This document shows, piece after piece, positions 1 to 64,000 of a DNA stretch of 64,000 nucleotides. Both the position numbers and the translations under genes were made by a program. The notes below the pieces were generated by a model. It was not told the origin of the DNA and ran no database searches. It saw only the letters and a program-made list of their open reading frames with translations. The DNA is from Macrostomum lignano (lineage: Eukaryota): positions 62,001-126,000 of the forward strand of contig NIVC01001036.1 of the NCBI GenBank assembly GCA_002269645.1, written 5' to 3'. How positions within the stretch are numbered: position 1 is the stretch's first letter; each line of letters begins with the position of its first letter.

Positions 1-1050
1 GGTGTTTCGTGAGAACTTCGGCCAGGGGGTATCTTTCCGAGAATCTATGGGTATTGTAATAATAATCTAGGCCAGGGGGGATCTTTTCGAGAATCTATGG
101 GTATTGTAATAAGAATCTAGGCCAGGGGGGATCTTTTCGAGAATCTATGGGTATTGTAATAATAATCTAGGCCGGGAGTATCTTTTCGAGAATCTATGGG
201 TATTGTAATAATAATCTAGGCCAGGGGGGTATCTTTTCGAGAATCTATGGGTATTGTAATAATAATCTAGGCCGGGAGTATCTTTTCGAGAATCTATGGG
301 TATTGTAATAATAATCTAGGCCAGGGGGTATCTTTTCGAGAATCTATGGGTATTGTAATAATAATCTAGGCTAGGGGTATCTTTTCGAGAATCTATGGGT
401 ATTGTAACAAGAATCTAGGCCAGGGGGTATCTTTTCGAGAATCTATGGGTATTGTAATAAGAATCTAGGCCAGGGGGGATCTTTTCGAGAATCTATGGGT
501 ATTGTAATAATAATCTAGGCTAGGGGGTATCTTTTCGAGAATCTATGGGTATTGTAATAATAATCTAGGCTAGGGGGTATCTTTTCGAGAATCTATGGGT
601 ATTGTAATAATAATCTAGGCCAGGGGGTATCTTTTCCAGAATCTATGGGTATTGTAATAATAATCTAGGCCAGGGGGGATCTTTTCGAGAATCTATGGGT
701 ATTGTAATAATAATCTAGGCCAGGGGGTATCTTTTCGAGAATCTATGGGTATTGTAATAATAATCTAGGCCAGGGGGGATCTTTTCGAGAATCTATGGGT
801 ATTGTAATAATAATCTAGGCCAGGGGGTATCTTTTCGAGAATCTATGGGTATTGTAATAATAATCTAGGCTAGGGGGTATCTTTTCGAGAATCTATGGGT
901 ATTGTAATAATAATCTAGGCTAGGGGGGTATCTTTTCGAGAATCTATAGGTATTGTAATAATAATCTAGGCTAGGGGGTATCTTTTCGAGAATCTATGGG
1001 TATTGTAATAAAAATCTAGGCCAGAGGGTATCTTTTCGAGAATCTATGGG
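1..1050. repeat. Minisatellite, ~50-bp unit (gagaatctatgggtattgtaataataatctaggccagggggtatcttttc), ~21 copies, runs off the window's left edge
   Basis: The period is read directly from the sequence (gccagggggg at 71 and 121). Confidence 0.97.
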
Positions 1051-1159
1051 TGTTTTGATGAGATCGATCGATATTTTCAAATATAGGTTATGGTAGGCAA
1101 AGTTTCTTAAATAATTTTAGCGAATTATCATGTCTCACTCTACCCTGGGTATTCTAACG

Positions 1160-1545
1160 AGTCAGGGAGGGTATTCTCCTAGGTCAGGGAGGGTATTCTA
1201 CTGGGTCAGGGAGGGTATTCTCCTGGGTCAGGGAGGGTATTCTACTGGGTCAGGGAGGGTATTCTCCTGGGTCAGGGAGGGTATTCTACTGGGTCAGGGA
1301 GGGTATTCTCCTGGGTCAGGGAGGGTATTCTCCTGGGTCAGGGAGGGTATTCTACTGGGTCAGGGAGGATATTCTCCTGGGTCAGGGAGGGTATTCTCCT
1401 GTGTCAGGGAGGGTATTCTACTGGGTCAGGGAGGGTATTCTCCTGTGTCAGGGAGGGTATTCTCCTGTGTCAGGGAGGGTATTCTACTGGGTCAGGGAGG
1501 GTATTCTCCTGGGTCAGGGAGGGTATTCTCCTGGGTCAGGGTCAG
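1160..1545. repeat. Minisatellite, 22-bp unit (ggtcagggagggtattctcctg)
   Basis: Direct tandem repeat. It explains the 22-aa periodic ORFs 1130..1570 and 1401..1601. Confidence 0.97.
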
Positions 1546-3171
1546 TAATTTTCATGAAACAGCTGGTTAAAAACAAACAGGTACAAAGCAACAACAAATA
1601 ACGGCATTAAGATTGCTAGTGTCTTGATCAAAATGAAATCGTGCAAAGGAAATTAATATAAGCTTATAGTTTTGTATATATTTATTTGAAAAAAAGTTTT
1701 TTTGGATAAACAAATAGCAGAAAGAAACAGAAGTAAAAAAGCAGATGAATCAACGCACTGAAGCAATCGCATAAGAAATTAACAATCAACAGTTGTAGCG
1801 CGAGTGAATGGGACAAGTTTTGAGGGAATTAAAGGGGATAACCGTATCGAAAATACCGGCTGAGTTCAAGTTCGCCAAACAAAGTTAATCGAATTCGCCA
1901 AACAAACACAAAATTTGGTTTGAATTTGCACTGTAAAGTAATGCAGTCTCAGTTCTATCTCTGGGATAAGAAAAGGAAAAGTAAAAAACTCAAATGATCA
2001 ATCTACGAATCAGTCAGCCTCTTTAAGAAAACTGTTAATAAACTATATAATATTTGCTACAATCGTAGTCGAAGAAAAACAAAGAAGAAGCAAAGCAACA
2101 AGTGCCAGAAATAAGAAGTACAGAGAAAACACATAGCCAGATTATAATTAATTCAAATTTAAACAATAAACAAGTTAGTTATAACTTTTACTGTGAAACA
2201 TAAATACATATTGCTAGAAGGAATATTAAAAAAGAAATGAAAAAATACTAAAAGACAAGTATTAAAAAGGACATATTGTACTCTAATAGCTGACAATGGA
2301 TGCCACATCACGTCAGTTAATAAGAATGACAGTTTCCAATCGAAATACGCAGATCAAATATTATCTCTTGCCAAGGTAGAAAAATCTGCTTTCTAAAGCT
2401 AATAATTTAGTATCGGTAATGCGATAATTATTGAGGAATAATTATCTAATCAAGCGCCTTTGAGTCGAAAAAAATTTGCAGTATAAAAAACAAGCATAAT
2501 AAAAATAACAAAAAAGAAAAACTCTATCCCTGCTGCTCCTACTCGGCACCGCAAAATACTACTAACCGAAGTAATTTAGTAAGTAGTGTACTGCAGGCAA
2601 AATATTTGTTTAGCGTTGAATTTATAAAGTTGGCTGTGTTAATACAGTCGATGCTAGCTGTTAATAAATAGAGACATGACATTTCAAGTTAACCGAGAAA
2701 GAGATTCAAACAAGCAGCTCCGGCAACTGTAACGGGCAATGTCGCTATTGAAGTTTATCGTACAGCTATTCTGGGAGAACCCGAACGATAAGAGAGGACA
2801 CGAAACCAAACAAATAGTTGTTGAACCGCGGGTTAATCGATTGCAGAAGTGACAATATCAAATAAATGAATCTTATTAGTCAACAAATTAAAAAATTATA
2901 GACAAGTAAATGAAATTAATAAATAAACAATATACACACAAAATAAAACACGGCAATTAAAATTACACATGCAAAATCTAATCGAGTGTAAAGAAAATGT
3001 TGTGATTATATTATGAAAAAAGACGCAACAAAAATAACATTTTATAGGAATTTTGAGAATAATTGCGGCCACAAAATGACCGCATTCCGCTTCTGGTAAT
3101 TGTTGACAGTGCGTTGCTTGGCAATAAATTATCTGTTTTTGATTCGTTTGTGCAATTGTACTTTTGTAGCT

Positions 3172-3935
3172 CACTGGGTGGAGTGAGGTGGCTGGCGGGG
3201 TGGCTGGCAGGGTGGCTGGCGGGGTGGCTGGCGGAGTGAGGTGGCTGGTGGAGTGAGGTGGCTGGTGGAGTGAGGTGGCTGGTGGAGTGAGGTGGCTGGT
3301 GGAGTGAGGTGGCTGGCGGAGTGAGGTGGCTGGCGGAGTGAGGTGGCTGGTGGAGTGAGGTGGCTGGCGAAGTGAGGTGGCTGGCGGGGTGGCTGGCGGA
3401 GTGAGGTGGCTGGCGGGGTGGCTGGCGGAGTGAGGTGGCTGGCGGAGTGAGGTGGCTGGTGGAGTGAGGTGGCTGGCGGAGTGAGGTGGGTGGCGGGGTG
3501 ACTGGTGGAGTGAGGTGGCTGGCGGGGTGGCTGGCAGGGTGGCTGGCGGGGTGGCTGGCGGAGTGAGGTGGCTGGTGGAGTGAGGTGGCTGGTGGAGTGA
3601 GGTGGCTGGTGGAGTGAGGTGGCTGGTGGAGTGAGGTGGCTGGTGGAGTGAGGTGGCTGGCGGAGTGAGGTGGCTGGTGGAGTGAGGTGGCTGGCGAAGT
3701 GAGGTGGCTGGCGGGGTGGCTGGCGGAGTGAGGTGGCTGGCGGGGTGGCTGGCGGAGTGAGGTGGCTGGCGGAGTGAGGTGGCTGGTGGAGTGAGGTGGC
3801 TGGCGGAGTGAGGTGGGTGGCGGGGTGACTGGTGGAGTGAGGTGGCTGGCGGAGTGAGGTGGCTTGCAGGGTGGCTGGCGGGGTGGCTGGCGGAGTGAGG
3901 TGGCTGGTGGAATGATGTGGCTGGCGGAGTGAAAT
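3172..3935. repeat. G-rich minisatellite, 17-bp unit (gagtgaggtggctggtg) with 12-bp variants
   Basis: Direct tandem repeat. It generates the three spurious H/P/S/T-rich minus-strand ORFs. Confidence 0.97.
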
Positions 3936-4742
3936 GGCTGATAGCAGCGATTCCAGTGGGTTGATAAAAGTAACTGCAACCGCATATTGCAACTTTTAGC
4001 AGAAGCAGAACAATGGATATGGCGGATGGATATAACAAAGGACTAGACAAATAAAAAATCATAAGTATGGCCAGAACTTTGCCTACATTTTTCGAGTACA
4101 AAGCCAGAAATTCATTGAAAAACGGTCGAAAACGAAGCGCAAAAGTGCTAAATCAAAGAGTTAGGCGGGATAAATCAAAGACAAACTGAAAATATCGTAT
4201 AAAAACGCTAGTTAAATATTGTTTATGAAAAATATGAAGTTATATAATACCGAAAGAAGTACACGAGGAACCTCTGGATCAGATATACAAAAGGAAAATC
4301 AATTAGCTATAAAGATAAGATATAGCAATTATAAATTTGGTGAGTGTCAGTTGAAGAAAGCTGAAAATCACACATTACAGATTAAAGCATAACAAACAGT
4401 TTTTCACGCGTTAGAAAAATTGATAAACCAAACACAGCTGTACTATAAGAGATCGAGCAGAAAATCAAAGGCTACATGGATGAAAATTATTATTGTCTAA
4501 ATAATCTCTAAGCTTTGTATTATAATAAACGAATAGGAGATTGGCAAACCGAACAAAATAAAAAAAGTGAATACCCACGGTAAATTTGCTATTGCTATTG
4601 CATAAGGGCCGCGAATTCGTTACAATATGCTGAAGAGTTGTCCTTAAAAAGGCCGTTTTTTTTAAATTTATGTCAAATTTATAGTTTTTTCCTCACAGCT
4701 AATTTTTGCTTTTTTACTTGCACTAATTGTATTACACCTGCT

Positions 4743-5020
4743 ACAATTTGGCCAGATGTGCAACCGACAGCTCAGCCGCAGCTATCGCGCGGCGCATCTG
4801 AAGGCTGCGTACGGCTGTTCAGTCCAAGGACTGGGGGGGGGGTCGCCACGCACACCCTCAATTATCCCAGCTAATGCTGGCAGCCATTTTACAGCTGGGT
4901 GAACTGAAGCAATGCAGAGTTAAGTGTCTTACTCAAGGACACTTAATTGTTCCAGTGGGATCGGGAATCGAACCCCCGACCTTCCAGTCGTGAGTCCGAC
5001 GCTCTGACCACTAGGCTACA
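4743..5020 (-). mobile_element. tRNA-derived SINE, family A, apparently full length
   Basis: The minus strand reads a tRNA-like head with A box TAGCCTAGTGG and B box GGTTCGAATCC-like (ggttcgattcc). A central segment follows (gtgtccttgagtaagacacttaac...ttcacccagctgtaaaatgg) that resembles conserved SINE core domains. It is flanked by acctgct at 4736-4742 and 5021-5027 (possible TSD). A second copy lies at 34973-35177. Confidence 0.85.
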
Positions 5021-6254
5021 ACCTGCTCTTGCACAAAAATTCATATTATTAATTCATTATTTTAATTTTGACGACCATGTGTTGGTATTAGTGCGTGTTC
5101 TTAAAAGGGCCGTTTCAAGAACATAGCAATATTTAGCTCTGAGCAGCCCCTGAGTAGGCATCAACAAAAAAAATTAGCTGGTAGGAAAGCGAATTTAATT
5201 GAAAATAAAACAAAGAAAACAGATTATTGAAAAAAGAAATTAAAAAAATACTTTTTGTTCTTGTATAGCTACACTGAACCAGCTAATATAGAATGTAGGA
5301 TGGAAGGCAAAGAACTAAATAGCAAGTAAATAGAACAAGCCAACTGTAAAAAACAGAGATTATGTTTTCATGTTTCATTAACTTTCATAACAGAAACAGC
5401 AAATCAGATAGGAGTATCGAACCGGGCTTCTGCAATCCAAGCACAACAGCTTCGGCTTGTCTCCAATAAATTTAATTGATCGCTACATTGGCCAGCGGCA
5501 GTTGAAACACAATTATTTATCAACATATTTTTGGATAGCCTGTGCGCTGTCAGTTAGCAAGAAAATCTATGCAATAAACTAAATTGTATGGAACGCTGAC
5601 AAACTACTGTTAGTAGCTAAGTGACGCATTTTAATCGAGGTTTTTTTAGAAAAAAGAACTGTATTATCATATTATAAAGTATGCACAGAGGGCTGTGCCA
5701 ATAGCCAGGGTAAGCTAAGTAGGTCGCAAATAGAAAGAGCGTAGAAACCAGAAGGTAATTAAAAATTTCAATATAACAATAAATTGCATTTCATCTTGAA
5801 AGCAAACTAAACATTTTTTAAATAATATTGTATTAAACGGGTGCCGATAGAAAAAATACAAATTGAAACGGTTATTGTCTGTCTATAGTACTGGCAGTAG
5901 CAGTAGTAGTAGTAGTAGAAAAATACATTAAATTCATGGCAGAAAGGAGCCAAATTAATTAGAAAAATAATCCGTAAAAATTAATTTAAAAAAGTAACAA
6001 ATTATAAAATTAAATTAAAACAAATCAAAACGATCGGATACAGGAGGCTACAAACCAGCAGATTAAAAAAATAACAGCAATTCACAACAGATAAGTTTAT
6101 AACACAAACTGAATAGCTAATTTAGGAATATAAAAAACATCAATAAGACAGGCAGACAAACAAAAACAAAAGAACTCGTCACTTTCCTCTTCGAAATCAT
6201 GCCAGAGTACTTCTTTACCTTAAAGTTCCTTGATAATTGAATAACATTTTCTTT

Positions 6255-8795
6255 CTACTCCTGCTTCTGCTCCTGCTGTTGCTGCTGCTGCTGCTGCTGC
6301 TGCTGTTGCTGCTGCTGCGGCTGCGGCAGGGCCGCGGGCAGCGGAGAGCCAGCCAGCTCGAACAGCTGCTGCAGACCGACAGAGCGACCGCCAGTCACCA
6401 GCAGCACAATGTTGGCCGACTGCGGCCTGGCCAGCTGGCCCGGCCCCACGTGTCGGCCATAGACAGCGGCCAGAGCGGCGCCGCAGACCGGCTCAGTCAG
6501 CAGCTGGTGCTGGCAAAGGAAGCTGACGCTGGCCTTGGCCGCCTCATCCTGGCTGCAGGTCACCGAGTGCAACGGCTGCTCGCGGGCCGCGTCCAGCGCC
6601 CGCTGGCACGGCCGGCCGACTCCGCCGCCGCCGCCACCATCGAGGCAGCCGCCGTTGGTCGTTCGCAGCTCGGCGGCGATCACCGGCGTGGTGACCCAGC
6701 CGTAGCGCCACAGGCCGGACACGACGCCGGACAGTAGGCCGCCGCCGGACACAGGCAAAACGATAGCGTCGGGCTGTTCGCCGTTCAACGCCTCGGCGAG
6801 TTCGTCAACCAGGCCGCTGTAGCCCGTCCAGACGTCCTCGCTGTCGAACGGGTGCAGCAGGCAGACGGAGCGGCCCAGCTGGCCGGCCAGCAGCTCCGCT
6901 TGGCTGTGCGCCTCGGGCCAGTCGGCGCCGTGCAGCAACACCTGGGCGCCTTCGTCGGCGATGCGAGCGCGAGCCTCTTGGGCTACGGCGGCATCGTTGG
7001 CATTGGACGCGGCTGATTCGGGCAGCACGACAGTGCACTGCAGGCCGAGACGGGCAGCCGAGTAGGCGCAGGCCAAGCCGGAGTTGCCGGCGCAGCTGCT
7101 GCTGGTCACCACCTATTTATTTATTGATTGAAAGTAAGTTTAAAAAATACAGATAATGTCCTGACTAACTACTGAAGAAACGCATGTTGAGTAGCATTAA
7201 GATATCGTGTTTCCTAGAAATTCCTACAACTGTGACTAAAATTTGTTGCAATAGTTTACAGTTAAAGCGCCATTCAGCTGAAAAGATACATCTGATTTGC
7301 GAAATTTATAATTTTCTTTGCTTTTTATCCTTCACGTCTGAATTTTGGATACTATTGTATGTGTTGTGATAAGTTTTTGCACCCCGTTGCAGTCTGCTAT
7401 CTGGAACAAGCCATTTGCTTTTGACCATACAGGCAAAGCATTTTAAACCATCAGCCTGATTATAGTTCTGCCATATTGATGCAATAATGTTCTGCCGTCA
7501 TGATTTTTAAAGGTCAAAGCTTGCAGTCTGCCTGAGGATTAAGAGGTTGGGATTCCCTGAAAGTTAGGAGGTATTAAATGACTACCTGAAGGTTAGGAGG
7601 TGCTAAATGACTACCTGAAGGTTGGGGGGTGTTAAATGACTACCTGAAGGTTGGGAGTTGTTAAAGGACTACCTGAAGGTTGGGAGGTGTTAAAGGACTA
7701 CCTGAAGGTTGGGAGGTGTTAAAGGACTACCTGAAGGTTGAGAGGTGTTAAATGACTATCTGCAGGTTGGGAGGTGTTAAATGACTTCCTGAAGGTTGGG
7801 AGGTGTTAAAGGACTACCTGAAGGTTGGGAGGTGTTAAAGGACTACCTGAAGGTTGAGAGGTGTTAAATGACTATCTGCAGGTTGGGAGGTGTTAAATGA
7901 CTACCTGCAGGTTGGGAGGTGTTAAAGGACTACCTGAAGGTTGGGAGGTGTTAAATGACTACCTGAAGGTTGGGAGGTGTTAAAGGACTACCTGAAGGTT
8001 GGGAGGTGTTAAAGGACTACCTGAAGGTTGAGAGGTGTTAAATGACTATCTGCAGGTTGGGAGGTGTTAAATGACTTCCTGAAGGTTGGGAGGTGCTAAA
8101 TGACTACCTGAAGGTTGGGAGGTGTTAAATGACTACCTGAAGGTTGGGAGGTGTTAAATGACTACCTGAAGGTTGGGAGGTATTTAACGATTACCTGAGG
8201 ATTGAGAGTAAAATAGCGCCATAAACTCACGTGAGTGAAGCCCCGCTCAGCGGCCCGCCGCACGGCGTGAGCCATGCCGCGCAGGCACACGGACCCAGTT
8301 GGCTGGCAATTCTCCAGTTTGAGCCAAACGCGGCAGCCTTTGATGCCCATAGCTCTGGCCAGTGGCCGACTTTCAATCAGCGGAGTCCGCACGTGCAGCG
8401 GCAGCGGCGCCGGGACGCCAGCCGATGCGGCGGCCGCGGTGGCCAAGTCCGGGCACAGCAGGCCCAGCTGCGACAGAGCAGTCAGGGCGTCGTGCGGCGG
8501 CGAGTCCAAACTCGAGCCGTTGCTAGACAGCGAGACGTCAAGGTCGGAGGTGATCTCCTTGTGCCCGGCCAGTCTGTGCCCGCCATTGCCGCCGCCGCCG
8601 CTACCGCCGCCGCCACCACCGATGCCGTTGCTAGTGAGAGTGCGGAAAGCGTTCTGCGTGCCCAGAGCGTTGAACATGAGCAGGCTGTCAACCATTTCCT
8701 CTATGCCAGCCTGCGTGCCGCCGAAGCCGAAGCTGCCGCTGCCGCCGCCCCCAGTTGGACTGTCGGAGTCCAGCAGGCGGCTGAGACCACCGAAT
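6255..8795 (-). CDS. Serine dehydratase (SDS/SDSL-family, fold-type II PLP) domain with the catalytic Lys replaced by Cys. Exons 8795(or ATG 8695)-8231 and 7112-6255. Probably the 3' half of the RRM gene.
   Basis: The translation PLHVRTPLIES...VWLKLENCQPTGSVCLRG...AGNSGLACAYSAARLG...HPFDSEDVWTGY...LPVSGGGLLSGV...EPVCGAALAAVY...VTGG matches the SDS motif order. The phase-0 intron is CAC|GTGAGT (8230) ... ATAG|GTG (7113). There is a C-terminal polyQ. Confidence 0.92.
7562..8200. repeat. Minisatellite, 29-bp unit (gttaaatgactacctgaaggttgggaggt), ~22 copies, inside the SDS-domain intron
   Basis: Direct tandem repeat starting ~30 nt from the splice donor. Confidence 0.97.
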
Positions 8796-8934
8796 CTGCG
8801 GCGCGATTGGGTTTGAAGATTTGAGATGAGATGAGCGATCTGGATCTGTCAGCGGCGCTCTGGCCTGCTGTACTTTTGCACTGGGTTGGGGTGCCATAGA
8901 AATAAACTTAACGATTACGTATGCGCCTCTCAGC

Positions 8935-10150
8935 CTCGGTCTTTTTGTCTGTCTGTCTTAGTGTCTGCTTGTCTGTTTTTTAGTGTCTGTCCGTCTGTCT
9001 TAGTGTCTGCTTGTCTGTTTTTTTAGTGTCTGTCCGTCTGTCTTAGTGTCTGCTTGTCTGTTTTTTTAGTGTCTGTCCGTCTGTCTTAGTGTCTGCTTGT
9101 CTGTTTTTTTAGTGTCTGTCCGTCTGTCTTAGTGTCTGCTTGTCTGTTTTTTTAGTGTCTGTCCGTCTGTCTTAGTGTCTGCTTGTCTGTTTTTTTAGTG
9201 TCTGTCCGTCTGTCTTAGTGTCTGCTTGTCTGTTTTTTTAGTGTCTGTCCGTCTGTCTTAGTGTCTGTTTGTCTGTTTTTTAGTGTCTCTCCGTCTGTCT
9301 TAGTGTCTGCTTGTCTGTTTTTTAGTGTCTGTCCTTCTGTCTTAGTGTCTGCTTGTCAGTTTTTTTTAGTGTCTGCCCGTCTGTCTTAGTGTCTGCTTGT
9401 CTGTTTTTTTTGTGTCTGCCCGTCTGTCTTAGTGTCTGCTTGTCAGTTTTTTTTGTGTCTGCCCGTCTGTCTTAGTGTCTGCTTGTCTGTTTTTTTAGTG
9501 TCTGCCCGTCTGTCTTAGTGTCTGCTTGTCTGTTTTTTTAGTGTCTGCCCGTCTGTCTTAGTGTCTGCTTGTCTGTTTTTTAGTGTCTGTCCGTCTGTCT
9601 TAGTGTCTGTTTTAGTGTCTGATTAGTGCCTGTCTTAAAGTCTGTCTGTCTGGCAGTTTTAGTGTCTGTCTGTCTGCCTTAGTGTCTGTCTGTCTGCCTT
9701 AGTGTCTGTCTGTCTGCTTTAGTGTCTGTCTGTCTGCTTTAGTGTCTGTCTGTCTGCTTTAGTGTCTGTCTGTCTGCTTTAGTGTCTGTCTGTCTGCTTT
9801 AGTGTCTGTCTGTCTGATTTAGTGTCTGTCTGTCTGCTTTAGTGTCTGTCTGTCTGCTTTAGTGTCTGTCTGTCTGATTTAGTGTCTGTCTGTCTGCTTT
9901 AGTGTCTGTCTGTCTGCTTTAGTGTCTGTCTGTCTGCTTTAGTGTGTCTGTCTGCTTTAGTGTCTGTCTGTCTGTCTGATTTAGTGTCTGTCTGTCTGCT
10001 TTAGTGTCTGTCTGTCTGCTTTAGTGTCTGTCTGTCTGATTTAGTGTCTGTCTGTCTGCTTTAGTGTCTGTCTCTGTCTGCTTTAGTGTCTGTCTGTCTG
10101 ATTTAGTGTCTGTCTGTCTGCTTTAGTGTCTGTCTCTGTCTGTGTTAGTG
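8935..10150. repeat. Compound TGTC-based minisatellite: ~43-bp units (8935-9600) grading into ~21-bp units (9650-10150)
   Basis: Direct repeats tagtgtctgtccgtctgtcttagtgtctgcttgtctgtttttt and tagtgtctgtctgtctgcttt. Confidence 0.95.
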
Positions 10151-10912
10151 TCTGTCCTAGTGCCTGTTTTTAGCATTTGTCTGTCTTATTTGGCCTGTCT
10201 TCTGTCGTCTTAATTTCTGCCTGAATCTGGCTTAATGTTTCTTCAGTATATTCATATCTGTTTTTTATGTCTTACTAGTAGTGACTTAGTGACCGAATGT
10301 CTGCCTGTCTTAATATCGTGTCCATCCGTCTGTCCTCCTGTCCGTATTCATGCCAGTTTATTTTTACACATCTATATATAGATAGCTCGTATCCCAAAGA
10401 TCGAAGCAACCACGCTTTGCATTTTGGCCCGCTAGTCGGAAATGATCGGAAATCGATAACATCGATAATTTTACACAGGTAATCTCAAGCAGAAGTCTTT
10501 TTGCACAGCATTCCTCGCCTAAATTTCTGTTTAAGAAGCTGTCTCAACACTAAGCTCAGACTGTCCTACGTGTGTCGCCCCTAATATCAATGCTCGAGAC
10601 TTAAGGGCCTTAGGCTCGATTCTTAGCGTAGCATACCAGCTGTAAAGCAAGCCAATGCTAGAAATGTACAATTCCCCGACAACAAGCCAAGTTAAATTAA
10701 ACATCAGCCTGTCTGTAACATAAAGCGTATTTCACAAATATAAATTACAGAACCAGCTACACCAAGGTGAAGGTTTCCAAATTCGATGCTAATCTCTGCC
10801 GAATTTCCGTCGGCTAAAGCCGATCCTTTACCCACCTGTCTGGCCAAGCCGCAGTGCGGGTCAAGGGGCGAACAAACAAGTTGAACAACACGAAGCTATG
10901 AAGAGTTATTTT

Positions 10913-11164
<252 letters not shown>

Positions 11165-11569
11165 GACAGTAAGCTACGCCGCACAAGATCGCATTGCACA
11201 ATGCATAATAAAATTTGTAAAAGCAAAGATTTCGCTTCGTTATTATTAGTTGTAAAACTGAATTGCTGCTGCTGTAGCCTAAGAGAGAGTGGGAGAGAGG
11301 GGGGCAGGGGTAGGTGGCCATTGTCAGATAGGGAGCTTACACACTTGCAGGGTACTGCACCTGTGCACCTTAATTTCTGCGCTAGTGAGGGCAACTATAG
11401 AAGAGCCATGTTTCAATGTAGTAACACTGTTAAAAAGTGACCATTTTTATTACCTTTATCTCTGCCCACTTCATTCTTAATTCCTAGTCGATTTTTTATA
11501 CTCCTTTGAAGAAAACCGATGCGCTGTAAAATTCTTTGGCATTTTGACATATAGAGGCTTCGAGGGGCA

Positions 11570-12385
11570 CCAGGCCTCTCCCAGCTCTCTTAGATCAGAC
11601 ACCAGGCCTCTCCCAGCTCTCTTAGATCAGACACCAGGCCTCTCCCAGCTCTCTTAGATCAGACACCAGGCCTCTCCCAGCTCTCTTAGATCAGACACCA
11701 GGCCTCTCCCAGCTCTCTTAGATCAGACACCAGGCCTCTCCCAGCTCTCTTAGATCAGACACCAGGCCTCTCCCAGCTCTCTTAGATCAGACACCAGGCC
11801 TCTCCCAGCTCTCTTAGATCAGACACCAGGCCTCTCCCAGCTCTCTTAGATCAGACACCAGGCCTCTCCCAGCTCTCTTAGATCAGACACCAGGCCTCTC
11901 CCAGCTCTCTTAGATCAGACACCAGGCCTCCCCCAGCTCTCTTAGATCAGACACCAGGCCTCTCCCAGCTCTCTTAGATCGGACACCAGGCCTCTCCCAG
12001 CTCTGTTAGATCAGACACCAGTCCTCTCCCAGCTCTGTTAGATCAGACACCAGTCCTCTCCCAGCTCTCTTAGATCAGACACCAGTCCTCTCCCAGCTCT
12101 CTTAGATCAGACACCAGTCCTCTCCCAGCTCTCTTAGATCAGACACCAGTCCTCTCCCAGCTCTCTTAGATCAGACACCAGTCCTCTCCCAGCTCTGTTA
12201 GATCAGACACCAGTCCTCTCCCAGCTCTCTTAGATCAGACACCAGTCCTCTCCCAGCTCTCTTAGATCAGACACCAGTCCTCTCCCAGCTCTGTTAGATC
12301 AGGCACCAGTCCTCTCCCAGCTCTCTTAGATCAGACACCAGTCCTCTCCCAGCTCTCTTAGATCAGACACCAGTCCTTCCCAGCT
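11570..12385. repeat. Minisatellite, 32-bp unit (caccaggcctctcccagctctcttagatcaga), ~25 copies
   Basis: Direct tandem repeat adjacent to the donor of RRM exon 2. Confidence 0.97.
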
Positions 12386-12410
12386 CCCCAGCTCAAACAG
12401 CAGTGCTCAC

Positions 12411-15400
12411 CCGCCGGAGCCGAAGCCAGAGGAGCCGTTGAGGCCCGGGCTGGGGCCGCACAGGCTGGCGCTAAGCCGGCAGCCGGAGGCGCCCCCGGCC
12501 GCAGCGGCGCCCAGACCGGCCGAGTCGCGTTGCCGCCCGGTGTCCAGCGGCAGGTTGAACGAAGCGGACAGGCCAGCGTGGCGCGGGCCGGACCGGGCCC
12601 TGGCCGAGCCGTCCTCGGCGAATTTCACCAGCAGCGGGGCCGGCCACTCAGGTCCCTGGATTGGAGCAAAATGCAAACATGTATTATAAACAGTCAGTAC
12701 ACAGCTCCTCAGTACACAGACCCTCATACATGAACCCTCAGTACACAGCTCCTCAGTACACAGACCCTCATACATGAACCCTCAGTACACAGACCGTCAG
12801 TACACAAACCGTCAGTACACAGACCCTCAGTACACAGACCGTCAGTACACAGACCGTCAGTACATAGACCCTCAGTGCACAGACCCTCAGTACACAGACC
12901 CTCAGTGCACAGCCCCACAGTACACAGCCCCTCAGTACACAAACCTTCAGTACACAGACCCTCAGTGCACAGACCCTCAGTACACAGACCCTCATTACAC
13001 AGACCCTCAGTACACAGACCCTCAGTACACAGACCCTCAGTACATAGACCCTCAGTGCACAGACCCTCAGTACACAGACCCTCATTACACAGACCCTCAG
13101 TACACAGACCGTCAGTACACAGACCCTCAGTACATAGACCCTCAGTGCACAGACCCTCAGTACACAGACCCTCAGTACACAGACCATCAGTACACAGACC
13201 CTCAGTACACAGACCTTCAGTACACAGACCCTCAGTACACAGACCCTCAGTGCACAGACCCTCAGTACACAGACCCTCAGTACACAGACCCTCAGTACAC
13301 AGACCCTCAGTACACAGACCCTCAGTGCACAGACCCTCAGTACACAGACCCTCAGTGCACAGACCCTCAGTACACAGACCCTCAGTGCACAGACCCTCAG
13401 TGCACAGACCCTCATACATGAACCCTGTCTTATCTAATTCTACGAAAAACGTTTGCCAAATCAGTTAGGAAGTGACCTACAAAAGTGTTTTGATAGTCCT
13501 TCAACTATATTAGAATTCAACTTCGAATTGCCCGATCAAGGCCGGCTAGCGGCATGAAGTATTGCATTAGCAAGGCGGGGAATTTTCATTTTAAGCACCA
13601 AAATTGGCTATTACATCTTGTTTTTTGGACTTTTAAAAAGCATTTTGATCGGAAGTAATTACACAATTGAATATTGATCGAAAGATTTTCTAAGGTCAGC
13701 ATCCGATAGCTACGAACTTTATATATAGAAATAGACAATTAATTAAAGTACAGAGAAAACTTTTGAATCGAAGAATTTTCTATTCGAAGATAGGACAAGC
13801 TAGATAGCCTAGCTAAGTCTGCAGTAATATTATATAGAGTTTGTGAGTGCCCACAATTTTCCCACACTTTCATCACATGCTGTTACGAGTATTGCGCTGC
13901 AGTGAGATAAAAAATTGCAATTGTGAATGTCGTCAGTCAAAGCTTAGTATGCAGTACTTGTGCTCGAAGAGCGCACCCCCTGTCGCTGTCGCTATTCTCA
14001 GCACCCCAAGATGAACAATAGAATGTAATATAATGTACAAATAAGAAGCAAGCATATTATTACATCACGTAGGCAAAATTATACAGTAGAATATAATGAC
14101 GGAACTTTACAGATGATTTAATAACACTGGTTAATAGGAAGGCGAAACGCTTACACTAGTGGGGCTACACTACACCAGCTGATCAGCGTCCAGGCCAGCA
14201 AACAGGAGGGGGGAGGAGACAATTTCAAGCAATAATGACAGCCCCAGTAAAGTACAATGAGTCAGCCTTCTCTCTCTCTCGCACACACAGACACACTGAG
14301 AAGACAAGCTGAGTACAGTCGCATTAGTAAGAGGCGGCTATGGTGGGAAGTCTCACAATGGGTCTGCGCACTGATGAGTGGAACCGGCCTCCCCCCGTAT
14401 TTCTCCCGTAGGCATATAATAAAATAGCTAAGAGCTCCAACTGAGAGCAGAGAGCGAGCAAGACAGGGGAGCTCAGGGGGGGGGGGGGTGAGCAGAGAAC
14501 CGCGCTCTGAGCCCAGGTGAGAGGCTCATTTCAGGCATTAAAAAAAACCATCGAACCAAACACACACAGAGTTGGTGGGGTAGACTAGGCTTTGGCTACA
14601 AAAAACTGCGGTGGTCCGCGACCTACAGTAGGCTATTAATAGTGAAAATGTACGCTGAGATGACGCAAAGCAGCTGAGGTGATGAAGAGTACAGGGAGAC
14701 ACTCAATTTTTCTAAGAGCAGAACTTTGTTCTATTTATCACACATTATAAAATCTGACTCACATTTTTTGGGCCAGCATTCGCGTTTTTTCTTGCTTTAA
14801 TTAAACAGCAGTTATCAATCATATAATTCACATTTAAGGTGTTCAGATCTATGAGTTAGCAGGTACAGCCGGTTATAAGGCGAGATGGTCAGATAATACA
14901 TTGTAAAGCTTATGTGGATAATATGCGGATATAGATAGGTACTTTAATCTTTAAACCCTATATTCTTTTTAACGACCACAATTTATCAAGGCAATGCAGT
15001 AACAGCCCGAGATTCGATTGCAAGCCAGCAAACAACGGAAATGGCATGGCAATGGCGTATAGTTAAAGACATTATGGGCGACTAGCTAAAATTTAATGTT
15101 AGTGTAAGAGAATCTCTAGTCTGTTTATAAGCAGAAATTCAGGCAAGCAAACCACTATTGATATGAGGTGTGCAGCAAGCCTACCCTCTCAGATGTTCAG
15201 GTGTGCAGCATGCCTACCCTCTCAGATGTTCAGGTGTGCAGCAAGCCTATCCTCTCAGATGTTCAGGTGTGCAGCAAGCCTACCCTCTCAGATGTTCAGG
15301 TGTGCAGCAAGCCTACCCTCTCAGATGTTCAGGTGTGCAGCAAGCCTACCCTCTCAGATGTTCAGGTGTGCAGCAAGCCTACCCTCTCAGATGTTCAGGT

Positions 15401-17125
15401 GTGCAGCAAGCCTACCCTCTCAGATGTTCAGGTGTGCAGCAAGCCTACCCTCTCAGATGTTCAGGTGTGCAGCAAGCCTACCCTCTCAGATGTTCAGGTG
15501 TGCAGCAAGCCTACCCTCTCAGATGTTCAGGTGTGCAGCAAGCCTACCCTCTCAGATGTTCAGGTGTGCAGCAAGCCTACCCTCTCAGATGTTCAGGTGT
15601 GCAGCATGCCTATCCACTCAGGTGTTCAGGTGTGCAGCATGCCTATCCACTCAGGTGTTCAGGTGTGCAGCATGCCTATCCACTCAGGTGTTCAGATGAG
15701 ACACAGCTACCCTCTCAGATCTTCAGGTGAGACACAGCTACCCTCTCAGATCTTCAGGTGAGACACAGCTACCATCTCAGATGTTCAGGTGAGACACAGC
15801 TACCATCTCAGATGTTCAGGTGGGACACAGCTACCCTCTCAGATGTTCAGGTGAGACACAGCTACCCTCTCAGATGTTCAGGTGAGACACAGCTACCATC
15901 TCAGATGTTCAGGTGAGACACAGCTACCATCTCAGATGTTCAGGTGGGACACAGCTACCATCTCAGATGTTCAGGTGAGACACAGCTACCATCTCAGATG
16001 TTCAGGTGGGACACAGCTACCATCTCAGATGTTCAGGTGGGACACAGCTACCCTCTCAGATCTTCAGGTGAGACACAGCTACCATCTCAGATGTTCAGGT
16101 GAGACACAGCTACCCTCTCAGATGTTCAGGTGGGACACAGCTACCCTCTCAGATGTTCAGGTGAGACACAGCTACCATCTCAGATGTTCAGGTGGGACAC
16201 AGCTACCATCTCAGATGTTCAGGTGTGCAGCATGCCTACCCTCTCAGATGTTCAGGTGAGACACAGCTACCATCTCAGATGTTCAGGTGAGACACAGCTA
16301 CCCCCTCAGATGTTCAGGTGAGACACAGCTACCCTCTCAGATGTTCAGGTGAGACACAGCTACCATCTCAGATGTTCAGGCGGGTCCAACGTTACTCTCT
16401 TGGCACTCTAATCTCACCTGCAGCCCATTGGTGTTCATGATAGCCCGCTCAGCGTTGCTCTTATCGTCGAAGGTGACGAAGCCGACGCCCTTGGACAGAC
16501 CCGTGTTGGGGTCCGTCAGCACCCGGATCTGCACCAGCTTGCCAAACCGAGAGAACAGCGCGTTCAAATCGGCCTCAGTCCAGGTGCGCGGAATTCCTGA
16601 CACGTACAAATTGCCCGGATTGCGCAACGGTAGGGCACCACCGCCGCTGCCGCCACCGCCTCCGCCACTACCTCCGCCGCCGCCTCCGCTGTGCCGCTCA
16701 GCCCGCGGCATCTGCGGCAGAGGCAGCGGCGAGCCGTCGGGGCCAACGAAGCCGGCGCAGGAGCTGCTGCCGGTGGCGGCGTAGGCAACTCGCAGCTTCT
16801 TGTTGCCAAGCCGCATGCCGTGGAACTCGCCGATGGCCTTCTCGGCGTGCTCCGGGAACAGGAAGTCTACGAAGCCGTAGCAGAGCGAGGCGCCAGTCTG
16901 CTTGTCGCGCACCACTTTGTGAGTACGAATTGGGCCGACCTTTTCGAATAGGGCGCGCAGATCCTCAGTGTCGAATGTCTGTGGCAGATAATTGATGATT
17001 AGGTTAGTGCGGCTGCGGTCCTCGTGGGACTGCTGCTGCTGCTGATGCTCCTGCTGTGGCTGGCCAGCGCCTCTGCCCAGCTGGGCCTCCAGCATGCCAC
17101 TTGGCGCCGATTCCTGCTGCAACAT
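12411..17125 (-). CDS. Sxl/ELAV(Hu)-family RNA-binding protein with two RRMs. Exons 17125-16418 and 12655-12411 (or stop at 12407).
   Basis: RRM1 reads RTNLIINYLPQ...RDKQTGASLCYGFVDF...KKLRVAYA. RRM2 reads NLYVSGIPRT...GLSKGVGFVTF...AERAIMNTNGLQ and is completed by exon 2, GPEWPAPLLVKFAED. The phase-0 intron is CAG|GTGAGA ... TCCAG|GGA. The start could be ATG 17125 or ATG 17095. Confidence 0.92.
12694..13420. repeat. Minisatellite, 15-bp unit (cagtacacagaccct), ~48 copies
   Basis: Direct tandem repeat ~40 nt from the exon-2 acceptor. It is the source of the 5-aa periodic ORFs. Confidence 0.97.
15160..16380. repeat. Two-zone minisatellite: 33-bp unit (gatgttcaggtgtgcagcaagcctaccctctca), then 31-bp unit (gatgttcaggtgagacacagctaccctctca)
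   Basis: Direct tandem repeat in RRM intron 1, ending 37 nt from the donor. Confidence 0.97.
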
Positions 17126-19961
17126 TTTCAAATAGTTATTATTGAACTTATTGCAGCAACTTACTATAACTTGAGACAGATGTTTTAATATTTTTTTTCT
17201 GGCTTGCTATATGAATAGGTGCATCCATAGCCATGATAGCTATGATAAAGAAAAAGAAGAAATAGAGGTCAAATAAGATCTTAATATCAGGCGTCAGGAT
17301 CAATATTTGAGAATTAGACTTTTTTCTTATCTTAGTTTGAAAAAGTGCCAAGATAAGAGATTCTTTCTTTTTAGATTGGTAGAATTGCTTGGCTATAAAA
17401 GTTTGTAAAATTTTATACAAAACAAATAGTCTTAAATCTAAAAAAATTCAATCTAATCTTGCATTTTGTTGCCAAATAAAATCTTGAAAATTCCAGAAAG
17501 TCAATATTTTAAAAACCTATTTGCTATTGTTGCTAAGCTTCTAAATGAAATAATTTAATGTGTCTTATAATCATAAAAAATCCAAAGTTTATATAATAAA
17601 GAGACAAATAAATGCTTTAAACTATTTTATTTTAAAAATAACTATATAGATTCAACCTTGTCATATTTGTTTTAATAACAAAGCACTTATATAGCTGTTT
17701 AGCAAATTATTATTTGAAAAAATAGAAAACTTTAAAAATTTACAACTTTGTATAAAAGAGAATGAAATATGAAAAATAAAGGAAATGATATCATGATATA
17801 CTATAAACATTTACTGGTGCTATAATATTTTAGATAAATTATAAGCAACTTAGACAATACTTGATACAATGAATTATTGATTTCCTTGATTTTATTTAAA
17901 CCAAAATTCTAAAAAATTAATAAATAATTTGGTAGACTAATTTAGACTACATAAATTAGTTTTTTAATTCTTTTCAAAAACAAATGTTCAAATTTATTTC
18001 ATTATTCAAATCAATTGCTAGTTGATCTTGGTTTCCAATATAAAAGTAAATAAACATATATGATATAGATAAACATAAATTTCATTTAAGCTACATAATC
18101 TATATAACTAAATCTGAATATAATAAATATTAAAATGAAAGACAGTTTGTTACAAACTTCTATGAAAAATACACATCACATCACTGCAATATACTTTATT
18201 TGATAAAACGAAGCGCAATATCGTTGGTAAATTTGCTAGTTTTGATAATAACCGGACTAAAACCTTTTTAGAAAATTAGTTTCTTTATATTTTATTAACA
18301 CTAACTTGGATCTAGTACTGTAGTACATTTAGAGGTCGATGACTCGTTTTTAGCGCTTCACAAATATTCGTTGGAATCAACTAAAAATGTTTCTGTTTTT
18401 TTTATTTTATTCATAAAATAGGTCATAAGTGTGTTAAACTTTAGCTGTCAAAATTTGCTTTGCCTTATTACTTTGAAAGTACAAATGCGAAGTTTAAAGC
18501 GGAAAAAAGTGTAGTTCGTAGAAAGCGCGATATCTTTATTTACTTCTTATTTGTATTTCCTACCACTACTAATTACAACAAATTGTTTAAAAAACACATT
18601 TGATAAAGCAGATTTTTTTACTAAAAAGCTAAATATCTTTGCAAGAACAAAAATACTTTTAATAGCTGTTTCAAATATAGCCCATGCATTCTGCCATTGA
18701 CGCGCTATGTTTCAAATGTATGCTATCAAAACTCATGAAGTCCTACATGTATGTACACAGAGTTTGTTTAGTCTCCTAGGCAAGGACGGATTAAGTGGGT
18801 CAGAAGCCAAGTTTCTCAGAATATTTAGCTGCAGCTGGGAGTGGTTTTGCGCAAAGAACACAATTAGGATTAAGACTTTATTTTGAGCAAAAACCCATTT
18901 TAAAAAGCGTGTGGAATGCTCATCTTTAGTAAAAAAAATTTCATTTTTGTAAATTAGATTCCCTGTTGTAGATAAAATTTTGTACCCTACACCCCAAAAG
19001 ATTTATATATTTAGTTGCATATAATATGCTTCAATAAAATTTTCTCCTATCCCGCGGGGTACACGTGCACTGTACATGCAGTGTACGTCATGATCGCATC
19101 AAAAAATTTACTCGTAATTTAAACGAAATTTCGGCGGGTTCTATTTCAGTCGTCCTTGGACCTTGGTATGCATAATACTTGCTCAATGGCCTGCTGTAAA
19201 ACTACCAAGGATCGCTAGAAATTACCGTTATATCAGGACGTAACACTACTATACGTACTACAACTGATACAATTACATGTAACGCGGTACTTCTAGTGGT
19301 TCTTGAAAACTACGTGTATGAATTAATGCTATACTAAAGTGCGTATATATTACATCGTCTCTTTGGGTGTATAATCATGCTTTATTTTTGTATGCTTTTA
19401 TTCATTATACACGTACACGTACACTCATAGATAGCTCTTAAACCATGAAAAATTAATTATAAAGGTATGTCCTACCACATATATAGTACATGATGTACCT
19501 TTTGAACTGGATATAATAAAATAAAAGAAAACGGAGGCTAAAAGATCGATGGTTAAAAAACAACCATCTTCTAATAAATCTAAATATATATAAGCAGAAG
19601 ATTGTATACATACGCGTGCAACTCTTTTAAGAGTCGTCGCTTAATGGAAAGGAATAGAGTGGGAGGATAGGTATCAGGTTCAAGTACACTGACCGGTCCA
19701 GTAGTGAAAAAGAGAGAATTGGAATAGGATTAGTAATGCAAGTTCCAGCCAACACGATGGGGCGGACGGACGAAAAGATGCAGGCCGGCAGTACACACAA
19801 CAGCTGACAATGGGGAGAGAAATCCGGCCGACTCCGCATCGTACCGCTCTCCGATGGGCATAAAAATGAAGAGTCGTCATTGATTTTGCAGCAACATTAT
19901 ACATCAGCACTCGTCGCAAATCAATAGAGCCTATAGAGCGCCTGCGGCCCCCCAATACAGA

Positions 19962-21169
19962 ATGTCAAACAGAGGCAAAAGTGGCAACAAAAACACGGCC
20001 TTCGAGGTGAGCCTGAACGAAGGTAACATCACGCCGCGGAGCGGCAAGCCAAGACATTTGGACCGGCGCCTAGAAGATCGACCATCGACCCCGGACGTTA
20101 TCGACAAGAGGCAGCGAGAGGCTGAGGAGCGACGCAAGGTAGGAGCCTAGGAGGGCCCTTTTGGGGGCCAGCGTACCCCACCATGTTTTGAAAGAAACTT
20201 CCTCAATACCGTCGAGTCGATTTAATCAGCAATATTTTTAGGACGATCAGATTTTCTGCATAAAAGCTGAATTTGCCTTGATGAGCATTCTATTAGTTAG
20301 AGGTACGAGTATATCAAGGTTTAAAGCAACTTGAATGACATCAGGTTGAGGGGGCCTTAGCCCAGTGGTCCAGCGCGGCGCTCTGATGTATTCTACCAAT
20401 GGAGCACGCTCGATTCCAAGTGCAGTCACATTCATTTGGGGCTAAATTTGAATTTCGGCTTGGCTCTGCTCGTTTACGCCCTTGAAATTAACACCCTTGA
20501 AATCCAAACCCAAGAAGTGTACATGCATAACGATAAATAAAGTTAGGGCCTGTGTGAGTGTGTACCTGTGCGTATGACTGCGTACGTATCCGCGCACTTG
20601 TGTGCCTGCTCAGGTGAGTCGGCGGAATGGGCAGCAATGCCTCTCGCCGGTTGTGTGACAATGCTGTTTAAAGTGCGCCAGGGTGCACACAACCCCTGTG
20701 ACTTCTCAAAAATCAGATTGAAAGAACTTTCAGGAACTAAAGTGTCTAACACTGACTATTTTTGAAAATTATCCTGTTAAAAATTATGAATTAAGGGTTG
20801 GCAAACTCCGGCTCACCGCCTGCGAAGCCTCTCTACCCGCCTCTCGGGTCCTTTGAGACTTCACAAATAGCAATCCGGCCCACTCAAGATTTGTCTCTTC
20901 TCAGCTCTCTTTTCCTCTCTTCTCCATTTCCTTTATCACCTATCTGCACTCTCCCCTCTCTCCGCTAGATTCCATACCTGACCCTTGGGTTAAAACAGTT
21001 TGCCGAGCCCCGATCTAAATCATCACAAACGCACCGATCGCGCAATACACACTCGCAGAAAAAGGAAGAAGAGATGCTGCGACGCGTTGCCCAACACAAT
21101 GTCAAGGTGGAGAAAATGGCCAAAGAGGCTGAGCAGCGGCGTCGAGCCTACGGACACAAAGCTAATTGA
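19962..21169 (+). CDS. Stathmin-like tubulin-sequestering protein, 95 aa. Exons 19962-20138 and 21059-21169.
   Basis: MSNRGKSGNKNTAFEVSL...TPRS...IDKRQREAEERRK|KKEEEMLRRVAQHNVKVEKMAKEAEQRRRAYGHKAN* carries the stathmin AFE(L/V)xL and EAEERRK motifs. The phase-0 intron is AAG|GTAGGA ... CGCAG|AAA. Confidence 0.8.
20350..20712 (+). mobile_element. tRNA-derived SINE, family B, copy 1 (in the stathmin intron)
   Basis: A box tagcccagtggtc and B box-like gctcgattcc. The body (taacgataaataaagttagggcc...gcagcaatgcctctcgccggttgtg) is shared with 23043-23403 and 60052-60333. Confidence 0.85.
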
Positions 21170-21847
21170 TTACTCAATGCAGAACTAGAAGGATTATGAT
21201 GATCAACGAATACTAATTTGCTTACAGCTTCTTATACGATCTATAAGTGCTCAGAGGAAGAGCTCAAAGCTAATAGTTGCACTTTGCACTTATTAGTAAC
21301 TAAAAAGCAAACTAATTGTGCAAAATAATAGACACCTGATCCGATTGTAGTTTTTGATGCTTAGATTAACATTAGATATAAAAGTACATGTAATACACCT
21401 CACAGCCTAGTCTATAAGACAGATAAAACACTACACAGTTATATACGACCATGTTATTATCCGGGACTGTTTAACCAGAAATAAACTGTCAGAAAATATT
21501 TTCAAGCTTGATTTATTATGAATTATTTTTATTAACAAAAACAATTTCACACCGTTACTTTCCGACTATTGCATTTTAATGCTATTGAATTGCCAGTAAA
21601 CAGGTACAAACCGATACCAAGGACCACTAGAAGTTACCGTTGACTTCCTACTTTAGCACTAAATTATCTATACTAGTATAACTCACCTGTCTTACCTGGT
21701 ATCTGTTCGATTAGAGGTTCGAATGACAAGTTATTCGAATTAGAATATTAAATATGATTTTTCTTAAAACTTTAGATTAGCTATACAGAACGCCAGTGTA
21801 AAGTCCTGACGATACAAAATAACTTTTAGTAGTCCTTAACTATTAAA

Positions 21848-24800
21848 TTAATCATCAAGCTTCAAAGCTTTCTGTCTGGCCTGCTTCAGTCGCAGGCGTT
21901 CAAACCGGGCATTAGTGTGGGATTTGAACAGCGGATTAGCTTTCAGCCAGGATTCGTAAGCGGAGCGGAACAGCTGATATTCTTTGGGATCGACGGGGCG
22001 GCCACCGCAGGCCGAGCTGACCTCGGCGACGGCCAAGGAGGACGCAGAGGAGGCCGCTGCTGCGGGCAGGCGGTCGCGGCACCTGGCCACTTCGGCCTCC
22101 AACAGGCGGACAACAGCCGGACTAGGCGGCACATCAAAGCCGGTCATCCGCCTCACCAGCCAGATTCTATAGGCCAAATCGTAGGGCTGGGCGGCGCTTA
22201 GCATAGCGTGAAACACGGCCTGGTCAGGCTGGGCCGCGTCGCGCGCCATGTCCGCCAGGAGGCGCTCGGCGGCCTCCTTGGAGCGGCAGGCGCCGCCCAG
22301 AGCCACGTAGGTGTCCCGGTCCGGCCGCAGGCCATTCGACCGCATCTCGTCCAAAGTGTCCGAGCAGTCCAGCCGGTTCCGAACCCGATAGCGGAGCAGG
22401 GCATTGTACAGGTTGGCCCCGCCGCCGGGAGTCGATGCCCGGTGGAAGCCGCGGCTCCGGCAGAGCCGCATCAGCGTCCGCTCAGCTTCCGGTATTGGCG
22501 GAAGCATCTCCATCAGTTCGAAAGCGATCGCCGGAGTTGGCTCGGCGCCGTCGGCTCGCATTGACTCGAGTAGGCCAGCTAAGCCGCCAATTAGAGTAAG
22601 GCGTTGCCATGGCAACCTGAGCGCATCAGGCGAGTCTGGCAGGCTCGGCAGCGGCTGACGCGGCCGGAGGAGGCTGAGCGGGCAGCTCAAAGCCAGAGCG
22701 GCTGGTGGCTGAGCCGGCAGTGAGAAGTCCAGCTCTGACTGCGGCAGTTCAGCAGCCGACTCAGCTACCGGCTGCCTCATCACTGTCAGATTCTGGGCGT
22801 CCAGCTCAGCCGACCAGCCGTCCTGCAGTCGCTGCATCGCGGCGCCAGCGCCGGAGCCTTTGACGTCACCAGATTGGCCGTCGCCGAGTCGATTGGAGCC
22901 GGACCGCATGAAAGCCCGGGCTGGCGGCCCGGCCGCCGCTTCCGCCGCTGCCATGAGGCTCGGCTGACCGATGCCGCAGGCTCGAAGGCACCTGAGATGG
23001 GGATTTGGTAGAGTTGCATCTGTGTTGCATCGTCTACTAAAATAGCCCAGCGGTCTAGCGCAGGCTCTGGTGTGCTAGCGGCCTAGGCTCGATTCCAAGT
23101 GCAGTCGCATTAATTTGGGGCTAAATTGGAATTTCTGCTTGGCTCTGCTCGTGCAATTAACGGCCGTGAGGGGCTAACCCCTAAGACACAGTGAAGTGTA
23201 CATGCCTAACGATAAATAAAGTTAGGGCCGCTGTACACTCCTGTGTGAGTGTGTGCCTGTGCGTGTGACTGCGTACGTATCCGCGCGCTTGTGTGCCTGC
23301 TCAGGGGAGTCGGCGGAATGGGCAGCAATGCCTCTCGCCGGTTGTGTGACAATGTCGCTTAAAGTGCGCCAGGGTTGCACACAGCCTCTGTGACTTATAA
23401 AAAGAGAACAATAGATTTCTGCGACAGTTATTGGAAGACCTTTCCAGTTAGAAGTTAGACCAACCTGAGCAGCCGATGATAGTGATGGGCCGACAAGCGA
23501 CCACCGAATGCCAGACGGAATCGGCGCCAAACAAGCAGTGCGATGGCGCTGCCGGATGTTTTGTCGGCGAAGGCCGCCTGCAGCAGCGCGTTTAGCATTG
23601 TAGGCAGCGGGTGCTGCTGTCCAACGGATACGGAATCGTCGAATATCTGCAGTAGTTGTTGCACAGTTAGTTTCAGTGAGATTTAAATAGAAATTTGCAA
23701 ACATCACTTAGAAGCAATGTTTTTCTATTGTGGCCACTAATAATAAGACTTGGGAGAGGAGCGGCATCTACTGAGGGAGAAGGGTAAGGGGAAGGGCCAC
23801 CGTAGCAACAGCGGCACCCACAGCAGGACAGTGAGGGAGCAGCGGCAACCAATGCTGCAGGACACTGAGGGAGCAGCGGCAACCAAAACTGCAGGACACC
23901 GAGGAAGAGGAAGCAGCGGTAACCAATGCTGCAGGACACTGGGGGAGCAGAGGCAACCACTGCAGGACACTGAGGGAGCAGAGGCAACCACTGCAGGACA
24001 CTGAGGGAGCAGAGGCAACCACTGCAGGACACTGAGGGAGCAGCGGCAACCAATGCTGCAGGACACTGAGGGAGCAGCGGCAACCAATGCTGCAGGAAAC
24101 TGAGGGAGCAACGGCAACCAATGCTGCAGGACACTGAGGGAGCAGCGGCAACCAATGCTGCAGGAAACTGAGGGAGCAACGGCAACCAATGCTGCAGGAC
24201 ACTGAGGGAGCAGCGGCAACCAATGCTGCAGGACACTGAGGGAGAAGAGGCATCCCATAAAAACAATGAAGTAAGACAAACCTTAAGCGCCTCCTGCACT
24301 AGTCCATTCTTGGCGCAGGCTAGCACAGCAAAATAGTACACGTATCTGTGCTGCTCCCCTCCGCCCCCAGCCTGCTTGGAGTCTTCGCAGAGCGCGTGAT
24401 AATAGCGACAGGCCAGCTCGCCCGCCACCCGGTCCGGAGTGCCGTCATAGTAAGAGGCCTTAGCCAGAGAGTGCAGATAGTGACAATGGGTCGCATAGTT
24501 GGGCTCCACACCGGCTGAGCGACACCTGAATTGAATTATGATTCCATAATAAATCTTTATTAGTCTGGATTAAACTCTCAAAGTCTCTAAACATTTGCTC
24601 GATTCAATCTCGATTGTAACAGCCATTCAGTCAGTTCAGTCACCTAGGCTAAGAAGCATCCCAGAATATCAATGGCATCGCCGCAGGTAACACGTACAGG
24701 TAAAATAGGAAAGAGGTGATTCCAGACGACTCTAAAATGATGAGATGTCACGGTAAAAGTCGCCAGAAAGTCGTTAAAGAGTCACCTAAGAGTCACTTTG

Positions 24801-25876
24801 AAGCGTTTTATTGTCAGAGATTCTGAAAATGACTCTTGGACGGTGGAGTGGTATCTGAGGCGTTAGAGTCGCTGAATTACATATAGAGTCCTGGTGTTGC
24901 GTCACTTTATGAATTAGAATCGAATATCGCATTTAAAACAACTTTATTTAGTCTACTTGAGTTAGTAGAAAGTTAAGCGCTGACCGCTAACACAGACTTT
25001 TTTATGATTCTGCAACTCACGTGATGCACTAGTGACTCAACAGTCGCCTCTCCGTCGCATTCATTAAAGTCGTTTATCATAGATAGTTGTTACTCCTAAA
25101 ATAAACTAACTCCTAAAATAAACTCTAAAAAGGACCTTTAAAGCTTATTTAAGTACTGAAATTGTTTTTAATTGCTAGTGAAAAAATATTTAAATTTAAA
25201 ACTAGCGGGTAAAAAGCGCGAGTATATCAAAAATTGCCTCGGCAGCTAATTAGTTATCAAAAACCTTTATTTTTACGAATCATAATCAGGCATCGCACCT
25301 ATTCATCACCGCCTTAACCTCGTCGTAGGCGCCAACCGAGGCCAGGTGTCGCATTGTCTGATTCATTATTCGCCTAGTGGGCAGGAATCGATCCTCGCCG
25401 ATCATGTCTCGATGCAGCAGGCGCACAATGCCGGCCGTGTCGCCGGCCTCCGCTAGCTTGTCTAGCCGTCGCAGATACCAGCCTTCGTCGTGCTTCCTGC
25501 CGACTCGCGCTAGAGGCCGATGATCGGGTAGCCGGTCCTCGTCAATAATAACTGTATCGTCTGGCGCCGATTCCGACATAGCGTCGGCGGCCTCTTCTAG
25601 GCCGAGCTCGATGTCGATCCGGGCGGATTCGGGCGGCTCTACTAGGCTGCTGGTGCGGGCCAGGGCGCCGAATTCGAAGCCAGATTTGTCCGTCCGCATC
25701 GGCTGCTGTTGCTGTTCAACCCGACGCCGATTGGCTTTGTTCCGATTGGCCAGCTGTCCAAATCGAAACGCGCTGCTGGAGTCCTCCATGGTGGCCACGG
25801 AGCTGCTGCCAAGCCGGCGACTGGCCGCAGCCACTGTCCTGGTGGCAGATGATAGGCACAGGCGACAGAGCAGCAT
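21848..25876 (-). CDS. PTCD1: Mitochondrial pentatricopeptide-repeat protein, PTCD1-like, 715 aa. Exons 25876-25299, 24525-24282, 23646-23465, 22991-21848.
   Basis: The N-terminus is Arg/Ser/Ala-rich, like a presequence (MLLCRLCLSSATRTVAAASRRL). The helical repeats resemble PTCD1 as I recall it (WYLRRLDKLAEAG..RDMIGEDRFLP; DKTSGSAIALLVWR; RCLRACGIG; YNALLRYRVR; PDRDTYVALGGAC). All four exons join in frame via GT-AG introns (578+244+182+1144 = 2148 nt). Confidence 0.85.
23043..23403 (+). mobile_element. tRNA-derived SINE, family B, copy 2 (antisense in PTCD1 intron 3)
   Basis: Colinear with the copies at 20350 and 60052. A box tagcccagcggtc and B box ggctcgattcc. Confidence 0.85.
23800..24245. 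repeat. Minisatellite, 31-34-bp unit (ggacactgagggagcagcggcaaccaatgctgca), in PTCD1 intron 2
   Basis: Direct tandem repeat. Confidence 0.93.
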
Positions 25877-26589
25877 TAATGCAGAAAGAGTTTATTTTAG
25901 TTTTATTTTTATGGCTTTAAGATTGCATGTTAGAGGTTGCATGAGAGATAGCCCTTGAGTAATTGCTCAAAAAGTAGAGTTCCCACGTAGCTAAGGATAC
26001 GGTTACAGGAAGTTACAGACACGGAGATTTTTTTATTTCCTAAGAAATCCTTAGTCCCTGGGGTTGGAGACTTAAGCAACGGATTTTCGATGCCACATGC
26101 ATGTTTTCTTGTTGGGGCTTAAGTTAATATGAGTGCAGTTGCAACCATTGCAGTTCCAACCAGTTCCAACACTCTTGTCAACTCCGACACGAAAGCGTTG
26201 CTTCTTGTCGATATGGTTTCCTCCTCGTAATATGCAGTTCCATATTTGAATTTGTCACTAATTGTTTTGCTGAGCTAGTTAATCTACTGATTAGTTGTGA
26301 CTCGTACTTGAGTAGTTTTGGGCTGGCTCTCTGTTTGTCGGAAGCTACAAACCAGCAAGTCACTTCTGTTCGCGGTTACAGTTTCTAGTGACTTTGTTTT
26401 TTATAGGGTTCTTTTTCTCCCCGAATTTGTAGCCGGAGGTACTTAATTTTCAATTTGCAGCTATCTTGATGATCGATAATATTGGTGCAGAACTTAGAGC
26501 TTAGTTGCACGTCCAGTGTCGCATTGGGCAGTGTTACAATCCAGTTTTAATTATCTGTTATTCAATTGATCAGTTTTCTATGTCTTCCC

Positions 26590-27310
26590 TCTACAGATCC
26601 TGGCTCTTCGCATAGTCATCGAGGAAGCGAAAGGGCCGTGCTTCCAATGGTGTTTCGTGCTTACAGCATGCCAGAGAGGCTGATTACAGCCGTCATGGCA
26701 CTGTATCATAGCACGATAGCTGCTGTGCTGACACCGGGCGGCTTGTCGGATTTCTTTGAGAATCCTCTCGAGTGCTTCAGGGAGATACGCTTGTGCCGTT
26801 CCTGTTCGTCCTGGTGCTGCGGACTACTCTCCCTTCTAACGAAGACGGCTGCAGCGATGCGTGGGTCGACGCCAACTGGAGAGGCGGCTCAGCGTGCTTG
26901 GCTACGCCGACGATCTCGCCCTGCTGCCCTCGACCGTCGAGGGCGCCCAGCGCCACGTTCGCGAGGACCTGCGACGTCGCCGCGGACTTGCCTGGGCTGC
27001 CATCCGCTCTGCAAGGGCTGTCGTGAAGTCGGAGGCAATGCCTGGTCGCCAGAGGGCGGCGATATTCCAGGCGGTGATCGAGACTGTACTGTCCTACAAC
27101 GCCTAGATCGGTACGCTGGCGGAATCGCTTGAACAGCAGGTCGATGCAGCGCACGCCCCCTTCATGATTGGCTACGAGCAAGTCACTCACTCTATCGCCG
27201 GAATGGCCTGTCCCGTCCCAGCGAACTGTTGCACCGTCGGTGCAGGAGGTGCTGTCGCTGACGCCGCAGGCACCCTACCGGCGAGGACAGGCGTGCGCAC
27301 TCGACCTCAA
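26590..27310 (+). mobile_element. Degenerate, internally deleted non-LTR retrotransposon (RTE-like LINE) reverse-transcriptase and 3' fragment
   Basis: Frameshifted pieces read ILALRIVIEE, MVFRAYSMPERLITAVMALY, LQGDTLVPFLF, LGYADDLALL (YADD motif), RAAIFQAVIETVLSYNA and QEVLSLTPQAPYRRGQA. The 3' part matches the element at 31135-31510. Confidence 0.88.
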
Positions 27311-30306
27311 AAAGCCCTATTACGAGTGCGAGGCTCATGCAGTACCGAATATTATACAGGGCAGTGTATTACATTGTTAACGTAAACGAGAACGCAAAGG
27401 CAAAATACAAAGCAATGAATGGTTTGAGAGGGGTATGGGCATGGCTAGTGCTCACGCAGTTTCTCTCTGCAATTTTTAGGCAACCATCAACCACCACTGC
27501 ACCCCAAAGCATTTGCTGCGAGTCTTCTGTCTCCTGTGTTCGCAGGCTCGCTGACTTGGACCTCAAACCTCAGCTTCGGCATTGAGGTTGGCTAGTTTAA
27601 AGATAGTCTGTTTGCATAGTGTTCATATCACAAAGTATCTATTGAAATATTATTCCAATCTAATCACTTATACAAATACTTGATATCTATTATAACTAAA
27701 AATAATATACAACTTAAATTTTTTAAAAGAAATTAGACAATTATAAAAGTATACTACTAGGTCTAAGATAGATTGAAACCCTTAAGTGATTTCATTATGG
27801 ATTACTAGCAATCTAGTGCCCCCTTCAGGGCGCCCAATAAGCAAGGAGCAAAAATTATTCATGTAAATTCATTAGAAAAGCATATTTTCATAAATTAAAA
27901 TTTTGATTTAATTAAAATTTGACTTTTGGAAGTGTGTAAAAGAGTGGCGAAAAATAAACTAATTTTTGCTATATATACATGCATTTTGTTCTGTATAAGC
28001 AGTATATCAAGAGTAAAAAGTGAGTTTTGGTCATACAAAACTTTGTTTTTCTGAATTTTGATTTTAGAAAATTTCAATTACCATTTTGGAAAGTTAGCAA
28101 ATTTTAATTTTGACAGAAAATGATTTCTAATAATCCTAAAGCGCATTAAAATAACTTGACTCTTTTTCTAAAGCACGCATCCACAAGTTTTCAACATTTA
28201 TTCCAATAGGGACACCAAGTCATTTAGATTAAATGTCACAAAACAGTTATGACATAACTAATTTCAAAGGCAAGTCAATATTAGTTTCAATTAACATTGG
28301 CAATATGGTTACATAATGTAAATCAAGTTTAATGCTACATTCTTCTACACTATATTTTCAACACTATAATGCAATTCCAATTGATGTTAAAATTTTTAGC
28401 TAGTACACAAACAATAAATAAAAAGCCTTGTATAATGCAATCTTTATCAGAACCAGAATTCAGTCAGTTTTTTTAACATTTTTATAAGTATTTCAAATTG
28501 AAAAGTCCATTTGACCTTTGAAAAAAACATGTTTTTTTATATTTAATCACTTTAGCATTGAGAAATTACTTAGCCAAGACATATGTACCATTAGGGGAAA
28601 TTTATACATAAATTTGAAAAAGTTTCTTAAAGTTTGAAGAAAATTGGTTTAATCATTTTTCTCTAATTAAAATTAGATAGCAAGTCAATTTGCCAAAAGT
28701 TGATCTGCCAAAAGTCAATTTACTAAATGTAGGTTGTTTTGCCAAAAGTTTTTTGTTAAACAAATAAACAACAAACAACAACAAAATCAATCTTGTATAA
28801 GCCTACAATTATTTGTTTTTTTAACTGCTATTGAACAATCTGGACATCTTATGTATAGCTAATAAATCTTTAATAATTGTTCATGAGTTTAAAGTGGCAA
28901 GGGAAAGGCAGAAAAAGGTAGGGGTAAAGGCGCTACTACCTACTACTTACTGTCATATAATGTAGAAAATAAAAAAATGTCTATTGATACAAATTGTCTA
29001 AATTGCCATATACTATATAGCCTATAAATGGCAAGTTGTTAGGCAAAAAATATTTTCTTTATATTTTACAATTAAAAAATTGTACTAGCAAAGAGAAATA
29101 TTCTGTAATTAATAATGAATTAAAATAATTTTAGGCAATGACAGCCAACAAATCAAATTTATGATATTTAACATGTTATCAATCAAGTTTTAGCAAATTG
29201 ACTTAAGTTTTGGCAAAAATATATTTGGCAAATCATCTTTTGGCAAAAAAAGTTTTTTTGCAAATTATCTAGTATTCATAAATCATATAAAATAGATTTT
29301 TATCTACCAACAAGACATTTTTTAGTATATGGATTATATTAGACATTATATAAAAAAAAGAATTTAATCAAACTTAAACTAAGCCATAAACAATAAGCAA
29401 CTATCAGCAAACTATTTTGATATAATTATAGTACTCCTAGTTCTAGTCCTATTCTGTGCATATTTTAAACCAAAACCACTAGCCCTAAATTAATACAATT
29501 TTATATTTAGTAGGTCCCTACTGTTATGCATGAAAAGAAGTTGACTTTGCTTGTTAATTTTCCTTTCTAAAATCGAAATTGATAGCTTTATTGTTAAATT
29601 CCCAAGTGTCTCACTTAATATTATATTACATTACAATACATATATTATAATATTACATATTATATTATATTCTAAAGATAATACTTGATGTTATTGTTAG
29701 CCTCTCTCTTGTAATAGTACAATTAATTGAATGCCAGTTAAATAATAGTAGTTTATCTGTTTAGCTAAGTAGTCTAGCCTAGTTAGTATTAACAGTTTAT
29801 CATTAACTTAATTTACAATAAGTAAGGAATAGAAACTGGTGCGTTTTCAACAACCACCGCATACATTAATTTTCAATTTTCATTAAATGAAGTTTCACGA
29901 GTCGATAATTTTTCAAAATTTAAACTTTCTGTGGAGTTAGAAGATTTATATTCATTAAAACAAAGTGAATGTTGGTTAAGGGGACGCCGTATGCTGTTCT
30001 TTACTTAGTAAATTTAAAAGTTAGGCTTCTGTGTATAGTTTTTGCACCGATTGATGTAGAACTGAAAATATTAAGACGATGGGACAGGGACCCAGGGACG
30101 AAGGGCAACACTTTTGCATTTGGTTAAGACCAAACCCAAGGACTATTCAAGTAGTAGCAGTTGAGTAGTCTTTGGTATTACTGTACAGAACTTGGGCACC
30201 ATGCCATAAGCAGTCCAATCTACCGAAGTGCCGCTTACCGAAAGCATGGGCACTGAAATGAAATGCCTGGCAAGTGTCAACCCTCTCAGTGGAACTATAA
30301 TAACAA

Positions 30307-30987
<681 letters not shown>

Positions 30988-31134
30988 GTGAAATATAGGC
31001 TCATTTTCATGAAGAAAGATACATCTACGTTTCAATACGTTTAAATTCATCCGCAAAATATGTAGGCACAACAAAGATCTCAACAAATGTCGATGATATA
31101 TGTTTTCTGTCTCAACATGATGCCCATGCCAACA

Positions 31135-31510
31135 ACAACAAAAACAAAGTACGCTGTCAGGTGGAAAAAACCAGCGTCACAGGGCACGCTTCAGAGCCTG
31201 GGCGCGAACAAAGGCCGCACCGCCGGCAGATTCCGGGGCGCCAGCGTTGGCCAGCAGGCAGTCGACGAAACGCCGAGTTCGGGCCTGGCCGCGCCGGTAG
31301 GGTGCCTGCAGCGTTAGCAGCAGCACCTCCTGCACCGGCTGCGAGCAGTAGGACTCGGCGCGGATGATGTGGCCTGCCAGCTGGAGTCGCCGAGGTCGCA
31401 GCAGTTCACTTGGACGGGCCAGGCAGGCGCGGCGATAGAGTGCCGCGTTAGTGATCCGCTCGTCGCTGATCTTAAAGGCGGCGCGCAGCAGGCCAGGCAC
31501 CCATGCCATG
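31135..31510 (-). mobile_element. 5'-truncated 3' end of the same RTE-like LINE family
   Basis: LLRAAFKISDERITNAALY...RRLQLAGHIIRAESYC..PVQEVLLLTLQAPYRRGQARTRRFVDCL* is followed by a short UTR and a (TTG)n tail. It shares QEVLxLTxQAPYRRGQA with 27240-27300. Confidence 0.85.
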
Positions 31511-32129
31511 GACCACTGTAGTGATTTGTCATGTAGTCCGTCTTCTACAGTGGTCCTTGGTGTACATTACATCCATTACATATGTGCATACATGTATTAC
31601 ACCGGCGACTCGGCCTATTCGAGCACGGCGTTCATGTAAGTGGCTCGTCAACAAGTAGGTCACTGCTGTCCGCTTGACAGACAGCAGCACGCGGGAGTGA
31701 GCAGGCGCTTGAACTAGCTAAACCCGATTGCGACCGTTTAAGAACAACAAAATGCTCCAGGTAGGATGGATAATCGCGGGTGCAATAAAAATCTTGTTAA
31801 GCAAACAGATGAGGGCTCAAAATCTTAACTACTGATAGATGCTTTCATTCTTGTCCATCGTGTATTTTGGCAACATTCTAAGAGAATAAATTTGGAAAGA
31901 AAGCTCGCAGCTTTCTGCGATCGCAGTGAGACATTTAGTTGCCAGAAGAAACACCCACGACTACTAGGATAAGAAGTTTTCAAAGGTTCGAATAGAGAAG
32001 TTAGCTGTATCGATAGCAGTTATATTGGCCAAAAACCATGGGATAAGTTTTCTGAGTTCATTTTTAACTCTCACAAAGTTCACAATCAGGCGCTGATTAA
32101 AACAAACAACCGTCTTGACCATCTGGTTC

Positions 32130-33017
32130 CTAGGTCACCAGAATGGCAATGTAGTCCGCGTGCTGAATTGTTGAACTCATTGACTGTGTCGGATCGGTGC
32201 TGTAGACAATTGTCGGGATGGGATTAGTCGATCTGTACATGGCGCACACATCGATCTGATTGTCTAAGACAGCCATAAAATTGCGGTCGTTGCTGCAGCC
32301 ATTATAATCAATATTGATAAAAAATCTTCGTTCATTTGTCTTATCCGTGGCTCCTTCAATAGAAAAGTAGTTCGTGTTCATTGACGACAGGCTGGTCATA
32401 GGCCAGCTCTGCACAAGGCGCTCCTTGCTGAACCAATTCAGGCTGGTGACACCTGGAGCATTTGTGCCAACATCGAACACGAGTCTCACAACAACGGCGG
32501 AGTTCTTGTACAGCTGCACGATGAACTGCTTGAAAGTCAGTCCAGAGATCAGACGCTGCACATCATCGAGCAGACCGGAGCGGAAGGTGTCCAGCATGGC
32601 GGCCGCGTCAGGGTGCATTGGCTGCACCGCGTAGTCAGGTCGAGATGGTGGGTCGGTCAGCACCTCCCATACCTTTTGACCGCAGCCGCTCTTCACGCTC
32701 ATGACGACGTGCTCAAGAGCCGTCAGTCCGACTGGCATGAACACGGTGCAGTCAGTTGTACACAGCTCGTAGCGGGGGCACACAGCGGCTGTCACGTGAC
32801 ACGCGTCTTCACTTGACGACGTCATAACTGCAGCGGACTCAGCGGCCGACATTGAGGCGTAGAAGCTGCAGGTTCGCTCACTGGCAGCAACGATGATCGA
32901 GCCCGGATCAGCGCACACCGGCTTAAAGGAGTACCTCAGGTATTGCAGGCTGCGGGCAGCTTTGGCCGCCGCAATAAGCAGTAGAATATGAAGAGAGAAA
33001 TTTTGCTGTAGCAGCAT
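32130..33017 (-). CDS. Intronless secreted protein, 295 aa: signal peptide, Cys-rich PAN/apple-like region and an uncharacterised C-terminal domain
   Basis: Non-repetitive 888-nt ORF with a hydrophobic N-terminus (MLLQQNFSLHILLLIAAAKA) and a Cys cluster at residues 35-112. The C-terminus reads NWFSKERL..NYFSIEG..RRFFINIDYNGCSND. Confidence 0.85.
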   Translation of the reverse strand: MLLQQNFSLHILLLIAAAKAARSLQYLRYSFKPVCADPGSIIVAASERTCSFYASMSAAESAAVMTSSSEDACHVTAAVCPRYELCTTDCTVFMPVGLTALEHVVMSVKSGCGQKVWEVLTDPPSRPDYAVQPMHPDAAAMLDTFRSGLLDDVQRLISGLTFKQFIVQLYKNSAVVVRLVFDVGTNAPGVTSLNWFSKERLVQSWPMTSLSSMNTNYFSIEGATDKTNERRFFINIDYNGCSNDRNFMAVLDNQIDVCAMYRSTNPIPTIVYSTDPTQSMSSTIQHADYIAILVT

Positions 33018-33594
33018 ATTGAGTTATTGCTCTAGCAGACCAGTGCAAGCTCCTGGCGCTTAAGGATTTTATCAGAAATTTTTATAGAAATTTCATCCGT
33101 GTCTCCGTGCAGGGCCGTGAATTTCTAATGTATGACAGGTTATTGACAAAAGGCTGAAATTTGATGGACAAAGCTCCGGGTAAAAGCCAGGATAGAAATT
33201 AAAAGATAGAAATGCAAAGAGTCACTACTAACTATCTTCATCGTCTGTAAAGCCATAAAAGTTCTGAGGCAGGAACTTTTTGTTTGGGCTCTGTTTTGGC
33301 AACTGAACGCTGCACTAAGTAGAGGCATGAACGAGTATTCCACTAATGACTAGTGCTCCATCATTCCTCATTTCCTCTTCACTGCAATATGCTATCGCCC
33401 TGGCCTCCACAATCTTTCTATTCTCAACCGTTGCACAGCAGTTTATGGCTGCATAGCAACTTGTTAAACACATTCAGCCCAACCTGAGTCTGGGAGATGC
33501 ACTCTTAGACTATAAGCTAGATGGATGAAGTTATCGAATAAACAACTATTTCTCATTTACTAGCACTCTACCTACCTCATGGTCCATAGGTGTA

Positions 33595-33690
33595 GCACCC
33601 GTGCCTACCCTGCATGGTCCTTCGATACAGAACCTGTGCCTACCCTGCATGGTCCTTCGATACAGCACCTGTGCCTACCCTGCATGGTCC
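33595..33690. repeat. Short tandem repeat, ~34-bp unit (cctgtgcctaccctgcatggtccttcgatacag), ~2.5 copies
   Basis: Direct repeat. Confidence 0.85.
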
Positions 33691-34972
33691 TACTAAAAAT
33701 AAAACTAAGAATTAGAATCACGTTTTAATTAAACAAACAGAAAATAAGTACGCGTATGTTAGAATAAAACGCAACGAAAAAGTGCCCGATTGTCACAAGA
33801 GAAATCTAACCATTTTAATCGTATTGAGGCTAAAATAAAAAAAATGCACCGGAAGCTTAGACTAGACTATTTTAATTTCGAGCAAAGTTCGCTAACCCGA
33901 AATTCACTGACAAATCCAACTATCAAGGCTTCAGTAAGATAGAGGCAATCAATTCCAAACTACAATTTATCCAGACTAAGAAGAACCCCAGGTGCTATCT
34001 GGATGCTCTCAGAAAATGTCAAGTTACATTTCCATGACGACAAGGGCCGAATGGTATCTAAACTAGGTTTAAAAAATTCTGCCGTTTGGATTTGATTTTC
34101 TTCCACTCACCAGCGTTGCTAGGTAGCACATCTAGCGGCCCCTGGAACCAATTTGCACTGGCTGACCCAGTGCTCTCATTTTTGTCTAAGTTGAGACAAT
34201 GACGTTTCAGTGCAACAGAAGAAAAAATCTAATATTTTTAAGAACTGCTGCCACACAACACAAGTGGCGTTATTCCCTGCAACCCAAACAGCAACAATTG
34301 AAAAGAAGATGAAGGCAATTATTAAATGAAAATTCGAAATCAGCATCAAAATCTGACAAAAATTCCTGCGGCTCAATGATTGATAAAATCAGGCAAACTC
34401 GAAACTTTTCCTATTGTTCTCCATCTGCTTCGGGCTTTTCCTCGGGCTGCTCTCGATTGTTGGTGAGACAAAATACATACCCGTTGAAATTGTCTTAACA
34501 GTTTTATCTATGGCCAAAATAGTAGCACTAGCGGGTGAAGGGCAATAGTGTCTGTCCATGACTCTATGGTCGTTGCTGCACCAACTGTTTCACAGCAGTG
34601 CTTGTTTTTACCATAGAAGCGTTCGCTAGTGTATTTAGCGGCCGTCTCCGACGCCTCGAAAACCCCGGGTTTGGGCCACAGACACCAGCTAGTGCATGAG
34701 AGCAGCAGAAGCTATAGTCTATGGTCTGAACACCAGGTTTTTGCTCTGCGGCCAGGCGGCTGGAGTGGCCCATCTAGGTAATATAGAGTCTGTGGGCTCA
34801 ACTGCATGGGCTGAAATAAAAATAATTGAGCAGTAATAAAAGTACAATTGAAAAAGTCAGGTTAAAATGTTGATTGTTTCCATTGAAATTTTGACACGTG
34901 GGTAAACAAATATTAGTGACATTGACTTTGTAAGCGGCGACTTAGTTTATAACCGTACTATAATAACGACAA

Positions 34973-35177
34973 TTAACTCAGCATCTCTTGAGTTCACCCA
35001 GCTGTAAAATGGGTGCCAGCTAATTTTGGGTTATTTGAGGGTGTGTGTGGCGGTCTCCCCTCAGTCCTTGGACTGAACAGCCGTACGCAGACTTCAGTTG
35101 CGCCGCGCAATAGCTGCGGCTGAGCTGTCGGTTGCACATCTACTCATCAGGTTAGGTTTAATCACTTATTATTATTA
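34973..35177 (+). mobile_element. SINE family A, 5'-truncated copy
   Basis: It matches the reverse complement of 4754-4925 (gttcacccagctgtaaaatgg...cagtccttggactgaacagccgtacgcag...gtcggttgcacatct) and has a (TTA)n tail. Confidence 0.88.
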
Positions 35178-35589
35178 CTATATATTAAAATTTCTTGTCG
35201 CACTCGCCAACACAAAGTGCCAATCGTGCCGGAAATTCTGTGGCGTCAGAAACTCGCCCAGCTGATGCTAAATGCCAACTGCTCGCACCTGATGCCAGAA
35301 TTGCCTAACAGAAGAAGCAGTCTGCTGGTCAACGCATTCTTAACCAAGTCGCTGGCCGCTTTCGGCCAGAGCCCGGACAGTGCCGAGCTGAACGCCTGTC
35401 TCAGCGCGTCCGAGCGACTACAGTCGGAGTCCGACCTGGCCAGCACGAGCACGAGGATCGGCCTGCTGTTCGCCTCGCAGGCCGTCGTCCAGTTGATTGT
35501 CAATGTGGGCGTTAAGCCGCTCAATGATAAAATTGGATTCCGCGTGCCCATGCTCATTGGATTCGGGTTCTTGATGGCGTCTACCCTCA

Positions 35590-36965
<1,376 letters not shown>

Positions 36966-37477
36966 GACATTAGAGCGTACATGCACTCATGACTTCATTA
37001 GAGAGTTCCATGAGCCAATGAATCAAGTTCAAACCTGAGTTCATGCGTTAACGAGTGAGTAGATTGCATGTATATCTTCCAGCAGCGCCACCCCACCCCG
37101 CACCTCTCTGCACCGGCAGTGTTCGCCTTCTCCAACTCCTATGCCGGCCTGTTCGCTGCCAGGTCAGTCCGGGGATCGGCTCGGCATTCGTTTGCGTCAC
37201 CAGTGAGCGAATTGCATTTTTTGGCGCTTTAAACCGAAATTTTACAATACGCATAACATGCCAAGTCTTTGTTCAACTAATCCCTAGGCCTGACTCTCGT
37301 TGCCACCCTCTACAAGAATCAAAGAGTCAAAGAATCAAAAGAGTCGAGCTGAGGCACTGAGCCTGTCTCTGGGGTCGATGTGACTGGGCGTCCTCGGTGA
37401 GAACTCGTCAGCTCGTGTCGGTTGTGTCATACACGTATAGGGATGACATTTTTCAGCGAGAAAGTCCGGAATGGTTG

Positions 37478-39037
37478 GTCACAATCATCTGACATGGTAG
37501 GTCACAATCATCTGACATGGTAGGTCACAATCATCTGACATGGTAGGTCACAATCATCTGACATGGTAGGTCACAATCATCTGACATGGTAGGTCACAAT
37601 CATCTGACATGGTAGGTCACAATCATCTGACATGGTAGGTCACAATTATCTGACATGGTAGGTCACAATCATCTGACATGGTAGGTCACAATCATCTGAC
37701 ATGGTAGGTCACAATCATCTGACATGGTAGGTCACAATCATCTGACATGGTAGGTCACAATTATCGGACATGGTAGGTCACAATCATCTGACATGGTAGG
37801 TCACAATCATCTGACATGGTAGGTCACAATCATCTGACATGGTAGGTCACAATCATCTGACATGGTAGGTCACAATCATCTGACATGGTAGGTCACAATC
37901 ATCTGACATGGTAGGTCACAATTATCTGACATGGTAGGTCACAATTATCTGACATGATAGGTCACAATCATCTGACATGGTAGGTCACAATCATCTGACA
38001 TGGTAGGTCACAATCATCTGACATGGTAGGTCACAATCATCTGACATGATAGGTCACAATCATCTGACATGGTAGGTCACAATCATCTGACATGGTAGGT
38101 CACAATCATCTGACATGGTAGGTCACAATCATCTGACATGGTAGGTCACAATCATCTGACATGGTAGGTCACAATCATCTGACATGGTAGGTCACAATCA
38201 TCTGACATGGTAGGTCACAATCATCTGACATGGTAGGTCACAATCATATGACATGGTAGGTCACAATTATCTGACATGATAGGTCACAATCATCTGACAT
38301 GGTAGGTCACAATCATCTGACATGGTAGGTCACAATCATCTGACATGGTAGGTCACAATCATCTGACATGGTAGGTCACAATCATCTGACATGGTAGGTC
38401 ACAATCATCTGACATGGTAGGTCACAATCATCTGACATGGTAGGTCACAATCATCTGACATGGTAGGTCACAATCATCTGACATGATAGGTCACAATCAT
38501 CTGACATGATAGGTCACAATCATCTGACATGGTAGGTCACAATCATCTGACATGATAGGTCACAATTATCTGACATGATAGGTCACAATCATATGACATG
38601 GTAGGTCACAATCATCTGACATGGTAGGTCACAATCATATGACATGGTAGGTCACAATTATCTGACATGGTAGGTCACAATCATCTGATATGGTAGGTCA
38701 CAATCATCTGACACGATAGGTCACAATCATCTGACATGGTAGGTCACAATTATCTGACATGGTAGGTCACAATCATCTGACATAGTATGTCACAATCATC
38801 TGACATGGTAGGTCACAATCATCTGACATGGTAGGTCACAATCATCTGACATGGTAGGTCACAATCATCTGACACGGTAGGTCACAATCATATGACATGG
38901 TAGGTCACAATCATCTGACATGGTAGGTCACAATTATCTTACATGGTAGGTCACAATCATATGACATGGTAGGTCACAATCATATGACATGGTAGGTCAT
39001 AATCATCTGACATGGTAGGTCACAATTATCTGACATG
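37478..39037. repeat. Minisatellite, 23-bp unit (ggtcacaatcatctgacatggta), ~67 copies
   Basis: Highly homogeneous tandem repeat. Confidence 0.98.
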
Positions 39038-39199
39038 CTCGATCCGCAGATTGTCCTGGCCTCAACTGTTCTGGCATTTGACAGCCTCAGCCTGGCCATC
39101 CTGCAGCCCACCCTGCCCGTCTGGATGCGCCAGACAATGGGCGCCACGGCCTGGCAGCAGGGAGTCGCCTTCCTGCCCACCTCCGCTGCCTACGTGATT

Positions 39200-39480
<281 letters not shown>

Positions 39481-41246
39481 GATAGACAAGCCGCAGTCCT
39501 ACACTCACTCCTTGTAGGCCCAGCCATCAGTGGTATCCTGGTTGACCAGCTCGGCTTTGTGTGGATGATGCGGGCGGTCGCGGCATGCAACCTGGTGATG
39601 GCGCCGGTGCTGATGCTGTTGAGCGGAGGCCAGCAAGTGACGTCTTCGCAGAAGCTGAGGCTGGACTGACTGAAGACTTTGCTGAAGCTGCATCAAGCGT
39701 AAAAATCAATAGACATTGAACTACGTAGCAATTTGACAGATCTATGATAATAAGTATAATAATAATAATGAAAATATTTGTAATAACTGAAGAGTTTGGT
39801 CGGGTGGTGATCAGTCACCCGAAAACTCCCACTTCCAGACACTTAAGCCTGGGAACAAATTCAGTGATCACTTACTGTTGCGGGCTCCTCTTCTTTGTCG
39901 CGCGTGTCTGTAGAGCTCGTCTCCCGGGGTAGTCTTCTTCAAGTCTAGAATCGGCCGAAAGCGAGAGCGGAACAATAAAATCGACGTCGCAGTATTCCTC
40001 GTGTGCAGAAATCAATATCAACGATGCGCCCTAATAACAAAACCAACTTCTATAACAATACGAGGTCCTCCAGAAAGGGCGTCTTCTTCTAGAACTAACG
40101 GAATCGGAGTCATGTGCTCCGATCGGTTAATCTAGGATAATCCAAAATCAATAACTCGATAATCCTCTAAGGGTATCGGAATCGGTCGGCAGATCCTATC
40201 CAATCCCTTAGGAAAAGGGAGGCCTCAAACTCAATAGTCTCAATAAAATCAACTGAAGAGTAACGGCCGGCAATAACAATCGCTCTCAATAATCAAAATA
40301 ACGAAGAGTTTGGCTGCTCTTGCAAAGCCCAAGATCTTTGGAGGCTGCTCCGAGTCTGAGATTTCAGCTCGGATTTTGCTTGTATTTATAGTCAAATTTT
40401 GGTATATTATTAGTAACTTTGCTCAGATTTCATCATATTTCATCATGCGTTGTAATTTGATTCATACTTCATCGTAAGTTGTATTCATGGTCTTAAAAAT
40501 AGAGTATGACAATTTTGCAATTTTATAGCATTCAAGTTTTTCGCGTTTTTATGTTACTACTTATAGTAGTTTACTTTGTATCGTTTCTGGAGATCTCTAC
40601 ATAACGTTCAAAGCCTTTGTCGACACCGCTGACTCCTCAACACATACAAGCGCGCCAATACTGTACGCAGACACGCACTCATACACACTCACACTACAGA
40701 ACTTCATTTCTGTACTTAAATTATTAACTTCATTGCAGTTCTGTGACAGTGGCTTCTGCTGCTGCTAATAAAGGTTATATTACCTCAATTACTTCCATAG
40801 ATTAGAAATTAGAAATTAAATTATACAATAGAAAAAATAATGTAAGCATGCTAAAAATACGTCGGCTAATTCGTTGGTGTCCTTTGTTACACAGTGGTTA
40901 TCTGATCGCATCAGAAGAGCAAGTTAAGGGATAAAAAATTAACAGTGTATGCGTCCTGTGTATTTTCAACAGTAGCTATAAATAAACACAAAAATACAAT
41001 TGGGGAATACTATTTAAAAACAACTGCAAATCGCTTGCGGAGCGCTGAGATGAAGCAACCGATCTAAGTGTAAGCTTAAATGGAGACACGATCTTCCGGA
41101 ACCACAGTTCGAGAATGGGTTAATAAGATTGAAAATTTTCAAGTTTTTTGTGCTAAAGTTGAAAGTTAGAACGACTGTATGACGAATTTCTGCTAACTCC
41201 TTACTTGGAAGGCTTCTGAGCTTTTAGCCACAGAATACTATAATTA

Positions 41247-42170
41247 CTAGACATGTCCACTCGCAGTTAAAGTTATAAAAAACACAGTGTCCACTCTTTT
41301 TAATAGGTTGTCTCCACAGTGTCACTTAAATTATTTCTGGCAGCTAAAATTTATTTTCCTTCCCGGCTTCAGGAGCATACGCTCGTATGGGGGAGGGGGT
41401 AAAAATGAATAACAAGCATTTAACTCGATGTACAATAAAAGAGCAGTGAGGAGAGAGGGCAAAGTCAGACGGACAAAACTCAGCCTAGGGAAAAGGCCCA
41501 ATCTAGCTTGCAGCCAATGAGAGAGCAGTAAGGAGAGAGGGCAAAGTCAGACGAAAAAAACTCAGCTCGGGGGGCAGGCCCAATCTAGCTCAGCCAATGA
41601 GAGAACAGTAAGGAGAGAGGGCAAAGTCAGACGGACAAAACTAAGCCTAGGGGAAAGGCCCAATCTAGCTTGCAGCCAATAAGAGAACAGTAAGGAGAGA
41701 GGGCAAAGTCAGACGAAAAAAACTCAGCTCGGGGGGCAGGCCCAATCTAGCTCAGCCAATGAGAGAACAGTAAGGAGAGAGGGCAAAGTCAGACGGACAA
41801 AACTAAGCCTAGGGGAAAGGCCCAATCTAGCTTGCAGCCAATAAGAGAACAGTAAGGAGAGAGGGCAAAGTCAGACGGACAAAACTCAGCTCAGGGGGCA
41901 GGCCCAATCTAGCTCAGCCAATGAGAGAGCAGTAAAATAATTTCGAGTTTGAGGTAGTCTGGAGTTGGTAAAACAGGATGAAGAGGCAGTGAAGACGCTG
42001 ATTTAATTGGTCTGTTTCTAGAAAGCCGATTTTTGCAGCTTCATAAACTTTAAATTTCATGTAAAATTTAGTTGAATTTTAATTTAACTATCATGCTCTT
42101 CGGAGCAAAATGCCAATTTTACTACTAAAAAAGAGTAGATGGGTGCACTTTTTGCCAGTGACATGTCTAG
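41247..42170. mobile_element. Candidate non-autonomous DNA element carrying an internal ~80-bp tandem array (41445-41935)
   Basis: 11-bp inverted termini ctagacatgtc (41247) / gacatgtctag (42160-42170). An inverted partial homolog, including non-repeat flank, lies at 53140-53390. No TSD was found. Confidence 0.5.
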
Positions 42171-42952
42171 CTATTCTATACCCTCATAGTAGCATCTCTA
42201 GTATCTCTGCTTTTAGCTAAGTGATTGAATGGCACGGACTGAAAACACTACAATACCCTACGAGAAGAAACTGTCTCTATGGCTGAAACGCATTGATTGA
42301 TCGCAGTAAAAAAAGCACAGCTACATCGGAAGGTAAACGCAGGATTACAGATAACATTAATTTGATAATTGGTACTGCTTGTACTATTATAATTTTCCAA
42401 TACAATCAAATTGTAGTTTTTAATCTCTATGTGCAGTATTTTAGAATAGAAAAAATAGGAGTGAATTAGACGAAGCTTACAAGAAATCCGTATTTAGAAT
42501 ATCACGCAGAATACTTTGACTTTACTTTTATTGATACAAACAGACACACAGTTTGGCTTTGGGCCAATGTAAATAAGCAATTGCAATACTTCAATCACGA
42601 TTTTTATTCAGTATGAGAATGGTATTGTCGAATCGGGCCAAACTGTTATGCTGCAAGGACGTTTATAGTAGAACGGCTGACAGGGGACGACGAAGGACGA
42701 AAAGTTATGCTTTGAAGGTCGATTTTTTATACGATTTTAACCCTATTTTTTTGAACGCTGTCAACGCACCTTACCGGAGGCTGCGGCAGTCGGGATTATT
42801 TTTCTTAAGACCTTAACTAATTATTTGTTCTTCAGTTGGTAAATAAAATAAAAGGATTCAAATTTTGCAAAAATCTACCAGCCGGCCTTCAAAACACTCC
42901 AATCGAGACATATCGTCTCAAGTTTCAACTAATTAATTTCCTATATTTTGCG

Positions 42953-59784
<16,832 letters not shown>

Positions 59785-60051
59785 CTGCAAGCATTATTTG
59801 AGTGCGGTGTCTCTGTTGTCCATTTTTGCAACCAGGTTGCGTTTAAAAAGATTTTCTGGCTCAAGTGGAACAAGAGCGCAAATACTGTGGCATGCACACT
59901 GTGTTTCATAGCCCGACTATCTTACGGGTCAAACTTTTGTTCACAAGTCCCAAATTAATTTGTCCCGCACACAGAATCAAATCAGGGATTGTGGCATGAG
60001 AGAGTCAGACGCCAGGCCCTATCTGATGTACATTAAATGTACATTGATGCT

Positions 60052-60333
60052 GGGGCCGAAGCCTAGTGGTCTGGCGCTGCGCTCTGATGGGCCAGCGGCT
60101 CAAACTTGGGGCTAAATTGGAATTTCGGCTTGGCTCTGCTCGTGCAATTAGCGGTCTTGAGGTTCAATCCCCCAGGGCACACTGAGGTGTACATGAGTAA
60201 CGATAAATAAAGTTAGGGCCGCTGTACACTCCTGTGAGTGTGTGCCTGTGCGTATGACTGCGTACGTATCCGCGCGCTTGTGTGCTTAGGGGAGTCGGCG
60301 GAATGGGCAGCAATGCCTCTCGCCGGTTGTGAC
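60052..60333 (+). mobile_element. tRNA-derived SINE, family B, copy 3 (B-box region deleted, 3' truncated)
   Basis: ggggccgaagcctagtggtc head, with the body colinear with the other two copies. Confidence 0.83.
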
Positions 60334-61569
60334 ACAGTCCCCTACCTCTAATCCACTAAACTCAAACACCGTAAATTGTAGATTTCGAAGGTTTTTTAAT
60401 CCAGATGCTGCTTTTTCCAAGCCATGGATGTCTAGTTGATGCAAACCAATTTCTGTAGCCCATAGACATGTAAAGAAACATCCCCAATATCTACTTAATA
60501 GTAGTAAGCAAATGCACTGCAATGTAAGAAATTCTTAATTTCATCAACAGCAATCTGGAAGCTATTATTCACCAGCCGTCTTATGCATGAAGACTGATTA
60601 TTTAGGTATAATTTATCTAAATCTTGCATTGTCGCGGGTTTCTTGCCATCAAACGGACACAGAGGTACACACGAGTGAGTAAAATCACTCTCCACTCTCC
60701 CACTCTCACCCCACAGCGGGAATGACCCAGAAATAATCCTTCCTGGCATGCCTGAAGAAGCAGATTGAAAATTTTTTGCCCACTCTACTCCACCCTCCCC
60801 CTCAGTCCAAGGTGCATCGATTTTCGACGTAGCCAGGTGAAGTGCGGATAGCGGGGGGGGTGGCGAGGCAGAGTGCACGGGCAACCGCAAGGGACTCAGT
60901 TGGGAAATCAGCTGGCTAAGCTCTACTACCTCTGCGGTGAATCATTTTTTATCCCGGTTCGCCCTCAGCGGCATCTCAGAGCAAACCCCTGATTCAATTA
61001 GACGCTTGGACAGAGATCTGTGACACCTTCCTCCCCACGGTCGCTCTTGAACCGGCCGCTGGGCTGCGGGGAAAGGGCGGAGAATCGTCAAGTATCGTTG
61101 AAGATCCGCGCACATCCGCAATCTCCTTCATCGTCCGTTACAGTTTGAAGTTTTCGCTTAACTAACTTAGCGCGCGATCGGGCACGACAGCGACCCCCCC
61201 CCACTTCATCTCCTTCAGTGGCAAAATCTGCAACTCCTCTCCAACCGCGAGGGAATTATCGGCTTTCAATTTGGCCTATTAGCGAATAAAGCAGCGCGGC
61301 TCGGGAAAAGAAGGATCCGGGCTTCTTCTTCTACGGTTGAGTCACAAAATTGTTTTGCCAAATTGTAACCGGCCCATTACACACACCGGGCTACCCTCTT
61401 TGACGCATCTGGACAGGACTGACTCAGAATAGAGAGCCAAGAAGGGTTTGGGATGCTGAAGAGGCTTCCCTTGTGGGGATCTGGGGAGGACTGAATTCCT
61501 CAGTGTGCTGGCCATCTGGGATTTCTGGATTCAACGCTAAGTCGCCTGTGAGGCTGGCATCAGGACAAG

Positions 61570-61800
<231 letters not shown>

Positions 61801-62616
61801 GCGCACTGGCAGGTCATAAAGCATCTGTCTGATCAGCCAGGCAGTAAATTAGCCATCAAACCAATGCGGATGCCGCACAGAGAGGAAGCGCCTCCGCCGG
61901 GCCGGGAAACGCCAGGCCAAATATTAGCACAGGCTGCAGCGCCTTCCAAGCTAATAAAGCCGATCCGCCTTTCAGAGCCGCTCTAAATGAGCTCAGCCAG
62001 CAACTTCCACCCGCTCGCCCTCTCGCCTTGCTCCGTCCCCAAACCCGACTGCTCAGCCGCAGCCTTTCAGCGCAGCCTTGATTTATTGCCTCTGCGCCCC
62101 TGTCCCACTTTTTCTTCGCCTTTCACGGCAGAATTTGAGCAGTGTTCTCCTACCGGTTTCCCCTGCGAGTGAGTCCTTCCCCTCGCCTCCCATCGCGGGG
62201 ACACGGGAGGGGAAGCCGGGAGAGGGAGACTTTCTGGAAGGGATTACCGTCGGGGGACCTTAATTAGAGCCGCGGAGGCGGCTTCGGGGCCTTTCTGTTC
62301 CATCTCTTTTTTTATTTTTGCCACCTCTGCCTGTCGCAGATCTCTAAGTGGGAGTGCCGCAGAAGCAGCCGAAGCCGGCACGGAAAGAGCTGACAGCCCC
62401 TATTGGGGTTGAGAGAGTATTTTAAAGCAGGCTTTAGTCCATCTTTTCCTTTGCACTGTCCCTTTATCTGTTTGTACTCAATCGAGTATGTGTACCCCGT
62501 GTGTAATCGGACATTTCTATTGAAAAAATAACTTGTTTCAATATTGTAAAAGTTGTGAATTTAAAATAGGATCTATAATAAGGCTTGTACGGTTCTTGAA
62601 AAAATGCTTTCTTACT

Positions 62617-63050
62617 CTATCAGAGGTCCTTGACAGCCAGCTCACTATCAGAGGTCCTTGACAGCCAGCCAGCTCACTATCAGAGGTCCTTGTCAGCCAG
62701 CTAACCCACTATCAGAGGTCCTTGGCAGCCAGCTAACCCACTATCAGAGGTCCTTGGCAGCCAGCTAGCTCAATATCAGAGGTCCTTTCCAGCCAGCTAA
62801 CCCACTATCAGAGGTCCTTGGCAGCCAGCTAACCCACTATCAGAGGTCCTTGGCAGCCAGCTAACCCACTATCAGAGGTCCTTGGCAGCCAGCTAACCCA
62901 CTATCAGAGGTCCTTGGCAGCCAGCTAACCCACTATCAGAGGTCCTTGGCAGCCAGCTAACCCACTATCAGAGGTCCTTGGCAGCCAGCTAACCCACTAT
63001 CAGAGGTCCTTGGCAGCCAGCTAACCCACTATCAGAGGTCCTTGGCAGCC
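62617..63050. repeat. 32-bp minisatellite (cactatcagaggtccttggcagccagctaacc), ~13 copies
   Basis: Direct tandem repeat. Confidence 0.96.
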
Positions 63051-64000
63051 TTGTTGCTGGCCAGGCATAATCTGGGCAGTGCGGATGCAGCTCTGTTTGC
63101 CATGAGAGGCTGGCAGCCAGGCTCACAAGGCGTTGATTTTGAGCCCCCAGGGCGGACAGATCTCAGATGCTCCATCCCAGTTGCATTTCCCAATTCCATT
63201 TTCTCCCTTTTTACTCGGCTTCCTTTCGTCTCTCCGCCTCTCTACATCCCAGGCCGTTATTTCCCAGCTCAAATCCTGGCAACAAATCCCAGCTTCGCCC
63301 CAAAAAGCCCCCCCCCCTCATCCGATTGCGTAACGCGAGAAGGCAATCAAAGGGGACGCCCTCGTCGATGCGGTCTTGAGAGGATGCCGCGGAGATGGAG
63401 AAACGAGATGAAGCTCTACTGTAAGAAGGTCAGCTGCTCATTTGGGGCAATCAAAAAGCAATGCTGAATGCATCTTTCCTTGAGCTTTTCTCCAATCTAG
63501 AAGAAGCGAGGGAGGCAACCCGTTTGCTTCTAGCAGACGGAAAGAGGAAAAAGAAAGCAGGTTTTTTCGGTTCTCCAGCGATTTGGTATTTTTCGAATAT
63601 TCTCGAACGAGTTATCGACCAAGTATTGAAGATTGAGACGACTTATTATAAGACTTCAAGCTAATTATATAGGACGGCAAAGTTAAGCAGAGTTGGCCGC
63701 GGTTAGTACGCAGATGGATAGTGACAGTGAGCAGCTGACCCACTTTGACTTCCTATGTCCTCGGTTGCTGTCCATTGCTAATAAGCCGCTCCAATGGTTC
63801 CAAATGAATTCTGAAGATACGAACAGAAAGAGACAGAAGTATTTTAATCTAAAAGACCCCTACCCGGTCATGGAGAGATCTAATTAAAAAAACGAGGGGA
63901 AGAAAGAATCCCTTTTTTGATTATTATTAATTAATGCGACGCGGTTTGTCCCCCGGCTCAGCTGAGCAGAGAAAAAACATCGGGGGGGGGGTGGATTCGT

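Follow-up and report, generated by a model that had tools for sequence, protein, structure and literature searches.

A flatworm protein joining an ELAV-like RRM pair to a serine dehydratase fold that has probably lost catalysis

A single gene of the flatworm Macrostomum lignano encodes two ELAV-like RNA recognition motifs (RRMs) followed, where ELAV proteins carry their third RRM, by a serine dehydratase (SDS) fold that probably no longer acts as an enzyme. The gene lies on the minus strand of a 64,000-nt stretch of DNA (hereafter the window) that is 100% identical to M. lignano contig NIVC01001036.1. We put the probability of this identity, an RRM pair fused to an SDS fold together with the loss of catalysis, at roughly 85%. 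The same architecture recurs in more than 20 flatworm species, including trematodes, cestodes and monogeneans.

Gene structure and genomic copies

Four minus-strand exons join into one protein-coding gene, with transcript support by way of the GenBank annotation pipeline. They total 2376 nt, or 791 codons and a stop, with no internal stop. Exon 1 (17125-16418, 708 nt, aa 1-236, donor CAG/GTGAGA) opens at the genomic ATG (17125-17123) and holds a Q-rich N-terminus, RRM1 (aa 41-116, 17005-16778), a Gly-rich inter-RRM linker of 50 aa (aa 118-167, 16774-16625) and most of RRM2. Exon 2 (12655-12411, 245 nt, acceptor TCCAG/G, phase-2 donor GGCGG/GTGAGC) adds the final RRM2 strand (GPEWPAPLLVKFAE) and the start of a disordered, Gly/Ser-rich hinge of ~190 aa. 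Exon 3 (8795-8231, 565 nt, acceptor CCGCAG/A, donor CAC/GTGAGT) supplies the remaining hinge, with a short predicted helix (EEMVDSLLMF, aa 349-357), as well as the ~55 residues that begin the PALP domain. The junction peptide between exons 2 and 3 reads ..GSSGFGSGG/FGGLSRLLDSDSPTGGGGSGSFGFGG..EEMVDSLL, and exon 3 also contains a G5 run (8756-8752), the internal Met352 (8695-8693), which is the ATG of the SDS open reading frame 100 nt 3' of the acceptor, and Cys488 (codon TGC, 8287-8285). Exon 4 (7112-6255, 858 nt, acceptor AATAG/G, stop TAG at 6257-6255) completes the PALP fold, which ends near aa 747 (window 6390), and closes with a poly-Q tail (6329-6258). The initial annotation had proposed these exon lengths, the phase-2 donor and acceptor of the join between exons 2 and 3, the junction peptide and a length of 791 aa, and all were re-derived from the window.

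The three introns are rich in tandem repeats. About half of intron 1 (12656-16417, 3762 nt, GTGAGA...CCAG) consists of arrays, with a 15-nt unit at 12694-13418 and a 31-nt unit at 15181-16380. Intron 2 (8796-12410, 3615 nt), the junction predicted in the initial annotation, is 63% arrays (a 32-nt unit, (CT)124 and a 20/43-nt unit), while intron 3 (7113-8230, 1118 nt, phase 0) carries a 29-nt array at 7556-8198. The donor of each intron follows the M. lignano consensus GT[G/A]AG, and GC content is 68% in exons (GC3 82%) versus 46% in introns. Scanning introns 1-3 revealed no coding-like blocks, the sole long open stretches being tandem repeats, and no RRM3-like exon. A hidden exon or stop between 12411 and 8795, which had been named as a finding that would undo the fused model, was likewise not seen.

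By themselves, a matching phase and 33 open codons in GC-rich DNA would count for little. The fused model rises above chance through a GenBank model at the locus and the orthologous fusions in other flatworms. GenBank holds the same fused model, PAA73106.1 (BOX15_Mlig010810g1, 17107-6255, with RRM_1 and PALP), from an RNA-seq-based annotation that drew on StringTie/TACO assemblies and BLAT-mapped de novo transcripts and used TBONE to cut transcripts where spliced-leader and poly(A) signals peak. The annotated models are flagged as 5'-partial and begin 12-18 nt 3' of the ATG chosen in the initial annotation (at 17107 in the window locus, at a GAA codon in a second copy), so the start codon may be supplied by a spliced leader; an acceptor-like TTGCAG/CAGCAG lies directly downstream of the genomic ATG.

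BOX15_Mlig010810g1 is one of three near-identical copies in the M. lignano genome, all with the same four exons in the same order. The second copy (L004) has the same fused model, PAA82197.1. The third (L003) has an SDS-only annotation (PAA69090.1, 429 aa, beginning MVDSLL), which is explained by a 1-nt deletion in the G5 run, 57 nt upstream of the SDS-only ATG, that breaks the fused frame. Among the three copies, 13 synonymous and 4 non-synonymous substitutions were counted (7:0 in the RRM part, 6:3 in the SDS part), a ratio that we read as constraint, and the Cys488 codon is identical in all of them. An older assembly contains an RRM-only fragment, A0A1I8I0G4. The genome also encodes a separate canonical SDS (PAA55083.1) that keeps the GSFKIRG motif, and its first intron (..Q/VV..) occupies the same position as intron 3 of the fused gene (..H/VV..).

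The RRM pair and the dehydratase fold

Pfam identifies two RRM_1 domains (E 2.6e-36). Among PDB sequences, HuR, HuD and HuC match best, with both RRMs aligned (E 1e-43 to 1e-39; HuR E 2.7e-43), and the match to Sxl is weaker (E 2e-32, ~1e-32). RRM1 and RRM2 of ELAV/Hu proteins (HuR/ELAVL1, HuD, HuC and Drosophila ELAV) are the best matches in both sequence and structure, with ~37-38% identity to HuR RRM1-2 in Foldseek, retention of the RNP2/RNP1 aromatics (LIINYL / CYGFVDF; LYVSGI / KGVGFVTF) and a long hinge after RRM2. The fused protein differs from them in lacking RRM3. Pfam finds no RRM after aa 250, and Pfam, AlphaFold and Foldseek all place the PALP/SDS domain at the C-terminus, which bears out the proposal that the SDS fold sits in the RRM3 position. 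The inter-RRM linker also differs, being ~50 aa and Gly-rich rather than the ~10-12 aa of Hu proteins. In Hu and Sxl proteins, a short ~10-aa linker shapes the RNA cleft.

Sxl belongs to the same subfamily and likewise has two tandem RRMs without RRM3, but its inter-RRM linker is short and it has no C-terminal enzyme fold. Orthology to Sxl was rejected given the lower score, the long linker and grouping with a flatworm-specific set of orthologues. Flatworm RRM+PALP proteins stand nearest to the fused protein, ahead of generic ELAV-like proteins, and the canonical three-RRM elav-like genes of M. lignano (melav1, melav2) are different genes. As a correction to the earlier "Sxl/ELAV-type" label, the RRM pair is nearer to ELAV/Hu than to Sxl, but with a 50-aa linker.

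The C-terminal part matches PALP almost end to end (E 4.2e-52, profile positions 5-295 of 295), and among PDB sequences it is closest to human SDSL and human/rat SDS (E 1e-45). Foldseek pairs it with SDS/SDSL structures of rat, human and fungal origin (1PWE, 4H27, 1P5J, 1PWH, 5C3U, 2RKB) at TM scores of 0.75-0.80, and identity is 34-37% over full-length alignments to the same fold in human SDS (1P5J), SDSL (2RKB) and rat SDS (1PWE). In the AlphaFold model, which predicts a fold for each of the three modules, pLDDT exceeds 90 for RRM1, RRM2 and PALP and falls below 50 for the linkers. SDS enzymes stand alone, whereas this domain sits behind two RRMs.

The active site is heavily altered. The Schiff-base motif, GSFKIRG in SDS enzymes, reads GSVCLRG, with the lysine replaced by Cys488 and the preceding PLP-stacking Phe by Val. 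The Ser-Gly-Asn substrate loop has a 2-residue insertion (SSSCAGNSG versus S-x-G-N-A), a Gly of the phosphate-binding (tetraglycine) loop has become Ser (VSGGGLL), and ~30 aa covering the 'SIAxSLG' active-site segment are deleted, with GGGGGG in their place. Some residues are kept, namely the SxGN-loop Asn, all but one of the four loop glycines, and the Cys contacting PLP N1 (EPVCGAAL). With Cys488 in place of the PLP lysine and other active-site elements altered or deleted, the domain is probably not an enzyme.

Orthologues in other flatworms

The orthologue group was defined here from alignments and from Pfam architectures, both precomputed and recomputed. RRM+PALP proteins were found in Paragonimus, Dicrocoelium, Opisthorchis, Clonorchis, Schistosoma spp., Echinostoma, Fasciolopsis, Trichobilharzia, Heterobilharzia, Calicophoron, Spirometra, Schistocephalus, Mesocestoides, Hydatigera and Cichlidogyrus, as well as Macrostomum, and Echinococcus multilocularis EmuJ_001093200 is probably a further member. 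When 1.84 billion representatives were searched exhaustively with a profile, the best 150 matches included no RRM+PALP protein from outside the flatworms. RRM1 is near-invariant in the group (EDRSRTNLIINYLPQ...GASLCYGFVDF...KRLRVAYA), and the RRM2 end is conserved ([A/G]PEW.[A/S]PL). The M. lignano protein fits the group signature, comprising EDRSRTNLIINYLPQ / GASLCYGFVDF / K[RK]LRVA[YF]A, RRM2, a long linker and a C-terminal PALP. Unlike it, the neodermatan orthologues have an RRM2 with a 25-40-aa insertion that has lost RNP1 and escapes Pfam, as well as a further N-terminal motif, conserved among them, and extra sequence at the C-terminus.

Exon 5 of the Opisthorchis felineus gene (CRM22_001736; aa 387-545) encodes 112 aa of linker and the start of PALP including the Lys, and the RRM exons of this gene are separated by introns of 29-83 nt. 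In Schistosoma mansoni, 175 Logan run assemblies contain intron-free contigs of ~3.85 kb with a complete 970-aa RRM+PALP ORF. Together with the GenBank models at two M. lignano loci and the breadth of the orthologue group, this upholds the proposed single gene for a double RRM, a Gly/Ser hinge and an SDS domain, and extends the fused form to other flatworms.

Macrostomorpha, Monogenea, Trematoda and Cestoda all share the order RRM to SDS, so the fusion most likely arose before Macrostomum and the parasitic flatworms diverged. In an SDS-domain tree, bootstrap support for the fused M. lignano domain is divided between a grouping with its fused neodermatan counterparts (44%) and one with the stand-alone SDS of M. 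lignano (56%). The tree speaks neither for nor against a single origin, which we consider likely. The catalytic Lys is retained in trematodes and a monogenean and lost in cestodes, as in M. lignano, the cestode motifs being GSVLFRG, GSVVLRG or GSVTLRA. Since the trematodes and monogeneans keep the lysine and no other SDS gene is apparent in them, their fused protein may still serve as a serine/threonine dehydratase.

The initial annotation knew of no description of this architecture. A literature search for RRM+SDS proteins found no paper describing it, yet the architecture is already recorded in GenBank and UniProt as 'L-serine ammonia-lyase', 'Serine dehydratase-like' or 'ELAV-like protein 2' (for example, S. 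mansoni A0A3Q0KMS9, S. haematobium XP_035590219.2 and the O. felineus entry above). What it lacks, as far as we found, is only a literature description. Other SDS fusions have different partners, including 2xPDZ + PALP in the nemertean Tubulanus polymorphus (XP_074641592.1), where the catalytic Lys is kept, and a protein combining PALP with a class I/II aminotransferase. These indicate that the SDS fold has been recruited to multidomain proteins in further lineages.

Alternative readings and proposed function

Could the fused model instead be a read-through or assembly artefact of two adjacent genes or an operon, with an RRM gene stopping after exon 2 and an SDS gene beginning at exon 3, the latter bearing its own cap or a spliced leader at 8796 and translated from Met352? 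Spliced-leader trans-splicing and operons are present in M. lignano, the acceptor CCGCAG bears a partial likeness to the motif used in trans-splicing, [T/C]TNCAG, and the third copy is annotated as a complete SDS-only protein. However, the single-nucleotide deletion in that copy accounts for the shorter ORF call by itself, and TBONE made no cut in the model at two loci. Were a spliced leader with a terminal AUG joined at 8796, its AUG would fall in the wrong frame and open a 37-codon upstream ORF overlapping Met352, a residue that is not conserved among the orthologues. Finally, the fusion lies within a single Opisthorchis exon and on the intron-free S. mansoni contigs, leaving either version of the two-gene reading highly improbable. 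A milder alternative is that the fused protein coexists with shorter isoforms, RRM-only by alternative polyadenylation or splicing after exon 2, SDS-only, or both, so that coupling of the domains is regulated. S. haematobium RefSeq lists a 969-aa RRM+PALP protein ('ELAV-like protein 2, variant 2') beside a 413-aa RRM-only form, several schistosome annotations list forms of 610-843 aa, and RRM-only and SDS-only fragments occur in M. lignano databases. The M. lignano fragments are nevertheless accounted for by the frameshifted copy and the fragmented older assembly, and the isoforms of other species are computational predictions; we consider this reading possible but less likely than not.

It could also be argued that catalysis survives in M. 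lignano, with the SDS domain working as a PLP-dependent serine/threonine dehydratase and the protein being both enzyme and RNA-binding protein. The confidently predicted fold, the conserved Asn, glycines and Cys, and the lysine of trematode and monogenean orthologues speak for this, as does serine and threonine dehydratase activity reported in a liver fluke by a reference cited in PMC11795093. On the other side, all three copies have exchanged the lysine for Cys and the preceding Phe for Val, the substrate loop is two residues longer, and a Gly run has replaced 'SIAxSLG'. By established enzymology, the Schiff-base lysine is essential in fold-type II PLP enzymes, and the canonical stand-alone SDS of M. 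lignano could provide the activity. Retained catalysis in this species is thus very unlikely.

On the preferred reading of a fused, non-catalytic protein, the M. lignano product would be an RNA-binding regulator whose tandem RRMs bind U/AU-rich RNA as in ELAV/Hu proteins, with the catalytically dead SDS fold serving as a non-catalytic module in place of RRM3. The 50-aa inter-RRM linker, so unlike the short one of Hu and Sxl proteins, counts against this picture. SDS enzymes are homodimers, so the most plausible role for this fold would be homodimerisation, uniting four RRMs; ligand binding is the other candidate. We regard a dimerisation or sensing role as evenly balanced, and the missing lysine fits such a role better than catalysis.

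A bolder and rather doubtful extension is that the SDS-derived domain acts as a serine, threonine or PLP sensor that steers RNA binding by the ELAV-like RRMs. Ligand binding would be non-covalent where the lysine is missing and catalytic in trematodes, and ligand-dependent dimerisation or conformational change would set RNA binding. If true, this would tie amino-acid status to post-transcriptional regulation within a single polypeptide in flatworms, as an RNA-enzyme-metabolite switch, and where the lysine has repeatedly disappeared, in Macrostomum and in cestodes, an enzyme would have turned into a protein that only senses or scaffolds.

Gene structure and transcript-based annotation

The fused gene BOX15_Mlig010810g1 lies on the minus strand in four exons: exon 1 (17125-16418; donor CAG/GTGAGA), exon 2 (12655-12411; acceptor TCCAG/G, donor GG/GTGAGC), exon 3 (8795-8231; acceptor CCGCAG/A, donor CAC/GTGAGT) and exon 4 (7112-6255; acceptor AATAG/G, stop codon TAG at 6257-6255). 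The joined exons amount to 2376 nt, or 791 codons plus a stop, with no internal stops, and in the product Pfam recognises RRM_1 twice and PALP over its full length. The internal boundaries of the four coding blocks proposed in the initial annotation all carry canonical splice sites, the frame is open throughout, and the peptide across the exon 2/exon 3 junction is identical to the one quoted there. The donors also agree with the M. lignano consensus GT[G/A]AG (PMC8629364). An extra exon or stop within intron 2, which had been named as evidence against the join, was ruled out, the sole long open stretches there being tandem repeats, and no other coding-like block was found in the introns of the gene. 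Exon GC content is 68% (GC3 82%) versus 46% in introns. In such GC-rich DNA, the phase match and 33 open codons would by themselves lend weak support to the join, so the case for a fusion rests on annotation, genomic copies and orthologues.

An equivalent fused model already exists in GenBank. The annotated locus, on NIVC01001036.1 of assembly Mlig_3_7, matches window positions 1-27107 at 100% identity in reverse orientation, and its product PAA73106.1 (779 aa, 5'-partial; window 17107-6255) combines RRM_1 and PALP, differing from the initial model in that its N-terminus and its poly-Q tail are each six residues shorter. This model is transcript-based, as the Mlig_3_7 annotation was built from StringTie/TACO, BLAT-mapped de novo transcripts, TBONE and TransDecoder (PMC5730564). 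Aligned with the genome, PAA73106.1 has an 18-nt gap in a CAG repeat that equals the repeat length of another genomic copy (L004, NIVC01000487.1), which we infer to be the trace left by a de novo transcript that had been mapped over the entire gene.

Both fused GenBank models are 5'-partial, starting 18 nt (window, APSGM) and 12 nt (L004, ESAPSGM) 3' of the genomic ATG (window 17125-17105, minus strand; L004 5989-6001). Here, within ATG TTGCAG CAG/GAA, the trans-splice acceptor motif [T/C]TNCAG is matched perfectly. In M. lignano the spliced leader has ATG at its 3' end (PMC8629364), and splicing it ahead of CAG or GAA would keep this ATG in frame. Translation may therefore start at an ATG contributed by the spliced leader and not at position 17125. 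A search for a neodermatan-type N-terminal exon upstream (tblastn, eight orthologue N-termini against 17001-22000) returned only noise, with E at least 0.38. The gene is neither melav1 nor melav2, the latter being a different gene of 422 aa with three RRMs.

Tandem minisatellite arrays make up 57% of the introns. Between 7556 and 16380 there are six unrelated arrays (units of 15, 20/43, 29, 31 and 32 nt, plus (CT)124), and the full 64-kb window holds about 25 of this kind. The introns are not equally long in the three copies of the gene, which span about 10.5 to 14 kb; variation in array copy number presumably accounts for this. The upstream neighbour (21848-25873, minus strand) encodes a 714-aa protein with weak PPR_2/PPR_3 matches, and Pfam found one PPR protein and nothing else among ten other large ORFs in the window. 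As the PPR neighbour also precedes the L004 copy, the duplication extends beyond the fused gene.

Genomic copies and domain identity

Exons 1-4 were found at all three loci in unchanged order. The 90% cluster of this protein contains a second fused model from L004 (PAA82197.1, 781 aa) and an SDS-only model starting MVDSLL from the third copy (L003, NIVC01001348.1; PAA69090.1, 429 aa), together with an RRM-only fragment of 215 aa that comes from an older assembly. Such an SDS-only model could suggest that the dehydratase is a separate gene, trans-spliced at 8796 and read from its own ATG (Met352; 8695-8693, 100 nt into exon 3). However, L003 has a 1-nt deletion in a run of five Gs at positions 40-44 of exon 3 (window 8756-8752), 5' of that ATG, which disrupts the fused frame and suffices to explain why the ORF caller picked the shorter SDS-only ORF. 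The deletion is either a homopolymer assembly error or a pseudogenising mutation; the frameshifted copy (L003 9902-10465) is filed as a 429-aa 'L-serine ammonia-lyase' (PAA69090.1 / A0A267F5P6). In addition, TBONE, which splits transcriptional units wherever spliced-leader or poly(A) peaks occur, made no cut at the two fused loci. A leader joined at 8796 would place its AUG out of frame and open a 37-codon upstream ORF overlapping Met352, a residue that is not conserved among orthologues. A separate gene is thus unlikely; the locus is one gene that encodes a three-module protein. Shorter isoforms besides the fused protein are possible, given that Schistosoma haematobium RefSeq lists a 413-aa RRM-only protein (XP_051074409.1) beside the 969-aa fused one (XP_035590219.2).

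Both halves of the protein are under purifying selection. The three copies differ by 13 synonymous and four non-synonymous substitutions, where about three-quarters of random coding changes would be non-synonymous. By part, the synonymous to non-synonymous counts are 7:0 in the RRM half and 6:3 in the SDS half, with M358I in the hinge.

The N-terminal half best matches RRM1-2 of HuR, HuD and HuC (E 2.7e-43 to 1.3e-39), with Sxl behind (E 2e-32), and its RNP motifs are intact in both RRMs. The 'Sxl/ELAV-type' double RRM of the initial annotation is therefore upheld as a double RRM of ELAV/Hu affinity, Sxl being the weaker match. The serine dehydratase assignment made there is borne out for the C-terminal half, which matches human SDSL and both human and rat SDS (E about 1e-45 to 1e-43) across the entire enzyme. 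An AlphaFold2 model built from 28 sequences reaches pLDDT > 90 in RRM1 (aa 37-117), RRM2 (168-251) and the PALP fold (445-765), and falls below 50 in aa 1-35, the 50-aa inter-RRM linker (118-167) and the hinge (252-444), except for a short predicted helix at aa 349-357 that is itself of low confidence. Foldseek with this model retrieved SDS structures first (TM 0.75-0.80), followed by the tandem RRMs of HuR, HuD and Sxl.

Distribution and origin in flatworms

The architecture of two RRMs with PALP, proposed as a search target, is present in trematodes, cestodes and a monogenean. Profile searches found RRM_1 with PALP in the trematodes Paragonimus, Dicrocoelium, Opisthorchis, Clonorchis, Echinostoma, Fasciolopsis, Calicophoron, Heterobilharzia, Trichobilharzia and about ten Schistosoma species, and in the cestodes Spirometra, Schistocephalus, Mesocestoides and Hydatigera. 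When 1.84 billion representatives were searched exhaustively, the monogenean Cichlidogyrus joined the list, as did partial Protopolystoma models, probably pieces of the same gene. Among the best 150 matches of this search, of which 17 longer ones (16 of them > 450 aa) were scanned with Pfam, none outside flatworms combined RRM and PALP. RRM1 is near-invariant in the phylum (EDRSRTNLIINYLPQ..GASLCYGFVDF..K[RK]LRVA[YF]A), and the final strand of RRM2 is recognisable among orthologues ([A/G]PEW.[A/S]PL).

Two independent checks show that these orthologous models did not arise from the merging of separate gene predictions. A single unbroken exon of Opisthorchis felineus codes for aa 387-545, which comprise 112 linker residues and 47 residues from the start of PALP, the catalytic lysine among them, and is linked to the RRM exons via introns of 29-83 nt. 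In Schistosoma mansoni, the exact 970-aa protein A0A3Q0KMS9 is encoded without interruption, in one ORF, by contigs of about 3.85 kb from 175 Logan run assemblies; since the Opisthorchis orthologue has seven introns, these intron-free contigs must be spliced mRNA. The fusion is real and conserved. One Clonorchis sinensis model (GAA52697.1) is probably over-merged with an upstream gene, as its RRM begins at residue 654 of 1541.

A neighbour-joining tree of SDS domains united the flatworm sequences (98% bootstrap) and the neodermatan fused domains (100%), and placed the M. lignano fused domain with the latter in 44% of replicates versus 56% with the M. lignano stand-alone SDS. With RRM halves plainly orthologous and domain order identical, a single ancient fusion appears the economical reading. 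The first 42 PALP residues of the fused and stand-alone M. lignano proteins are 83% identical. Recent gene conversion was rejected, as 14 of 34 same-residue codons differ synonymously, which points to old divergence under protein-level constraint.

Other recruitments of the SDS fold into multidomain proteins were also encountered. The nemertean Tubulanus polymorphus 'serine dehydratase-like' protein XP_074641592.1 has two PDZ domains before a PALP with intact lysine, and is an unrelated, additional case; another fusion joins PALP to a class I/II aminotransferase.

Probable catalytic decay and functional implications

In the M. lignano fusion, the Schiff-base lysine of S-F-K-I-R-G is replaced by Cys488 (GSVCLRG; TGC at 8287-8285) in all three copies, and the preceding Phe by Val. 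The S-x-G-N-A loop has a two-residue insertion, the phosphate loop has Ser for its first glycine, and the 'SIAxSLG' segment is deleted, with a glycine run instead. Judged by these residues, the domain is very probably not an enzyme. The stand-alone SDS (PAA55083.1, 337 aa) keeps GSFKIRG, and its first intron corresponds in position to intron 3 of the fused gene. It maps to L005 (NIVC01002812.1) 6001-8311 in three exons, lysine intact. In UniProt A0A1I8GLH6 (629 aa), two SDS copies run together, pointing either to a tandem duplicate or to a model merged in the older assembly.

The lysine is kept in trematode (GSFKIRG) and monogenean (SSHKYRG) fusions and lost in those of cestodes (GSVLFRG, GSVVLRG, GSVTLRA). 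RRM2 follows the opposite pattern, being intact in M. lignano and degenerate in Neodermata, where a 25-40-aa insertion accompanies the loss of RNP1 and of Pfam detection. No separate SDS gene of trematodes or monogeneans appeared in the searches, and with the lysine intact, their fusion may still be the dehydratase. Dehydratase activity has been reported from a liver fluke (Tandon & Misra 1980, as cited in PMC11795093).

These losses bear on annotation. The sole Echinococcus SDS homologue, EmuJ_001093200 of E. multilocularis, was called a threonine deaminase via reciprocal BLAST (PMC11795093, 2025), with relative expression of about 0.002, undetected protein and no flux by the threonine deaminase route; RRMs are not mentioned in that study's treatment of the gene. 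By analogy with the related taeniid Hydatigera, it would be the fused, lysine-less orthologue, in which case the assignment is probably wrong. As the lysine is missing in cestodes and M. lignano, metabolic reconstructions that count the gene as SDS or threonine deaminase are probably wrong too. Database names for the fusion include 'L-serine ammonia-lyase', 'serine dehydratase-like', 'ELAV-like protein 2, variant 2' and 'hypothetical protein'. The initial annotation's statement that no description was known holds for the literature, where full texts and supplements yielded no paper on the architecture and no expression data for the M. lignano gene, but not for public databases, which already contain it under names that hide it. 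This annotation is corrected by recognising the fusion as an ELAV-like RNA-binding protein whose C-terminal module derives from an enzyme.

SDS enzymes are homodimers, and the third RRM of ELAV proteins helps multimerisation. Whereas ELAV-like proteins have this RRM3, the flatworm fusion has a metabolic-enzyme fold in its place, which would most plausibly provide dimerisation. The RRM pair would bind RNA as ELAV/Hu proteins do, judging from the family. The SDS fold may also keep a pocket for a ligand, as it retains the Asn, three of the loop glycines and the Cys contacting PLP N1.

In these searches, only flatworms yielded RRM+PALP genes, and the fusion, absent in such form from vertebrate hosts, may be of parasitological interest. 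It is a natural experiment in enzyme recruitment into RNA regulation, with a graded series from trematodes and monogeneans, whose fusions keep an intact lysine, to cestodes and Macrostomum, whose fusions have lost it. As M. lignano is open to transgenesis and RNAi, the function of the fusion is directly testable.

Follow-up and report, generated by a model that had tools for sequence, protein, structure and literature searches.

A probable pseudoenzyme derived from serine dehydratase as the C-terminal domain of an ELAV-like RNA-binding protein in Macrostomum lignano

Analysis of a 64,000-nucleotide stretch of Macrostomum lignano DNA (hereafter the window) identified a serine dehydratase (SDS)-like domain which lacks the lysine that binds PLP and which forms the C-terminal part of a protein with two ELAV/Hu-type RRMs. 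Because selection has preserved this SDS-type domain despite the missing lysine, it is probably a pseudoenzyme that serves some purpose other than catalysis, and we favour with reasonable confidence a selected, SDS-derived domain within a flatworm ELAV-SDS chimera that may act in dimerisation or ligand sensing. The original prediction of a probable pseudoenzyme is supported by the presence of Cys in place of Lys, the retention of only 10 of the 19 ligand positions, a predicted SDS-like fold and purifying selection.

Gene structure and domain order

The flagged codons were traced to the gene BOX15_Mlig010810g1, whose product PAA73106.1 was the 100% identity match in an exhaustive protein search with the domain and carries the SDS-like domain at residues 436-756 of 779. 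A word-indexed protein search with the same domain returned only bacterial enzymes of ~40% identity and one M. lignano paralogue; it failed to recover either the window's own protein or any flatworm orthologue, for which the exhaustive search was required. The window was identical to contig NIVC01001036.1 (GCA_002269645.1) over 13.5 kb; the gene models of this assembly in GenBank were built from RNA-seq transcripts and the genome is highly redundant and rich in repeats (PMC5730564). Exons were placed by tblastn of PAA73106.1 on the window and splice junctions were read from the sequence, yielding four exons on the minus strand (about 17107..6255) with a single open frame running through all of them, GT-AG boundaries at every junction and a product of ~780 residues. 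The supported extent of coding exon 1 is 16418..17107 (minus strand, 100% identity to PAA73106.1, donor CAG/GTGAGA), encompassing RRM1 (RTNLIINYLPQ...KKLRVAYA, 17011..16778) and most of RRM2, which begins with NLYVSGIP at 16612; both were assigned by their match to HuR and HuD and by Pfam RRM_1. A candidate acceptor or SL trans-splice site (ttgcag/CAGGAA) lies just upstream at ~17120, and the true 5' end of this exon is therefore provisional. Coding exon 2 (12411..12655, minus strand) was delineated by tblastn and junction reading and contains the end of RRM2 (GPEWPAPLLVKFAE) followed by a low-complexity linker; its acceptor (ccag/GGACC) and donor (GCGG/GTGAGC), the latter splitting a Gly codon, represent the only GT-AG combination yielding an open frame. 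Coding exon 3 (8231..8795, minus strand, acceptor cgcag/ATTCGG, donor CAC/GTGAGT) codes for a linker rich in Gly and Ser together with the initial ~57 PALP residues (LHVRTPLIES...GFTH). Intron 3 (GTGAGT...AATAG, 1118 nt, 7113..8230, minus strand) is largely a minisatellite with 22 copies of a 29-bp unit (7556..8198), and coding exon 4 (6255..7112, minus strand), placed by tblastn and frame reading, encodes the remaining PALP domain, a poly-Gln tail (~6323..6258) and a TAG stop codon (6257..6255).

This arrangement alters the setting assumed in the original prediction, which placed the motif at 8231-8330 in the intact ORF of a free-standing enzyme gene. The interval does contain the motif, yet it forms the final 100 nt of a minus-strand exon that lies inside the gene; the frame is indeed open, but it is divided between the last two exons (8795..8231 and 7112..6255) of a longer gene; and the domain, far from standing alone, is the C-terminal part of an ELAV-like two-RRM protein, which changes the meaning of the scaffold or sensor role that had been suggested. 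The N-terminal half of the protein matched HuR (4ed5) at 5e-43 and HuD (1fxl) at 7e-42, with both RRMs aligning end to end and keeping the ELAV-type RNP-2 and RNP-1 motifs (NLIINYLPQ and LCYGFVDF in RRM1, NLYVSGIP and KGVGFVTF in RRM2). Pfam reported two RRM_1 stretches and PALP on PAA73106.1 and no third RRM, the order being RRM1-RRM2 at the N-terminus, low-complexity linker and C-terminal SDS-like PALP domain. The tandem RRM1-RRM2 is that of ELAV/Hu proteins (HuR/ELAVL1, HuD, Drosophila Sxl/ELAV), whereas their ordinary hinge and RRM3 are replaced in M. lignano by the linker and the SDS-like domain. The signatures GASLCYGFVDF and RLRVAYA were common only to the M. lignano protein and the flatworm fusion proteins.

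An ATG at 8695, from which a 440-residue model would be read, was rejected as the start codon, PAA73106.1 mapping to two further exons upstream. A stand-alone PALP protein of ~440 residues could still be made from this ATG, also or mainly, perhaps by SL trans-splicing at the exon 3 acceptor, with the fusion as one isoform. Its context is good (A at -3, G at +4), one of the three assembly copies of the gene (L003, NIVC01001348.1) is annotated in GenBank from the same ATG as a PALP-only protein of 429 residues that is not flagged partial (PAA69090.1), several isoforms including an RRM-only one are annotated in schistosomes, and trans-splicing affects 38.8% of M. lignano genes (PMC5730564). However, the frame upstream of the ATG is open for 100 nt, as far as the exon 3 acceptor, the short model of L003 coincides with a 1-nt deletion in the linker G run that breaks the upstream frame, GenBank annotates the fusion on the other two copies and its conservation is phylum-wide, so that a stand-alone product of this kind is considered unlikely.

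Fold, lost lysine and cofactor site

The domain matched Pfam PALP (PF00291) over the whole profile length (E = 1e-52), and its top sequence relatives in the PDB were SDSL (2rkb, 3e-45) and SDS (4h27, 1pwe). A structural model, as had been proposed with the original prediction, was obtained with AlphaFold2 for the 321-residue domain (pLDDT 90.8, pTM 0.90), and the best Foldseek matches to this model were human and rat SDS (TM 0.82-0.85); its sole low-confidence stretch was the Gly-rich replacement described below, with pLDDT <50 at residues 225-230. The domain is accordingly predicted to keep the two-lobed PALP fold of SDS.

In this fold the Schiff-base lysine forms the internal aldimine with PLP and is needed for catalysis. 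At the position of the canonical GSFK[IL]RG motif, the codons GGG TCC GTG TGC CTG CGC GGC encode GSVCLRG on the minus strand of the window (8296..8276), as originally read, and TGC (8285..8287, minus strand) places Cys at Lys41 (Cys482 in a 785-residue model, Cys137 in the 440-residue ORF). When the domain was aligned by HMMER with SDSL (2rkb) and SDS (4h27) of human and SDS (1pwe) of rat, this Cys fell in the column of the GSFKIRG Lys, and MAFFT was concordant. Three nucleotide changes separate AAR from TGC, and RNA editing back to Lys was rejected because neither A-to-I nor C-to-U editing converts TGC to AAR. Lys occupies this column in 140 of the 153 sequences of the SDS family that were compared; ten have another residue, every one of these being a flatworm RRM-fused protein, and the remaining three are truncated fragments that are gapped there.

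The surrounding site was compared with that of SDS by alignment, using the roles reported for Lys41, the Asn loop, Cys303 (which hydrogen-bonds PLP) and the K+ ligands (PMC555945). The fused domain keeps only 10 of 19 PLP/K+ site residues, including Asn67, three of the four loop glycines, Leu172 and Glu194, with the replacements F40V, A68S, G168S, A198G and C303T (SDS numbering). The Asn loop, equivalent to SAGNA/SGGNA at 64-68 (canonical SS-GGNAG or SAGNA), which hydrogen-bonds PLP in SDS, reads SSSCAGNSG (7077..7103, minus strand), with a 2-residue insertion and A68S. The phosphate-binding GGGGL loop (168-172) reads SGGGL within VSGGGLL (6732..6752, minus strand), only the first Gly being substituted, in agreement with the change from VGGGG to VSGGG noted originally. 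The shortened Gly-rich replacement was likewise recovered as TTNGGCLDGGGGGGVG (6615..6662, minus strand), standing where canonical enzymes have a segment 13-18 residues longer that contains Ala222 and the K+ ligand Leu223; both residues are deleted with it, and G168S and A198G further alter the K+ site set (Gly168, Glu194, Ala198, Ser200, Leu223, Val225), of which Glu194 is kept. AGN and EPxCGAALAA are retained as originally stated, the latter as EPVCGAALAA. The Cys of EPxCGAAL was considered as Cys303 and rejected, the alignment placing Cys303 at the Cys of VCGG, which is Thr in M. lignano (LLVTGGR, 6384..6404, minus strand). Canonical enzymes are invariant at 80 columns, and the fused domain departs from them at 21 of these. 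The loss of Lys41, of Phe40 (ring-stacking), of part of the K+ site and of Cys303 leaves the fused domain almost certainly incapable of PLP-dependent beta-elimination, as judged from these alignments.

Several changes were observed in addition to those listed in the original prediction, namely F40V, A68S, C303T, the 2-residue insertion of SSSCAGNSG and a lineage-specific insertion of ~9 residues (ASNANDAAVAQ, 6978..7010, minus strand, modelled with pLDDT ~83-85), which was present in no other family member compared. Elsewhere in the M. lignano genome lies a stand-alone canonical SDS of 324 residues (A0A1I8H4H1) with GSFKIRG and its Lys and with no RRM within 9.4 kb upstream, an enzyme which presumably covers serine dehydratase chemistry. 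Pfam found no RRM in protein P0128.

Orthologues, gene copies and selection

The RRM+PALP architecture (PF00076+PF00291) was found in >20 trematode and cestode species, and S. mansoni A0A3Q0KMS9, E. granulosus W6UE85 and M. corti A0A0R3U5Y8 share it with M. lignano. The S. mansoni orthologue is an uninterrupted 970-codon ORF on transcript-sized contigs of ~3.85 kb assembled from 175 sequencing runs. Between M. lignano and the flatworm fusion proteins, identity was 64-67% for RRM1 and 39-46% for PALP, and a P[ED]W..PL motif after RRM2 is conserved; RRM2 is well preserved in M. lignano, whereas Pfam finds one RRM only in S. mansoni and Echinococcus. The M. lignano member is further set apart by a 13-18-residue deletion with poly-Gly that is unique to it, by the two insertions, by the poly-Gln tail and by Cys for Lys. 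A neighbour-joining tree of PALP alone gave two competing placements for the M. lignano fused domain, beside its neodermatan counterparts (37% of bootstraps) or beside the stand-alone SDS of the same species (46%). The case for one ancient fusion accordingly comes from the shared architecture and RRM similarity and not from the PALP tree.

Most trematode orthologues retain Lys41, but it is lost in all seven sampled cestodes (V/L/A/T), in Trichobilharzia szidati (E) and in M. lignano (C). On these alignments, Lys has been lost in at least three flatworm lineages without loss of the domain. The cestode members resemble that of M. lignano in being Lys-less and in carrying F40V, and across the seven species only RRM1 is better conserved than PALP despite the missing Lys (Echinococcus versus Spirometra, 54% identity for PALP and 26% for the linker).

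The three assembly copies of the gene share the TGC codon, with the PALP frame open in each; the orthologues, in which the original prediction proposed to check the codon, divide between those without Lys (cestodes and T. szidati) and the Lys-bearing majority of trematodes. The window and copy L002 are 99.4% identical over the CDS and ~95% in the noncoding flanks. They differ by 10 synonymous and 3 nonsynonymous changes (both differences in exon 2 being synonymous), and the dN/dS estimate that had also been proposed gave an omega of 0.11 (P = 2e-4) for the gene from these 13 substitutions alone and 0.18 (P = 0.015) for the PALP part, both below 1. The fused domain is under purifying selection, with dN/dS of ~0.1-0.2 between copies (13 substitutions). 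Selection on the fold rather than decay, as first proposed, is in keeping with these values, with the conservation of Lys-less cestode orthologues and with the confident SDS-like prediction.

The original prediction also suggested a sensor acting via the Cys, and the Cys might be a functional novelty, a redox- or aldehyde-reactive thiol sensing PLP or oxidative state. Alignment and model place it where the helix that would ordinarily offer Lys to the cofactor has its N-terminus, and it occurs in all three M. lignano copies, though these are too similar to test its conservation. The other independent Lys-less lineages, however, have V, L, A, T or E, a variable and non-nucleophilic set; the Cys itself is therefore unconserved, and the variability points to released constraint at the Lys position rather than new chemistry, making a dedicated thiol function very unlikely.

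Slightly more doubtful still is the possibility that the domain remains an enzyme, an active Ser/Thr dehydratase tethered to RNA, with PLP held non-covalently, through a Cys hemithioacetal or by another residue. The retention of Asn67, the three loop glycines, Leu172 and Glu194 would fit such an activity, as would the Lys of most trematode orthologues and the invariance of pocket positions in Lys-less cestodes (9 of 19, against a domain average of 79 of 312). However, Lys41 forms the internal aldimine (PMC555945), which catalysis in this fold needs, further lesions accompany its loss (F40V, G168S, C303T and the missing Ala222/Leu223 segment), 21 canonically invariant columns are altered, and the substitute varies by lineage (C/V/L/A/T/E), which leaves no conserved residue to take over catalysis. 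A pseudogene copy in decay, or an error of sequencing or assembly, with a fortuitously intact frame is extremely improbable, for although redundancy and repeats are pronounced in this genome (PMC5730564) and L003 carries its 1-nt deletion, TGC and an open PALP frame are common to three copies, synonymous changes predominate (omega 0.11), K to C takes three base changes, transcripts underlie the gene model (PMC5730564) and Lys-less orthologues are kept in all sampled cestodes.

Proposed role and comparison with known systems

The features by which a pseudoenzyme is operationally recognised coincide in the fused domain, namely a fold that is predicted to be kept, an essential Lys that is missing and purifying selection. 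On the favoured reading of a selected pseudoenzyme, the conserved function of the domain would be non-catalytic. SDS-family enzymes are homodimers and ELAV proteins multimerise via RRM3, and because of this the domain would most likely serve as a dimerisation module. Alternatively or in addition, it may be a small-molecule-binding regulatory module tuning the action of the RRMs on U/AU-rich mRNAs.

A broader reading, which we put forward tentatively and consider rather doubtful, is that these proteins are ancient ELAV-type mRNA regulators found throughout the phylum, in which RRM3 was replaced by an SDS-derived ligand-binding module that gates RNA binding and in which catalysis was repeatedly lost. 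The ligand could be serine, threonine, PLP or a PLP-amino-acid adduct and gating could proceed through dimerisation or conformational change; Macrostomum, cestodes and Trichobilharzia szidati would be the lineages in which catalysis, having become dispensable, disappeared. If true, amino-acid or vitamin-B6 status would be directly coupled to mRNA stability or translation, in an RNA-level eukaryotic counterpart of the bacterial MocR/GabR regulators.

Members of this family are currently labelled 'L-serine ammonia-lyase', 'Serine dehydratase-like' or 'ELAV-like protein 2 variant 2' in databases. The first of these labels probably assigns metabolic activity wrongly to Macrostomum and all sampled tapeworms, and provides a concrete annotation case in which metabolic reconstruction from domain hits would mislead. 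The family would also form a natural series on the fate of a PLP-enzyme fold once its chemistry is dispensable, Lys being kept in flukes and independently lost in tapeworms, one bird schistosome and Macrostomum. It points to a flatworm-specific post-transcriptional regulator, for which M. lignano is a tractable free-living model with RNAi and transgenesis. Pseudoenzymes and enzyme-derived regulatory domains are already known; the flatworm ELAV-SDS chimera is undescribed in the literature searched, which yielded no paper on an ELAV-serine dehydratase chimera or on a fold-type II PLP pseudoenzyme.

The closest known relatives of the domain are SDS and SDSL (EC 4.3.1.17, fold-type II PLP enzymes, PF00291), with which it is predicted to share the two-lobed PALP fold and with which it has in common the Asn of the SAGNA loop, the GGGL of the phosphate loop, Glu194 and EPxCGAAL. 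It differs from them in Lys41 to Cys, Phe40 to Val, Gly168 to Ser and Cys303 to Thr, in the absent Ala222/Leu223 segment and in two lineage-specific insertions; moreover, SDS is a free-standing enzyme of ~320 residues, whereas the M. lignano domain is the C-terminal part of an RRM protein. Regulators of the MocR/GabR type are bacterial proteins that combine a fold-type I aminotransferase domain, in which the PLP lysine is normally kept, with a winged-helix DNA-binding domain, and they share no homology with the M. lignano protein beyond broad PLP-enzyme ancestry. The likeness to MocR/GabR, and to IRP1/aconitase, would be one of logic only, a metabolic-enzyme fold being joined to, or doubling as, a nucleic-acid-binding regulator.

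Gene model and domain composition of the fused protein

The window is eukaryotic and minisatellite-rich, and it was identical to NIVC01001036.1 of GCA_002269645.1 across the 13.5 kb compared. The best match in a word-indexed protein search had 44% identity, and an exhaustive search was needed to retrieve the window's own protein, the 779-residue PAA73106.1 (BOX15_Mlig010810g1, Macrostomum lignano), which is 100% identical across the whole PALP domain (residues 436-756). Protein mapping with GT-AG junctions placed the coding exons on the minus strand at 17107..16418 (exon 1), 12655..12411 (exon 2), 8795..8231 (exon 3) and 7112..6255 (exon 4), and only this four-exon GT-AG combination gave a single open frame. 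The ATG at 8695 was rejected as start codon as it is internal, the frame being open upstream as far as the 8795 acceptor. For this assembly, the gene models in GenBank are genome-guided RNA-seq assemblies with boundaries from trans-splicing and poly(A) evidence (PMC5730564), and the fused model therefore rests on transcripts. A trans-splice acceptor near ~17120 is possible and the 5' end of the model is provisional.

Residues 33-116 and 164-244 matched RRM1 and RRM2 of HuR (4ed5, 5e-43), HuD and Sxl, and the RNP-2 and RNP-1 motifs are kept in this N-terminal half. A Pfam scan of the fused protein gave two RRM_1 stretches and PALP; a third RRM was not found. By its sequence, the product is an RNA-binding protein of ELAV-like type whose hinge and RRM3 have given way to a low-complexity linker followed by an SDS-derived domain.

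The poly-Gln tract at 6258-6323 (PQPQ then Q16) exceeds that of PAA73106.1 (785 versus 779 residues) despite identical locus DNA, and part of the CAG repeat may have been left out of the deposited CDS; this repeat is shorter by 18 nt in the copy on NIVC01000487.1. In the copy on NIVC01001348.1, a GGGGG run at ~2990 (window ~8752; codon 327 in the 785-residue model), within the linker-coding part of exon 3, is shortened by a 1-nt deletion, which breaks the frame with the RRM exons. The short model PAA69090.1 coincides with this deletion, which probably explains its 429-residue PALP-only annotation and could reflect a true frameshift, a homopolymer error of long reads or an assembly error; a short PALP-only isoform is possible.

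The introns of the gene are filled by several of the many long, highly regular mini- and microsatellite arrays of the window (20-1051, 1147-1541, 3177-3940, 7556-8198, 8946-10157, 10914-11162, 11568-12386, 12694-13418, 15166-16000, 30300-30990 and 54200-55600). Their periods include 50, 22, 17/327, 29, 43, 2, 32, 15 and 33 bp in addition to long tetranucleotide-type arrays, consistent with the 15% share of tandem repeats reported for the M. lignano genome (PMC5730564). Other long ORFs that look protein-coding were located at 21848-22954, 25286-25876 and 32130-33017 (-), with one having a reverse-transcriptase-associated zinc-binding-like C-terminus at 35979-36470 (-) and another similar to a fibronectin-III-type membrane protein at 45361-46356 (-).

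The cofactor site

The conceptual protein matched PALP (PF00291) over the entire profile (E = 1e-52), and the nearest solved proteins were human SDSL (2rkb, 3e-45), human SDS (4h27, 1p5j) and rat SDS (1pwe). Minus-strand 8231-8330 includes CCA ACT GGG TCC GTG TGC CTG CGC GGC ATG, encoding PTGSVCLRGM, with the TGC (Cys) codon at the Lys41 position at 8287..8285. The original prediction of a change from GSFKIRG to GSVCLRG was borne out, Cys standing opposite Lys in every HMMER alignment (2rkb, 4h27/1p5j and 1pwe), and alignment of the window protein also confirmed the predicted change of VGGGG to VSGGG, the shortened Gly-rich stretch following VIAAE and the retention of AGN and EPxCGAALAA (here EPVCGAALAA).

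A summary of the rat SDS structure gives Lys41 as the PLP-binding residue, SAGNA, GGGGL and Cys303 as hydrogen-bonding to PLP, and Gly168, Glu194, Ala198, Ser200, Leu223 and Val225 as K+ ligands (PMC555945). Alignment-based scoring showed 10 of 19 site positions retained in the window protein, the changes being F40V, K41C, A68S, G168S, A198G, S200C, deletion of Ala222/Leu223, and C303T; Cys at position 200 is common among invertebrates. The scored positions are the residues of that summary together with Phe40 and Ala222, two further residues of the SDS site. Homology places the domain in the SDS/SDSL branch of fold-type II PLP enzymes. Features that define catalysis are missing from it, so L-serine ammonia-lyase, the current UniProt and GenBank name of the fused proteins, is not an appropriate label. 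From these substitutions, we infer that the fused M. lignano domain is catalytically dead.

M. lignano also has a stand-alone SDS of 324 residues (A0A1I8H4H1; PAA55083.1 and copies) with GSFKIRG, in which 15 of 19 site residues, equal to canonical invertebrate SDS in the alignment, and 80/80 columns invariant in canonical enzymes are present; an RRM exon was not found within 9.4 kb upstream of its locus. In the fused proteins, including those that keep Lys, 13-42 of these 80 columns are changed, which suggests relaxed catalytic constraint across the whole fused family. A separate M. lignano entry, A0A1I8GLH6 (629 aa), contains two near-complete stand-alone SDS copies head to tail; it probably does not reflect a real two-domain protein but a gene model in which tandem or duplicated copies were merged.

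Distribution in flatworms, lysine history and selection

A profile search identified the PF00076+PF00291 architecture in >20 flatworm species, with trematodes and cestodes as the groups sampled beside M. lignano. The trematodes were Schistosoma spp., Trichobilharzia, Heterobilharzia, Paragonimus, Opisthorchis, Clonorchis, Echinostoma, Fasciolopsis and Dicrocoelium (partial records: Fasciola, Calicophoron), and the cestodes Mesocestoides, Spirometra, Schistocephalus, Echinococcus, Taenia, Hydatigera and Hymenolepis (partial record: Rodentolepis). The S. mansoni orthologue (A0A3Q0KMS9, 970 residues) is one unbroken ORF on contigs of ~3.85 kb, obtained in independent assemblies of 175 sequencing runs; we take this as evidence at the transcript level for one mRNA carrying the whole fusion. 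In the top 150 representatives from the exhaustive search, RRMs were not found in other long SDS-like proteins, which have different partners. Recruitment of SDS-type domains into multidomain proteins thus seems to be more widespread: in the nemertean Tubulanus polymorphus XP_074641592.1 two PDZ domains precede a Lys-containing PALP, and in another protein (P0145) a class I/II aminotransferase domain comes after PALP.

Lys occupies column 41 in 140 of 153 SDS-family sequences; the 10 with another residue are all flatworm RRM-fused proteins, and three truncated fragments are gapped. In the lysine-column alignment GSFKIRG is retained in most trematodes, whereas Lys is replaced by E in T. szidati, by V, L, L, A, A, T and T in the seven cestodes, all of which carry F40V, and by C in M. 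lignano, also with F40V. Macrostomorpha branch outside Neodermata, and the simplest history is therefore an ancestral Lys lost independently in Macrostomum, the cestode stem and T. szidati. Within Trichobilharzia the site is eroding differently while the rest of the domain is conserved: T. szidati (P0279/P0152) has K41E, GNAG to GSLA and GGGG to GDGG, and T. regenti (P0280) keeps Lys with F40Y and GNAG to GSSA.

A PALP-only neighbour-joining tree recovered the flatworm clade at 90% and placed the M. lignano fused domain with neodermatan fusions at 37% and with the M. lignano stand-alone SDS at 46%. As this leaves its position undecided, a single fusion origin rests on the shared architecture and on RRM1 (64-67% identity, with family-specific signatures GASLCYGFVDF and RLRVAYA). 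One SDS-like protein with intact Lys (UniParc UPI00060488A0, 660 aa) has a 290-residue N-terminal extension in which no Pfam domain was found and which can be loosely aligned to RRM2 and the linker of the fusion family; the protein may come from a flatworm lineage outside the sampling and represent a family member whose RRMs have degenerated.

Selection rather than decay, as originally proposed, is upheld by the open frames, omega, cestode conservation and the modelled fold. All three M. lignano copies, a number expected for a redundant assembly (PMC5730564), have TGC and an open PALP frame. The window and NIVC01000487.1 differ by 10 synonymous and 3 nonsynonymous changes, giving a Nei-Gojobori omega of 0.11 (P = 2e-4 against neutrality; small counts), or 0.18 for the PALP part alone (6 to 3, P = 0.015; small counts), and identity is about 95% in flanking noncoding DNA versus 99.4% in the CDS. 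In the Lys-less cestodes, PALP is the second most conserved region behind RRM1, with identities of 54% between Echinococcus and Spirometra (linker 26%, RRM2 39%) and 91% between Echinococcus and Taenia (linker 79%, C-terminal tail 61%). The AlphaFold2 model (60-sequence alignment; pLDDT 90.8, pTM 0.90) is poorly defined only at the Gly-rich replacement, and its top structural matches were human and rat SDS and SDSL (TM 0.82-0.85). AAR to TGC needs three substitutions, so the change is old and not a recent lesion.

Proposed function and comparison with known systems

We infer a non-catalytic role for the retained domain inside an RNA-binding protein. Most likely, PALP would act as a dimerisation module, since enzymes of the SDS family form homodimers and Hu proteins multimerise through RRM3; a dimerising PALP would be a like-for-like swap for RRM3, producing a four-RRM assembly. 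A ligand-sensing role, with PLP held non-covalently or an amino acid as ligand, is possible. In the Lys-less cestodes 9/19 pocket positions are invariant, a higher proportion than the domain average of 79/312; structural reasons may also account for the retention of these glycine loops. The earlier idea of a sensor acting via the Cys is not supported, as other Lys-less lineages have V, L, A, T or E there.

A literature search found no publication on an ELAV-SDS fusion or an SDS-type pseudoenzyme; the sequences are publicly available under incorrect labels, and their biology is so far undescribed. Whereas ELAV proteins have RRM3, the M. lignano fused protein has an ELAV-like N-terminus without it, and its nearest counterparts in function, by analogy alone, would be regulators such as MocR/GabR and IRP1, in which an enzyme fold is put to new use beside a nucleic-acid-binding module.
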